In this document: positions 1 through 64,000 of the stretch, one piece after another
Layout of the letters: every line of letters begins with the position of its first letter
How positions within the stretch are numbered: the stretch's first letter is position 1
Virus record (IMG/VR): IMGVR_UViG_3300020059_000002
Span: 157-64,156 of that record
Direction: 5' to 3' (one strand)
DNA: 64,000 nucleotides
Source of the DNA: a virus
The notes under the pieces: model-generated
Seen by the model: the letters and a program-made list of their open reading frames with translations, nothing else
Told to the model about the DNA's origin: nothing
Databases searched by the model: none
Translations under genes and position numbers: made by a program

Positions 1-1
1 G

Positions 2-559
2 AAGAACATCAGCAAGTGGTGGAACACGGGCCTGGCTCTCGCAGCTGCGGATGCGGCGGTCAGGGGGAAGAGCGAGTGGAACGTCATCGTCATGAACGAC
101 GACGTGATCGCCCCGTCCCACCTGTCAGCGGCCCTGGATGTCGCTATGAGGGGAGACGGACCGGAGGACGGAGACGACATTCTCAGTCTCATGCGCAAGG
201 AACGCAACCGGCTCTTCCCGGACGTCCGGCCCACCCTGGTCTATCCGAACGCATTCAGCGATGCGTGGGTCCTGGTCACGGATCCCGCCACGGTGGACGT
301 GTACACCAGGATCACCGGATGGTGCTTCATGCTCCGGGGAGAGGACTGGCTCTTCGCAGACCCCCGGCTCAAATGGTGGTTCAGCGACAACCAGATCGAC
401 CAGGAAGCCCGTCTGCGGGGCGGATCGATGTGCGTTCCCGGATGCCAGGTCGAGCACCTTCATCCGAACCATCTGACATCGGTCAGCCCTGAACTCACCG
501 CACAGACGCACGTGGACCGGGAGACGTTTCTCCGTACCTGGGGACACACCGCTCACTGA
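2..559 (+). CDS. Glycosyltransferase family 2-like protein, 5' truncated by window edge
   Basis: Frame is open from position 2 (KNISKWWNTG...VIVMNDDV). Contains NDD motif, ITGWCFMLRG and WWFSDN typical of GT-A enzymes; heads a GT cluster. Confidence 0.7.
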   Translation, partial: KNISKWWNTGLALAAADAAVRGKSEWNVIVMNDDVIAPSHLSAALDVAMRGDGPEDGDDILSLMRKERNRLFPDVRPTLVYPNAFSDAWVLVTDPATVDVYTRITGWCFMLRGEDWLFADPRLKWWFSDNQIDQEARLRGGSMCVPGCQVEHLHPNHLTSVSPELTAQTHVDRETFLRTWGHTAH

Positions 560-574
560 CTGGAAAGAGGAACA

Positions 575-1414
575 GTGAAAATAGCTGTAACAGGAGGGGC
601 GGGCTTCCTCGGGAGAGCCGCCATCCACGCTGCGCACGTTGCCGGGCACGATGCATGGGCATTTGATCACAGTCTGGGGAACGACGTCCTGGGGGATCTC
701 CGTCAGCTCTGTCTCAGTCCGTCCATGAAGCCGGACACCGTCATCCACCTGGCTGGGGTACTGGGGACGGCCGAACTGTTCGACGACGTGGAGCGCGCCA
801 TCGAGGTGAACGTCACGGGAGCCTTCCGGGTCCTGGACTGGTGCGTGAAGAACGGAGCCGGGTACGTCGGGATCACGATGCCCCCGGTGTTTCCCAGCGT
901 GTACACCGCGACGAAGATCGCTGCGGACCGTCTCGCCACCGCGTACCACCACGCTCATCAGCTTCCCGTGTCCCGTGTCCGCGCCTACAACGCGTACGGT
1001 CCGGGGCAGGCGTTCGGGCCTGGACACCCTCAGAAGATCATCCCCACGTTCGCTGTCCACGGATGGAGGAACGAGCCCATCCCGGTCTGGGGTGACGGTG
1101 AGCAGATCGTGGACCTGATCCACGCGGAAGACATCGGCCGGATGCTGGTGGACGCAGCCGGGTACGGCGATGACACGGTATTCGACGCAGGTACTGCTAC
1201 TCCGGTCACAGTCAACGAGGTGGCTCACCGGGTCATCGACATGACGGGCTCCACAGCCGGAATCCTGCACCTCCCGATGCGGAAGGGTGAGACGGATTCC
1301 AGGACCCTCGCCGCCGCGACCGGGACAGGGTGGTCACGTCTCGACTGGAAGCCACAGCTGAACTGGGACCGCGTGGAGGACACCGTGCGCTGGTACCGGC
1401 AGGTGTCCGGATGA
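575..1414 (+). CDS. NAD-dependent epimerase/dehydratase (extended SDR)
   Basis: N-terminal VTGGAGFLG Rossmann motif, YxxxK (YTATK), RxYNAYGP, WGDGEQxxDLIH. Confidence 0.92.
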   Translation: MKIAVTGGAGFLGRAAIHAAHVAGHDAWAFDHSLGNDVLGDLRQLCLSPSMKPDTVIHLAGVLGTAELFDDVERAIEVNVTGAFRVLDWCVKNGAGYVGITMPPVFPSVYTATKIAADRLATAYHHAHQLPVSRVRAYNAYGPGQAFGPGHPQKIIPTFAVHGWRNEPIPVWGDGEQIVDLIHAEDIGRMLVDAAGYGDDTVFDAGTATPVTVNEVAHRVIDMTGSTAGILHLPMRKGETDSRTLAAATGTGWSRLDWKPQLNWDRVEDTVRWYRQVSG

Positions 1415-2115
1415 GCCCTCAGGAGACACCAGAACCGACCGTCACGATCATCACCAGTGTCACGGACGGGTACGACACGCTGAAGCGGACCCTCCCCCAG
1501 ATCGGGGTGAGCGTCGAATGGATCGCGGTGACGGACGGGAGAGAGGAACGGGAACCAGACCATGGCTGGACAGTCTTCCCGGTGAACGACACGTACTGGG
1601 GTGAAGAGGATCTGTCCCACCCGAACAGGATAGCGAAGATCGTCAAGTGTAAGCCGTATCTCTACGCCAGTTCTCCGTACACGATCTGGATCGACGCTTC
1701 GTACCGGGTCACATCTCCTCTCTTCGCTTTCGAGGCGATCGGATTCGCGAATCCCATCGCGCAGTTCGTGCATCCCTGGAGGTCGTGCATTTTTGAAGAG
1801 GCAGCAGCGTCCGTCAACCTTCCCAGGTATGAGGGCCAGGCAGAGAAGATCAGAGAGCAGTCTGCCGAGTACAGCCAGATCGGACATCCCCCGAACTGGG
1901 GACTATGGGCCACAGGAGTGATCGTAAGGAAGTACACGTCCGAGGTTCAGGAGATGGGTCTTCAGTGGCTGAGGGAGATCCGCAGGCACTCCTATCAGGA
2001 CCAGGTCAGCCAGCCGGTATCCCTGCGTATGTGCGACCTGAGGCCGAACCCCCTCCCGGGGAACCACATCCAGAACCCATGGCTGAAGTACGAGGGGAGC
2101 GCGAGGCACGGATGA
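1411..2115 (+). CDS. DUF616/MUCI70-like glycosyltransferase
   Basis: ATGA overlap with upstream stop; IITSVTDGYD, IWIDAS, HPWRSCIFEE, QDQVS motifs. Confidence 0.7.
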   Translation: MSPQETPEPTVTIITSVTDGYDTLKRTLPQIGVSVEWIAVTDGREEREPDHGWTVFPVNDTYWGEEDLSHPNRIAKIVKCKPYLYASSPYTIWIDASYRVTSPLFAFEAIGFANPIAQFVHPWRSCIFEEAAASVNLPRYEGQAEKIREQSAEYSQIGHPPNWGLWATGVIVRKYTSEVQEMGLQWLREIRRHSYQDQVSQPVSLRMCDLRPNPLPGNHIQNPWLKYEGSARHG

Positions 2116-2585
2116 CCAGCATCGAAATCGGCGGAGGAACCCTCACCCAGCCCGGATGGGTCAACCTGGACAGCCGGAACGGGTCCCCGGGCTGGGAACG
2201 GGAAGCTCAGGAGACTCCGTGGCCGACCCCGGACAGCACAGTCGATCACATCCTCGCGTCGCACATCCTGGAGCACGTCCCCGCCGGGCAGGAGCGCATC
2301 GACATCTTCAACGAGGCCTGGAGGGTACTGAAGCCGGGCGGACGGTTCGAGGTGAAGCTTCCCCTGCTGATCACGGAGAACGGCCTGCCCTCCTGGCACA
2401 GCATCGCGGACCCCACTCACGTCAGCTTCTGGTGCAGGGAGTCGTTCCACTACTTCTGCGTCACCCCGTCCGGGACGTTCGTGTTCGCCGCGAACGCGGA
2501 CTACGGGATCAGGCCGTGGCGGGAAGTGCACTGGTCCTTCAACTCCGGATTCGAAGGCCACTGGATAGGAGAACCCGCGAAATGA
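2112..2585 (+). CDS. Class I SAM-dependent methyltransferase (type 11-like)
   Basis: IEIGGG motif I, ASHILEH, EAWRVLKPGG, DPTH; ATGA coupling. Confidence 0.88.
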   Translation: MTSIEIGGGTLTQPGWVNLDSRNGSPGWEREAQETPWPTPDSTVDHILASHILEHVPAGQERIDIFNEAWRVLKPGGRFEVKLPLLITENGLPSWHSIADPTHVSFWCRESFHYFCVTPSGTFVFAANADYGIRPWREVHWSFNSGFEGHWIGEPAK

Positions 2586-3190
2586 TCTATATGCCCCGTG
2601 TGACCGCATGCATTCCTAGCATCCCTCCCCGAGGCCGTACCACACTCCCTCGTGCGCTGGATTCCGTGCTCCGTCAGGATCATCCCGTGGACGCTGTCAG
2701 CATCGCTGTCGACCACCTTCACGAAGGGGCGGCCATCACCAGAAACCGTGCTCTCGCGGGCGTGACGACCGAGTACGTGGCCTTCTTGGACGACGATGAC
2801 ACCTGGCGCCCGTCCCATATCGGATCTCTTCTGGAGGCAGCAGAGGGGACCTGTGCGGACGTGATCTATCCGTGGTTCACCGTGATCTCCGGATGGGATC
2901 CTCTCGCAGAGTTCGAGGGGCGCCCGTTCAACGAGAGGGCGATGCGCGAGAGCCAGAACTTCGTCCCGGTGACCGTGCTCGCGCGGACCGACCTGGTGAA
3001 GTCGGTCGGAGGATTCGAGGATCGGAACAAGAGCACGGAACCAGGAGCAAGTCCGTGCGACGAGTGGGGCCTATGGATCAAGCTCCTGGACGCAGGCGCC
3101 ACGTTCCATCACCTGAACAAGCGCACGTGGTCCTGGTTTTGGCATAGCGACGGTGGAGGCAACACCTCGGGGAGAGGAGACAGGTGGTGA
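2582..3190 (+). CDS. Glycosyltransferase family 2
   Basis: IPSIP, RALDSV, GAAITRNRAL, FLDDDD DxD motif, DEWGLW; ATGA coupling at 2582. Confidence 0.88.
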   Translation: MIYMPRVTACIPSIPPRGRTTLPRALDSVLRQDHPVDAVSIAVDHLHEGAAITRNRALAGVTTEYVAFLDDDDTWRPSHIGSLLEAAEGTCADVIYPWFTVISGWDPLAEFEGRPFNERAMRESQNFVPVTVLARTDLVKSVGGFEDRNKSTEPGASPCDEWGLWIKLLDAGATFHHLNKRTWSWFWHSDGGGNTSGRGDRW

Positions 3191-3312
3191 TCTTTCGATT
3201 CATCGAACGAACCTGGTGGACCCTGGTTCCGCACCCGTTCGTCAGCCAGAGCCAGTTCGCATCGGCCATCTGTGGTCGGTGCGGGTTCCAGCACCTGAGG
3301 AAGTGGTGGTGA
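3187..3312 (+). CDS. Small hypothetical protein (41 aa, CxxC)
   Basis: GTGA overlap with upstream stop; MIFRFIERTWW...CGRCGFQHLRKWW; its stop overlaps the next ATG. Confidence 0.45.
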   Translation: MIFRFIERTWWTLVPHPFVSQSQFASAICGRCGFQHLRKWW

Positions 3313-3515
3313 TGAGCACGATCCTGCGATGGACGTCTTCCGTCCGTGCTCTCCGGCACCTCAAGCGTCACTGGAAAGTGATCACTGCCCGGGACTTCAA
3401 CCTGGAAATCCGGGACAGGAGATGGACCGGTCACATCGGACGGACCAACGCTGCCACTCCGAGCTGTGGATGCCAGGAGTGCACGCGGGCCCGGTTCAAC
3501 ATGAAGGTGACGTGA
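3312..3515 (+). CDS. Hypothetical protein
   Basis: TGATG coupling; MSTILRW...CGCQECTRARFNMKVT. Confidence 0.5.
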   Translation: MSTILRWTSSVRALRHLKRHWKVITARDFNLEIRDRRWTGHIGRTNAATPSCGCQECTRARFNMKVT

Positions 3516-3517
3516 CC

Positions 3518-4186
3518 ATGGGACAGCACAAGAGGAACAAGGGTCAGAGCAGACTCACCGTCGCGGTATGTATCCCCTCAATACCAGGCCGGGAGACGGA
3601 CCTGATGCGCGCCGAACTCAGCGTGATGGAGCAGACACGTCAGCCGGATCAGCTCCTGGTCGAACTGGACACGGAGCGGACAGGAGCCGCCGCAACCCGC
3701 AACCGCCTCCTTGACCGCGTCGAGACGGACGTCATCGCGTGGCTCGACGACGACGATTTTTTCGAGAAGGAGCACCTCAGGATCTGTATGCGCGTCATGG
3801 AGCAGAGTCCGTTCCGCCCGGTCCTGGTCTATCCCGCCCCTCACATGGTCAACGGCAGAGACCCTACTGCTGTGTCCTATCAAGGAAAGTTTCCGGTGAG
3901 CCCGTGGGGCCTTAGGTTCGACTCGGAGATGGCCTCGCACATCAAGTACGCCGGATCATTCATCCCGATGACTCATCTGGTCCGGACAGCTGCCGTCCGG
4001 GCAGCGGGCGGGTTCCCTGAGGGCCGGACACTTCCGGATGGCAGGTACCAGGGCGAAGACGAGCGGTACCTGATCGGTCTCCTGGACAAGGGGTACGGCT
4101 TCGAGCACATCAACCGGCGTACCTGGTTCTGGAACGTCAACCCCCGGTCCACGGCAGGGAAGGGTTCTGGACAGAACATGGACTAG
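3518..4186 (+). CDS. Glycosyltransferase family 2 (paralog of 2582-3190)
   Basis: VCIPSIPGR, GAAATRNRLL, WLDDDD, GEDERY. Confidence 0.88.
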   Translation: MGQHKRNKGQSRLTVAVCIPSIPGRETDLMRAELSVMEQTRQPDQLLVELDTERTGAAATRNRLLDRVETDVIAWLDDDDFFEKEHLRICMRVMEQSPFRPVLVYPAPHMVNGRDPTAVSYQGKFPVSPWGLRFDSEMASHIKYAGSFIPMTHLVRTAAVRAAGGFPEGRTLPDGRYQGEDERYLIGLLDKGYGFEHINRRTWFWNVNPRSTAGKGSGQNMD

Positions 4187-4187
4187 A

Positions 4188-4253
4188 TGGACAGTCCGTC
4201 TCACATGGACTGTCCACAGCAGAGTTTGTCCCCCAGTCAGATGGACTGGGGGA
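4188..4253. promoter_or_regulatory. Inverted repeats upstream of transfer module
   Basis: TGGACAGTCC/GGACTGTCCA pair and GTCCCCCAGTC/GACTGGGGGAC hairpin. Confidence 0.45.
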
Positions 4254-4306
4254 CTTTCTTATGCTCCAATGGACAGATTGGACCGATCGAAAGATAGGAA
4301 GGGATC

Positions 4307-5368
4307 ATGGACAAGAAACGGACTGTCCGCACATGGACAGCGACCTTTGGACTGGTTGTCCCTGCGGCCATGGCTCTCGGCTTGTCCGCAGACACATCGT
4401 TCCGGTTCATGGGTGACAGGCTGGACATCACGAATCTCGTCGAACGAAGCGTTCTGTGCGGCACAGCTGAAGCCTCCATCGTGGCCCTGTGCCTGTACAC
4501 ATGGGCCACGGGGACGAAGGGAGCTGCCCGGCTGGCCTACGCGGCGGTACTGATTCAGTCGGTACCTGCGTTCGAGGTATCCGGGAGCTACGGAGGGATG
4601 ATCAGAATTGCCCTGGGTCCCGTTCTCCTGGCAGTGCTCCTTCATCTGTTGCTGGGCCTTGAACTGCGGATTTCCCGTCAGAAGACCTCTGGAGTCCTCT
4701 CTGCCGTCATGCGGGAGGCGAAGGAACGGCTTATCGCCTACTTCGGCCTTGGACGCAGAGGAGAGGATTCAGCGGCCATCGCGCGCAGCAGGGCCGCTGA
4801 CCGTGCAGTCTCCCTCGCTGACAAGGTAGAGGCCGCAAAGGACGGGTCACGTCGTTACCACAGGCTCAGAGCGCTTCTGGCCGACGCCATCGACAGAGCC
4901 AGGCACGGCCTTGACGACGCGGACGCGTGTGCCGCTGAGACGTCGGTCGTTGATCGCGTGGTCCGCAGGAAGTCAGTAGCCGCTCTCGCGACGATCGAGG
5001 CTTCCCACAACTGGACACCGTCCGGCCCTGTCTTCAAGTCGCCTGGACAGAAGGAGTCCAAGCTGCCCAAGTCCTCTGTCCGTCCGGTGTCCACTCCAGA
5101 CGGACTGTCCGGTATGGACACAGCGCCTACAGCTAACAGCGTGTCCACTTCAGACGGACTGTCCGGCCTGGACACGGCTCTTCCAGTCCGCCGTGTGTCC
5201 AACGGGTCCATGAGGTCATTTGCACTGTCCATTCTGGCGGACAGTCCGGATACGGCTGACGATGATCTGCGGACAGCGATCTTGGACAAGTTCGGACAGG
5301 ACAGCAAACCCAACACGGTGTGGCGCTCCATCAAGAGGGCGCGAGAGGACATGGAGAAAACAGCATGA
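4307..5368 (+). CDS. Spd-like (plasmid spread) membrane protein
   Basis: N-terminal TM segments (RIALGPVLLAVLLHLLLGLELR), helical middle, internal repeat VSTxDGLSGxDTA; first gene of the operon containing the traB-like ATPase. Confidence 0.55.
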   Translation: MDKKRTVRTWTATFGLVVPAAMALGLSADTSFRFMGDRLDITNLVERSVLCGTAEASIVALCLYTWATGTKGAARLAYAAVLIQSVPAFEVSGSYGGMIRIALGPVLLAVLLHLLLGLELRISRQKTSGVLSAVMREAKERLIAYFGLGRRGEDSAAIARSRAADRAVSLADKVEAAKDGSRRYHRLRALLADAIDRARHGLDDADACAAETSVVDRVVRRKSVAALATIEASHNWTPSGPVFKSPGQKESKLPKSSVRPVSTPDGLSGMDTAPTANSVSTSDGLSGLDTALPVRRVSNGSMRSFALSILADSPDTADDDLRTAILDKFGQDSKPNTVWRSIKRAREDMEKTA

Positions 5369-5880
5369 TCAGTTTTGTGTACTTGATCGGTCCGGAACCC
5401 GACTACCCCGGATCTCTGATCAAGATCGGAGTAACGACCGACCTTCAGAAGAGACTTCAGACGTTCCAGAGCGGGTCTCCTCTTCCACTGGCAGTGAAGT
5501 GGGCAGTCCCCGGAGACCGGTCTCTCGAACTGTGGCTACACCAGGAATTCTCATCTGAACGTCGACATGGAGAATGGTTCGATCTTGGCCCAGATCCGAT
5601 CGAAACGATTCAGGAAAAGGTAGGGCCTTACCTGATCAATGTGGTGTTGTCGCAGGTCGGAGCGTTTCCGATCACGGTTAGCGCGGAAGATCCGATCCAA
5701 GGGGATCTTGACTCTGACGACCTCGATTCGATCGAAACTCCAGAGGACCAGGGACTGACAATTCCCCAGATTGCGGAGCTGACGGGGATACCGGCATCGA
5801 CTCTTCGGACCTGGAAGCACAGGGGTCATACAGACAGGATCATGACTGCGGTAAGAAACGGGATGAGGCAGGCGTCATGA
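5365..5880 (+). CDS. GIY-YIG/T5orf172-like protein with C-terminal HTH
   Basis: FVYLIG...IKIGVTTDLQKRLQTFQSGSP...RRHGEWF; LTIPQIAELTGIPASTLRTW HTH; ATGA coupling. Confidence 0.8.
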   Translation: MISFVYLIGPEPDYPGSLIKIGVTTDLQKRLQTFQSGSPLPLAVKWAVPGDRSLELWLHQEFSSERRHGEWFDLGPDPIETIQEKVGPYLINVVLSQVGAFPITVSAEDPIQGDLDSDDLDSIETPEDQGLTIPQIAELTGIPASTLRTWKHRGHTDRIMTAVRNGMRQAS

Positions 5881-7835
5881 GCAAGGGCAACATCAAAGAG
5901 GAATCCGTCAAGACGGAGATCAAGAGGGGTGCTCCCTGGCAGCACAGGGTTCAGCCCTTTCTCACGCCCTGGCTGGTCATGGTCTTCGTGTTCCTGGTCA
6001 GCCTGATCACCCACTGGCAGGCGAACGGGCCCGTTGCCCTCGTCTTCCTGACTCTCATGGCGCCCGGTCTCGGGGCTGTGACCTGGAAGACCTGGGACAG
6101 GCGCCATGATCACGCCCGGAACTCAGCCACGGCGTTCGTGACCGGAATGGGGGTCTGGCTGGCTCTGGCCACCGCAGTGGGCCCGCTCACTGACCCCATG
6201 ATCTGGTCCATGGTCTTCGGGGGGTCGTTCCTCTGCCTGACCTGGAACATCCGGCACGCAGGGATCACTCCGACGAACAAGCACGACGGTGTGAAAACGG
6301 GCCCCGTGGACGCTGTGAGCCAGATCAGAGGCCTGAAGAACACAGTGACAGGAAAGGTCAAGACGATCACAGATGACATCGGCGCCCGCGCAGAAGTGAT
6401 CCTGAACCATCCTGGTGGGAAGAACACCACGTCGGACGTGAAGGCCCACCGGGAGAACATCGCAGGTCTCTACGGAGTGGAGACCGCCTCCGTCAAGGTG
6501 TCAGAGCACAAGGGCGGACAGTCCAAGGTCACTGTCCGGCTGACCAATCCGACCACGGACGTTGTCCTGTATCCAGGACTGTCCGCTCCTGGGAAGTCCA
6601 TCACCGCCAGGACACTGCGGACAGGCGTCCGTGAGGACGGACAGGAGTCCGGACACTGGATCACCGGGAACGATGAGGACAGCCGCGCCGCGTCCGCGAC
6701 TCTGTACACCGGGATGACGGGAGCAGGGAAGACCGAGGCGTTCATCCTGGCAGTGCTGGAGATGATCAGCAGGACAGACTGTGCTCCGCCAGTCGTCGCG
6801 GACGCCGAGAAGTTCATGCTGTCGTTCGGACACGTCATGGACGTCTTTGATCTCGCAGCGGACGGACCTGCGCAGACGTCCCAGCTGATCAGCAACCTTC
6901 CTGAGGCCATGCGGTACCGGGCGCGGCTGCTCGGCTCCCTCGGGTTCCACAAGGGATGGGTCCCTGAGGCCTGGACCAAGCACCGGATCCCGGTCCAGCC
7001 GATCCATGTAGAGGAAGCGGCCGGGTACCTGGCTGGCTCTCCTGACTTCCAGAAAGCGATCATGCTGTGCCGCGCACTGGGCATGCCGATTTCGGCATCC
7101 TTGCAGGTCGCGGGGTACAAGCAGCTGGACAGGGCCACGCGCAGCCAGTTCGGGAACAGCCTGGCGTTCGGTGTCCGCGAGAAGCCCGACGCGGCGTTTG
7201 CCCTGCTGGACGAGACACTGCGCGCAGGTGCGGACCCGTCCAGGTGGGCGAACAACCATCCCGGACGGCACGTCGCTGAAGTCACGGGCGTTCCGTCCGA
7301 TCAGTGGCCGCTCACGCACCGGACCTTCAAGATCAGTGACGAGGAACTCCAGGCCACGATCGAGATGTGCCGGAACGCTGGCTGGGCACGGTGCGACGAA
7401 GGGACATTTGAGCTGCTCAGCATCGGTATCGAGCGTCCTCAGCGGATGAGTGTCCATGTCACCGACTGGAGCGAACTCGACACGGGCGAGAGAGACACCG
7501 TGACACTTTCGACCGCTCCGGTGGAGGACATCCGCCCTGCATTCCTGGAGGCCGTCCCTGCACCTGTGTTCGAGATGATCAAGGGAGGGGCCAACGACCA
7601 GCCGCCCCCGCCGGACGTCGCCCACAGCATGGTCGAAGGCCGGATCGAAGAGCTTGAGGAGTCCGGCGTCACGGAGCTGACCAAGGACGACTTCGAGGAT
7701 CTTCCTCTGGACCGTGACCGTACCTGGATCTTCGGGGAACTCCGCCGTCAGGTGAAGGCCGGACGGCTGGCGCGGGTCCCAGGGAAGGGAGCCAGATACA
7801 AGATCGTTCCGGAGGCCGAGCGCGAGGAACTGTGA
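5877..7835 (+). CDS. traB: TraB-like FtsK/SpoIIIE-type conjugative DNA translocase
   Basis: N-terminal TM helices, Walker A GMTGAGKT, Walker B-like IHVEEAA, ISASLQ, C-terminal winged-helix-like tail (WIFGELRRQVKAGRL); architecture of Streptomyces plasmid Tra proteins. Confidence 0.78.
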   Translation: MSKGNIKEESVKTEIKRGAPWQHRVQPFLTPWLVMVFVFLVSLITHWQANGPVALVFLTLMAPGLGAVTWKTWDRRHDHARNSATAFVTGMGVWLALATAVGPLTDPMIWSMVFGGSFLCLTWNIRHAGITPTNKHDGVKTGPVDAVSQIRGLKNTVTGKVKTITDDIGARAEVILNHPGGKNTTSDVKAHRENIAGLYGVETASVKVSEHKGGQSKVTVRLTNPTTDVVLYPGLSAPGKSITARTLRTGVREDGQESGHWITGNDEDSRAASATLYTGMTGAGKTEAFILAVLEMISRTDCAPPVVADAEKFMLSFGHVMDVFDLAADGPAQTSQLISNLPEAMRYRARLLGSLGFHKGWVPEAWTKHRIPVQPIHVEEAAGYLAGSPDFQKAIMLCRALGMPISASLQVAGYKQLDRATRSQFGNSLAFGVREKPDAAFALLDETLRAGADPSRWANNHPGRHVAEVTGVPSDQWPLTHRTFKISDEELQATIEMCRNAGWARCDEGTFELLSIGIERPQRMSVHVTDWSELDTGERDTVTLSTAPVEDIRPAFLEAVPAPVFEMIKGGANDQPPPPDVAHSMVEGRIEELEESGVTELTKDDFEDLPLDRDRTWIFGELRRQVKAGRLARVPGKGARYKIVPEAEREEL

Positions 7836-7838
7836 TCC

Positions 7839-7878
7839 ATAAGAGACCGGATGGCTATGCGGCCATCCGGTCTCTTAT
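7839..7878 (+). terminator. 17-bp perfect hairpin after traB
   Basis: ATAAGAGACCGGATGGC-TATGCG-GCCATCCGGTCTCTTAT. Confidence 0.7.
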
Positions 7879-8022
7879 GCGGTAACCATAAGTAAATATA
7901 AGAGAAGATACTGATACGTAGTGTAAGAAAAGCTCTGTACGGCTCTCTGACGAGATCCTTTGGTGTCCCTGGTACTGGGACACCAAGGGTAAGATCAAAA
8001 GAGTTTCCGCAGGTCAGAGCTT
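7875..8022. repeat. Dispersed repeat copy A (88-nt core plus CCGCAGGTCAGAGCTT)
   Basis: 7875-7962 matches 33467-33554 at 82/88 nt; 8004-8022 matches 33595-33613. Confidence 0.9.
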
Positions 8023-8069
8023 CATCAACTTCTATGGTCGAATCGGTGTGAGAGACTCACTGCATACAT

Positions 8070-8113
8070 GTGAAGAGCCCAGTGAAGCCCAGAGTGAAGC
8101 CCCCTGTGAAGCC
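8070..8113 (+). repeat. Four 8-bp direct repeats at 12-bp period (candidate clt/TraB-recognition locus)
   Basis: GTGAAGAG at 8070; GTGAAGCC at 8082, 8094 and 8106; directly downstream of traB. Confidence 0.6.
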
Positions 8114-8175
8114 ACCTTCACACCCCATTCCACCTAGCACTTCTCGCGGTACTCACCACTGACAGGAACAGGGAG

Positions 8176-8577
8176 ATGACCATGGACGAGATCGAGCGGT
8201 ACAGGGATCCGGGAGAGCGTCTCCCTGCCCTGATCGACTACCTGAAGAACGATCAGGTGGAGAGAGCGGTGAGGAGCGGGCAGCCGATCGTCAACATCAC
8301 GATCAATGAAGCGCCGCGTCCCGTGGCTGCCGAGCCGAAGCAGGATGTTGCGACCAAGTACGCGGGGCACATGATCCTTGCGACGTGGTCCCTGATCGTT
8401 CTCGCGGGAGTGGCCGTCGTGTTCGTCATGATCGCAGGAGCGCTGATGACCATGATGATCTCGCTCGCGGTCTGCGTGATCGCGATCGCCACTGCGGTGG
8501 GCTTCCTCCGCAGGTCGAAGGGCGAGTCCCAGGCTATGGAAGACGCGCGCGCATACGTGCGTACGCGTAAGGGATGA
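8176..8577 (+). CDS. Small two-TM membrane protein, Spd-like
   Basis: GGGAG RBS; two hydrophobic helices and a basic C-tail; downstream of traB. Confidence 0.65.
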   Translation: MTMDEIERYRDPGERLPALIDYLKNDQVERAVRSGQPIVNITINEAPRPVAAEPKQDVATKYAGHMILATWSLIVLAGVAVVFVMIAGALMTMMISLAVCVIAIATAVGFLRRSKGESQAMEDARAYVRTRKG

Positions 8578-8600
8578 GTAGATCAAGGCTGGACCAGGCA

Positions 8601-8631
8601 GGCCCCCTCGGTGATCCGAGGGGGCCTTTTT
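8601..8631 (+). terminator. Rho-independent terminator
   Basis: GGCCCCCTCGG-TGAT-CCGAGGGGGCC-TTTTT. Confidence 0.85.
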
Positions 8632-8861
8632 GATCTCCAGATTCACCAAAGTTCTTTGTATTGACTTTTGTCTACGGCCTTTGACCTGCGACGATGGACC
8701 ATGAGATCATTTGACATGTCTTGATCCCTGCTCTATCTTTGAACCAGAACGAAGAACAGAACAGCAGGGGCGGCAGGACAAGGAACCACCGCCTCAACAA
8801 CAGAAAAGCGGGAAGGCCGCCAGGGAAGAACCTCAGTACCTGGCCAACCCCCAGGAGCAAA

Positions 8862-9065
8862 GCTCCCCCGCTGACTGACTCACAAGGTGCCGGTGCCAGA
8901 CCATCGGAGAGGTTCGGAGATAAGGCCCCTGAAAAGGCTAAGACCGGTACCGGATGGCGAGAGCGGGACCACCCGTTGACCATCGAAACGAAAGGCCGAA
9001 AGGCTAGTACAGCAAGGGGTTCCCGAGGGCAGATCACACAGCAGGTTCGAATCCTGCCGGGAGCA
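8862..9065 (+). ncRNA. Candidate structured RNA with tRNA-like acceptor/T-arm closure
   Basis: GCTCCC(C) at 8862 pairs with (C)GGGAGC at 9058-9064; perfect T-arm GCAGG-TTCGAAT-CCTGC; internal helices including GGCC-GAAA-GGCT. Confidence 0.45.
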
Positions 9066-9143
9066 CTGATCAACCGGCCGCGAGCGCGACGCAGCGTGGA
9101 AGCCGGTTGATCTCATCAGTACCTACGGACGAAGGAGCCGACC

Positions 9144-9536
9144 ATGACGAACACATCCGAGCCCCGTACGATCCGGTTCGAGACGATGACGTGCAGCCGA
9201 TGCGGAGGCAAGGGCCGCAAGTCGGACGGCGGCTGGGGTGCCAACCACGGAGGCGCCTGCTACAAGTGCCACACCGCAGGAACGGTCCTCACGGAAAACG
9301 GACGCCGGGCCATGGAGGCCCTGGAGACCATGAAGAACGAGCGGCTCGGAGTCAACTTCGGCGATCTTGCCAATGGAGAGATCTTCAAGTACGAGGGCAA
9401 GTGCTACCGCAAGGGTGAGTGCGAGTGGCTGACCCTGGGTGCGGACCTCAGGGTCCTGCGTCACCACGGTGCCACCACCAGGCAGATGTGGCGAGAGATC
9501 GCCAGCAAGTACAAGGGTGCCGAACTGGTTTACTGA
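9144..9536 (+). CDS. Hypothetical protein with CxxCxGxG/CxxC zinc finger
   Basis: AAGGAG RBS; CSRCGGKG...CYKCHTAG. Confidence 0.8.
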   Translation: MTNTSEPRTIRFETMTCSRCGGKGRKSDGGWGANHGGACYKCHTAGTVLTENGRRAMEALETMKNERLGVNFGDLANGEIFKYEGKCYRKGECEWLTLGADLRVLRHHGATTRQMWREIASKYKGAELVY

Positions 9537-9619
9537 TCACCGCTCGGGTGCACGGTCTTCGGACCGTGCACCCCCTGAGGACGATCAGTCTTCGCACACC
9601 ACGGACCAAGGAGCCGACT

Positions 9620-9817
9620 GTGGCCAACCTGATGAACGAATCCCAGTTGGAGCGGTACGCCGCGCAGCTCGAAGAGGACCAGGCAGACCGCGATCTGAGC
9701 GGTGCATGGCAGCGCGTACAGAACAGCTTCACGGGTGACCTGCACGCGGAATACGAGTTCACGTCTCTGATGGGCTACCTGAACGCGAGCATCTCGGTGA
9801 CTGCATCGATGTCCTGA
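9620..9817 (+). CDS. Hypothetical protein (65 aa)
   Basis: GTG start after repeat RBS AAGGAGCCGACT. Confidence 0.7.
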   Translation: MANLMNESQLERYAAQLEEDQADRDLSGAWQRVQNSFTGDLHAEYEFTSLMGYLNASISVTASMS

Positions 9818-9900
9818 TCACCGCTCGGGTGCACGGTCTCCGGACCGTGCACCCCCTGAGGACGATCAGTCTTCGCACACCACGGACCAAGGAGCCGATC

Positions 9901-10107
9901 ATGACCACATACCAGGTCGAGATCAAGAACGCCGACAAGACGCCAGTCAAGCGCTTCCACTTCGGCGCCGACGAGCAGATGGCCTACGACATCTTCAACG
10001 AGTGGGGCGGCTACTACGACAGCACCCACAAGCTGGAGATCAGCAACAAGCGGACCGGCGAGTTGCTCATCGAAGGCCGGATGAGCGGATTCGCCGAGTG
10101 GATGTAG
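9901..10107 (+). CDS. Hypothetical protein (68 aa)
   Basis: ATG after repeat RBS. Confidence 0.75.
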   Translation: MTTYQVEIKNADKTPVKRFHFGADEQMAYDIFNEWGGYYDSTHKLEISNKRTGELLIEGRMSGFAEWM

Positions 10108-10217
10108 CAGACCAGTCAAGGGATCTGGAACCCAGTAACTGATCATTGCTTGAGTGCCCGGCCGGATCATCGTCCGGGCACTGACTGAAGTGATCACTAC
10201 GGACGAAGGAGCCGATC

Positions 10218-10376
10218 ATGACAACAGCAGCCAGGACCAGCACAGCCAAGCCCAGCGTTCGCAAGGCGGCTGTCCGGCAGCACATCAGCGACCGCAGGTA
10301 CTACGTGCAGTGCGCATACAGAGTGACCATGGCAGTCATCTTCCTGGTCGCTCTGTTGATCACACATTCCAACTGA
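10218..10376 (+). CDS. Small basic protein with C-terminal TM (52 aa)
   Basis: ATG after repeat RBS; MTTAARTSTAKPSVRK...VIFLVALLITHSN; the stop is the TGA of the next repeat. Confidence 0.7.
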   Translation: MTTAARTSTAKPSVRKAAVRQHISDRRYYVQCAYRVTMAVIFLVALLITHSN

Positions 10377-10447
10377 TCATTGCTTGAGTGCCCGGACGAT
10401 GGTCCGGGCACTGACTGAAGTGATCACTACGGACCAAGGAGCCGATC

Positions 10448-10660
10448 ATGAGTATGACTCGCAGGGACATCGTGGACATGGCTGCGATCTTCAAAAACCA
10501 GATCGAGGAGATCAAAAGTGAGACGTACATGCCCGAGGATGTCCCTGCGGTCTGCGCTGAAACGGTGAAAATTCTCGCCGTCGACTTCGCCGACATGCTG
10601 TCTGACAGGAACCCCGCGTTCGACCGTGAACGATTCTTGAAGGACTCCGGGATCAACTGA
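10448..10660 (+). CDS. Hypothetical protein (70 aa)
   Basis: Repeat RBS; ends NPAFDRERFLKDSG. Confidence 0.75.
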   Translation: MSMTRRDIVDMAAIFKNQIEEIKSETYMPEDVPAVCAETVKILAVDFADMLSDRNPAFDRERFLKDSGIN

Positions 10661-10720
10661 ACTGATCTTCGCTTGAACGTCCGTCTCGTACGGACGTTCA
10701 CTGAGACTGATCAGTCTCCG

Positions 10721-10816
10721 TTCCTTGCAGCAGCGACTGTCACCAGGACAGTCCGCCTCGTGACCCGATACGTCGGGCAGGCCGAGCATCAGTCCGTTCA
10801 AGTCGGACCAGGGAAT
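10721..10816 (+). ncRNA. tRNA-like RNA (acceptor + T-arm, non-canonical body)
   Basis: TTCCTTG/CAGGGAA 7-bp stem stacked on GTCCG-TTCAAGT-CGGAC; internal hairpins GACTGTC/GACAGTC and CCCGA/TCGGG; no recognisable anticodon arm. Confidence 0.45.
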
Positions 10817-10901
10817 GCGCCGGGAGGCAATAAATACGGGAGCCCGGAGATCTCCGGGCTCCCGTCATACCTCAGCATCAGAACGGACGAAGGAGCCGGA
10901 C

Positions 10902-11150
10902 ATGGACAAGAACGTCAGGGACGCGATCGACAGGTACACCAGTGACCGCGCGGCAGAGATCGCCCCGAAAGACATGGACGTCATTCACGACTTTCTGATC
11001 ATGACTCTCATGGGATCAGGTGTTCCTTTGGTCGACGCGATCAAGATCGTGCATCTCAGTGAGCGAGGGTCCTGGGACAAGGGATGGGCCGCCGGATATG
11101 CATCCGGCACGAACCGTGCGACCCAGCGCTTCAGCCCGAACAAGAGCTGA
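10902..11150 (+). CDS. Hypothetical protein
   Basis: ACGGACGAAGGAGCCGGAC-ATG start module. Confidence 0.75.
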   Translation: MDKNVRDAIDRYTSDRAAEIAPKDMDVIHDFLIMTLMGSGVPLVDAIKIVHLSERGSWDKGWAAGYASGTNRATQRFSPNKS

Positions 11151-11273
11151 TCACAGCCCGGGAAAACATCATCCCGTTGGAATACTGATCACCGCTTGGG
11201 CGTCCGGCCGGACCATCGTCCGGACGTTCACTGAGGACGATCAGCCCTCACTTCACGGACGAAGGAGCCGATC

Positions 11274-11642
11274 ATGACCAAAGCGGAACAGAAGCGTGCG
11301 GTTGCTTTCCTGCTCATGCAGCAGGCAGGGAATCTCCTGGAGTCCTGGGGAGAGCGTGAGGACACGGAAGACATCGACTACGGAGACGCTCAGCAGTGGC
11401 TCGCAGGCTGGCTGAAGGATCTTCCCGGGAACGACTGGGACACCAGGCTTGGCCCGCACCCGTACGAAGAAGTTGAGTGTTCCTGCCTCACGTCATGGAA
11501 GACGGTCCAGGCCATGCGTTCAGCTGGGCATGGTGACATGTACTGCGATTCCGCCGAAAAGGACGACTCAGCTCCTGATGACTTGTCCCGAGCCGCTCGG
11601 ATCATCGAGAGCCTGATCCCGAACGGCCGCAACGTCCGCTGA
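11274..11642 (+). CDS. Hypothetical protein
   Basis: Repeat RBS, 122 aa ORF. Confidence 0.75.
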   Translation: MTKAEQKRAVAFLLMQQAGNLLESWGEREDTEDIDYGDAQQWLAGWLKDLPGNDWDTRLGPHPYEEVECSCLTSWKTVQAMRSAGHGDMYCDSAEKDDSAPDDLSRAARIIESLIPNGRNVR

Positions 11643-11644
11643 TC

Positions 11645-11925
11645 TACCTGCCCGGAGGACCCGGGAAGCCCGGCAGAGGGTCAAGCTTCTGCCGGGCACG
11701 TGGAATCCGGGACGGTACCGAGAAGGGCGGCCCTGCGCTGGATCCCCTCCCAGGGGGTCGCGGCAGGGGTTGGTCAGCCTGAGGGTCCGGGACAGGGCGA
11801 ATGCCCGAGGAAACCGTCAGGCCCTCTGGTCTTTCAACGGATCAGAGGGCACGAGGCAGGGACGGAACATCGACGAGGGCGCACTGATCCATACGCGTCC
11901 GAGGGTCTGCACCGTTCCTGCCTGT
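11645..11925 (+). ncRNA. Candidate multi-hairpin structured RNA
   Basis: About six consecutive helices (e.g. GCCCGGCAGAG/TTCTGCCGGGC, GCCCTCTGGTC/GATCAGAGGGC, AGGCAGGGACGG/CCGTTCCTGCCT) in an intergenic stretch. Confidence 0.4.
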
Positions 11926-11961
11926 ACGTCATCAGGTGATCAGAAACGAAGGAGTTCGGTC

Positions 11962-12378
11962 ATGAAGGACACGACCAAGGACGCGCTGAAGCTTCCCGCA
12001 GACTTCGAGAAGCCTGAGTTCGGGTATCTCAAGATCCGGGACTGGGCTGAGTCGATCGAGGGAGGAAGCATCTCCCTCGCAAGCGCCAAAGCGTTCGCGA
12101 ACTGGCTGAACCAGGCCTGGAACGACTACGGCGACTCGGACGATCTCCAGACCAACGAAGACGTCCTGTACGGCGCGCTGAGCGACTGGACCGGAGGCAG
12201 AATCATCCGGCCCACGGACAGGCTGAGGACCGCGTACGCGGACGCTGAGAAAGCGCACGCGGCCCTGTACGACGAGAGCCAGGGCGACGAGTGGCGGCGC
12301 GGCCCTCACCCGATCAGGCTCGCGGATTTTTTTGCCGCGATGTCCGGCACGGGAGCCCTGTCCCACCTGAAGGACTGA
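11962..12378 (+). CDS. Hypothetical protein
   Basis: AAGGAG RBS before ATG 11962. Confidence 0.75.
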   Translation: MKDTTKDALKLPADFEKPEFGYLKIRDWAESIEGGSISLASAKAFANWLNQAWNDYGDSDDLQTNEDVLYGALSDWTGGRIIRPTDRLRTAYADAEKAHAALYDESQGDEWRRGPHPIRLADFFAAMSGTGALSHLKD

Positions 12379-12459
12379 TCGTTGCATGGTGGCTGACGTT
12401 CTCCGGAACGCCGGTCGGCCACGGGTGATCAGCACCCGTTCTCAGAAGGGATCAAGATC

Positions 12460-12594
12460 ATGGCTAACCGTCAGGACCAGAACACCGAAGACGAGTACCC
12501 CCGGACCGTGGACTTCCAGCCCGACCCCCAGCCGTTCGACCACGAAGAGACCATGCGCGAGATCCAGGACACCATCGAGTCCTGGCGCAAGTGA
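12460..12594 (+). CDS. Small acidic protein (44 aa)
   Basis: AAGGGA RBS; MANRQDQNTEDEYPRTVDFQPD...IESWRK. Confidence 0.6.
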   Translation: MANRQDQNTEDEYPRTVDFQPDPQPFDHEETMREIQDTIESWRK

Positions 12595-12672
12595 TCAACT
12601 GACCGAACCGGGTCCAGCGCGGTAACCCGCTGGAAGGCCTACCGGCGGGAGCCTCCGATCCCGCCGATCCAC

Positions 12673-12746
12673 GCTCCCGTAGCTCATCCGGACAGAGCAT
12701 TGGACTTCTAATCCAAAGGCGGCAGGTTCGAGTCCTGCCGGGAGCA
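12673..12746 (+). tRNA. tRNA-Arg(TCT)
   Basis: Acceptor GCTCCCG/CGGGAGC; anticodon arm TTGGA-CTTCTAA-TCCAA; T-arm GCAGG-TTCGAGT-CCTGC; no encoded CCA. Confidence 0.92.
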
Positions 12747-12757
12747 CGCAAGGAACC

Positions 12758-13144
12758 ATGAACAATCATCCCGGACAGGTGGTGCACATGATCCGCAACA
12801 CCGATGAAGAGCGCACGTTCAACGACCTCCGGATCGCCGTGGACCTCAAGCGGCCGGTCACGGTCGACTACGTGAAGGCGGACGGTACCCGGACGGTACG
12901 GGTCATCGAGCCGTACGAGATCGGCAGTGCAAAGGGCCGGACGGTCATCCGAGCCATGGACCGCCAGTCCCGGGACTACCGGTCCTGGAGACTGGACCGG
13001 ATCTACGCCTACCGGGTCTCCCCCGCGCGCGGACGGTTCGCCGTACCTCGCTCCATGGGGACCCCGGAACCCGTAAAGCCGGTCACTGCCGCACGGTACG
13101 TGCCGGACAGCACAGGGCCGGAGGCCGCGTCATGTTCTCTGTGA
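12758..13144 (+). CDS. Stand-alone WYL-domain protein
   Basis: VTVDYVKADGTRTVRVIEPYEI...RSWRLDRI. Confidence 0.85.
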   Translation: MNNHPGQVVHMIRNTDEERTFNDLRIAVDLKRPVTVDYVKADGTRTVRVIEPYEIGSAKGRTVIRAMDRQSRDYRSWRLDRIYAYRVSPARGRFAVPRSMGTPEPVKPVTAARYVPDSTGPEAASCSL

Positions 13145-13374
13145 TCTATCAGGCGACCTTGATCCACGATGCGAGCAACGCCTGTCACGTGCAGGGCCAG
13201 TACGTCGGTCCTGAACTTGAGACCGAAGAAAAAATCAAGGAAATCGTAGTCAAGGACCTGATCGAAAGAGAATTCCCCAGTGACTGGGGTTGGACCAGGG
13301 AGAAAACCAGGATCCTGGAATTCACCTGGACGGACATGCCCGAGGTACCGGAAGACATCCGGGAAGGGATCTGA
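13132..13374 (+). CDS. Hypothetical protein
   Basis: GGAGG RBS, 80 aa. Confidence 0.65.
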   Translation: MFSVIYQATLIHDASNACHVQGQYVGPELETEEKIKEIVVKDLIEREFPSDWGWTREKTRILEFTWTDMPEVPEDIREGI

Positions 13375-13375
13375 A

Positions 13376-14017
13376 ATGATCAATGATCGGCTGGCTCTGT
13401 CCAAGGACTACAAAGGACCGACGTCCGGACGGATCACGGTCGGACCGGAGGGCGTGGCCAAGCGGGAGACGTTCACCCGTGAGACCGACCCTCCCCTGAC
13501 CCGTGACGAACTGACAGCTACCGAGGAGTTCAGGGCGCTGGGTCCCAACGAGCAGATCCGGGAGTACCGGATCCAGAAGTGGAACGCGGCATCCCGGAAG
13601 AATGATCTCGACTCGGCAAAGAGCATCATCGAGCGCCAGGAACGGGAGATCGAAACCCTCCGGGCGAAGCTCGCAGTGTTCACCCCGGACGGCTACACAA
13701 TGCCGGGCGCTGCGTCCCTGCTCCTGGCTCATGCAGAGGATCACGGATGGCGAACAGCCCGAAAATGGCACGTCCACGAGCCCCGCACCGACGAGTACGC
13801 GGACGAGATCGAATACGCCCGGCTGGAGATCGCCCTCACGAACGTCCTGTGGGCGTTCCGGCTCTCGTGGTCGGTGGACCGTGGAGGGGGCGGCCGGATG
13901 ATCCGGTCCGGTCTCGCGTGGAAACTCAAGGGCGGATGGCATGACGCCCCGTCCCTGCGGGAGATCAAGAACATCATTACGGAGTCTCCCAGAGAAGACA
14001 TCCAAGAAGGGATCTGA
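13376..14017 (+). CDS. Hypothetical protein with coiled coil
   Basis: AAGGGA RBS; ATG 13376. Confidence 0.75.
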   Translation: MINDRLALSKDYKGPTSGRITVGPEGVAKRETFTRETDPPLTRDELTATEEFRALGPNEQIREYRIQKWNAASRKNDLDSAKSIIERQEREIETLRAKLAVFTPDGYTMPGAASLLLAHAEDHGWRTARKWHVHEPRTDEYADEIEYARLEIALTNVLWAFRLSWSVDRGGGGRMIRSGLAWKLKGGWHDAPSLREIKNIITESPREDIQEGI

Positions 14018-14018
14018 A

Positions 14019-14225
14019 ATGATCTACACCATCGAGTACCTGGACCTGCTCATGAAGGAGCACACCCAGTACGAGACCGACAACATCCAGATCGCCACGG
14101 TCATTCTTCACGGAGTGGCGGAGAGCACCTCCACCGAACTACTGGGCTTCAGCCCGGAGCTGGACGGTGCGCTCGACCACGTTCTGTACGGAGTCAAGCT
14201 GTACGACGTTCCGATGGTGGCCTGA
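14019..14225 (+). CDS. Hypothetical protein
   Basis: AAGGGA RBS; MIYTIEYLDLL... Confidence 0.65.
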   Translation: MIYTIEYLDLLMKEHTQYETDNIQIATVILHGVAESTSTELLGFSPELDGALDHVLYGVKLYDVPMVA

Positions 14226-14398
14226 TGGCTACTGTCCGGATCTATCTGTCGAGCGGCCAGACGATCGTCATGAAGGACGCCAGGCTGACCATGAATTCTG
14301 TCGGCGACATTCCCAAGATCGAGTCCGGCAGTACCCAGATCGCACTTCTGGACCAGGACAAGATCGTCGCCATCACGTCGGAAGATGACCGGGCATGA
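14225..14398 (+). CDS. Hypothetical protein (57 aa)
   Basis: TGATG coupling; MATVRIYLSSGQTIVMKDA... Confidence 0.6.
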   Translation: MATVRIYLSSGQTIVMKDARLTMNSVGDIPKIESGSTQIALLDQDKIVAITSEDDRA

Positions 14399-14528
14399 AG
14401 CAGACCAGGATCGTGAAACAGACCGTCCGCCGTCCCTCCCCTCAGGACACCGACCGGAGATCACCTTCCGGGAAGATCACGTGGAAGAACTGACCAACGG
14501 CCTGCCGGGAGCAGCGATCCCGTGCAAA

Positions 14529-14599
14529 GCCCCCGTGGTGTAAAGGATGCATGCCGCTCTTTCAAGGCGGAGATACCGGATCATGACCGGTTGGGGGTA
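14529..14599 (+). tRNA. tRNA-Glu(TTC), atypical T-loop (possible pseudo-tRNA)
   Basis: GCCCCCG/TGGGGGT acceptor; CCGCT-CTTTCAA-GGCGG; T-arm ACCGG-ATCATGA-CCGGT lacks TTC. Confidence 0.6.
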
Positions 14600-14793
14600 C
14601 GCAAGGCAGACCGTTCAGCCGTACGAGACTGCCTCCCTCACCGCAGCCAGCGGGGCATGAGGGTCAAGGGGAAGATACGGCCCCTCGCGTGGGCCAGGGT
14701 TACTCACGCTCTCTGCGCCCGGAGATGAACGGGTGTCCCGACACAGGGGCGTACCACCAGATGATGACGTTGCATCCGAAAGATCGGAGAATC

Positions 14794-14982
14794 ATGACCG
14801 TTCCTGGCAGTCAGCCCGAATGGTTCAAGTCGAGCTACTCGACCGGACAGAACAACTGTGTGGAGATCCGCACTGCTGGTCCTCACAACATGGAGATCCA
14901 GGACAGCAAGACCGATTACGAGGAGACGGTCTTCGTCACCTCCAGTGCGTTCCGCGCGCTGATTGGCTTCATCCGCAACTGA
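14794..14982 (+). CDS. DUF397 protein
   Basis: WFKSSYSTGQNNCVEI...IQDSK signature. Confidence 0.9.
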   Translation: MTVPGSQPEWFKSSYSTGQNNCVEIRTAGPHNMEIQDSKTDYEETVFVTSSAFRALIGFIRN

Positions 14983-15016
14983 GCAACGGCCTGCCGGGAG
15001 CCGTGATCCCGTGCAC

Positions 15017-15088
15017 GCCCCCATGGTCCATAGGTTAAGACACCGGGCTTTCAATCCGGGGAAGCGGGTCCGAATCCCGCTGGGGGTA
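15017..15088 (+). tRNA. tRNA-Glu(TTC)
   Basis: GCCCCCA/TGGGGGT; CCGGG-CTTTCAA-TCCGG; GCGGG-TCCGAAT-CCCGC. Confidence 0.85.
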
Positions 15089-15296
15089 CGAACGGCGTCC
15101 TTGTCGTCCAGTGGCAGGAGAAACAGTGATCTTGACTTCACGTCTCACCAGGGCCGTCCTCTCATGGACAGTTCTCCTCATCGCGGTCTTCGGCGTGTGC
15201 GCCGACTGCGAGAGGGAGGGCGGTCTGTACCAGGGCGGTGGAGATTCATCCCCTGGGTGGCGGAAGTAGATCCACGGGCAGGAACCAGGAGGGATC

Positions 15297-15536
15297 ATGG
15301 CGAACAGCACAGAGCCGTACGCGTGGACGTACGAGGAGGACGGAATACTCCGTCAGGTGAAGATCCACACAACCAGGTGCGGCCGTGACGTCGTCTGGAA
15401 GCCCCGCTTCCTGGGGGACGAAGCACCGTGGTTCGATGCGGACTACAGCGAAGATGACCCTGCGGCATACTTCGGGGACGAAGACCTGGCGACGCTCGGC
15501 ATGCCCGTCACGCAGTGGGCAGGGTTCGACGTCTGA
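15297..15536 (+). CDS. Hypothetical protein
   Basis: GGAGGG RBS, 79 aa acidic. Confidence 0.7.
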   Translation: MANSTEPYAWTYEEDGILRQVKIHTTRCGRDVVWKPRFLGDEAPWFDADYSEDDPAAYFGDEDLATLGMPVTQWAGFDV

Positions 15537-15613
15537 CCCAGGGGAAAGAACGACAGGTTCCGGCATCAGAAGGGATGCCGGTGATGGTGCACCACGTCTG
15601 AGATGAGGATCAC

Positions 15614-15811
15614 ATGATCAAGCTTGGTGAGCTTTCCGACTGGACCAAGTCCAGTCACTCCACTGGCAACGGCGCGTGCGTGGAAGTCCGTTCCGGCGAA
15701 GCCACTGCTGTGGAGGTCACCGACAGCAAGATCGAGGACACTGCCTCTCGGCCGGTGTTCCGCGTCGGTCCGGACGCGTTCTCCGCGTTCGTGGCCAGCG
15801 TGCGTTCCTGA
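15614..15811 (+). CDS. DUF397 protein
   Basis: WTKSSHSTGNGACVEV...VTDSK...FSAFVASV. Confidence 0.9.
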   Translation: MIKLGELSDWTKSSHSTGNGACVEVRSGEATAVEVTDSKIEDTASRPVFRVGPDAFSAFVASVRS

Positions 15812-15858
15812 TCAATAGCAATCCGACTGCCCCTGGTGAACATGCCGGGGGCAGTCGT

Positions 15859-15931
15859 GCATCTGTAGCTCAGCGGCCAGAGCAGCGCCTTGTCATGGCG
15901 AAGATCGCGGGTTCGAGTCCCGTCAGATGCG
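15859..15931 (+). tRNA. tRNA-Asp(GTC)
   Basis: GCATCTG/CAGATGC; D-arm GCTC..GAGC; CGCC-TTGTCAT-GGCG; GCGGG-TTCGAGT-CCCGT. Confidence 0.9.
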
Positions 15932-15974
15932 CTCATGCCCGCCGGATTCATTCCAATGAAAGGAAAGTGATCAC

Positions 15975-24715: not shown

Positions 24716-24726
24716 GGTTCCTCTTC

Positions 24727-25257
24727 TCAGAACGGGATGACTGCGATACGGCGGACAGAGAAGGTCCCGGTTCCGGCGGTGACCCGGTACTGCATGGTGA
24801 AGGTGTTGGACCCCGCAGTCAGTGTCTGGAGGAAGACACCTCCGTACCTCTGCCCTCCGTTGAAGGAGTGGTGCAGGGCCCGGCTGTCCGAGGACGCCGA
24901 GGTAGTAGCACCCGATACGGCGTAACTGGTCCAGATCCTGTTCCCGACAGCGTTGCTGTTGAAATTGGTGTACAGGATCACCAGAGCGAACGTTCCGGTA
25001 GTGACGGTGACAGCTGTGGTAAGAGCGTCCGCCAGGTTCCCGTATGAAGTAGACGTGGTGGTGCTGGAACCCAGATCTTCGTCCCCGGTGGGCGTCCGTT
25101 CAGAGATCTGGTTGACCCCACTGCTGGGGAACCAGCTACCTGTCTTCGTGGACTTGCCCGGACCGGTCTCCAGAAGGTTGTCCCTGATGTACTGGTTGAA
25201 GTCGGCAGCCCGGACAGACCCCCCGATCACTGCGGTCATGGGCGATGTCCAGGCCAT
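24727..25257 (-). CDS. Minor tail/fibre protein, paralog 2
   Basis: Same motifs. Confidence 0.75.
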   Translation of the reverse strand: MAWTSPMTAVIGGSVRAADFNQYIRDNLLETGPGKSTKTGSWFPSSGVNQISERTPTGDEDLGSSTTTSTSYGNLADALTTAVTVTTGTFALVILYTNFNSNAVGNRIWTSYAVSGATTSASSDSRALHHSFNGGQRYGGVFLQTLTAGSNTFTMQYRVTAGTGTFSVRRIAVIPF

Positions 25258-25260
25258 TCC

Positions 25261-25545
25261 TCACACTCCAGTCACGGGAGCTGTTTCCCACGGAGCAGGG
25301 GTGACGGGCTCCGGAGTGGGTCCCCAGGCAGACGCCCGCACGGCGTTGACGGCCTGGAGAAGATCCGTGTCGGTGAGGACACCCTTCTTCACCAGGATGT
25401 CGAGCAGTACCGCCTGAACGGACAGAACGGACAGCATGGCAGTACGGGTGGGCTTCGGCTCAAAGCTGAGGTCTGTCCCCAGCCGTCTGCCGATGTCCCA
25501 GGCCAGGTCTCTCATGATCTTCACGTACTGCGGAATGGTGGCCAT
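25261..25545 (-). CDS. Hypothetical protein
   Basis: GAGGAG RBS, 94 aa, between tail paralogs. Confidence 0.7.
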   Translation of the reverse strand: MATIPQYVKIMRDLAWDIGRRLGTDLSFEPKPTRTAMLSVLSVQAVLLDILVKKGVLTDTDLLQAVNAVRASAWGPTPEPVTPAPWETAPVTGV

Positions 25546-25555
25546 GCCTTGCTCC

Positions 25556-26098
25556 TCACAGGGGAAGAACCATCATTTCCCGGTTCTGGAACGACCCGGT
25601 TCCGGACGCACCGACCCGGTACTTCATGGTGAAAGTGTTAGTACCTGCGGTGAGGCCGGTGAACGCATGGAAAGATGACCCACGGACGTAGTTCCCGAGG
25701 GTGACGCCGTCTGTGGAGTGCTGCCACACGTTGCTGGCCGCCACAGTGCTGGCACCCGATACAGCCACTGAACACGCGGTTTCGTTGTCGTTGGCACTGT
25801 GCGCCTGAGCGGCTGCGAACCACACCAGGGCAATCGTCCCTGTGGACACGGAGATCTGGGGTCCGACAGTACTCAGATCCGCATACGAAGTGGACGTAGT
25901 GGTCTGGTTTGTGGCGACCGCACTGGTGGCCGGAGTCCTGGTGGCGATCGCGTTCGCAGCGGTGGAAACGAACAGCTGGGACGCGGCGGTCGCCTTGGCC
26001 GGAGCAGTCTCGTTCAGGTTGTCCCTGACGTACTGATTGAACTGAGCAGCGGTGAACGTCGCTCCTGCCACCGCCGTCATTGGGGCTGTCCAGGACAC
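25556..26098 (-). CDS. Minor tail/fibre protein, paralog 1
   Basis: MSWTAPMTAVAGA...AGTNTFTMKYR. Confidence 0.75.
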   Translation of the reverse strand: MSWTAPMTAVAGATFTAAQFNQYVRDNLNETAPAKATAASQLFVSTAANAIATRTPATSAVATNQTTTSTSYADLSTVGPQISVSTGTIALVWFAAAQAHSANDNETACSVAVSGASTVAASNVWQHSTDGVTLGNYVRGSSFHAFTGLTAGTNTFTMKYRVGASGTGSFQNREMMVLPL

Positions 26099-26099
26099 T

Positions 26100-26489
26100 T
26101 CAGATCAGCCCCTTCACGGATTCGTTGCTGATCCCGTGAGCGTCGTTCTCCTCCAGGAGATCACTGATGCTCTGTCCGTGAGGGATCCGGAAGTTGACTG
26201 CCACCGGATGATCCTGCGGATACCAGTTCCGGTTGGACGGCACCGGACGGACCATGAGCGCGGCCAGGATCCCGCTCTCCTGACGGGGCCAGGAGATCTC
26301 CGACTGCATCCCGCAGTAGGAACACAGATAGAAGCCCCTCCGCTGGTCCCTGGGACCCTTCAGTCGGCTGGGGGTGTACAGGAACTCCACGTTCCCGCAA
26401 CCGGAGCGCGGGCAGTCCGCCACCCAGTCTCCGCAGTACACGTACGCGCGGGCCATGGGGACTGCCTCGACTGGCTCTTCAAAGGTCAT
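26100..26489 (-). CDS. Tail-region protein with Cys motifs
   Basis: WVADCPRSGCG...LCSYCG...RNWYP. Confidence 0.7.
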   Translation of the reverse strand: MTFEEPVEAVPMARAYVYCGDWVADCPRSGCGNVEFLYTPSRLKGPRDQRRGFYLCSYCGMQSEISWPRQESGILAALMVRPVPSNRNWYPQDHPVAVNFRIPHGQSISDLLEENDAHGISNESVKGLI

Positions 26490-26495
26490 GTGCCC

Positions 26496-28868
26496 TCACG
26501 TTCCGAACAGTCCGGTGTCGAACATGCCCTGAGTCGGATGATCGAAGATGAATACGGTGTCCGAGTCGTCTGCCGAGATCGGATCGAACACACCGTCGTC
26601 GAACCCGGATCCTCGCACGTCGAACCGGAAGGGATTCACGGTGAGGTTCAGCGTCCGTTCGCACCCGAGGATCACGGAGTGCACCGGAGCGTGCCCGGCC
26701 TGGTTGATCCGCTGGATTGTATGGGTCACCCGTTCGACGAAGTAGTCGTCATCGATCCCCATTTCGTCGTTGGTGACGTGGATCCGGTCGGAGATCGTCC
26801 GGTTCAGCACCTGGAGGAAATGAGCCGGATCAGAGGTGACGACCCTGAGCTGAATGGTGGGCCTGCGGTGGGCATAGTGAAGAAGGATCATGTCGGCGAT
26901 CGCGCTCGCGTCGTTGGCGTTCGCCCACGGAGCCGTGTCCGGGTAGCTCTTCTCCCCGTGACTGGTGACGGACCCGGAGTCGGTCTTCTCCACCTTGACC
27001 GTCCTCATGACGGGGATCAGACGTCCCCTGAGCTTCAGGGCGGAGATCACTACCGATCCTCCGACAGCCAAGAGAGTGATCTTCACTGACTGTCCTGAAC
27101 CCCGGTCCATGGTGACGTTCACTGTCCCGGCACCGGACGCAGTGAAGTCCGTACCCACCACTGGAGTGACCGCATCCTTGAACGGGTCACTTCCGGAGAC
27201 GTCGATGGAGACGCTCTGTCCGATGGACAGGACATAGACGTCATCCGACTGCCAGACGTCTTCCAGAGAAGACGAAGCAGTGCGCTCCGAGACATCGAAG
27301 GAGACCGTGTTCACGATGTCCCGGAGGCCGTGCTGATAGATCCAGGGCTTGGCGATACTGAACCCGGTGAGAGGCGGAGAACTACAGTCGAATGCTTCCG
27401 CCACGAAGGTTCCCTGGGACGTCAGGGAAGACGAGTTCTGAATCCTGTGGTGCCTGTCCCGGAAGATGAATGTTCCGTCGGGAGAGACGTAGGAGATCGC
27501 TGGGGGACCCTCTGATTTCACAAGATCCTGGATCGCGGTGAGCGCGTCAGTTCCCTCTGCCCACCAGTACTTCACGATGGTGGCCCCGAGATCTATGTCC
27601 CGGGCGGCTGTCCATCCCGCCAGGTCGAGAATCGTATCGATGATGTCTCCGGTGCGGAGAGATTCGTACACAGCGGTGGAAAGCTTCACTCCCTGGAGGA
27701 GATTCAGCCCGTCCAGGAAACTGAAGGAGACGGTCCGGTCCTCGAAGTCAGCCTTCACGTCGTAGTCATCGATCTTCCCCCGGAAGAGAGGGAAGGTGGT
27801 CCCGGCCCACACCACTTCGAACTTGGCGTCACGCGCAGGATCCAGGTCGCCGAACAAGGGACCGGAAGCGTACTCCGGACTGTAGGTACGGCTGACGTTG
27901 CACAAACGTGCACTCGCACTGCCGACTGCTCCGGGAGAGAGCTGGCGCTCCTGGTTCCGGCCATAGGTGATCACTATGTCGTCGATTTCGTCCGACGTGA
28001 CGTTCTCCCCCACATCGTCAAAGGTCCCATCCTGGTCCCAGTCGATTTTCATCGAGTACGCAGGTATCCCGCTCGCACCGCAGAGATCCCACGGCCCCTG
28101 GACGGTGGACGACGCGGCACCGAAAGCAGTACCTGTCCCCGACGCCACATCGGCTATCGCGACCGCTCCCCCCGCCACAGGAGCAGGGCGGATCACGACG
28201 GAAATCATGACTGACCCGAACTCCACCACCGCACTCGCGGTGGTGGTCCGCACTGTCTGGGCGCCTGTGCCCAAAGCAGTGTTCGAGTCGTACATGGCCC
28301 CCGACTGAGGCTGGTCGAAACTCAGGCTGTCATCCACCCGTTCGACATCTGTTCCGACAGAGTCGGTGAAGGTCTTGGACGTGTCCGAACCCGTGGACCT
28401 CAGGGTGATGAGCCAGCAGTTGACCAGAGCGGTGGAGAGAGCCGGGTGAGCCTGAGCAGCAGTCGTGGAATTCGTAGCTGCGGTGTTCCACTCCCCGATC
28501 GGGGTGGTGGTATCGCACCCGCTGTACGCAGCGATCCACGCCAGAACATACGGCTTGCCGACAGGCCAGGCAGCCGAGCTGAAGCTGACGGTGACGGACG
28601 AACCCAGGGCCCCATTGTCTATCCGGTAGAACAGGGAAAACCTGGTGTAGACCCGGTACGGACTGGAGGAACTGGTTCCTGATGAAGTCTGGGTGAGCCG
28701 GGTCCATCCGGCTGGGGTGGTGGGGCCCGTGGTGTCGTCGTCCAAGACCACCATCAGCAGAAGGTCGTTCGACACATGGCCTGCGGGCATGGCAACAGTG
28801 GGGGACGTACCCGTGACCCCCGTATCAACCTTGGTCCGGGCTCCGACCGAGCGGAAAGCAATCGCCAT
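26496..28868 (-). CDS. Minor tail protein (distal/baseplate) with N-terminal accessory domain
   Basis: 790 aa directly after tape measure; IDWDQDGTFDD, LFRGKIDDY. Confidence 0.8.
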   Translation of the reverse strand: MAIAFRSVGARTKVDTGVTGTSPTVAMPAGHVSNDLLLMVVLDDDTTGPTTPAGWTRLTQTSSGTSSSSPYRVYTRFSLFYRIDNGALGSSVTVSFSSAAWPVGKPYVLAWIAAYSGCDTTTPIGEWNTAATNSTTAAQAHPALSTALVNCWLITLRSTGSDTSKTFTDSVGTDVERVDDSLSFDQPQSGAMYDSNTALGTGAQTVRTTTASAVVEFGSVMISVVIRPAPVAGGAVAIADVASGTGTAFGAASSTVQGPWDLCGASGIPAYSMKIDWDQDGTFDDVGENVTSDEIDDIVITYGRNQERQLSPGAVGSASARLCNVSRTYSPEYASGPLFGDLDPARDAKFEVVWAGTTFPLFRGKIDDYDVKADFEDRTVSFSFLDGLNLLQGVKLSTAVYESLRTGDIIDTILDLAGWTAARDIDLGATIVKYWWAEGTDALTAIQDLVKSEGPPAISYVSPDGTFIFRDRHHRIQNSSSLTSQGTFVAEAFDCSSPPLTGFSIAKPWIYQHGLRDIVNTVSFDVSERTASSSLEDVWQSDDVYVLSIGQSVSIDVSGSDPFKDAVTPVVGTDFTASGAGTVNVTMDRGSGQSVKITLLAVGGSVVISALKLRGRLIPVMRTVKVEKTDSGSVTSHGEKSYPDTAPWANANDASAIADMILLHYAHRRPTIQLRVVTSDPAHFLQVLNRTISDRIHVTNDEMGIDDDYFVERVTHTIQRINQAGHAPVHSVILGCERTLNLTVNPFRFDVRGSGFDDGVFDPISADDSDTVFIFDHPTQGMFDTGLFGT

Positions 28869-31800
28869 CAGGCAGTACCCCCCAGAGAACGGGGAAGACG
28901 TCCCTGACGCCTGAGCTGGTCAAGGGAGTCGTTCAGCCACCTGTATGTCTCTTCACGGGAACCGATGACCCCGTGATTCACCACTGTCAGATTCACTGTG
29001 GTGGGCGCACCTGCCTGGCTGTCACGTCCCAGGGACAAACGGCTGGTCAGCCTCTCGAAAGCAGCTGTCTGCCGAGGACTCAGGACACGCTCGGGAGCGT
29101 TGGTCATCTTGGGCATGAAGCCCATTCCACGGGCAATGCCGCCCTGGTCGTACCAGTGCGGAGACCTCTTCAGCCATGCTGAATAGGCGTTGACGGGGCT
29201 CCCGTACCTGGATTTGATGTACTTCTCGCCCCACCTGATCTGAGTAGCCGCGTTGGTCTTCCAGTCAGGCCCCTCGCTGGCCATCTTGTTACCCGGAAGT
29301 GACTGCGGAATGCCTGTGGCCCCTGAGGAAGCGTTGTACGCGTTCGACCTCCAGCCGGACTCTCCCTGCCACAGGGCCTTCAGCGCAGGCCACTGAGAGG
29401 GGCCCCAGCCCATGGATTTCAGGTACATCTGCGCGTACTGCTGTGCGGCCCCGACTGCGGACGCGTTCCCGAGGCCGACTGCACCTCCGAGAGTCGCCAG
29501 ACCTGACTTGATCTTCCCGACCACATCGGCGATCGTGTCCCCGGTCCCGTAGATGAACGACCCGACACCCTTGAATCCGATCTTCAGGCCCTTGAGCAGG
29601 CCACCCATGAGCGCCCTGCCCGCAGGAGTCAGGAGACGGGCGTCCAGGGAGATCGGTCCCTTGTGATCTTTGATCCACTTGGCGATCCCGCTCACCCACT
29701 TGGTCAGGTCGCCCCACTTGTCCTTCAGCCCCTTGAGGAGACCGCTGAGAACGTCCCTGCCCTTCTGATACAGGAGCTTTCCCACGTTCCCCAGTGAGCC
29801 TGAGATGGCCGCTCGGCGCCCGTTCACCCATCCGCTTGCGGCAGACCAGTAGGACTTGAACCCGTTCAGGAGTCCGCTGATGACGTCCCGGCCCTTCTGG
29901 TGCAGCCAGGTCCCTGCGTTCCGGAAGAAGTTGAGGACAGGCCTGAAGATGTGGTTCGAGAACCAGGTGACGATCGTACTGGCGACCGCCAGATGTCCCT
30001 TGATCAGGCCTATAAGAACGTCCCGGCCCTTCTGGTACAGCCAGGACCCTCCGTTCCGGAAGAAGTTGACCACTGGATGAAAGACGTGGTTCATGAACCA
30101 GGTGCTGAGCGTCTGAGCGATCGCCGCATACCCGCGCAGCATTCCGAGAATCTGGTTCTTCCCCTTGTCGTACAGCCAGGTTCCAGCTGTCTTGAAGAAG
30201 TTGACCACTGGATGGAAGATATGGTCACTCAGCCACTGGCCAGCTCCCATAGCGATCTTCAGCATCCCGGAGAACAGGCCCCGGATCAGATCGATCCCGA
30301 GAACAGCCATGACAAGGGACGGGGAGTGAATCCCGAATACGACCTTGAAGTAGTCCACGATGCCGTGCCAGAGCGTTTTGAAAAACGCGGGGACACTTTT
30401 GGTGAAGAAGTCGGTGGCTCCTTTGAAGAGACCTTTGATCAGGTTCTCACCCATGTTGATCAGTGCGTCGTTCCCGCTGGACACGGATTTTCCCAGCTTG
30501 CCCGGAAGATCACTGAAGAAGGATGCGGCTGCCTTGGCCGCAGCTGAGAACCAGTGCCCGATCTTCCCTGGGAGAGTACTGAAGAATCCTGCTATCTGGA
30601 CGGGGAGATCGATCATTATCTTTCTCACGCCGTGGGCGAAGTCGACGGCGAAATCGATCACAGCATGAAAAGCAATCTTGGCCCCATCAACGATCTTATT
30701 CCAGTTCCGGACGATGTACAGAACTGCAAGTCCGACCGGTCCAGCCAGGAGAGCCAGGATCAGGGGCCAGTTGTGCTTGACCCAGTCGATCGCGGTCCCG
30801 AACGCATGAGTCACTCCATCCCAGTGCCTGACGATCATCGCTGCTGCGAGGCCGATGGGTCCGGTCAAGATGGTGAAGACGATGAGCTGCCAGTTGTTCT
30901 TCAGCCACCCGACGAACCCTGACACCACACCTCTGATGAACCCCCACACGGCTTTCCAGGTCTTCTGGAAGAACTGGGTCTGGGTGGCCAGATAGATGAT
31001 TCCGGCGATCAGAGCGGCGATTCCGATGACGATCAGGCCTATCCCTGACGCAGCGAACGCTGCATTCCAGGCCCATTGCGCGGCAGTGGCTACCGCAGTC
31101 CAGGCAGCCTGGAGCTTGGTCCAGACGAAAAGGGCTGCGAGCTGCACCCTCATAATCATCAGGCTGTCTGTCTGAGCCAGAGTGGCGATCGTCCAGGCTG
31201 CCTGTGCAGCGGCTGCGATCGCGGTGTACGCAGCGTAGATCTTCGTTCCGATGTACACCGCGCTGAGCACCCCGAGCAGGGACACGAGTGCGATCACCAG
31301 GGCGAAGACGACGTTCTTGTGCTCACCCATGAATTTGATGATCCCGCTCACCACTGGGATGAGCTTGGTCCCTATCTCGATCATGAGAACGCGAACGGTC
31401 TGCTTGGCACGGTCGAGCTGGACATTCAGAAGATTCTGAGTAATCTTCCATCCTTCTACGTCCTTGGTCCCGTTGTGGAAGCTCTCCCCCACCTTCTTCA
31501 CGCGTTCTTCAAACCCTGCCTGGCTCTCACCAGTGAGCTGGAGAATCGTGTTCAGACCGATGGCACCGCCGGACATTTTCTTGATCGAGTCCGTGAATGT
31601 CTTCGCGGCAGGACCGCCAGACTTCAGCTCCCTGGAGAATCCCCGGGAACGGTTGACCAGAGTGGTCAGATTCCGGAGCATCGGCTGAGTCTCGGTCGTA
31701 CCTCCCTTGACCACTGCCTTCCAGTCGTCCAGCTCGATGGTCCCGGCAGCGAAAGCCTTGGCCTGCTTCTGGAGTTCTGGAGGAAGCTTGCTGATCATGA

Positions 31801-32743
31801 TCCGGGCGTCTTCGGCGCTCTGTTTGGTCCCCTCGAACGCGCTCAGCAGGATCTTCCCGCTCGGGCCCATCTTGCTCAGGACAGTGGTGGTCAGGAGATC
31901 GATCGTCCCGGTAAGCCCGCGCTTGCCCAGCTTCTGGCTGACATCCACGGAAGACAGTCCGAAGCGCGCCATCTCCCTGGAGGCAACCATGTTCGGGGAA
32001 GCCAGATTCCGGATCGTCGCTCCGAGTTCGTGGGTGGCCTCACGGGCTGACGTGCCGTGCTGGGTCAGGGTCGCGACCGCACCTGCCACCTGTTCGAACG
32101 AGATCTTGTTGGCGCTCGCGATCGGAAGCACGGTGGACATGGCACCGGAGAACTCCTCCATGGTGATCTTGCCTTCACCTGCGGCCGTCTTCATCCCGTT
32201 CATGACCTTCACGGAATCCGTGGCCTGGAGGTGATAGCTGGCCATGATGGACGTCATCGCGTTGGTCACGTCGGAGAGCTGTGCGTTCTCCTCACGGGCA
32301 CCCTGTGCGGCAGCCTTCAGGACCTTCAGGCCGTCCGCTCCCCGGAAGCCCGCCTTCTCGATCAGGTACATGCCGTCCGTCAGGTTCTTGATCCCTGTGC
32401 CTGTCCCCTTGGAGATGTCCAGGATTCCGGCACGGACCACCTTCAGACCAGCTGCGGACTCACCTGCCGCTGTCTGGAGAACAGCTGTCTCAGCCTGGAA
32501 GTCGCCAGCCATCTTTACTGAGACAGCTGCGACCCCCAGGCCCAGTGCTGAAACACCTTTGCCTACCTTAGCCATGGAAGTAACCGTGGTGGCGGCAGAA
32601 GCACGGAGTCCAGCAGCCGAGCCATCCATCTGGGCCTTGGCGATACGCATGTCTGCCGCAAGAGCCTTACCCCACTTTTTAAAGTCAGGAAGGATTTCGA
32701 CAAGGCCACGACCGACAACGGCAGACGCACCGAACTCAGACAT
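28868..32743 (-). CDS. Tape measure protein with C-terminal lytic transglycosylase-like domain
   Basis: 1291 aa helical/aromatic repeats; LWQGESGW...GIPQ...QIRWGEKYIKSRYG. Confidence 0.92.
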   Translation of the reverse strand: MSEFGASAVVGRGLVEILPDFKKWGKALAADMRIAKAQMDGSAAGLRASAATTVTSMAKVGKGVSALGLGVAAVSVKMAGDFQAETAVLQTAAGESAAGLKVVRAGILDISKGTGTGIKNLTDGMYLIEKAGFRGADGLKVLKAAAQGAREENAQLSDVTNAMTSIMASYHLQATDSVKVMNGMKTAAGEGKITMEEFSGAMSTVLPIASANKISFEQVAGAVATLTQHGTSAREATHELGATIRNLASPNMVASREMARFGLSSVDVSQKLGKRGLTGTIDLLTTTVLSKMGPSGKILLSAFEGTKQSAEDARIMISKLPPELQKQAKAFAAGTIELDDWKAVVKGGTTETQPMLRNLTTLVNRSRGFSRELKSGGPAAKTFTDSIKKMSGGAIGLNTILQLTGESQAGFEERVKKVGESFHNGTKDVEGWKITQNLLNVQLDRAKQTVRVLMIEIGTKLIPVVSGIIKFMGEHKNVVFALVIALVSLLGVLSAVYIGTKIYAAYTAIAAAAQAAWTIATLAQTDSLMIMRVQLAALFVWTKLQAAWTAVATAAQWAWNAAFAASGIGLIVIGIAALIAGIIYLATQTQFFQKTWKAVWGFIRGVVSGFVGWLKNNWQLIVFTILTGPIGLAAAMIVRHWDGVTHAFGTAIDWVKHNWPLILALLAGPVGLAVLYIVRNWNKIVDGAKIAFHAVIDFAVDFAHGVRKIMIDLPVQIAGFFSTLPGKIGHWFSAAAKAAASFFSDLPGKLGKSVSSGNDALINMGENLIKGLFKGATDFFTKSVPAFFKTLWHGIVDYFKVVFGIHSPSLVMAVLGIDLIRGLFSGMLKIAMGAGQWLSDHIFHPVVNFFKTAGTWLYDKGKNQILGMLRGYAAIAQTLSTWFMNHVFHPVVNFFRNGGSWLYQKGRDVLIGLIKGHLAVASTIVTWFSNHIFRPVLNFFRNAGTWLHQKGRDVISGLLNGFKSYWSAASGWVNGRRAAISGSLGNVGKLLYQKGRDVLSGLLKGLKDKWGDLTKWVSGIAKWIKDHKGPISLDARLLTPAGRALMGGLLKGLKIGFKGVGSFIYGTGDTIADVVGKIKSGLATLGGAVGLGNASAVGAAQQYAQMYLKSMGWGPSQWPALKALWQGESGWRSNAYNASSGATGIPQSLPGNKMASEGPDWKTNAATQIRWGEKYIKSRYGSPVNAYSAWLKRSPHWYDQGGIARGMGFMPKMTNAPERVLSPRQTAAFERLTSRLSLGRDSQAGAPTTVNLTVVNHGVIGSREETYRWLNDSLDQLRRQGRLPRSLGGTA

Positions 32744-33115
32744 CTACACCCGTGCTCCCATCGCCCTCATGGCTTCCAGGGCGGACTGACTTGCCTGCTC
32801 GTCTCCCGCCCACCAGGAGGGAGCGCCTTCCTCGATCTTTTCTTCCGCGTACTTGTTTCCTTCACCGGGCACCTGCCACCTCAGGACACCTAGATCGTTG
32901 TCGAACCCTCTGCGGACGTCTTCGGGCTTCTCGTTCTCTCCTACGTCGAGCCGCTGGACCATCTCGCTGTAGATCACATTCAGGAAACGGTCTGCATCGA
33001 GCCCGAGGAGATCAATTCCTTTGCCGGTGAACCGTCCGTCAAGCTCGTGCCAGGTTCCTGGCTGGAGGGCCCAGAGGACGAGTCCCCGGGCTGTTCCGTA
33101 GGGCGCAGGCCGTAC
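32744..33115 (-). CDS. Tail assembly chaperone C-terminal extension (predicted -1 frameshift product)
   Basis: The -1 frame is open from about 33115 (PYGTARGLVLWALQPGTWHELDG...DRFLNVIYSE) to the stop at 32744. Confidence 0.7.
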   Translation of the reverse strand, partial: VRPAPYGTARGLVLWALQPGTWHELDGRFTGKGIDLLGLDADRFLNVIYSEMVQRLDVGENEKPEDVRRGFDNDLGVLRWQVPGEGNKYAEEKIEEGAPSWWAGDEQASQSALEAMRAMGARV

Positions 33116-33402
33116 TCACTCATGATCCACTGAATGATCTCGTTCGCCTGGTCCAGCTCGATCGGATCCAGGGCATTGCTCATCCGGTCATGGAAGAGCC
33201 GATAGGAGTCAGGGACCAGGACCATTTTCAAAGTCCCGATCATGGTGTTGATGCCCTGCTCCGACGTCATCTCGTCGCCGATCTTCTCTACCTCAAGGGT
33301 GAAGTCGATCAAGGTCTGAGCCGGAAGTCTGGGATGACACCGGAAAATGTCCTGGTCGATCTGGAATTCGATCACGCGCGGCTGTCGGGTGAAGTCTCTC
33401 AT
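32980..33402 (-). CDS. Tail assembly chaperone
   Basis: Upstream of tape measure; ends ...EYGLRPTEQP... Confidence 0.8.
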   Translation of the reverse strand: MRDFTRQPRVIEFQIDQDIFRCHPRLPAQTLIDFTLEVEKIGDEMTSEQGINTMIGTLKMVLVPDSYRLFHDRMSNALDPIELDQANEIIQWIMSEYGLRPTEQPGDSSSGPSSQEPGTSLTDGSPAKELISSGSMQTVS

Positions 33403-33466
33403 TGGATCAACGTAACAGCGAGGGCCGCTTGATCTTTCCGGGACTCGTATGCGGAGACCTGCACGG

Positions 33467-33613
33467 TTATGCGGTCACCATGAGTAAATATAAGAGAAGA
33501 TACTGACACGTAGAGTCAGAAAAGCTCTGTACGGCTCTCTGATGAGATCCTTTGACATGAGTGGTACATGCGGTCCACCGCATCGAGACAGGGATTTCCG
33601 CAGGTCAGAGCTT
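33467..33613. repeat. Dispersed repeat copy B
   Basis: Matches 7875-8022 (see copy A). Confidence 0.9.
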
Positions 33614-33670
33614 TATCGTCTTCAAGATGTTACCAGGCAGTAAGGAGAGACTGCATAGTCACTCACGTGA

Positions 33671-34045
33671 TCAAATCCGCTTTGCAGCCAGAAGAGCTTT
33701 CCAGAGAAAGTTATTTTCCTTCGTCCCCGGATGACGGACGATCTTCGCGTAGACCGTGGTTCCCTTCACGTCGAACTTCAGCATCTTCGCTTTGCGGGGA
33801 CGGATCTCGTGAGGCTTGGTGCCACGGAGCACGTACATGGCCGCAGTGTGATCACACACTACGATCCCCATCGGGGAACCGCCCCCGGTGATGATCGGCC
33901 GTATGTGCTGCTTCATCGAACCCGGAGCGATGAGCCGCGCGTTCATCGCAGTCTTGGTGGTGATCGACGCGACCAGCGCGGCAGACGATTTTCTCGCAAG
34001 AGAACCCGCCGCTTTCGGGTCGATCGTCATGAAGTCCTTAGGCAT
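33671..34045 (-). CDS. HK97 gp10-like tail/neck protein
   Basis: GTKPHEIRP...VRHPGTKENNFL; basic; position in tail operon. Confidence 0.75.
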   Translation of the reverse strand: MPKDFMTIDPKAAGSLARKSSAALVASITTKTAMNARLIAPGSMKQHIRPIITGGGSPMGIVVCDHTAAMYVLRGTKPHEIRPRKAKMLKFDVKGTTVYAKIVRHPGTKENNFLWKALLAAKRI

Positions 34046-34047
34046 GA

Positions 34048-34551
34048 TCAGTTCCTTTGCAGCCCGACCCGGAGACGTAGCTCCGTCCCTACGCAGGCAC
34101 CCAGGGGGCCAAGAGGCATCTGCGTGTCGATGATGTAGTTCTCGATCTCCATCGCCTCGCGCATGGCACAGAGCTTGAAGCTCACTGCCTTCATCACTTC
34201 ATACGCATCTTGTCGGACCATCTGAGCACTCGCGTCCAGTTCCGTCACGGAAGGAGCAAGCTTCTGTCCTGTGGCAACCGGAGCGCACCTCATGAGCTGG
34301 AGAATCACTTCCCCGACTTCGTACGGAGCCCAGCACGCATCCGACAGGTCTGCACTCGCACGCTGGTCAGGAAACGTCTCACTGATGTACACCAGGCCGG
34401 TTGACGCGTACAGAGCCCCACAGGAACAGTTGTCCCAGGAGATCGTGGCAGGGACGACCCCGGATCTGTCGACCTGAGTGCTCAGTTCGCTCAGCACTTG
34501 ATCGAGGAGAGTCCTGGTCACGGTATACCACTTCTGCGCACCAGTGATCAT
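34048..34551 (-). CDS. Putative tail terminator/completion protein
   Basis: Synteny in neck region. Confidence 0.6.
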   Translation of the reverse strand: MITGAQKWYTVTRTLLDQVLSELSTQVDRSGVVPATISWDNCSCGALYASTGLVYISETFPDQRASADLSDACWAPYEVGEVILQLMRCAPVATGQKLAPSVTELDASAQMVRQDAYEVMKAVSFKLCAMREAMEIENYIIDTQMPLGPLGACVGTELRLRVGLQRN

Positions 34552-35333
34552 GTTCCGGTCCTCCGGTGCGGCATACTGTCCGGACTGTAGATCCGGGAGC
34601 GTGCCTGGAGACGGTTCGGATTCGTACTCGCAAGGAACATGTCCACCAGGTACAGGCCTGTCCTGCCCTCCTTCAGGAGGGCACCGACATCCGGGTACTG
34701 GATCGTCACGCCTTCACGGATCAGGGAGGTGACTCCAGGAGGCAAACGACAGTCATCACCGTTCGACGCCTTCAGGATTTCGCACGCCAACTCCCCCATG
34801 GCGAACTGACCCGAGGAGGGAACTGGCTGCCCGTACAGCGCGGTCACGGACCAGGTCCCAGGCTGGGTGTCGTCCTTGTTCAGGTCGTTGCAGTAGGGCC
34901 ACTTCTGCCCGTCCGTCCGGACCAGGAGCCGGTTGTTGTCGACCCGGTATGTCCCGGTCGGAGCAACTGATCCGTCCAGCTTGACGGAGACGATCGAAGA
35001 CACCGGGGACGGGAGGATCACCTCGGAGATCTCTGAACAGGAGCACGTTCCTCTGCATCCCCCGCAGCCCAGAACGAACCAGGGGTACGAGGATCCCGGG
35101 TAGTCCCATGACGTCGTCCACGGAGTTCCGTAACTGTTCCACCATGCGGTGTCGTAGCACTCACGGCGACACGGACGAAGAGTCACCTGGCAGGTGCCGA
35201 ACTGACGGCCGGACAGGGCCCACAGGATGCTGGTAGCAGCTGACGCAGCCAGTCCTGTGGCAGTCGGGGACTCGGTGGAGACGTCACACACCCACCTGAC
35301 ATTCCAGTCCGAGCAAGGACCGAAATCCGCCAT
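34548..35333 (-). CDS. Head-to-tail adaptor
   Basis: ATSILWALSGRQFG, MGELACEILKA, LIREGVTI, TGLYLVDMFL. Confidence 0.75.
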   Translation of the reverse strand: MADFGPCSDWNVRWVCDVSTESPTATGLAASAATSILWALSGRQFGTCQVTLRPCRRECYDTAWWNSYGTPWTTSWDYPGSSYPWFVLGCGGCRGTCSCSEISEVILPSPVSSIVSVKLDGSVAPTGTYRVDNNRLLVRTDGQKWPYCNDLNKDDTQPGTWSVTALYGQPVPSSGQFAMGELACEILKASNGDDCRLPPGVTSLIREGVTIQYPDVGALLKEGRTGLYLVDMFLASTNPNRLQARSRIYSPDSMPHRRTGT

Positions 35334-35345
35334 ACGATCACTTCC

Positions 35346-35675
35346 TCAGATGTTCGGCACTGTGCCGACAGGCACCGCCACGTCGAAGATGATGTCCACC
35401 GAGATGAACCGGTTGGTTCCATTGCCGACGATGAACTCAGCCCGGTAATGGCCTGAGGTCGCGAACTCGGTTCCGGTGAAGGTGTATGTGGTCTTCCCGT
35501 TCGGTCCGTCAGAGACAGATGCGTTCGCGGTGACCGCTGCACCGTCACGTTCCTGGTAGCTGAATTTTGCTGTGAACCCCGTGAGAACGATCGCTGCTCC
35601 TGAACTGTCCAGGAACTGATAGGTCAGCGGAGCGGGCTTCTCGCCCTGGGTGTACGGACCGATGGTTACGCTCAT
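35346..35675 (-). CDS. BppU-N-like beta-sandwich virion protein
   Basis: YTQGEKPAPLTYQF...GHYRAEF. Confidence 0.55.
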   Translation of the reverse strand: MSVTIGPYTQGEKPAPLTYQFLDSSGAAIVLTGFTAKFSYQERDGAAVTANASVSDGPNGKTTYTFTGTEFATSGHYRAEFIVGNGTNRFISVDIIFDVAVPVGTVPNI

Positions 35676-37642
35676 GGCTCCCGCCCGCCGATAGATGATC
35701 CAGGCTCTTCGCCTGATCTAGAAGATACCTGCTCCCTTCCAGACACAGGTCCGGGAGCCTCCCTGCCAGACACAGGCCGGTTGAACTCCCGCCCGGACAC
35801 CTCGCCCACAGGTTCCCCGCCTGAAATCACCGTGGGCGGAACAGCCTGAGGAACTGCCACCGTGGCACCGAATGACGTGCCTGCACCTGAGGACAGGTCG
35901 GCGAATACTCCGACATCGGTGGACGGTCCGAAAGCAGCGCCAGTACCGAGAGCAACGCCGACCGGAGGCGCCACATCGGACAAGGACCCGAAAGCCGTTC
36001 CGGTCCCGGACGCGACATCCGTTCCCTGTACCACTACGGCCGTGGACGGGTCAAGGGAAGTCCCAGTGCCTGACGCTGTGGCAGGGAGACCTGACACATC
36101 GGAAATGGCTGCTAGAGCGGCCCCTGTGCCATTCGCAGTGAGAGGGAGGACAGCTGTATCAGGAACAGCATCGAAAGCGTTTCCGGTACCGAACGCCAGG
36201 TCTGCCACAGCGGTTGTCGAGCCGGACACCGACACGATGGCATCGAAAGACGTTCCGGTACCGGAAGCCGGATCTGGAAGAACAGTGATGTTCACCGGAT
36301 CTGCCTGAGCAGTACCTGAACCGGACGCGGTACCAGGAACCGCACCCACGTCCGTCAGGGCGTCAAAGGCCGTGCCGGATCCTGCCGCGAGACCTGTCAG
36401 TGTCCCCACATCGGGCAGCGGGGACAGAGCCGCACCCGAACCCAGCGCAACCTCAGTTCCGGTGACCACGATATCGGTGGACGAATCAGTGAAGGACGTA
36501 CCTGTGCCTGCCGCGACCCCGGGGGCAGCGCCCACATCTGCAAGAGGACCGAAAGAGGATCCGGTGCCCTGGGCAATCTCGGTCCCAGTAACCACGATGT
36601 CTGTGTGATCAATCGTGAACGCGGTGCCTGTTCCCGCTGCAACATCGGGAGCCGCTCCCACGTCGGACAGGGGGCCGGACGATGCTCCGGCCCCCTGAGC
36701 GAGATCAGAGAGAGCCCCGACGTCCACGACAGGACCGGACGATGTACCTGTTCCTGCTGCGGTGCCGGGAACTGCGCCCACGTCCGTCAGAACGTCAAAT
36801 GAAGTGCCTGTTCCGGACGCGATGCCTGTCAGTGTTCCCAAGTCTGAGAGCGGAGACAGGGCTGACCCGGTACCTGCTGCGATATCAGGAACAGGACCCA
36901 AGTCGGAAACAGCATCAAGCGCCGCACCCGTTCCAGCCGCCACCTCCGCATTGGCGGTAGTGCTTCCGCTCGCAGCAGGGACGTACAGGATACGCACAGG
37001 CTGAGAGTTCCAGGAGACCCCAGGACCGTCCTCCTGCGCGGTGCCTGATCCCCCTGACAGGGTGCGGGCGTTGCCGGAATAGTCCGCAGTTTCGTTCCTG
37101 TGGAGGGGATACCAGACCGTCAGATTGGCGGTGCGCTTGGGTACGTAGGTGAGCGCTTCCTGATCGAATTCCGCGTCTGTCAGGTTGACTCCGTGCCACA
37201 TCTTGAATGCGGCCATGCATCCGTTGAGCCACTCGCCGCCGAAGACGCTCTCTCCCAGTTGCAGCGTCGTACCCGTGACGGTGGACTGATTTCCCGTAGC
37301 AGTCCACGAACCTGTGGTCATGGATGACGCGCTCAGTGCCCTGTACCTGACGTTCCCCGAAGTCCCGTTGAAGTTGGCTGCGTAGAAGTACCAGGTGCCC
37401 ACCGTGAGCGCGTTTGACGGGCCTGGGTAGCCGTTGAAGTCGAAAAACCTCGCGGTCGTCCCGTCATTCGTCGTCTGAAGACCGATGGCGTCACTGGTGC
37501 TGGAACTCAGGGACCAGAAGGTAGCTTCAACATTCCTGTCCGTCGTGATCTTGATCCAGGAACAGAAAGAGACCTGAGAAAGCGAGCCAAGAGTGAGGGT
37601 TCGGGTGTAGTCCTGCCCGTCCGCACTGAACCGGACAGCCAT
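35672..37642 (-). CDS. LamG/ConA-like domain plus about 20-aa GTG repeat virion protein
   Basis: N-terminal LamG-like fold (GTWYFYAA, LQLGES, WLNGCMAAFKMW) followed by many AxGTGxA/S units. Confidence 0.75.
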   Translation of the reverse strand: MAVRFSADGQDYTRTLTLGSLSQVSFCSWIKITTDRNVEATFWSLSSSTSDAIGLQTTNDGTTARFFDFNGYPGPSNALTVGTWYFYAANFNGTSGNVRYRALSASSMTTGSWTATGNQSTVTGTTLQLGESVFGGEWLNGCMAAFKMWHGVNLTDAEFDQEALTYVPKRTANLTVWYPLHRNETADYSGNARTLSGGSGTAQEDGPGVSWNSQPVRILYVPAASGSTTANAEVAAGTGAALDAVSDLGPVPDIAAGTGSALSPLSDLGTLTGIASGTGTSFDVLTDVGAVPGTAAGTGTSSGPVVDVGALSDLAQGAGASSGPLSDVGAAPDVAAGTGTAFTIDHTDIVVTGTEIAQGTGSSFGPLADVGAAPGVAAGTGTSFTDSSTDIVVTGTEVALGSGAALSPLPDVGTLTGLAAGSGTAFDALTDVGAVPGTASGSGTAQADPVNITVLPDPASGTGTSFDAIVSVSGSTTAVADLAFGTGNAFDAVPDTAVLPLTANGTGAALAAISDVSGLPATASGTGTSLDPSTAVVVQGTDVASGTGTAFGSLSDVAPPVGVALGTGAAFGPSTDVGVFADLSSGAGTSFGATVAVPQAVPPTVISGGEPVGEVSGREFNRPVSGREAPGPVSGREQVSSRSGEEPGSSIGGREP

Positions 37643-37651
37643 GTGTACTCC

Positions 37652-38155
37652 TTACGTGTCGGAGTACGTCAGCCGTGTCTGGATCATCCAGGCGTCGTTG
37701 GCCATGGTGTCATTGGCGTGTGCGCCGAGCCGGGAGACCTTCACCCAGACTGCGTCTCCGGCCGCGATGCTGTCCAGGTTGGAGATCGCGACACTGGCCA
37801 GATGGACACGCTTTCCCACGGTGCCCAGGTGAGTGTCATCCACAGTCAGGGCGGTGGCGAACGCTTTCGTAGTGACATCCTGACTGTCTGTGTCCGGCGT
37901 GATGGCCGCTATCTGGACCTCCCACCTGACCACACCGCTGGTCGCGTTCTCCGCGTACCAGAGAATGTCACAGGTGATATTTCCGGACCCGTAGCTGAAG
38001 GCATCTATCTTCCAGTACGCGGACTCAGTACCTGCGGCGTCGTACCGCAGGCCGGTGACCGGAAAGTTGGTCCCGTTGGCCTTGTCGATCTGGGGGAAGG
38101 CGGTAGCCAGGAAACTGGCGGACTCCGGATCGAGAACCTGACAGACGTTCGCCAT
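37652..38155 (-). CDS. Hypothetical virion protein
   Basis: 167 aa in structural operon. Confidence 0.7.
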   Translation of the reverse strand: MANVCQVLDPESASFLATAFPQIDKANGTNFPVTGLRYDAAGTESAYWKIDAFSYGSGNITCDILWYAENATSGVVRWEVQIAAITPDTDSQDVTTKAFATALTVDDTHLGTVGKRVHLASVAISNLDSIAAGDAVWVKVSRLGAHANDTMANDAWMIQTRLTYSDT

Positions 38156-38157
38156 GA

Positions 38158-38427
38158 TCAGCCGTCCTCTTCAGCGCGCAGCTTCCCTGCACGGCGCATG
38201 GCCACGTAGCAGAAGAGGAACGTTTTCAGAGGGAGTCCTGCTGTGGTCCGGAACGGCAAGGGCAGCGCAGTGTTGTAACTGGACTGGTTCGCTTCGATCC
38301 AGTCATCCGTAGCAGCCACTGCTGCTGCCACATCGGGCTTGGTGAGGCCGGAGAATGACAGCACTGAATCCCGCATGAGCTGAGCTAGTGTGCGGGCCCT
38401 GGCGGTTGCGTCGAGCGGCACGGTCAT
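38158..38427 (-). CDS. Hypothetical protein
   Basis: GGAGG RBS. Confidence 0.7.
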   Translation of the reverse strand: MTVPLDATARARTLAQLMRDSVLSFSGLTKPDVAAAVAATDDWIEANQSSYNTALPLPFRTTAGLPLKTFLFCYVAMRRAGKLRAEEDG

Positions 38428-38471
38428 TCACCTCCCACTGTCCGAATCGGATTGTTTTCGCAGGTCAGAGG

Positions 38472-38987
38472 CTAAATCGTAATGTTGAAGACCCCGGATG
38501 CATTCCAGTTGACCGAGAAGGTTCCGGCGGTGACAGACTGGGCACCTCCGAACCAGTTGAAGCAGATGCCCTGATCAGCGATAGTGCCACCAGAGATCGT
38601 GTCGTCGTACACGAGGCAGCCGTAGACGTTCGCCAAGGTCACTGACACGGAACCCGCCAGGTTGGCAGCAGAGAAGTTCACGATGTTGGACGTGGCGGCG
38701 CTGATGTTCTTCGACGCCAGGGCACGTCCACCAGCCACCCACTCGGACCCAGTGGATACCTCATTGGCCACAACCCACTGAGAGGCAGCAGAGTTGTACC
38801 CGGAAGTTGCCATGGTGGCATTCCGGTCCGGAGTCCCTGTGTTCCCGAACAAGGCTGCCTTGACGGTGTCGTTGGTCTTGATCTCTCCGGTGCCGCCGGA
38901 AGGAGCCGTCTGCGCGGGATCGCGCATCATCGGCTGCTGGACCCACGTACGGAAGATGTGAGAACCCTCGGTGACGGTCCAGGCCAT
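38472..38987 (-). CDS. Hypothetical virion protein
   Basis: AGGAG RBS; GTFSVNWNASG C-terminus. Confidence 0.7.
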   Translation of the reverse strand: MAWTVTEGSHIFRTWVQQPMMRDPAQTAPSGGTGEIKTNDTVKAALFGNTGTPDRNATMATSGYNSAASQWVVANEVSTGSEWVAGGRALASKNISAATSNIVNFSAANLAGSVSVTLANVYGCLVYDDTISGGTIADQGICFNWFGGAQSVTAGTFSVNWNASGVFNITI

Positions 38988-38990
38988 GGC

Positions 38991-39305
38991 TCACGCTCCT
39001 ATTCTCAGCTGTGCAGTCGGCGCTAGCACCACACAGTCGTTCGAGCCGTCCGGACGGTCCGTGTAGATGGCTGCGACCGGACGTCCGGAACCGTCCAGCT
39101 GGACCATTTCGTGCCCGACATAGTCCTCCGGCTCTACCTTCCGCACCCTTGACCCTGATCCGGCAGGGACCATTGGGGCCGAAATCCCTGCCAGACCAGG
39201 GCAACTGTGGAACCGGTTGGAAACCGTTCCAGGCGTGACGGATTCCGCCGGGCAGTTGGGACAGACCCAATGCGTCGGAGGAATCTCCAGCAGGACAGCA
39301 GCCAT
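38991..39305 (-). CDS. Hypothetical protein with Cys/His motifs
   Basis: ATG 39305; WVCPNC...FHSCPGL...DGSNDC. Confidence 0.7.
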   Translation of the reverse strand: MAAVLLEIPPTHWVCPNCPAESVTPGTVSNRFHSCPGLAGISAPMVPAGSGSRVRKVEPEDYVGHEMVQLDGSGRPVAAIYTDRPDGSNDCVVLAPTAQLRIGA

Positions 39306-39307
39306 GA

Positions 39308-39994
39308 TCAGAGGTTCGCTGTCGGGTCTGTCGCGGCGGTCGGAGGAGCAGCGGTCGTGATGTTCCACAGCCAGTGTTCGGTACCGGTGAGCGTCGTTCC
39401 TGCGGGAAGCCAGGTACTGGATCCGTTCTTGGCCAGCCACCCAGTGGACGCTGTGGCGGACACCGCCCGGGTCTCCGACATGATCTGAAGCGTGGACCGG
39501 GCGAGTTCGATGTTGTACCCACCGAGCTTGGACGAACCGCAGTTCGGCCATGCGTTGTAGATGTACTGCTGAAGACCGGACGCGGAGCAGGCACCGGAGC
39601 CCGCGACTTCCTGCCAGACCTCCAGGCTGTACCGGTTCGTCGGAGAACCCTCGGACACGGCGAAACCGAACCCTGTGGTCGGAGCACCGACCGTAAGTTC
39701 TCTGGCACTCGCCATGAATGCTGCACCGGTCACGTTGACCGCACAGAAGTCGATCGTGAGGTTGAACCGCTTGAGAACCGGGTCATCCTTCTGGTTCACG
39801 CAGACACCGCCGGAAGCGGTCCTCTCGAAGAACTCTGTCCCATCCTCGTACTGCGGGTCCTGAGCTACTTGGGTGAAGGCACCGGAAACGATCTGCATAC
39901 CGGACGTACCGGTGACAGGGTTCCCGCAGGTGTCGAGTTTCACGATCCTGTAGACGCGCCCCTTGATCGGAGCGACGAGATTTGAAGACGCCAC
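39308..39994 (-). CDS. Major tail protein
   Basis: RIVKLDTCG, FFERTASG, YSLEVW; position after head genes. Confidence 0.75.
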   Translation of the reverse strand: MASSNLVAPIKGRVYRIVKLDTCGNPVTGTSGMQIVSGAFTQVAQDPQYEDGTEFFERTASGGVCVNQKDDPVLKRFNLTIDFCAVNVTGAAFMASARELTVGAPTTGFGFAVSEGSPTNRYSLEVWQEVAGSGACSASGLQQYIYNAWPNCGSSKLGGYNIELARSTLQIMSETRAVSATASTGWLAKNGSSTWLPAGTTLTGTEHWLWNITTAAPPTAATDPTANL

Positions 39995-40005
39995 TGTTCA
40001 ACTCC

Positions 40006-40263
40006 TTAAGGAGACCCGCCGACAAGTACATACGCGTGGTAGCCATCTACCGCTACCACGTACAGCTCCTCCCCAGCGGGAAGGACGAATGATGTTGACC
40101 CTCGGTAAGGAGTCACGTATCCAAGGAGTTCAGCCGTAAATCCGACTGAAACCCGTGAATCGCCTTCACCTGACACAGAGACTCCACGATCAAAATTGAT
40201 CGCATCGGCCACTTTGACGATTCCTTCTGAGCCAGGGACCACTACGGTGAAGAAATCAGACAC
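40006..40263 (-). CDS. Small virion (decoration-like) protein
   Basis: Shares the VLPAGxEL motif with 41200-41457. Confidence 0.6.
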   Translation of the reverse strand: MSDFFTVVVPGSEGIVKVADAINFDRGVSVSGEGDSRVSVGFTAELLGYVTPYRGSTSFVLPAGEELYVVAVDGYHAYVLVGGSP

Positions 40264-41194
40264 CGGAACTCCCTCCGCTCACAGGAACCCCCAGGGCGAT
40301 TTGGGTAGCGATCAAGCAGCATTCGAACCCGAGCACGAACACGCGCTCAGCCACCATGTGGTGGGTGTTCTCGCTGCGGTCGAAGAGTTCGATCAGGGTT
40401 CCGATGTTGACCGAAGCCTGGTATCCGAACACTGCACCGGTGGCATAGATCCACATTGATCCGGCAGGAGGTGCGACTCCTGCCGGAGACGTTCCCGGAT
40501 ATCCATGACCAACGACGATCCGGTGCCCGGCAGGAGAGTAGAGCCCTCCGTCCCGCTCTTCCGCGAGATCCCACGCTTCGAAGGTCGGAAGAGCGGCAGA
40601 AGGGATGTGGATCACTCCGAGGCCGTGGTAGCACGCTGAAAGCGCACTCTCCAGCTGCCCGAGACCGTCAGCAACATCTACTGTCGGTCCTCCTGTCGCA
40701 GCGGTGCTCGCAGCAGGCTGAAGGAGAATCGTGGAATTCCCTGGATCAGTAAATGCGGTGTTGGCCGCGAGATGCGGAAACACCGTGGTCTGGCTGACGC
40801 CTCCGGAAGACGTCTTTCCCGCTATCCCGGTCCAGAACGCCCGTTCCAGCTGATACCCGGCCACTTTGTCCAGCGCCGTTTCAGCGATGGACGCGGCATC
40901 CTCCAGGCCTACCGGGGAACAGTCGAACTCCGCGTAGCACGCGAAGGAAGTCGCCCCCCGGTTCTGCTGGGAGATGTTCTGGGAAAGAGCAGCCTGGCCC
41001 GTGGGCGATCCTCCGGTACCGGTGACCGCTATGCATTCGTCGTACAGCGTGTCGCCGTTCCCGCACCGGTCGATCCAGGTGATCCCGTTCTGCCAGTGGT
41101 TCGTATCGGCAGCGGGCTTCTGGACTGCGTCCCACAGACCGTACGGGAGCGGAGTGAATGACGGGCCTTCAACAACAAGCCGGGGTCCGGACAT
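40256..41194 (-). CDS. Capsid-associated structural protein
   Basis: 312 aa just downstream of the MCP; PLPYGLW, WQNGI, AERVFVLGFEC. Confidence 0.7.
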   Translation of the reverse strand: MSGPRLVVEGPSFTPLPYGLWDAVQKPAADTNHWQNGITWIDRCGNGDTLYDECIAVTGTGGSPTGQAALSQNISQQNRGATSFACYAEFDCSPVGLEDAASIAETALDKVAGYQLERAFWTGIAGKTSSGGVSQTTVFPHLAANTAFTDPGNSTILLQPAASTAATGGPTVDVADGLGQLESALSACYHGLGVIHIPSAALPTFEAWDLAEERDGGLYSPAGHRIVVGHGYPGTSPAGVAPPAGSMWIYATGAVFGYQASVNIGTLIELFDRSENTHHMVAERVFVLGFECCLIATQIALGVPVSGGSSGV

Positions 41195-41199
41195 TCAGT

Positions 41200-41457
41200 T
41201 CACCTCCCGATGGCAGTGACGAGTACTTGAACGTAAGTCGCGGACCCGTATCCCCACAGTTCTTTACCTGCGGGAAGAACAAGATCAGTCAGAGCAGCAG
41301 GGTATGAACTATTGCGTCCCGTGACTTCACCCGACGTGAATCCGAGAAACGACGGGGGGTACACGAGGTGAACCTGACGGTTCACCTCGGCCGAGTCGAC
41401 CAGCTTCGTAGCGGTGCTGGCCGGAAGATTGACCTCACCGCTATAGAAGATCGACAT
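41200..41457 (-). CDS. Small virion (decoration-like) protein
   Basis: Paralog of 40006-40263. Confidence 0.6.
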   Translation of the reverse strand: MSIFYSGEVNLPASTATKLVDSAEVNRQVHLVYPPSFLGFTSGEVTGRNSSYPAALTDLVLPAGKELWGYGSATYVQVLVTAIGR

Positions 41458-41490
41458 TTTCTGCCCCTTCCGGGTCTAGGAAGATCCGGA

Positions 41491-43266
41491 TCAGAGCTGA
41501 GCGGTAGCCGCGATACCTGCGGATCCAGCGCCGTTGACGTTGTAGTTCGTGGTGTAGATGCGAGACTCGTGGCCGACCTTGGCGACCATGTGAGTTTCCT
41601 CTGCCCACGCAGCTGTGAAATCGTTCTCCGCGTTCAGGACCGAGTCACGAACAACTCCAAGGTCCAGGCTCATGCCCTGGCCGTGAAGGAATGTCCCGGG
41701 GGCGTACATCATGAACTGAACCGCAGTCGGCCATGAGGTACGGCCGGTGCCGAAGCCGGAAGCCCCTCGTACCTGCCAGTCACTCACGAACTGAGCACGG
41801 AGACCCCTGTCAGTGAAGAACCCTCTGAGCACGCTGTCCGGAACAGACTCGCGCTCTACGTTGTTCCTCCATGCCAGGTCGGCACGCATGACCGCGAGAG
41901 TCCACCTCGGATAAACCACTTCGAGCACCGCATCATCCGCCATCGCGAACTTGTTGCGGTAGTCGGTTGCAGCCATCTCCGCTGCGTCCAGGATCGTCTG
42001 AAAGGCTCCCTGAGTACCCGCAGCAGGAACATTCGTGATACCTGTCGAGGCTGCCGATACGAGAGAGATCAGCCGAGCGTTGATCGCGTGGGAGTACGCC
42101 ATGCGCAGCAGCCGGAGGAAGTTCTGAGTCTGCTCCGGGTACGCGCTGTCCGTGAGGTTGCCCGCAGTCAGGGTGAGACCGTAGGCCTCAAGGCGCCCTG
42201 AGGTGAACGTGGAACACGGGACACGCAGGGTGGGCTTGTTGACCGCACCGGTCACCGTGAGCTGATCGTCCGTGTCGGACCACAGCCACGGGTCCGAAGT
42301 GTTGGCGAAACTGAACGCGAATCCACCGAAGCCGGATGCCGCGTTGCTCGCACCAGAGGTGTAGAACACATCGCCAATGGCAGGGGACACGGGCCACTGG
42401 AGGCCGCCGCGCGTGACACCGATCGTGGGGAGATCGATCATCCCTGTCGGCTCTTCGGCGATGTTGAAGAAGTTGTAGCGGATCTCATTCGGAGCACACC
42501 ATCCGCCACCTGCGGTCAGAGCAGGAGAGCCCGGCTCCGACGCCATGGCCTCCATGATCTCCTGGATCACGAAGGGGGAGGTGTTGTTGTCCGCCGTGTG
42601 CTTGAACTCGTTCCGGATGCTCGCGACCTTGTGGCGGGGAGCCTCACGTCCGAGCTGGGTAACCGGGACGTCGTTGGACTTGGAGATGAACAAGTCCGCG
42701 AGAGCGTCCACACTGGCGACAGAGTTTCCGGTACCAGCGGCAGTGATCGGGAGCTTGGCGGGGGGAGCAGCCACCTTGGGCGCCACCTGAGCAGTCTGCC
42801 CGAGGGACGCGACGGCACGTTCGGTGACCTGGGTGAGACTGGTCGTACGGCGGTCACCCATGAGCTTCACGAACGCGTCGGTGACGCCACGCGCAGCAGC
42901 AGCAGCGATCGCCTCGGTCTGTTCGATGTCATTCCGGACAGCGGCAGCGGCAGCCTCGGGAGTTCCCTTAGCTGGTCCGTTGATGGACTCATTGATCTCG
43001 TTCATGGTCCGCTCAGCACTGAGCTTGGACGATGCAGCCTGCTGCTCCGCCCGGACCTTGCGCGCGGACATCTCCGCCTTGACACGGCTGAGACCGTCTC
43101 GCAGCTCGAACGCGTACGAGACGTCATCCTGCGTGTAGTTTCCGGGACCCTGGTCCCGGACAGCGTTGAACGATTCCAGAACGCGGGTATGAAGTTCGTC
43201 GAGTTCCAGGTCACCGAGCGGAATCAGGTCACCAGGTACAGCGATTCGTTCGAGCGGCTCGGGCAC
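41491..43266 (-). CDS. Major capsid protein with N-terminal scaffold-like region
   Basis: Coiled-coil N-terminus; ALTAGGGWCAPNEIRYNF, LDLGVVRDSVLNAENDF. Confidence 0.85.
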   Translation of the reverse strand: MPEPLERIAVPGDLIPLGDLELDELHTRVLESFNAVRDQGPGNYTQDDVSYAFELRDGLSRVKAEMSARKVRAEQQAASSKLSAERTMNEINESINGPAKGTPEAAAAAVRNDIEQTEAIAAAAARGVTDAFVKLMGDRRTTSLTQVTERAVASLGQTAQVAPKVAAPPAKLPITAAGTGNSVASVDALADLFISKSNDVPVTQLGREAPRHKVASIRNEFKHTADNNTSPFVIQEIMEAMASEPGSPALTAGGGWCAPNEIRYNFFNIAEEPTGMIDLPTIGVTRGGLQWPVSPAIGDVFYTSGASNAASGFGGFAFSFANTSDPWLWSDTDDQLTVTGAVNKPTLRVPCSTFTSGRLEAYGLTLTAGNLTDSAYPEQTQNFLRLLRMAYSHAINARLISLVSAASTGITNVPAAGTQGAFQTILDAAEMAATDYRNKFAMADDAVLEVVYPRWTLAVMRADLAWRNNVERESVPDSVLRGFFTDRGLRAQFVSDWQVRGASGFGTGRTSWPTAVQFMMYAPGTFLHGQGMSLDLGVVRDSVLNAENDFTAAWAEETHMVAKVGHESRIYTTNYNVNGAGSAGIAATAQL

Positions 43267-43531
43267 TGTGACCTCCGAGATGAGCCGGAAACAGGAATGA
43301 TGTTGCTCGGCCGCACCGTAGCACCGAAATGCCCGACTTCCAAAGATCGTCTATGATTTCGTCAGCACGGTAAAAACACTGGTCAGAAGCACGAGACAGC
43401 GAAGAGCCCCGGTTCCGTCAGGAAATCCGGGGCTCTCGGTCACTGTCCTCCGCCGACAGGCTGAGGCGGGGGCGGAGGGGGCGGAGGCTGCTGCTGGCAG
43501 CCGCACCCAAGCTCTACGACGATGCGCATGA

Positions 43532-46516
43532 TCATTCACTCCCCTCTGAGTCCTGGCAGGAGGTACCGAACACCTGCGACGCGAGGTCGTCCATGACGAT
43601 CTCGTACGCGCGTTTCCTGGTCACGTCATGAGAGACATTGTGCGCTGTGGTGAGCCGTCCGGCCGCAATCAGAGCCTGCACCTGGCCTCCTGCCACGCGT
43701 GCCTTCATACGGGGAACGACGAACCCCCCGACATTCACCCCGAGCAGGCCCACCAGACGGTGAGATCCCCCGATACGCCTCCAGTCACCTGACACTTCCC
43801 CGGAAGCCCTCAGTTCATGGACCAGCATGGGGTCCGCGTTCGGCCGGACCGCTCCAGCGACCCAGATACCGATCCGGTCCGCGCCGACCGTCACATCTGC
43901 GATCGCGTTCCCGGTGTTCTCGTAGTGCTCCTTCGCAGGACCGGCGGCCGAGTAGAGATCGGCATGGTTGGCCGTGACAGTGATCTGCCCGACCGCTACC
44001 CGCTTCCCGTCGTCAGTAGTCAGCTCTCCAGTGAGGAAGTACGGGAAGTCGTCCTCTTTCGGAGGCTGGGTGCAGACGTCCATGAACCCGATGTGACAGG
44101 CGCCCCACTGGGCAGCGTGACCGTAGATCCGGCCATCGTCCGTGACCTGGACAGTGGTGGGCATGGAGAGCTGGGGGTTAGCGAACCACTCGGCAGGAGG
44201 CTTCCAGGTCGGCGCTCCGTGCGCGACCAGGGCATCCGCCAGGCTGTGACCCTTCGGCTTGCTCTTGGCCCGCTTCACCTCGATCGCTTTCTGATTGCCG
44301 ATCGCTTCTTCCAGAGACGGTGCCCCTCCGGCGACGACCGCCCCGGAGACGTCCTTCACTTCTAGGTACGCCTCTACGAACGCGGGAATGTCGCACAGAG
44401 TGGCACCCCGGATCCGTCCCCCGTGATAGATCACCTTTTCCGGCTGTGTGAAGAGAAGCTCGAAGAGATCCTCTCCTTCGCCCTCGTTGGCACTCTCCGG
44501 GAACACGAACTCGACATCAGCGTTCTTCACGTCATCGGCATCGATGCTGACGCCCCGGAGGAACTTTTCCTGGACGCGTCGGTGAGCTTCCACCCCGTCC
44601 GGATGACCGAGATCGAACACTCCCTCGCCCATGAGCTTGTTTCCGTCTCGCCATATCCGGTCGATCCGGCCCACTGCGACAGCCTTGGTGCGGGCTTCCC
44701 CGCCGTGACTGTCCTCCTTGTTCCAGCGGAGCAGGACTTCACCTGGCTCGATCGGGTCGGGGTAGGAGAGAGATTCCGAAGCGAATTCCCTGCCGTCCCC
44801 GGTGACCTGACCCTCCACGACCAGAACACCGGTCCATGCGGCTGTGGTGGCAGACGATTCCTGGGAAGTCTCCGGAGTGCACTCTCCTGTGGCGGGGTCC
44901 AGCTCCATGCCCGGAGGGCATTCCCCACTGTCGAGAGCGAACGACGTCACCTCGTTGCCTTCAACGTCGGTGATCGACCCGTCCTCATTCAGGGTGATTC
45001 CCTCCAGCCCGGAGGCTACGGCTCTGATGTCCGTTTTCAGATCTGAGCTGGAACCGTTGTCTTCACCGTCCGCGTACTGGTTCTCCTTGATCCGCTTGTC
45101 TTTCTTCGTCCCGGGGTTCGGCTTGCCTCCCAGGGATTCGGTTGCCGTGGTCATTCCTGCCTCCAGTTTGGCGCTGCCTACCTCGGCTGATCCCCAGACG
45201 GCGATCATCGTACCCCTGCACCTTCCGCCTCCAGCGCAGCTGATGTATCCACCGCCTCCGGACGGATATGCCTCAGCGGCAGAAGAAAGAGAGGTGAATT
45301 CAGTTCCATCTATTGATTTGCAAGGTCCACAAGTGTTTTTATCTACGATCTCTGTGGCCAAATAGACCCCTGGGGGAGCTACCGTCAGCACCGCCATCCG
45401 GCCCGTGTTCTGGGCTGCGCTCATTGCGGACCCGATGTACTCCTTCGGAGTCGCAGAAGAGAGACCCTTCAGACCGGAGTCGACATGATCGGCCACCTGT
45501 TTCCCGGACCGGCCTGACGTCACGAACGACATGGCGCGGCGTCCGGCGGACTGGACCAGGCCGAGACCCAGTGCCCTGGCGGTGACCCTGGCCACGGAAC
45601 GGATGGTGTCGATCGCCGTGGACGCAGTGAGAGCAGTGTTCAGACCCCACTCAGGGACTTCTACGCCCTGGTGCTCCGCTTCCCGCTGCATCTCCTTGCC
45701 TGCCGTAATGGCGAGACGGGTCATGTGATCGGTGAGCAGAGCCGTCATGTGATCGGTGTCGACAGTGAGATACCCGAGACGGTCCAGATCTCCGTCATCC
45801 ACGATCTTCGCGATCTGTGCCCGGAGGTCTGCTCTCTGGTCTGCCTCGGTCCTGACGTAGTCGCTCATCATGGACCCGACAGCATCGTGCCACTGCCTGT
45901 CGATCATGGCGAAATCGGCACGGCTCGCGATCTCTGGTCCCGTGGGCTTCCTCCAGAACGATCCTCCTGCTGTCAGGGTCCCGGACAACGGGATGTCCGT
46001 GTCCTCATCCCCGAAGGAGACGCGGATCCGGTCGAACGTCACAGGACCGAGCTTCTTCTCTAGCTCTTTGACCAGGGTCAGATCGTCGGAATATTGCGCA
46101 CATACATGCGCGACCCAAGGGGTGTGCTGCTCCGGAACCAGAATTGAGCCAGGGCACATGTACATGCATTCCCTGGCAAGCCCGTGAGCGTCTTCCAGGC
46201 ACGGACCCTCGGGACCGTCACCGACCGACCACACCCACGAGGGTGAGTCACCTCCTGCGTTCCAGTGAGCTGCACCGAAGATCTTCGCAGTGATCGGGGG
46301 AAGATCCGCCGCGAGCAGCATCATCGCCCCGATGATCTCCTGACGTGCCGCTTCGTCGAACACGGAAGCGTCCGGCCCGAGGTACATCAGAGTGCAGTGA
46401 AGTTCGTCAGCAGCCTCCCCGCCCTTGAACGCGAGACGCCGTGCGTCTTCCTCTGTCGGCATGAGGGCGATCATGGCGCCCTGGTGAGCAATGTCAGACG
46501 ATGATGCGGTGGCCAT
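43532..46516 (-). CDS. 2H-phosphoesterase / MuF-like / capsid-protease-like fusion
   Basis: HCTL and HVCA (2H-like motifs); DKNTCGPC...RCRG (MuF/gp7-like); EGQVTGDGR...GVSID...GATL.DIPAF (maturation protease-like). Confidence 0.7.
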   Translation of the reverse strand: MATASSSDIAHQGAMIALMPTEEDARRLAFKGGEAADELHCTLMYLGPDASVFDEAARQEIIGAMMLLAADLPPITAKIFGAAHWNAGGDSPSWVWSVGDGPEGPCLEDAHGLARECMYMCPGSILVPEQHTPWVAHVCAQYSDDLTLVKELEKKLGPVTFDRIRVSFGDEDTDIPLSGTLTAGGSFWRKPTGPEIASRADFAMIDRQWHDAVGSMMSDYVRTEADQRADLRAQIAKIVDDGDLDRLGYLTVDTDHMTALLTDHMTRLAITAGKEMQREAEHQGVEVPEWGLNTALTASTAIDTIRSVARVTARALGLGLVQSAGRRAMSFVTSGRSGKQVADHVDSGLKGLSSATPKEYIGSAMSAAQNTGRMAVLTVAPPGVYLATEIVDKNTCGPCKSIDGTEFTSLSSAAEAYPSGGGGYISCAGGGRCRGTMIAVWGSAEVGSAKLEAGMTTATESLGGKPNPGTKKDKRIKENQYADGEDNGSSSDLKTDIRAVASGLEGITLNEDGSITDVEGNEVTSFALDSGECPPGMELDPATGECTPETSQESSATTAAWTGVLVVEGQVTGDGREFASESLSYPDPIEPGEVLLRWNKEDSHGGEARTKAVAVGRIDRIWRDGNKLMGEGVFDLGHPDGVEAHRRVQEKFLRGVSIDADDVKNADVEFVFPESANEGEGEDLFELLFTQPEKVIYHGGRIRGATLCDIPAFVEAYLEVKDVSGAVVAGGAPSLEEAIGNQKAIEVKRAKSKPKGHSLADALVAHGAPTWKPPAEWFANPQLSMPTTVQVTDDGRIYGHAAQWGACHIGFMDVCTQPPKEDDFPYFLTGELTTDDGKRVAVGQITVTANHADLYSAAGPAKEHYENTGNAIADVTVGADRIGIWVAGAVRPNADPMLVHELRASGEVSGDWRRIGGSHRLVGLLGVNVGGFVVPRMKARVAGGQVQALIAAGRLTTAHNVSHDVTRKRAYEIVMDDLASQVFGTSCQDSEGSE

Positions 46517-48287
46517 TGGCCGTCCTCCGGTCCAGAATCCTGGTCTCCGTGGTCACCCACTGGGACGTGTCGATCCCCGGGGACGGCTGCCCGAGAACGA
46601 ATCTCCCGAACGGGTCCAGATGAGATTCGTACGTCCCGGTAGCGAGACGGGTCAGATGGGCTTCCTCTGCCGCATGAGTGAACGGACAGCCGTACGCGTT
46701 CTCCGCGCAGATCGGAGGATGCAGAAGAACCGGGAGCCGGGTTCCGGAGAACCGCACTGCGTGCATGGCGCGGGACTGCGCTATCACTCTCTCCATCTGG
46801 ACAGACGCTTTCTGGTTCCCCGGTGGAGCGGAGGGAGGCGGGGCGCTCTTCTGTTCCGGAGGACCCGGAACGTCGGTCGGTACCTGGTCCTCCTGCGGCA
46901 CAGGAACGGGCGCGCCTGTCGGTGCTTCGCTCCCGGTCGGCTGCTTGATGATCTCTTCCCCAGTGACCGATTCGAACGCGGACGCAGCCAGCGTCGGAGT
47001 GAGCCGGACCAGGGACTTCAGCATCTGCTCCTTAAGAACATTGCCCTCGGGCTTGTCGTCCTCACTGAATCCGGTCTCGCGCCGGAGAGCCTCTCCGTCG
47101 ATCTCATACCGGTCGTACGCGATCACCGCGTTCTCGCTCCGGTCCGGCCGGATCGCAAGCTCGCTCATGTCGTACCAGACGACCCACTTGCCGACGTCGG
47201 TCTCTCCGCTCGCAGCAAGGCGCGGCTGGAGGTATCCCACGGTGAGACAGTGGCAGATCAGTTCTGCCATGGGAGCGATGTGCGTCTTCAGAGCACTTTC
47301 GTCCAGGGCCCATGCGGTCCAGTGATTAGTATCCCCCAGGCCGGTGAGGATCTCGGCGGGGATGTCCAGCTTGTTCGCGAGACGAGTGATCGCCGAATTC
47401 CTGCGCTCGATGACCTTCTCGTCGATCTTCAGGGTGAAGTCGATGTGCCTGATCTGATCGGCTACCTCGGACGGGACTCTGATCAACAGAGGAACGATGG
47501 ATGACGCGTGACCGGGTTCACGGATGGACTCCGCAGCGATCTCCACGAACTCCATGCTGAGAGGATCAGGCTCATCCTGGAACTCTTCACGGACAGGAAA
47601 AGACGCTTCCTCAGGAAGGATCAGCAGACCGGCCATGGCGAGACGGGACAGGTACTGAGCGGTGATGTACCTGTTGACGAGTTCCAGTTCCCGCATGATC
47701 GGGCGTGCGGAACGGGCAGGAGAGTCTGCTACATGGTAGTAGCGGGGGTGCGGGCGCCAGACACGGACAACCAATGAGTTGTCCGGAAGATCGACCCATG
47801 TGACATTGGGGATCCGGTTCCCCACCACCTGGAATCTCTGGCTGTTTGCCCGGACTTCCTCGTTGCTGCGCACCATCCACGAGAAGCTGTCCCGGCCTCT
47901 CTGCTCCCCTACGAGATACCCCTCGCCGGGAACCGAGAGCTGAGTGACCAGGCCACGCATCATCTGAGCCTGGCCCCCGACTCCCCCTGCCAGGTCACGG
48001 AGCATCTTCGCCGCAAGATCATCCGGTTTGACGTCGCTGATGGACGGCTCATCAAGATCCGGCCTCAGCAGGGCGGCACGAATGCGGACCCTGCTCATCA
48101 TCTGTGCGAGCCAGTTCACTCCGGTGTTGAACTCCCCGAGCTGGTCGAAGAAGTCCCAGACCTCGCGCTGCCAGGATTCGTCAGTCCTGAGCAGGGGACC
48201 GCGAGGCGCGGCGACGATCGAAGCAGCAGCAGTGATCGCGGCCGTGTCTGGCTTCTGATCCGATCGCCAGGGTGCATACCACGGCAT
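46494..48287 (-). CDS. Portal protein
   Basis: Upstream of head morphogenesis gene; LDIPAEILTGLGDTNHW; ATG 48287. Confidence 0.8.
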   Translation of the reverse strand: MPWYAPWRSDQKPDTAAITAAASIVAAPRGPLLRTDESWQREVWDFFDQLGEFNTGVNWLAQMMSRVRIRAALLRPDLDEPSISDVKPDDLAAKMLRDLAGGVGGQAQMMRGLVTQLSVPGEGYLVGEQRGRDSFSWMVRSNEEVRANSQRFQVVGNRIPNVTWVDLPDNSLVVRVWRPHPRYYHVADSPARSARPIMRELELVNRYITAQYLSRLAMAGLLILPEEASFPVREEFQDEPDPLSMEFVEIAAESIREPGHASSIVPLLIRVPSEVADQIRHIDFTLKIDEKVIERRNSAITRLANKLDIPAEILTGLGDTNHWTAWALDESALKTHIAPMAELICHCLTVGYLQPRLAASGETDVGKWVVWYDMSELAIRPDRSENAVIAYDRYEIDGEALRRETGFSEDDKPEGNVLKEQMLKSLVRLTPTLAASAFESVTGEEIIKQPTGSEAPTGAPVPVPQEDQVPTDVPGPPEQKSAPPPSAPPGNQKASVQMERVIAQSRAMHAVRFSGTRLPVLLHPPICAENAYGCPFTHAAEEAHLTRLATGTYESHLDPFGRFVLGQPSPGIDTSQWVTTETRILDRRTANGHRIIV

Positions 48288-48341
48288 GTGATCCTCCCTG
48301 TACCAGTCGAGCACAGGATAGCCGCATGATCGGTTATTCCC

Positions 48342-48806
48342 TCACGGACCTGGAGAGACGGGGACAGGGTCACCAGTGATGTACTTGTCGCACTCCAGGG
48401 CATCGTAGCCGTCCTGGATCACAGTGAATGCATGATCATACTTCTCTGGATCAGGAGCAGCCGCACGTCCGGCAGCGGACTTGGAATCGAGGAAAACTTG
48501 ATACAACGGGCACAGTGCCTTCTGTCTCTGAACGGTCTGGGAGTAGTCCAGTCGCTGAGTGAGATCATCGATCCGTTCGGTATTGCTCTGCATCCCGAGT
48601 CCGACGATCACTACTGTCGCTGTGATCAGGATGTCCAGGACAAGACCCGTGATCGCGATCACCGCAAGTACCCGGTTCTCATGGGACTTCTTGGCCAGCT
48701 TGGTGAACTGGATCCCCTCATCCTGAGCGAGCAGCTGGACCCGGTCCATGAGGCCGGTAGCCGCGTCAACGAGAGCCTCTATCTCTGAACGTTCATTCTC
48801 CTGCAT
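48342..48806 (-). CDS. Membrane protein
   Basis: One TM helix followed by a region with two Cys. Confidence 0.65.
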   Translation of the reverse strand: MQENERSEIEALVDAATGLMDRVQLLAQDEGIQFTKLAKKSHENRVLAVIAITGLVLDILITATVVIVGLGMQSNTERIDDLTQRLDYSQTVQRQKALCPLYQVFLDSKSAAGRAAAPDPEKYDHAFTVIQDGYDALECDKYITGDPVPVSPGP

Positions 48807-48996
48807 CTTCCGTACTCCCTGAGACAGGGGGAGGCCCCTTCTTCCTGGCTTCGGTCTGAAGAACTCTTGCTGCTTCCATGAGATCGTCAGCAAACCCCTT
48901 CAGTTCGTCAGCTGTCCGGAGCATCTCCGCACGGAGACGCTTCGACTCCGCGAGAACACGGTCTATGTGACTCTGCGGGGGGTGCTTTGCCTCCAT
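48793..48996 (-). CDS. Small coiled-coil protein
   Basis: MEAKHPPQSHIDRVLAESKRL... Confidence 0.55.
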   Translation of the reverse strand: MEAKHPPQSHIDRVLAESKRLRAEMLRTADELKGFADDLMEAARVLQTEARKKGPPPVSGSTEDAGE

Positions 48997-49000
48997 GAGA

Positions 49001-49285
49001 TCAGTCCTTGCGAAGCGCTGCCAGGGCGTTGGCAACTGCCTGACTTGCATCTGACGTAGCGCGCGCCGACTGAGCAATCGTGGTGAGGTACTCATTCCTG
49101 ACTGCCTCATTAATCTTGATCAATTCAAGTTCCAGTCTGTCACCGCGCTGTTTGTGACTTTCCAGTTCGGCTGACAGCCTAGCGAACAGGACACGTACCG
49201 CAGCCAGAGCGAACAGGGCCAGCACTCCGACCGCTCCGTACTGAAGGAGCAGCGCGCTCACCGGGTCTGCTTCAGCGATCAGCAT
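49001..49285 (-). CDS. Membrane protein (holin-like TM + coiled coil)
   Basis: LLQYGAVGVLALFALAAV then coiled coil. Confidence 0.6.
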   Translation of the reverse strand: MLIAEADPVSALLLQYGAVGVLALFALAAVRVLFARLSAELESHKQRGDRLELELIKINEAVRNEYLTTIAQSARATSDASQAVANALAALRKD

Positions 49286-49421
49286 GGGCGCATTGTGCCA
49301 TGTGTCCCGCGTACTGCCTGACAGAGCCAGAGATTATGTCCATGGCCGGACATGGCGGAGCCCCCCAGGAGAGGGATCAGCTCACTGGGGGGCTCTTCAG
49401 CCCGGACAGGCACTGCCCAGA

Positions 49422-49712
49422 CTACCCGAACGGATGACCGTTGGTGTTTCTGCTCATGGGCGGGAGAGGGACACCCGCAGGTGCCACGGTGAGCGAGGAC
49501 ATGCCGTCCAGCTCATTGCGGATCTGCTCGATCCACTTCTCTCCGTCGGCTTTGGTCATCACTGCGGTCACCGTAGCGTTGGGGACCCGGACGGTAAGGA
49601 TCAGCAGGTCTCCGGTCGGGGACGTGTGCTTCCCGGTCATGAGCCATGCGGGAACGGTGCCGACGCTCGGGTGCGCTGGGTCCAGTGGAGGGTGACCCTG
49701 AAATTCGTTCAT
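49422..49712 (-). CDS. Hypothetical protein
   Basis: MNEFQGHPP...TGDLLILTVR. Confidence 0.6.
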   Translation of the reverse strand: MNEFQGHPPLDPAHPSVGTVPAWLMTGKHTSPTGDLLILTVRVPNATVTAVMTKADGEKWIEQIRNELDGMSSLTVAPAGVPLPPMSRNTNGHPFG

Positions 49713-49713
49713 G

Positions 49714-49977
49714 TCAGACAGATCCCTGGAGGTTACCGAAGTGCTGACGCTCGATGTAGGAAACGGTGTTGGAAGTCCAGCCATCGTAGGCAGTACGGAG
49801 ATCGTCCAACGCTGTTTCCAGGTACGGGATCAGCTCGTCTGCTGCGATCTGTTTTCCCGAGGTGTTGGTTCCTATGGTGATCGAAACTAGAAGTCCGTTG
49901 CTGGTTCCCACGCTGTACGTCACTGATGAGACGTTGAATCCATCGGTAGGCAAAGTCACTGTCTCTCCTAGATCCAT
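49714..49977 (-). CDS. Hypothetical protein
   Basis: 87 aa in operon. Confidence 0.6.
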   Translation of the reverse strand: MDLGETVTLPTDGFNVSSVTYSVGTSNGLLVSITIGTNTSGKQIAADELIPYLETALDDLRTAYDGWTSNTVSYIERQHFGNLQGSV

Positions 49978-50579
49978 GCACTCTTGTAGTGCGACGTCCG
50001 GACACCTGTGTGCACGTACACCTGTTCTCCCGCATCGCGTACTCGGGAGCAGAACGAAAGATCTTCACTAAGGTACCCATCAGGTCCTTCAACCGGATCG
50101 AACCATCCAGTTCCGATCTTCTCCAGAACGCTCCTGTTCACCAAAAGGCATCCTGTTCCGGTCGCATGAACCGAGAGAAGGGTGTTCTCGGGCCAGGAAT
50201 CCAGAGACTGAAGATCTTCCCCGTACAGAGTGGCGAACCGCTCGCTGACCGACCCGAACATCCCGTCAGGTCCGGCACTCCGCAGTCCGAAACACATGGC
50301 TCCGACGACCTGAACGGAACAATCGATCAGTCTCTCCAACGTGTCCGGGACGAATCCCATATCGGAATCAACCATCCACAGCCACTCTGCATCGGAGTCG
50401 AGCAGGAGACGGGCTCCCTGGTTTCTCACCTGGGGCAGGTTCCCAGCACTGCACTGGATGAGCGCGAGCTGACGGAGATGATGATCATGCGATCGGTCAT
50501 ACGCCTGACAGGACAGGACAGACTGCATATAGCTGGTAGCTACTGTCCCTGGATGAGGAGTGACCAGGAGAACGCTCAC
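49968..50579 (-). CDS. Glycosyltransferase family 2-like
   Basis: GTGA overlap; RNQGARLLL, WLWMVDSDMGF, ATGTGCLLV, LSEDLSFC. Confidence 0.8.
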   Translation of the reverse strand: MSVLLVTPHPGTVATSYMQSVLSCQAYDRSHDHHLRQLALIQCSAGNLPQVRNQGARLLLDSDAEWLWMVDSDMGFVPDTLERLIDCSVQVVGAMCFGLRSAGPDGMFGSVSERFATLYGEDLQSLDSWPENTLLSVHATGTGCLLVNRSVLEKIGTGWFDPVEGPDGYLSEDLSFCSRVRDAGEQVYVHTGVRTSHYKSAWI

Positions 50580-51004
50580 GCCCACTCCTTGGATGCGATC
50601 AAGGAAGCGCCCGCCCACACCGCACAACCCATGAGCCAGGGCCACTGAACGCCGACCGCGAGATCCGTCGCGAGGACCAGAGCACCAGAGACGTACGCGC
50701 TCGCGCACCACGGACAGGTCATCAGTTCTGCCAGCCAGTACGGAGACCAGGCGGCACGCGGTACCCATCTGTTCTCGAGATCATTGATCTTCTGTGTGAC
50801 GAAAGGCTTCTTCGGGAATCCTGTCTCCCCCATAGGAAGATCCCCCTGGATCAGTTCCCATTCGGGATCTGTCAGCGGTCGCCATCCGCCTGCAACCCGG
50901 TCACGGACCCAGAGCACCGGGGGGAACGTGTCCTTCACGATCAAGCGGGTCAGTCTGTACGCGGTGAGGACCAGGAGCACCAGGAGAAGAATCTCTCTGC
51001 TCAC
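50576..51004 (-). CDS. DUF1360-like membrane protein
   Basis: AYRLTRLIVKD...LMTCPWCASAYV. Confidence 0.75.
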   Translation of the reverse strand: MSREILLLVLLVLTAYRLTRLIVKDTFPPVLWVRDRVAGGWRPLTDPEWELIQGDLPMGETGFPKKPFVTQKINDLENRWVPRAAWSPYWLAELMTCPWCASAYVSGALVLATDLAVGVQWPWLMGCAVWAGASLIASKEWA

Positions 51005-51176
51005 AGGGACCCTCCAGGACCGAAGACGTTCTCCGTCGGCTTGGACCTTCCGACTTTATTGATCTTTGCGTCCTTCATCTTCTCTTCCTGGAGGATCATC
51101 ATGTACGGACGCGGGTCCCCTGTTTCCTGGCGCGCACGGGCGCGCTTCCATGCAGGGGACCTTCTCCTGCCAGGCA

Positions 51177-51401
51177 TCAGATTCCTGTTCCAGGCCCTTT
51201 TCCCCAGCTCGCGGAACGGCGGCCCTGGGGATCGGTCGGAGGGTGGGGGAGAGGGCTGACGGGGCGCACCGGGTCCGACGTCAGGAACAGGTAGCGGTCG
51301 AAAGCCTTCCGGCCTGATCTCAGGAACCTGACACTGATCACAGCGACCCAGACTCCCAGGGACAGCGCCAGGAGACCCGTGATCAGGAGGAAGCCAGTCA
51401 C
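51177..51401 (-). CDS. Small membrane protein
   Basis: GTGA overlap; N-terminal TM. Confidence 0.55.
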   Translation of the reverse strand: MTGFLLITGLLALSLGVWVAVISVRFLRSGRKAFDRYLFLTSDPVRPVSPLPHPPTDPQGRRSASWGKGPGTGI

Positions 51402-51775
51402 GCGACCGGGCCCGGCTGGACGAGCTTCCCTGCGGGGCTCACCGTGGCGGGAATCGGGTTCGTCACGACCTGGCGGGTGAAGAATCCGAGGATCAGGGTG
51501 ACGGCACCGACGATGGCGGTCTGGTGTTCTGCGGTCCAGTCGAGGTTCAGGGACGCGAAGAGCGCGAACAGGGCGTTGAGAGTACCGGTCGCGAGAGCGA
51601 TCACACCGTCGTGCATCACGACTGCGTTACCGACAGCGAAGACGAAGACGACGATCGCTGTGACGATGCCCTGCACCTTGCCATCGAGATCGAGACCGTA
51701 CGAGGTGGCCACCTGAGCGACCGATGCGATCACGGCAAGCCATACGACCTGCTCGCGGCCCCACAATTTGAACAT
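51398..51775 (-). CDS. Putative holin
   Basis: Four short TM segments; GREQ start, FTRQVVT C-terminus. Confidence 0.6.
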   Translation of the reverse strand: MFKLWGREQVVWLAVIASVAQVATSYGLDLDGKVQGIVTAIVVFVFAVGNAVVMHDGVIALATGTLNALFALFASLNLDWTAEHQTAIVGAVTLILGFFTRQVVTNPIPATVSPAGKLVQPGPVA

Positions 51776-51829
51776 GATCTTTGTCCTTTCCGGAGGATTA
51801 AGCCGACCGGATCATAGCATCCGGGCTCT

Positions 51830-54037
51830 TCATTGCCGGTTTCCTACTATCTGGCGGTTGGCCGCTGCGCTCCCGATGGACCCCACGCCGGATCCTCCCA
51901 AATGGGCCAATTTCAGGCCCCATGCGGTCCAAACGGACGCGTCGATGCGGTCCGGTGACCAGTCCAGATCTTCATGCCAGGTCGTCATCTGATCTTCGAG
52001 ATCTGGGAAGACTCCGGCATGGTGCCACCTGCCCTGCGCAGTGAGCGCAGCCACGGGTTCAGCCCTGACTTTCTTGCCTCGCGTAGCGGTGATCTTCTTT
52101 ATGGGGATCGGGACACCAAGTAGCTCCGCTGCGCTGCGCACGGTGGAGATCACCATGTCCCCTCCGTAGTTCATCTCGCACAGGATCTCGTCCGCTTCCC
52201 AGTCGATGGCAGCCCGTACCGCGCGCTTCCCCCAGCCCTCGGGCTTCAGGTGGCACGTCCGGTCGTCCAGCACGAACCCGTGCGTCAGATCCTTGTTCGC
52301 CCCCGGGGTCCACAGCGTGGCGCGCCCGGACACGACGATCCCCTGTTCTCCTGCGCCGCCCGATGGGTCGATTCCCACAACGATCTTCTTCAGGTCAGGA
52401 ACCTCGTCCGGCAGGACCCGTGCAGCCTCGATCTGCTCCCTGGTCCACAGGGCGTTCTCATCCTGATCGATGATCCGGCCTTCAAGTTCCTGCGCGGCCA
52501 GAGTGGTTCCCGCGTAGGTCTCCAGGAGCGATTCAAGAAACTCTGGACTGATGTGCGGGTTGTCCCTGACAGTGGCGTGGGTGACCGCGATGTTCCGGGG
52601 GGTCTTCTGGGCGAACTTCTTGATCAACGCGCGCGGCCGAGGTGTGGTGGATCCGACCCATCTGGGATGAGGACCGGTACGGAGACCGAAGCGCAGCTGC
52701 GCGTAGGCCTGGTCCAGATATCGCCACGCAGCGAGTTCCTCACACCACGCGAAACAGTTTGATACCAGGACCCCATCAGCAACAAAGTCATGCTCTCCCG
52801 CTATCGTCAGATCCCATACCGGAACGGCGATGTTTCCATGCGAGATCGTCTCGACAACGTCGAGAGCAAGTGATGGCGATGGACCCTTGGGTACGTTCGA
52901 AATCGCCTCCGCACACGACGCATGTCCGCACACCGCGATACGGAGCATGCGCCTGCTGAAAAGCTCCCCAGCAACCTCGCGAGCAAAATCTCTGCGCCTT
53001 ATGTGTCCCCTTGAAAGGTTCTCCGCACTGCTTACAGGTACCTCTCCGACGACTACCGGGCTTGGATGCTCTGCCTCCCGCAGCATGCCACTCGCGAGAC
53101 TTAGGATGTTGTGACTGATGGTTCCCTGGTCCCCTCGGAGGACGGGCTTCCAGGTTCTCCGGATCATTGTTGTTCTTGTCTTCGTCCTTGTGGTGGACGT
53201 GCCATCCTTCCGGGATCTTTCCGTAATGCTGTTCGTAGATGACCCGATGAAGCAGGAGGGTGCGTGACTTCCCATCGATCTTGACCGATCGAGCCCTGTA
53301 CGGACCGAGTCGCTTCCAGCGGTAACCATTCCATTCCATGTGTTAAGGGTACCGCCCACAGAAAGCTGATCTGCCCTCGTCCATCCCTGTCCGACCACCC
53401 ATACTTCGTGATCAGCGGTAAGTCGGACAGTCTTCCCACCTTTGGTGGTAATGGTCATGACGGGTTTGACCGCGTGATTCCACTTACCGAGGACAGGGCG
53501 CAGTCCGTTCTCAGTCCACACAAGATCTTCAGTTGTCACCTGCTCAATCGGGACCTGTCCTCTGCTCGTGCTGATCAAAGTCCCGACTGGAAGCGAAGAG
53601 TTACCACCTGAACGCAAACGATCAGTGTCCTCCACGGAATGCGCACCGAACATCTTCGCTTCTGAGCCGTTCGGCCAGTGGACGACCGTGCCACCTGCCC
53701 GGTTCACCATGACCGCACGCGGATCGTGCGCACGGATCCCTGAAGGTCCCTCGTAGCAGGAACGCACTGCGTCACCGAGGGTCGGACCGATCACGGTCAT
53801 CCAGTGAGGGACGGGGCCTGGCATGCATGGTGGGCCATTTACGTGATTTACCATAGCATGTGCACATGCGTCCGTTTTGCCTGCTCCGCGACCGGCCAGC
53901 AAGATCCACCCGTACCAGTCCCCGGACGGAGGAACCTGGTGGGGAAGCGGAGACCATCCCTCTGCGGTGCGCCTGTCGAGCGCTGCAAGATCGCGCATGC
54001 GCTGCGCTGCCTTGGATGCCGTCGAGGGTGCTCTCAT
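51830..54037 (-). CDS. terL: Terminase large subunit, intein-containing
   Basis: Walker A GRGAGKT; Walker B WCEEL; VGSTTP; IVVGIDP; SPDRIDA. Confidence 0.93.
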   Translation of the reverse strand: MRAPSTASKAAQRMRDLAALDRRTAEGWSPLPHQVPPSGDWYGWILLAGRGAGKTDACAHAMVNHVNGPPCMPGPVPHWMTVIGPTLGDAVRSCYEGPSGIRAHDPRAVMVNRAGGTVVHWPNGSEAKMFGAHSVEDTDRLRSGGNSSLPVGTLISTSRGQVPIEQVTTEDLVWTENGLRPVLGKWNHAVKPVMTITTKGGKTVRLTADHEVWVVGQGWTRADQLSVGGTLNTWNGMVTAGSDSVRTGLDRSRSMGSHAPSCFIGSSTNSITERSRKDGTSTTRTKTRTTMIRRTWKPVLRGDQGTISHNILSLASGMLREAEHPSPVVVGEVPVSSAENLSRGHIRRRDFAREVAGELFSRRMLRIAVCGHASCAEAISNVPKGPSPSLALDVVETISHGNIAVPVWDLTIAGEHDFVADGVLVSNCFAWCEELAAWRYLDQAYAQLRFGLRTGPHPRWVGSTTPRPRALIKKFAQKTPRNIAVTHATVRDNPHISPEFLESLLETYAGTTLAAQELEGRIIDQDENALWTREQIEAARVLPDEVPDLKKIVVGIDPSGGAGEQGIVVSGRATLWTPGANKDLTHGFVLDDRTCHLKPEGWGKRAVRAAIDWEADEILCEMNYGGDMVISTVRSAAELLGVPIPIKKITATRGKKVRAEPVAALTAQGRWHHAGVFPDLEDQMTTWHEDLDWSPDRIDASVWTAWGLKLAHLGGSGVGSIGSAAANRQIVGNRQ
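52757..53596 (-). other. Intein (280 aa) in TerL
   Basis: Block A SLPVGTLI, block B TADHEV, block F VWDLTI..EHDFVADG, ends VSN before C+1; splicing would rejoin RSGGNS-CFAWCEEL. Confidence 0.88.
52788..53339 (-). CDS. HNH homing endonuclease nested out-of-frame in the intein
   Basis: LHRVIYEQHYGKIPEGWHVHHKDEDKNNNDPENL plus two CxxC...CSxxC zinc ribbons; same strand, different frame from TerL. Confidence 0.85.
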   Translation of the reverse strand: MEWNGYRWKRLGPYRARSVKIDGKSRTLLLHRVIYEQHYGKIPEGWHVHHKDEDKNNNDPENLEARPPRGPGNHQSQHPKSREWHAAGGRASKPGSRRRGTCKQCGEPFKGTHKAQRFCSRGCWGAFQQAHAPYRGVRTCVVCGGDFERTQGSIAITCSRRCRDDLAWKHRRSGMGSDDSGRA

Positions 54038-54099
54038 CCGCTCAGGCTAGATCAATGACGTACGGGTACATGACCGGGGAGCCCGGGAGGTGAATCACT

Positions 54100-54177
54100 G
54101 TGCGTCTTTTCCTGATCATCGTTGGGGCCATCGTCGTGGCTGCGGTCCTGCTGTCTGTCCCTGCTCTGGGGAAGTGA
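54100..54177 (+). CDS. 25-aa hydrophobic peptide antisense to the late arm
   Basis: GGAGGTGA SD before GTG; MRLFLIIVGAIVVAAVLLSVPALGK. Confidence 0.5.
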   Translation: MRLFLIIVGAIVVAAVLLSVPALGK

Positions 54178-54178
54178 G

Positions 54179-54253
54179 TCCGGTGAGCGGGAATCGAACC
54201 CGCGCTCTCTTGCTCCCGAAGCAAGTGCCTTGCGCTGACTTGGCCATCACCGG
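54179..54253 (-). tRNA. tRNA-Pro(CGG)
   Basis: CCGGTGA/TCACCGG; CTTGC-TTCGGGA-GCAAG; GCGGG-TTCGATT-CCCGC. Confidence 0.9.
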
Positions 54254-54263
54254 AAAACAATGA

Positions 54264-54300
54264 CCCCCGGCTCGGCGTCGAGGTGACGCCGAGCCGGGGG
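54264..54300. terminator. Long GC hairpin
   Basis: CCCCCGGCTCGGCGTC-GAGGT-GACGCCGAGCCGGGGG. Confidence 0.65.
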
Positions 54301-54715
54301 TTAGGTGGGTGGGAGGGTTCTACCTCCACCGGAGTGCAGCCCTTGAGCTACCAGTCCCTCCGGGTCAACCGTTCGCCTGCGAAGGCACAGATTCCAGAGC
54401 GCTACCTCTGTCCGAAGCAGGGGGATCACCGTTGGCCAGCCCCCGGCCGCGTTGTCTTCCGCCGGTCGCACGTTCGGGCTCCGTTCTGCATAGAGCCCTT
54501 CCGTCACGCCCCGAGCAGGTGCCCCCGCTCGTTGGATCCAGCTTGCATGATCGGACCGGTCTCGTCAACAGGGATTCCCTGCCCGCCCCGGCCGGAGCCT
54601 AGGTGACCGGGGCGGTGGCGGACTCGAACCGCCGGGGGTGTCCCTTGCACACTCGGTGCACGCCGGGTTTTCGACGGAAGAGGCCAGGCCGCAACCGCCG
54701 GGCCCCGGCGTGCTG
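54301..54715 (-). ncRNA. Candidate structured RNA containing a T-arm
   Basis: GGCGG-TTCGAGT-CCGCC (54617-54633) followed by CCGCCCCGG/CCGGGGCGG helix; several other hairpins; no credible ORF. Confidence 0.4.
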
Positions 54716-55876
<1,161 letters not shown>

Positions 55877-55946
55877 TCAAGGTGGTGGTCGACGTTCCCC
55901 CGACTCGCGGGAGTCTAGACCACGTAAAGAGAATGTCTCAGGCTCG

Positions 55947-56192
55947 TTACGAACGGTTCGGATCTTCGTAGTACAGCGGGTCAATGTCTGGCCATACGTC
56001 GCCAGGCCGGGAGATCACGGAAGCGGGGCAGTAGTCGCACTCGATCCGGAACCCTTCTGCGGTCCTGACGGCCGTCCGGTCGGGGTGCAGGCACACGCGC
56101 GTTCCTGATGTCCGGGAGCGGGAGGACAGTTCGGTGTTAGCCGCTGTCTCCCTGTCCTGACGCTGCTCCGGAGGGGCGACCGCGAGGTTCAC
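55947..56192 (-). CDS. Hypothetical protein
   Basis: GTGA overlap; C-terminal Cys/His motif. Confidence 0.55.
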   Translation of the reverse strand: MNLAVAPPEQRQDRETAANTELSSRSRTSGTRVCLHPDRTAVRTAEGFRIECDYCPASVISRPGDVWPDIDPLYYEDPNRS

Positions 56193-56464
56193 TTGGACGT
56201 GCTCTTCCTGGACGCCGCCTTCTTCTCCGGAGCAGGGAAGGCGTATCCGCAGTGCGTGCAGAGATCTCCGTCACGGTCTTCATCACGGTGTGCACAGTCC
56301 AGGAGACGGAACCTGCGGAACCCGTCGAACCACACACCGCCGATGACCTCAGCGACTGACGGGTCCGGGGGCGAGATCTCTTCCCAGACGAACCGGGAGT
56401 CCTGGGTGGCGGATTCGAAGTAAACGCCGTCCCGGAGTGCTTCAAGATCTGCGTAGTTGGTCAT
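56189..56464 (-). CDS. Hypothetical protein
   Basis: ATGA overlap; CAH...CTHCG. Confidence 0.65.
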   Translation of the reverse strand: MTNYADLEALRDGVYFESATQDSRFVWEEISPPDPSVAEVIGGVWFDGFRRFRLLDCAHRDEDRDGDLCTHCGYAFPAPEKKAASRKSTSK

Positions 56465-56973
56465 GACTGTCCTTCCGGTTCACGGGAGCAGCGTCCCGGG
56501 TCATTGTGGCAGCTTCCGTCTCCGCACCAGATTCCGCACTCGGTGACGTACCCGCACGGACACGGAGACGAGCTGTGCTCGATGCAAGTGGTCCCATCCG
56601 CGTTCGTCATGAACTCCGGGCGCCTCGCGCCAGCCCTGAGGATGACTTCTTCCAGATTCGCCATCTGCTGGGATTCGTCCATGTCGAGTTCGCGTTCCAG
56701 GGTCTCCGTCACGTACGGATCCGCCTTGCCGATGATCAGTCCTTCTATGACCTGAAACGCGAGGATCACAGGCCAGAACGCGAACATCCCGTACGCCTCA
56801 CCGAGAGCGCTGCGGCGCTTGTCCCCGGGCGTCATCTGCATGGTCCCGTACACCTGGCTGCCTGTCCTGCCTGCCAGTTCCGCGTACGTCTTCCGGTACG
56901 TCTTCCGGGCGAAACGGAAGCACAGGGACAGGTAGGCGAAGCAGAGTACCGAGACCAGAAGGCCAGTGATCAT
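56461..56973 (-). CDS. Membrane protein with Cys-rich C-terminus
   Basis: ATGA overlaps on both sides. Confidence 0.65.
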   Translation of the reverse strand: MITGLLVSVLCFAYLSLCFRFARKTYRKTYAELAGRTGSQVYGTMQMTPGDKRRSALGEAYGMFAFWPVILAFQVIEGLIIGKADPYVTETLERELDMDESQQMANLEEVILRAGARRPEFMTNADGTTCIEHSSSPCPCGYVTECGIWCGDGSCHNDPGRCSREPEGQS

Positions 56974-57191
56974 TGAGGCGCTCCTTCCGGGACATACCTG
57001 ACCGCGTCCGCACCGGAGTTCATCTCTACCGAGAGCATCCCTACCGCACGGAGGTGCTCCCGGTAGACAGTCAGAAGATCCTGGACTTCACCGACGTCGT
57101 ACCCGCAAATCTCCAGATCTCCGCTCGCATCGAACCTGACTGATCTTTCAGGTCCGAACGGATCCCGCAGTGACTCGCTCTGGTCATTCAT
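56970..57191 (-). CDS. Hypothetical protein
   Basis: ATGA overlap. Confidence 0.6.
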   Translation of the reverse strand: MNDQSESLRDPFGPERSVRFDASGDLEICGYDVGEVQDLLTVYREHLRAVGMLSVEMNSGADAVRYVPEGAPQ

Positions 57192-57703
57192 GAGTAGTCC
57201 ATCTTCTGGTACAGGTTCTCAAGATCCATAGGTGTGATGTCTCCCGGCCACCGACCGTCGTCGAACAGGTGCCATCCTCCGTTGTCAGCGGCAGCGTCTG
57301 CCAGCTGAGAACAGATCTGGTGCTTGCTGGTCCTGATGTACGAACGGAGATGAGGAGCAGGGATGTGCAGCCGGTGCGCAGCGAGGCTGAAGTAGTCCGC
57401 CATGGAGTAAGGAACCCCCGTGTACCCGACCGCACACGTGGCCACTGCTTCCCTGTACTTCTCGGGACACCTCAGGTAGTGCACGTCCGTGTGCCAGTTC
57501 TTCACGTGGCGCGCCCCGCCCGGCATCGCTTCCACGATCCACGGAGTCTTGGGCAGTCCCTGCCTGTACCCGGTCACGACGAACGCGTGCTGGACCTTCC
57601 CGAACCCGTCCCCGAGCATCCACTGTCCGACACGGACCATCCTGCCAACGTGCCCTGAGATCGTCGTAAGGCCGATATCCCCGGGCTCTGGCCTGTAGGT
57701 CAT
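57188..57703 (-). CDS. Permuted papain-like NlpC/P60 (YiiX/YaeF-like) protein
   Basis: PGDI, QHAFVV, IVEA, GVPYS, ICSQL (His precedes Cys). Confidence 0.7.
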   Translation of the reverse strand: MTYRPEPGDIGLTTISGHVGRMVRVGQWMLGDGFGKVQHAFVVTGYRQGLPKTPWIVEAMPGGARHVKNWHTDVHYLRCPEKYREAVATCAVGYTGVPYSMADYFSLAAHRLHIPAPHLRSYIRTSKHQICSQLADAAADNGGWHLFDDGRWPGDITPMDLENLYQKMDYS

Positions 57704-58014
57704 CTGGTCTTTTTCCTTTCGAAGGAAGGGTTCTTGGTCACGGTTCCGATGACCCGGTTGCGCCCTGTGTACTTCAGCTCCCACTCGGACGTGAAGAGAA
57801 CGTGCCCGCACGGGATCAGCCTCATGGCGGTCACCTGAGGGCCGGGAGTCATCGTCACTCCGGGAGCCAGTGTCTCCGTTTCCGGCTCACTGATGATCCA
57901 GTCCAGTCCGCTCAGGAGAACGTTGCACTGAGGGCAGCGCATGTCCTGGTCGTGGCTGAACTTCCAGTCCGGTTCGTCTGCAGGATCCCCAGAGAGGGAC
58001 GGGTAGCCGCTCAC
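57700..58014 (-). CDS. Hypothetical zinc-finger protein
   Basis: CPQCN...IPCGHV; GTGA overlap. Confidence 0.55.
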   Translation of the reverse strand: MSGYPSLSGDPADEPDWKFSHDQDMRCPQCNVLLSGLDWIISEPETETLAPGVTMTPGPQVTAMRLIPCGHVLFTSEWELKYTGRNRVIGTVTKNPSFERKKTR

Positions 58015-58328
58015 AGTGTGAGTCCTGGAATCAGGCCCTGAACGTGAGCGATCATGAACGCTTGATCGGCGAGCTTCAGGCAACGAGGGGGAAGGGGAGA
58101 GGTGAACCTGCCTCTGATCGTCCCGTCGATCGCGGCGTGAACGTTCATATGGCAGTTCGGGCACAGGGTGATCATCGGAGTGTCGACCAGTACCCCGGCT
58201 TTTTCGAACCAGGACTTGGGGCAGATGTGATGGTCGTTGACCACTGCGCACTGATGACTCTTGTACAGGGTGCACTGCTGGAGAGTGATCCGGTTTTCTG
58301 AGATCACCAGTTCTGCGGGGATCTTCAT
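58011..58328 (-). CDS. HNH endonuclease-like protein
   Basis: DHHICPKS...LCPNCHMNVH. Confidence 0.75.
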   Translation of the reverse strand: MKIPAELVISENRITLQQCTLYKSHQCAVVNDHHICPKSWFEKAGVLVDTPMITLCPNCHMNVHAAIDGTIRGRFTSPLPPRCLKLADQAFMIAHVQGLIPGLTL

Positions 58329-58379
58329 TGCCTGTCTTTCGTCCGGTCGAATGCTAAGAGCAGCATACGCCGGGAGGAC

Positions 58380-58778
58380 TCAGCGCTCCCTGCGCCGCGT
58401 CACCAGGACCAGCACCGCGCCTGTTCCGGCGAGAACCATTCCGAGACCGATGCTGCGCAGCGGATGACGGGTGATCACATCAGATGGTCCGGTCTCCGAG
58501 AGCGTCCCGGACAGGGAAGGCAGAGGGTTGGAGTCCCCTTCTTCAAGGCCACGGAGATCAGCGTACAGGTCCGTCTTCACAGGGTCCCCGGGGTTGTGTT
58601 CGCAAGCGATGCCGTCCCCGTCCGTGTCCAGGTGCAGAGGGTCGTAGCCCTGGCTGATGATCACTGGACGGGCGAAGTTCACGCACTCTGCGGGATCCCC
58701 GTCCACGGCGACCGCGTGAGCGGAGGGGATCAGGAACGCGGCAGTCAGGGCCACTCCGGTGATGAACTGTCTGATCAT
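58380..58778 (-). CDS. Excalibur Ca-binding, sortase-anchored surface protein
   Basis: Signal peptide; YDPLHLDTDGDGIACE; LSETG + hydrophobic helix + RRRER. Confidence 0.78.
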   Translation of the reverse strand: MIRQFITGVALTAAFLIPSAHAVAVDGDPAECVNFARPVIISQGYDPLHLDTDGDGIACEHNPGDPVKTDLYADLRGLEEGDSNPLPSLSGTLSETGPSDVITRHPLRSIGLGMVLAGTGAVLVLVTRRRER

Positions 58779-58833
58779 GGCTGCTCCCGGTCTCTGTGAG
58801 CCCTATGACACGCGGGACGGCGTTCCGGTTGCA

Positions 58834-59028
58834 TCAGGCGCTCCGTGCCACCCATCCGTCATTGGTCGGAACAGCTTCCGAGAAGTCCTCCCGGTCGGCT
58901 GACCACACAGTGACTGCGTGGTCTCCGTCCTCATCGAGGATGATGATGAAGCCCTGGGTCTCCGCGTCGTTGAGCGCAGCCACGATCTTCTGCGTCGCAG
59001 CCATGAGTCTCGGGTCAGCCCGGTTCAT
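58834..59028 (-). CDS. Hypothetical protein
   Basis: 64 aa. Confidence 0.6.
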   Translation of the reverse strand: MNRADPRLMAATQKIVAALNDAETQGFIIILDEDGDHAVTVWSADREDFSEAVPTNDGWVARSA

Positions 59029-59602
59029 CGCTGATCACCTCCGCGTCCACCACGTCCAGCCTCGCGGCTGCCGCTTCCAGGGCAAGCATGCGCTGCGCGG
59101 GTTCCAGGGACAGGGCCTCAGCGGCTGCGAGAACGGCCTCAGCGACGAGGTTGGATTCCACGTCTCCGCGCGTCTCCAATGCGATTTCCAGTTTCTTGGA
59201 GGCTTCTGTGCCGTGCAGCTCGGACCACTGCTTCTCGATGCGCATCAGGGTGGCGAGAGCGGCCAGAGGAGGACCGCAGTCCTTGAGAGGTACTCCGTCG
59301 TCATCTGTGATGATCTTTCCGCCCTGGACCAGAGGATGATCCGCAGTCATGATCGAATACGCTTTCCTGCGCATCGCGTCATATCTCAGGTCCGACTGCT
59401 GGACCATTCCTTCAAGCTCTTTGTCCGTCTCGGTCCGCAGCTTCTTCAGGTACCTGTTCACGTCCGTACTGGCGTGAGTCCCGTTCGTGTACCCAACTGC
59501 CCTGGCTACTTCTTCCCAATCGAGACCGACCACAACGCGCAGGTGAGCAGCTTGCTTGCGCCGCTTCATCGTGCGCATCTCTTCGTCAGGACCTAGAGTC
59601 AT
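59015..59602 (-). CDS. Probable terminase small subunit (HTH)
   Basis: LDWEEVARAVGY HTH then helical region; adjacent to ParB-MTase. Confidence 0.6.
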   Translation of the reverse strand: MTLGPDEEMRTMKRRKQAAHLRVVVGLDWEEVARAVGYTNGTHASTDVNRYLKKLRTETDKELEGMVQQSDLRYDAMRRKAYSIMTADHPLVQGGKIITDDDGVPLKDCGPPLAALATLMRIEKQWSELHGTEASKKLEIALETRGDVESNLVAEAVLAAAEALSLEPAQRMLALEAAAARLDVVDAEVISDEPG

Positions 59603-61106
59603 GATCCGTCACATCCATAAAACCGTCAAAATCGTGAGGTGTTCCGTTCAGGACAGGAATGATGCCTGTAACCTGCTGAAACCGGAGAGCCGTGACATCA
59701 CAGTACCTGGGGCTGATCTCCATACCGTACGCAATACGGTTCTCCTGATCAGCAGCGAGCAGAGTAGATCCTGACCCCATGAACGGGTCGTACACAGTGT
59801 CTCCGGCATCTGTGTAAGCGAGCACGAAAAACCTGGGCAGTCCGACAGGGAATGCTGCTGTGTGGCCTGTGGCGGTGTGCGAGCCGCTGAACGTCGGCAG
59901 CCGGTTGCCCGGATAGGCGAGACCTGGACCGATGAACTCCCCCGGATCACTGTTCGTCCCCTGCACCGCATCCATGGGCCCAGGCGCGCCGTTCTTTCTC
60001 TTCTTTCTGGGGTACGCGTCTCCTGTGAAGTTGCCCTGTCCAGCAGACATCTTCGAGGGCCTGTCTGCCCCATCATCTGAGACAGGGACGCTGTCTGACG
60101 CATGCCTGACAGCGTCCGGACGGATCTTCCAGTCGTTGCGGGCGAACTGGTAGATCGGCTCAAACTGGTTTTTGAAACGCCGAGCCACGTTCTTCGGGAC
60201 CCCGTTGCGCTCCCATACGTATTCCGTGGCATAGTGCCACCCCCACTTGCGCACATGAGTGGTCACCAGGTCGAGAACGTACAGGTGCGTGTCCAGCCCT
60301 TCCGCAGACTCCTTGATATTGACGAACCATGACCCGTCTGCCGCCAGATGTTCCGCCACATTGGCTGCGACCGGGGCAAACCACTGCACGTACTCATCCG
60401 GCGGCACCGGGGTAAAGCCCGACATCTCGTCGTACTTGCGCTGCGACGCGTACGGGGGCGAGGTGAACGCCAGGTTCACCGTCGCCCCGGCAAGCAGCCT
60501 GGACACATCGTCGGGCTCCCTGCTGTCTCCGCACATGACCCTGTGATTTCCGAGAGTCCATACATCGCCGCGCTTAGTGGCAGGAACACTTGGGGGCAGC
60601 TGGAATGCTGGCGAATCCTCCAATTCTGCATACAGATCCGGCATCTCTTTCAGTTCTGGCGCTTCTTGATGGATGTAGAGCGGAAGATCTTCCAGGGCGT
60701 ATCCGGACCCTGAGAGATCGTCCAACTGCATGAGCAGTTCATTCAGGGCTTCATCGTCACGATGACTGAATTCAGGAATTCTGTTATCTGCAATGTTGAT
60801 CCTGGCGGCCGTCTGATCGTCGCACTCATAGATCTCACAGCGTGCCGTTGCGTCCCATCCTGCATCGCACATGGCGCACTCTTCATAGCCGCACTTGCCG
60901 TTGCCGTGCTCTGCCATGGCCAGCTTGGTGTGATTACCAGCGAGAACCGTGTACCGCTCCCCGTGCTTCCGGACGATCAGAGACCGGAACACACCGTTGG
61001 CGCGCAGAGACTCCAGGATCCTGGGGACGTCTCCCACGTTCGGGTTGCCTGGGAACGTCTCCAGCTGATCTACGGGGATCATCTCGTTACCGATGAACCT
61101 GATCAC
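59586..61106 (-). CDS. ParB-like N-domain + DNA methyltransferase (N4C/N6A type) fusion
   Basis: FPGNPNVGD...VLAGNHT (ParB-like); GDVWTLGNHRVMCGDS; FTSPPY; DPFMGSGSTL. Start set at GTG after GAGAGG. Confidence 0.85.
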   Translation of the reverse strand: MIRFIGNEMIPVDQLETFPGNPNVGDVPRILESLRANGVFRSLIVRKHGERYTVLAGNHTKLAMAEHGNGKCGYEECAMCDAGWDATARCEIYECDDQTAARINIADNRIPEFSHRDDEALNELLMQLDDLSGSGYALEDLPLYIHQEAPELKEMPDLYAELEDSPAFQLPPSVPATKRGDVWTLGNHRVMCGDSREPDDVSRLLAGATVNLAFTSPPYASQRKYDEMSGFTPVPPDEYVQWFAPVAANVAEHLAADGSWFVNIKESAEGLDTHLYVLDLVTTHVRKWGWHYATEYVWERNGVPKNVARRFKNQFEPIYQFARNDWKIRPDAVRHASDSVPVSDDGADRPSKMSAGQGNFTGDAYPRKKRKNGAPGPMDAVQGTNSDPGEFIGPGLAYPGNRLPTFSGSHTATGHTAAFPVGLPRFFVLAYTDAGDTVYDPFMGSGSTLLAADQENRIAYGMEISPRYCDVTALRFQQVTGIIPVLNGTPHDFDGFMDVTDHDSRS

Positions 61107-61242
61107 GTCATGACCTCTCTTTCGATGGATCACCTGGTGCTTCGTCTCCACCACCCGACCGAACATCCGACCAAGAACCCCCATCCGACGACAGCACCAA
61201 TGCGTGCTGCAATCTTCACTCCGCGACCCAATGCAAGTGCGC

Positions 61243-61491
61243 TCACGGAGTGCCGTCCTTGCACCGGTCGTGAGGAGCCCAGCCGATGGCCATCATGGAG
61301 CAGCATTGTTTGCAGTTCAGAACACCGAACGCGCGCTCCCACTGCTTCATCATGGTGCAGCAGTACTGGCACCGTCTGGGACGCATGCGGCGCTCCCACC
61401 ATCCGGATGCGTAAGCTTGCAGGGCGAGCGGCAGGACAGCACCGAGGATTGCTCCTGCTCCCGCCCACGCGAAGATCTCCCAGACACTCAT
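61243..61491 (-). CDS. Small membrane/Cys-rich protein
   Basis: ATGA overlap. Confidence 0.55.
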   Translation of the reverse strand: MSVWEIFAWAGAGAILGAVLPLALQAYASGWWERRMRPRRCQYCCTMMKQWERAFGVLNCKQCCSMMAIGWAPHDRCKDGTP

Positions 61492-61715
61492 GATCCCTCT
61501 TCCTCTTCTTCGAGATCCTCGATCTCCTGTTCCGTCCAGCAGGTACCGACCGGAGTCACGTCAGTGATTCCCGGGAACTTGTGCTGAAGAGCACTGATTC
61601 CCATCTCTTCCATTGCCTGGAGGGCTTCCGGGTACGTGTCCTGCCCAGCAGTCAGACTCAGGAAATGCTGCTTTCCGTTCCTGGTCCCTTCGAACACTCT
61701 CACCAGAATCTTCAT
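61488..61715 (-). CDS. Hypothetical protein
   Basis: GGAGG RBS. Confidence 0.65.
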   Translation of the reverse strand: MKILVRVFEGTRNGKQHFLSLTAGQDTYPEALQAMEEMGISALQHKFPGITDVTPVGTCWTEQEIEDLEEEEEGS

Positions 61716-61948
61716 GAGTCGTCCTCCTGGAGAACCGGAACAGGAGTGGTGTCGAACAGGAACCGGTACCCTGCCGCCCGGAGATCTTCGGGAATGAGCG
61801 TACGGGTCAGGGTCTCCGCGATGTCCTCAGCGCTCTGAACCAGTCTGTCGATCTCTGAAAGCCTGGCAGCGGCAAAATCCTGAGTCCCGGCATCTCCCTC
61901 GATGATGTCCTGGACCAGGCTGTACCTGGGGTCATGTTCGTTGATCAC
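61712..61948 (-). CDS. Hypothetical protein
   Basis: GTGA overlap. Confidence 0.6.
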   Translation of the reverse strand: MINEHDPRYSLVQDIIEGDAGTQDFAAARLSEIDRLVQSAEDIAETLTRTLIPEDLRAAGYRFLFDTTPVPVLQEDDS

Positions 61949-62433
61949 ATGTCCACTACCACTCTGATCAGTTCCTCGTGGCGTGCAGCTTCCAGAGCTT
62001 CCCCCCACTGCTCCCCGAGACTTTCCGGAGGGTCAGCGTCGTACCGGAAGATGACGCGGATCAGGGCTTCCTCGGGACGCAGCATAGACCACCTGTGCGT
62101 GTCTTCATCGAACCACCACGCGGTGCCCCCGTTGGGCTGACGGGGGATGTCGCCGCTGAGGATCATCAGGGGTGCGTGGTACAGGTTCACCTCGCTGGCC
62201 ACCTCGAACTCCCGGGCATTGGGCCAGGGTCCCTTGACCTCGATCCAGAACGCCCGGTCACTGTCAGGGAGCACGTGGAAGTCCGGGATGTACATCCCTC
62301 CTGGAAGATCGAAATGGGTTGGCTCGAATTCCCAGGGGAGCCCGAGGGAGTCCAGAGCCGCGCTCCACCTGCATTCCAGGAGACTGCGGAAGGTGATGCC
62401 CGGTCGTGCCGCCCGGCGTGCCCTGATGCTCAT
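61945..62433 (-). CDS. PD-(D/E)xK-like nuclease-fold protein
   Basis: FRSLLECRW...WEFEP...YIPDF...WIEVKG. Confidence 0.75.
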   Translation of the reverse strand: MSIRARRAARPGITFRSLLECRWSAALDSLGLPWEFEPTHFDLPGGMYIPDFHVLPDSDRAFWIEVKGPWPNAREFEVASEVNLYHAPLMILSGDIPRQPNGGTAWWFDEDTHRWSMLRPEEALIRVIFRYDADPPESLGEQWGEALEAARHEELIRVVVDM

Positions 62434-62633
62434 GCCGGGCTCCATCCGCACTGTCCGCAGAACGGGATCACGGAAGAAGCCGTGACCTCCACTCCCAGAT
62501 GTCTGCTCCCGCACCGGGGGCAGTCCAGGAGACTCTTGTTGCAGCGCAGACACACAGGTGAGTGGCCGCCGAACACGTCGGTACCGTCATGGTGCAGCCC
62601 GAGCAGGCACAGAAAGCCTCCGATCGTCTTCAT
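62430..62633 (-). CDS. Small zinc-ribbon protein
   Basis: CLLGLH, CLRC, CPRCG, CGQCG. Confidence 0.6.
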   Translation of the reverse strand: MKTIGGFLCLLGLHHDGTDVFGGHSPVCLRCNKSLLDCPRCGSRHLGVEVTASSVIPFCGQCGWSPA

Positions 62634-63178
62634 CCGGCAGCCCCCTTGGAGATCAGCCTGTCACTGCCCACCGTGGCCAGTTCCAGGAGATCGTTGGGCT
62701 TCCAGCCAGCTGCCACCGCTTCGTCGTAAAGATCCGCAGCCTGGTTCTTCGTCTTGACCACGGACATCCGGATCATGAGTTCGTCAGGTTCGTCGATCTT
62801 CTTCACGATGCTCTTCAGAGGACCGTCGTACCCGTCACGCCCGTAGCTCTTCACGATCCCGAACCCGCCGTGCGCGCTGACCACGTTGCCCGGGAGCGTC
62901 ACCCAGTCCCCGATGGCCAGGTCCGTGCCGCGCGGTACCTCGTAGGCGTAGGTGCGCGCAGTGGCTCCCGCGATCCGCACCTGTACGACTCTGTCCCCGA
63001 ACGGTCCGTAGTACCTGGCGTCACGCTCGTGCGCCGTCTCGGAGCGCTCGCTGTTCATCGCGTCCAGCTCCCGGGCGGTCGGCTCGCGTCCCCGGTCCTC
63101 TGACGCGTTCAAACCGGCTTCCGCAAACGTCTCCTCCACACCCCAGTGAGTGTTGTTTCCGTCCATGCTGTGAGTCAT
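62630..63178 (-). CDS. Hypothetical protein
   Basis: AAAGGGA RBS before ATG 63178. Confidence 0.7.
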   Translation of the reverse strand: MTHSMDGNNTHWGVEETFAEAGLNASEDRGREPTARELDAMNSERSETAHERDARYYGPFGDRVVQVRIAGATARTYAYEVPRGTDLAIGDWVTLPGNVVSAHGGFGIVKSYGRDGYDGPLKSIVKKIDEPDELMIRMSVVKTKNQAADLYDEAVAAGWKPNDLLELATVGSDRLISKGAAG

Positions 63179-63336
63179 GATCCCTTTCCAGTCTTCCGGA
63201 TCTTCAGGTTGAGCCACAGCACAACCCCGTTTCCGATCATTGCCACAGCACTGATTCCGATTGCCCACCAGTCGTGCATGATCCCTTTTCCTGTCTCTCG
63301 TCTGTTCGAATCATACGGTCTTCCCGTACCCGGACG

Positions 63337-63999
63337 TCAGTCTTTGCGGTAGCAGTCACCCCAGGTGTCTCCTGATCTTGAACTTCCGAAGGTGAAGGGG
63401 ACTCCCTTGATCTCCTGGGTCATGTCGGAGATCACCATGCGCTTGATGTCCTCTACGTCCTCTTTGGGGATACTCATCACGATTTCGTCATGAACGATGA
63501 CCCTCAGATACTTGATCAGTTCCGGATGGTTCCGTTTCATCCTGAGCAGTCCCTCAGCGATCACATCCCGCGTCATGGACTGTCCGAACCCGGCAGGGGC
63601 CTGGGTGTACTCGTGGCCTTCGTCGCACCGGAAGTGCCGCCCGAATCCGTTGTCCAGGATCGCTCTGTCCTGTGCCGCCCTGCGCACCTCGTGCTGCCAG
63701 TCCGGAACCGTACTGAACTGCCTCCGCATCGATTCGTCGATCCGCTCGGCTGCTCCCTCCGGAAGCCCTGGAGTCTTGGCCAGCCCGTTGACTGAGCGGC
63801 CGTACAGCCACCCCAGGTCACAGCTCTTGGCGTGGAACCGGCACGGGTCGTCGTGACGGCCGAACGCCAGGTCGCTGATCTCGTTGTGGATGTCCCGTGA
63901 CGGGTCCTGCATGATCTCCAGCAGTCCCGGGTCCTGGGAGTGCGCCGCGACGCACCTGATGTCCACCTGGTCCGCGTCGAAGCACACCAGGACATGACC
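63337..63999 (-). CDS. polA: Family A DNA polymerase, C-terminal part (5' beyond window)
   Basis: Motif A DADQVDIR, motif B RFHAKSCDLGWLYG, motif C VHDEI. Confidence 0.9.
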   Translation of the reverse strand, partial: GHVLVCFDADQVDIRCVAAHSQDPGLLEIMQDPSRDIHNEISDLAFGRHDDPCRFHAKSCDLGWLYGRSVNGLAKTPGLPEGAAERIDESMRRQFSTVPDWQHEVRRAAQDRAILDNGFGRHFRCDEGHEYTQAPAGFGQSMTRDVIAEGLLRMKRNHPELIKYLRVIVHDEIVMSIPKEDVEDIKRMVISDMTQEIKGVPFTFGSSRSGDTWGDCYRKD

Positions 64000-64000
64000 T

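What the first reader, a model, noticed from the sequence alone, without database searches (positions are those of the whole stretch)
4307..8631. Streptomyces plasmid-type conjugation module inside a tailed-phage genome
An Spd-like TM protein, a GIY-YIG/HTH gene, a TraB-like FtsK ATPase and a second small TM protein form a terminator-bounded block. TraB alone suffices for dsDNA transfer between Streptomyces hyphae (established). Inference: this phage may spread both as a virion and by mycelial conjugation, i.e. a conjugative phage-plasmid; the plasmid-phage pZL12 is a precedent. No integrase was recognised in the window.
Basis: partly seen in the sequence, partly recalled or inferred. Interest (0 to 1): 0.7.

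Follow-up and report, generated by a model that had tools for sequence, protein, structure and literature searches.

The report
Plasmid-type TraB DNA pump in actinophage
An 80-kb tailed phage of a Streptomyces-like host carries, as an old and conserved part of its genome, the one-protein DNA pump (TraB) and the repeat "address label" that Streptomyces plasmids use to push double-stranded DNA between hyphae. The phage may therefore also spread without capsids, although this genome shows no genes for living as a plasmid.

Summary
Window 4307-8631 is a terminator-bounded, translationally coupled block in a tailed-phage genome:
- an SpdB-like membrane protein,
- a T5orf172/GIY-YIG+HTH gene,
- a full-length TraB (NCBIfam plasmid_TraB, E 2e-98; FtsK-motor fold; C-terminal winged helix),
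- a small two-helix membrane protein.

New here is a clt-like array downstream of traB, four GTGAAGCC-type repeats at a 12-bp period. It recurs at the same place in all six members of this phage subclade and is absent elsewhere in the window.

Phage TraBs form one deep clade, sister to plasmid TraBs, on 54-99 kb viral contigs with the same capsid gene. This points to a core module, not recent cargo.

The "phage-plasmid" reading is only partly supported. The whole 80,165-bp circularly assembled genome, and three near-complete relatives, have no integrase, ParA or GntR TraR. The sister subclade has ParA and a tyrosine recombinase, and sits on stand-alone contigs in Streptomyces isolates such as pS1D4-14.2.

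pZL12 is a valid experimental precedent but shares neither Tra nor capsid.

This scan has already noted TraB+clt modules in phages of at least 52 other genomes.

Verdict: a new variant of a known kind. Function is untested.

The parts
4228..4254 (+). Terminator-like hairpin closing the upstream glycosyltransferase operon; left boundary of the block
   Evidence: 11-bp stem, 8 GC pairs, T tract
4307..5368 (+). P0002: SpdB-like membrane protein with a hydrophobic N-terminal domain, a linker with a 54-bp tandem repeat (5078-5201) and a small conserved C-terminal domain
   Evidence: No hit in the Pfam copy on hand. Residues 5-240 are 62-65% identical to the gene just downstream of traB on the S. 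canus and S. goshikiensis plasmids, with a weak match to pZL12-73 beside the pZL12 tra gene. 189 homologues, mostly Streptomyces, on 12-20 kb and 79-106 kb contigs, one named 'conjugal transfer protein'. Atlas feature neighbours carry SpdB_N / HTH_SpdB_C (a lead only). Tandem repeat.
5365..5880 (+). T5orf172/MUG113 (GIY-YIG-like) nuclease domain plus C-terminal HTH; an insertion specific to this genome between the spdB-like gene and traB
   Evidence: Pfam T5orf172 E 3e-10, MUG113 9e-11, HTH_23 5e-5. Absent from all 24 related loci. N-terminus 49% identical to the GIY-YIG gene of the S. canus TraB plasmid. ATGA overlaps on both sides.
5877..7835 (+). TraB: membrane-anchored FtsK-like dsDNA translocase with a C-terminal winged helix
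   Evidence: NF041214 E 1.8e-98. Walker A G279-T286 and E379/E380 are invariant in 21 relatives. The AF2 model shows 4 N-terminal helices, a RecA-like core and a wHTH. Foldseek top hits are the FtsK motor 6T8B/2IUS at E 1e-10. The C-terminal domain hits only winged-helix proteins, weakly.
7836..8069 (+). About 230-nt conserved non-coding element (perfect 18-bp hairpin 7838-7879, AT-rich core, second hairpin 7957-7989) inserted between the traB stop and the repeat array; a second copy lies near 33430-33660
   Evidence: Present in L010 and L013, absent in L009, L011 and L012, where the array follows traB directly. No Rfam family.
8070..8121 (+). Candidate clt: four direct repeats, GTGAAGAGCC then 3x GTGAAGCC, starting at 8070, 8082, 8094 and 8106 (12-bp period), followed by an inverted partial copy CCTTCAC
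   Evidence: It is the only GTGA chain of 3 or more in the 64-kb window, and 0 of 2000 shuffles reach it. The same kind of array occurs at the same place in 6 of 6 subclade members.
8182..8577 (+). P0003: small protein with two adjacent transmembrane helices (about residues 61-111)
   Evidence: Hydropathy. Conserved at 43-67% identity downstream of the array in L009, L010 and L013, and weakly in 3 loci of the sister subclade. No family assignment.
8600..8627 (+). Intrinsic terminator; right boundary of the block
   Evidence: 12-bp stem, 10 GC pairs, TTTTT tail

Best explanation
The block is an intact DNA-transfer module of the Streptomyces plasmid type, and it is a native, conserved part of a lineage of 80-99 kb tailed actinophages.

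Proposed mechanism, inferred by homology and not shown:
1. TraB inserts in the membrane through its four N-terminal helices and forms an FtsK-like hexameric pore.
2. Its C-terminal winged helix docks on the phased GTGA-core repeats just downstream of traB, the clt.
3. The motor then pumps the double-stranded phage genome across septal cross-walls and/or into touching hyphae. The SpdB-like P0002 and perhaps the small membrane protein P0003 assist.

The result would be spread of the phage genome without capsids. Whether this happens from a plasmid-like prophage or during productive replication is open. This genome carries no recognisable plasmid-maintenance, integration or TraR genes.
For: Identity of TraB:
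- NF041214 E 1.8e-98, full length.
- Full-length 25-33% alignments to plasmid TraBs, including pSN22 TraB and the pWTY27 Tra that was shown to bind clt (PMC3583192).
- FtsK-motor fold at E 1e-10.
- Invariant Walker A and acidic pair.
- wHTH C-terminus.

cis site:
- Four GTGAAGCC-type repeats at a 12-bp period, unique in the window.
- GTGA-core arrays at the same place in all six subclade loci, 0 of 2000 shuffles each, while the spacers differ.
- The sister subclade has TGTCA/CTGACA arrays right after traB. This is the same core as the footprinted pWTY27 repeat TGACACC (PMC3583192).
- Position, repeat length and accompanying inverted repeats match published clt loci (PMC3583192, PMC4447253).

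Conservation:
- 50 homologues at 33-81% identity, many on 79-88 kb contigs.
- 24 IMG/VR contigs.
- The same capsid gene in 5 of 5 contigs tested.
- Phage TraBs are monophyletic, SH-aLRT 99.

Helper protein: P0002 has homologues beside traB on small conjugative plasmids and beside the pZL12 tra gene.

Sufficiency: tra plus clt is enough for transfer in pWTY27, and traB is the key gene in pSVH1 (PMC3583192, PMC4447253).
Against: - No experiment exists for any member of this lineage.
- TraB scores 330 bits against an 800-bit equivalog cut-off and gives no hit to Pfam FtsK_SpoIIIE. It is a divergent branch whose activity could differ.
- No GntR TraR, although unregulated traB is toxic in plasmids (PMC4447253).
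- The array lies about 60-170 nt upstream of the next gene, so it could equally be an operator or promoter element.
- In this genome it is separated from traB by a 230-nt insertion.
- Host and lifestyle are unknown. This subclade is known only from metagenomes.
Confidence: 0.6

Rival explanations
1. The phage is a stable extrachromosomal plasmid-prophage that mates between mycelia like pZL12, a conjugative phage-plasmid.
For: - The nearest sequenced relative, pS1D4-14.2, is deposited as a separate 98.8-kb replicon of a Streptomyces isolate and encodes ParA, ParB, a tyrosine recombinase, a P4-type primase and virion genes.
- Three species genomes carry the sister subclade on stand-alone 54-93 kb contigs.
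- The genome assembles as a circle: 80,306 bp = 67,224 + 12,941 + a 141-bp k-mer overlap.
- pZL12 transfer needs its tra gene and two neighbouring genes (PMC3583192, citing Zhong 2010).
Against: - No ParA, integrase, serine recombinase or GntR in the whole genome.
- None of the first three in the near-complete genomes G001-G003 either.
- No repressor was recognised among the genes scanned.
- The only ParB-like domain is fused to a DNA methyltransferase.
- This subclade is absent from 185,579 species genomes.
- A circular assembly also fits a terminally redundant virion genome.
Confidence: 0.25
2. TraB-clt works as a segregation device, not a transfer device. It would pump phage or episome copies through closing septa into hyphal compartments or prespores, as FtsK/SpoIIIE do for chromosomes, and so replace the missing ParA system.
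For: - FtsK-motor fold, and phased oriented repeats recall KOPS/SRS logic.
- This subclade lacks ParA while the sister subclade has it.
- In plasmids, TraB is also implicated in intramycelial spreading across cross-walls (PMC4447253).
Against: - The sister subclade keeps both ParA and TraB-clt, so the two are not simple alternatives.
- The array is a single local cluster, like a clt, and is not spread along the genome.
Confidence: 0.1
3. The repeats are an operator or promoter for the small membrane gene. TraB would then have a role unrelated to moving the phage genome, for example exclusion of other elements, mobilisation of host DNA, or a decaying plasmid remnant.
For: - The array lies upstream of P0003, and a conserved CTGRCCTWAG-like motif follows the arrays in both subclades.
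- P0002 and the GIY-YIG gene show mosaic affinity to small plasmids. This shows recombination with plasmids.
Against: - Catalytic motifs are invariant, and the gene is full length in all 44 phage sequences in the tree. That argues against decay.
- In L009, L011 and L012 the array abuts the traB stop, and its distance to the next gene varies from 50 to 170 nt.
- Experimentally defined plasmid clt loci occupy the same traB-to-next-gene spacer (PMC3583192).
Confidence: 0.1

Closest known systems
TraB-clt-spd transfer loci of small Streptomyces conjugative plasmids (pSN22, pWTY27, pSVH1, pJV1; NCBIfam NF041214 plasmid_TraB)
   Same: - Full-length TraB homology with the same domain order (TM, FtsK-like motor, wHTH).
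- Short direct repeats plus inverted repeats in the spacer 3' of traB.
- An adjacent membrane protein that is homologous to the gene next to traB on the S. canus plasmid.
   Different: - 25-33% identity, on a separate deep branch, and below the equivalog cut-off.
- The repeat core is GTGA(A/G), not TGACACC, CCGCACA or GACCCGGA.
- No traA and no GntR traR.
- The spdB-like gene lies upstream of traB and is translationally coupled to it, instead of lying downstream.
- The host replicon is an 80-kb tailed phage.
Streptomyces plasmid-phage pZL12 / phage ZL12 (NC_013420.1; Zhong et al. 2010, cited in PMC3583192 and PMC4487206)
   Same: - A virion-forming actinophage genome with an FtsK-like tra gene and neighbouring membrane genes, whose tra region is needed for conjugal transfer.
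- pZL12-73 is a weak homologue of the P0002 N-terminus.
   Different: - No detectable similarity of Tra or major capsid; in the tree pZL12 Tra is very distant.
- pZL12 has ParAB (PMC4487206) and a GntR regulator. This genome has neither.
pS1D4-14.2 of Streptomyces sp. S1D4-14 (NZ_CP041606.1) and the stand-alone contigs of S. africanus NRRL B-24243 and two NPDC strains
   Same: - Syntenic virion, primase, glycosyltransferase and spdB-like/traB/array modules.
- Capsid 53% identical, P0002 61%, TraB 33%.
   Different: - It belongs to the sister TraB subclade, with a TGTCGG/CGTCAG-type array.
- It carries ParA, a tyrosine recombinase and an XRE regulator that are absent here.
- It lacks the T5orf172 insertion.
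FtsK/SpoIIIE chromosome translocases
   Same: Motor fold (6T8B, 2IUS), a C-terminal winged helix, and recognition of short oriented DNA words.
   Different: No hit to Pfam FtsK_SpoIIIE at E up to 10. The protein is phage-encoded, and the repeats form a single local cluster.

Membership tests
Streptomyces plasmid TraB (NF041214) | Sequence match to the family model over its full length | tested here: inconclusive
   E 1.8e-98, 330.7 bits, profile positions 2-636 of 639, but the equivalog cut-off is 800 bits. The protein is sister to the plasmid TraBs, not nested among them.
Streptomyces plasmid TraB (NF041214) | N-terminal membrane anchor | tested here: met
   The AF2 model has helices 21-48, 52-75, 78-101 and 106-127. 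Hydropathy segments lie at 25-47, 51-70 and 86-104.
Streptomyces plasmid TraB (NF041214) | FtsK-like ATPase motor with Walker A and B | tested here: met
   GxxGxGKT at 279-286 and E379/E380 are invariant in 21 sequences. Foldseek FtsK motor E 1.3e-10. Pfam PF01580 itself gives no hit.
Streptomyces plasmid TraB (NF041214) | [quoted passage not shown] | tested here: met
   Domain model pLDDT 85 with H-H-H-strand-strand topology. All top fold matches are winged-helix DNA binders, but with weak E-values of 0.03-0.2.
Streptomyces plasmid TraB (NF041214) | Cognate clt: 7-9 bp direct repeats (often with inverted repeats) next to the 3' end of tra | tested here: met
   Four GTGAAGCC-type repeats at 8070-8113, conserved in kind and place in 6 of 6 relatives, 0 of 2000 shuffles. 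Binding is not shown.
Streptomyces plasmid TraB (NF041214) | Hexameric pore, ATPase activity, clt binding, conjugal transfer and pock formation | not testable with these tools
   Needs biochemistry and mating assays.
Streptomyces plasmid TraB (NF041214) | Kil-kor control by a GntR-type TraR | tested here: not met
   No PF00392 in G000 and none among the precomputed Pfam hits of the remaining 12.9 kb.
Spd (spread) proteins, SpdB type | Multi-pass membrane N-terminus plus C-terminal HTH (Pfam SpdB_N PF27080 / HTH_SpdB_C PF27079), encoded next to traB | tested here: inconclusive
   These two families are not in the library on hand. Atlas feature neighbours carry them at scores of 0.87-0.90, which is a lead only. 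Homology at 62-65% to traB-adjacent plasmid genes is shown. No similarity to the pSN22 spd genes at E up to 1e-3.
Phage-plasmid | Complete virion module | tested here: met
   Terminase, portal, MuF-like protein, capsid and tape measure.
Phage-plasmid | Plasmid maintenance genes (partition ParA/ParB, plasmid-type Rep) | tested here: not met
   No PF13614. No counterpart of the pS1D4 ParA. The ParB-like domain is present only as a methyltransferase fusion. Replication genes are a primase-polymerase and a helicase.
Phage-plasmid | Observed as an episome in a host | not testable with these tools
   Seen only for the sister subclade, as stand-alone contigs in Streptomyces isolates.

The most novel reading that the evidence does not exclude
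This subclade consists of non-lysogenic phages that use TraB-clt during productive infection. The pump would move replicating phage genomes through hyphal cross-walls and into neighbouring hyphae. That would be a bacterial-virus counterpart of the cell-to-cell movement systems of plant viruses, fixed as a core gene set in a whole phage lineage.
Probability: 0.25. Interest if true: 0.85.

Novelty: new variant of a known kind. Interest (0 to 1): 0.55.

Why it matters
Horizontal spread in Streptomyces is usually credited to TraB-type conjugation, and phages are treated as purely virion-borne. This lineage has TraB plus its docking repeats as a core module: at least 44 sequences, including members in cultured Streptomyces. 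That would blur the line between phage and conjugative element. It would also give phages a route past receptor-based and extracellular defences.

Standard mobility typing calls these replicons 'non-mobilizable', so this transfer potential is overlooked in plasmid and phage-plasmid surveys. Culturable carriers exist (Streptomyces sp. S1D4-14, S. africanus NRRL B-24243), which makes capsid-independent spread directly testable.

Tried and rejected
- Pfam FtsK_SpoIIIE gave no hit to TraB even at E 10. Membership therefore rests on NCBIfam, fold and alignment.
- megablast and tblastn of the block and of TraB against 50,697 phage records found nothing. Close relatives may be hidden by design.
- pZL12 was checked as a relative and rejected: no capsid or TraB match.
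- DUF2637 or any other Pfam assignment for P0002 and its subclade counterparts: none.
- PF27079 is not in the library.
- The ENA record could not be reached as a handle. It was read through two look-ups instead.
- The Zhong 2010 and Vogelmann 2011 papers are not held. Their content is cited only through papers that quote them.
- Rfam found no family in 7700-8800.
- A strict exact-5-mer periodic test finds clear arrays in only 5 of 19 sister-subclade loci, with 5 more weak. It also misses the experimentally proven pWTY27 clt, so it is conservative and is not evidence of absence.
- The careful tree search did not finish. The quick IQ-TREE tree was used instead.


Full report
**What the window is.** The window is bases 157-64156 of a 67,224-bp IMG/VR virus record (61% GC, CheckV completeness 82%). 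The minus strand holds a tailed-phage virion module: large terminase 51830-54037, portal 46494-48314, MuF-like protein 43532-46516, major capsid 41491-43266 and tape measure 28868-32743.

An ENA metagenome contig of 80,306 bp encodes the identical TraB and is 99.9-100% identical to the record. It bridges the record's two ends with 12,941 bp of extra sequence. 67,224 + 12,941 + 141 = 80,306, which is what a circular k=141 assembly of an 80,165-bp genome gives. The bridging part encodes a helicase, a Gp5.9-like protein, a small HTH protein and the N-terminus of a primase-polymerase, with no integrase or ParA.

**The observation.** On the plus strand, after two family-2 glycosyltransferase genes and a terminator at 4228-4254, lie four genes:
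- P0002, 4307-5368, 353 aa;
- a T5orf172/MUG113 + HTH gene, 5365-5880;
- TraB, 5877-7835, 652 aa;
- after a 346-nt spacer, a small membrane protein, 8182-8577, followed by a strong terminator at 8600-8627.

The first three genes overlap by ATGA. The description is therefore correct, with small corrections to two start codons.

**TraB.**
- NCBIfam plasmid_TraB (NF041214) matches end to end at E 1.8e-98. No FtsK model matches, and Pfam FtsK_SpoIIIE is silent.
- tblastn finds 50 plasmids, 45 of them Streptomyces. These include pSN22 and pWTY27 TraB, aligned over about 95% of the length at 25-33% identity.
- The AlphaFold model (pLDDT 71) shows four N-terminal helices, a beta domain, a RecA-like core, a disordered linker and a C-terminal winged helix.
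- Foldseek ranks FtsK motor structures first at E 1e-10, then TcpA and EccC.
- The isolated C-terminal domain (pLDDT 85) matches only winged-helix DNA binders, weakly.
- Walker A (G279-T286) and E379/E380 are invariant in 21 homologues.

**A clt-like site.** The spacer after traB holds four direct repeats, GTGAAGAGCC followed by three copies of GTGAAGCC, starting at 8070, 8082, 8094 and 8106. An inverted partial copy follows them. GTGAAGCC occurs only once more in 64 kb. No other phased GTGA chain of three or more exists in the window.

In the five IMG/VR relatives of the same subclade (TraB 46-67% identical), four to six CTGTGA(A/G)-type repeats at 11-14 bp spacing sit at the same place. The spacers between the cores differ, and 0 of 2000 shuffles match in each locus.

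In three of the six loci the array starts within 10-35 nt of the traB stop. In this genome, L010 and L013, a conserved element of about 230 nt separates the two.

The sister subclade has TGTCA(G/C)/CTGACA arrays directly after traB. That core equals the TGACACC repeats of the pWTY27 clt, which were shown by deletion and footprinting to be bound by its Tra protein and needed for transfer. Published clt loci in general are 7-9 bp direct repeats with inverted repeats beside the tra 3' end (PMC3583192; PMC4447253).

The putative recognition helix differs between the two subclades (RTWIF..L.R.VK.GRL against GWVY..L.LLV.AGVL), in step with the change of repeat core. This is only a two-group contrast.

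**The neighbours.**
- P0002 has no hit in the Pfam copy on hand.
- Its first 240 residues are 62-65% identical to a protein encoded just downstream of traB on small Streptomyces plasmids. In the S. canus plasmid the order is GntR-traA-traB-orf-this gene.
- They are 60-68% identical to the corresponding gene in the sister phage subclade.
- They are weakly similar to pZL12-73, which lies two genes from the pZL12 FtsK-like gene.
- The big-database search finds 189 homologues, largely Streptomyces, on plasmid-sized (12-20 kb) and phage-sized (79-106 kb) contigs. One is named 'conjugal transfer protein'.
- Language-model neighbours carry SpdB_N and HTH_SpdB_C. This is a lead I could not test, because those models are absent here.
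- In close relatives, the gene coupled to traB has a different four-helix N-terminus but the same C-terminal domain of about 55 aa.
- The T5orf172 gene is found in none of the 24 relatives. Its nuclease domain is 49% identical to the GIY-YIG gene of the same S. canus plasmid. I read it as a selfish or recently recombined insertion, not as part of the conserved module.
- P0003 is conserved within the subclade.

**Lineage.**
- Fifty metagenomic TraB homologues (33-81% identical) exist, many on 79-88 kb contigs.
- 24 IMG/VR contigs of 29-99 kb carry one.
- All five contigs tested carry the same capsid gene at 56-73% identity.
- In a quick maximum-likelihood tree, the 44 phage sequences form one clade (SH-aLRT 99) with two subclades. 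The clade is sister to the plasmid TraBs, and pZL12 Tra lies on a very long branch.

The module is therefore old and vertically kept, not recent cargo.

**Lifestyle.** The closest sequenced relative is pS1D4-14.2 of Streptomyces sp. S1D4-14. It is deposited as a separate 98.8-kb replicon and is syntenic across virion, primase and transfer modules. It encodes ParA, ParB, a tyrosine recombinase and an XRE regulator.

Species genomes give three further hits. All are Streptomyces, all belong to that sister subclade, and all sit on stand-alone 54-93 kb contigs.

This genome, in contrast, has no tyrosine or serine recombinase, no ParA and no GntR. Three near-complete genomes of its subclade lack the recombinases and ParA as well. 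No repressor was recognised in the genes I scanned. The plasmid state is therefore plausible for the sister subclade and unsupported here.

**Interpretation.** The best reading (0.6) is a working TraB-clt system that moves the phage's own double-stranded genome between hyphal compartments or hyphae, with the SpdB-like protein as helper. Homology, architecture, conservation and the cis-site pattern are shown. Binding, pore formation and transfer are inferred.

The rivals are:
- the strict plasmid-prophage mating model (0.25);
- a segregation role (0.1);
- an operator reading of the repeats, with another role for TraB (0.1).

**Known context.** pZL12 (2010) already showed that a Streptomyces plasmid-phage can have a tra region needed for transfer (quoted in PMC3583192; genome context in PMC4487206). 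Thoma et al. noted SpdB2 homologues on actinophages (PMC4447253). My literature searches found no description of this TraB-bearing phage lineage. This scan has independently flagged TraB+clt modules in phages of at least 52 other genomes.

I class the finding as a new variant of a known kind for these reasons:
- a classical-family TraB on a phage-specific branch;
- a new repeat core;
- no TraR;
- in this subclade, no maintenance genes.

Noticed in passing
window 7836-8069 and about 33430-33660; L010:7960-8195; L013:7942-8178: A conserved non-coding element of about 230 nt, with conserved flanks, an AT-rich core and a variable central hairpin. It occurs twice in this genome, after traB and inside the tail operon, and also in two relatives. 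No Rfam family matches. It may be a structured RNA, a phage promoter/terminator unit or a small mobile insert.
   Followed up: partly
window 8121-8150; L011:7955-7975; L015, L019, L022 and L030, just after their arrays: A short motif resembling CTG(A/G)CCT(A/T)AG(G/A) follows the repeat arrays in both phage subclades, but not in the plasmid clt regions I inspected. It may be a promoter element for the downstream membrane gene or a terminal part of the cis site.
   Followed up: no
window 4307-5368 compared with L009-L032: P0002 is mosaic. Its N-terminal membrane domain is closest to the sister subclade and to small plasmids (60-68% identity). TraB beside it is only about 33% identical to those. 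Close relatives share only the last 55 or so residues of P0002. This implies recombination inside the gene.
   Followed up: partly
window 5078-5201: A 54-bp tandem repeat (2.3 copies) inside P0002 encodes a repeated Ser/Thr/Pro/Gly-rich linker.
   Followed up: no
whole genome (G000 plus L006): The ENA contig length equals the G000 length plus the gap plus 141. This implies a circular assembly of 80,165 bp. The IMG/VR record is a linear 82% piece that breaks inside the primase-polymerase gene.
   Followed up: yes
G001-G005, G008 (records behind L009, L011, L013, L016, L026, L018): There is a clean split within one phage lineage. The isolate-borne subclade has a tyrosine recombinase and ParA. 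The metagenome-only subclade has neither. Both keep TraB and its repeats.
   Followed up: yes
window 12673-15932 and 54178-54253: Five tRNA genes (Arg-TCT, two Glu-TTC, Asp-GTC, Pro-CGG). Nearby lie a WYL-domain gene (12758-13144) and a WhiB-zinc-ribbon gene (20570-21043).
   Followed up: no
window 59586-61184 (minus strand): A ParB-like N-terminal domain is fused to a DNA methyltransferase. It matches the stand-alone 'ParB' of pS1D4-14.2 at 39% identity. That plasmid's ParB annotation may therefore not indicate partition.
   Followed up: no
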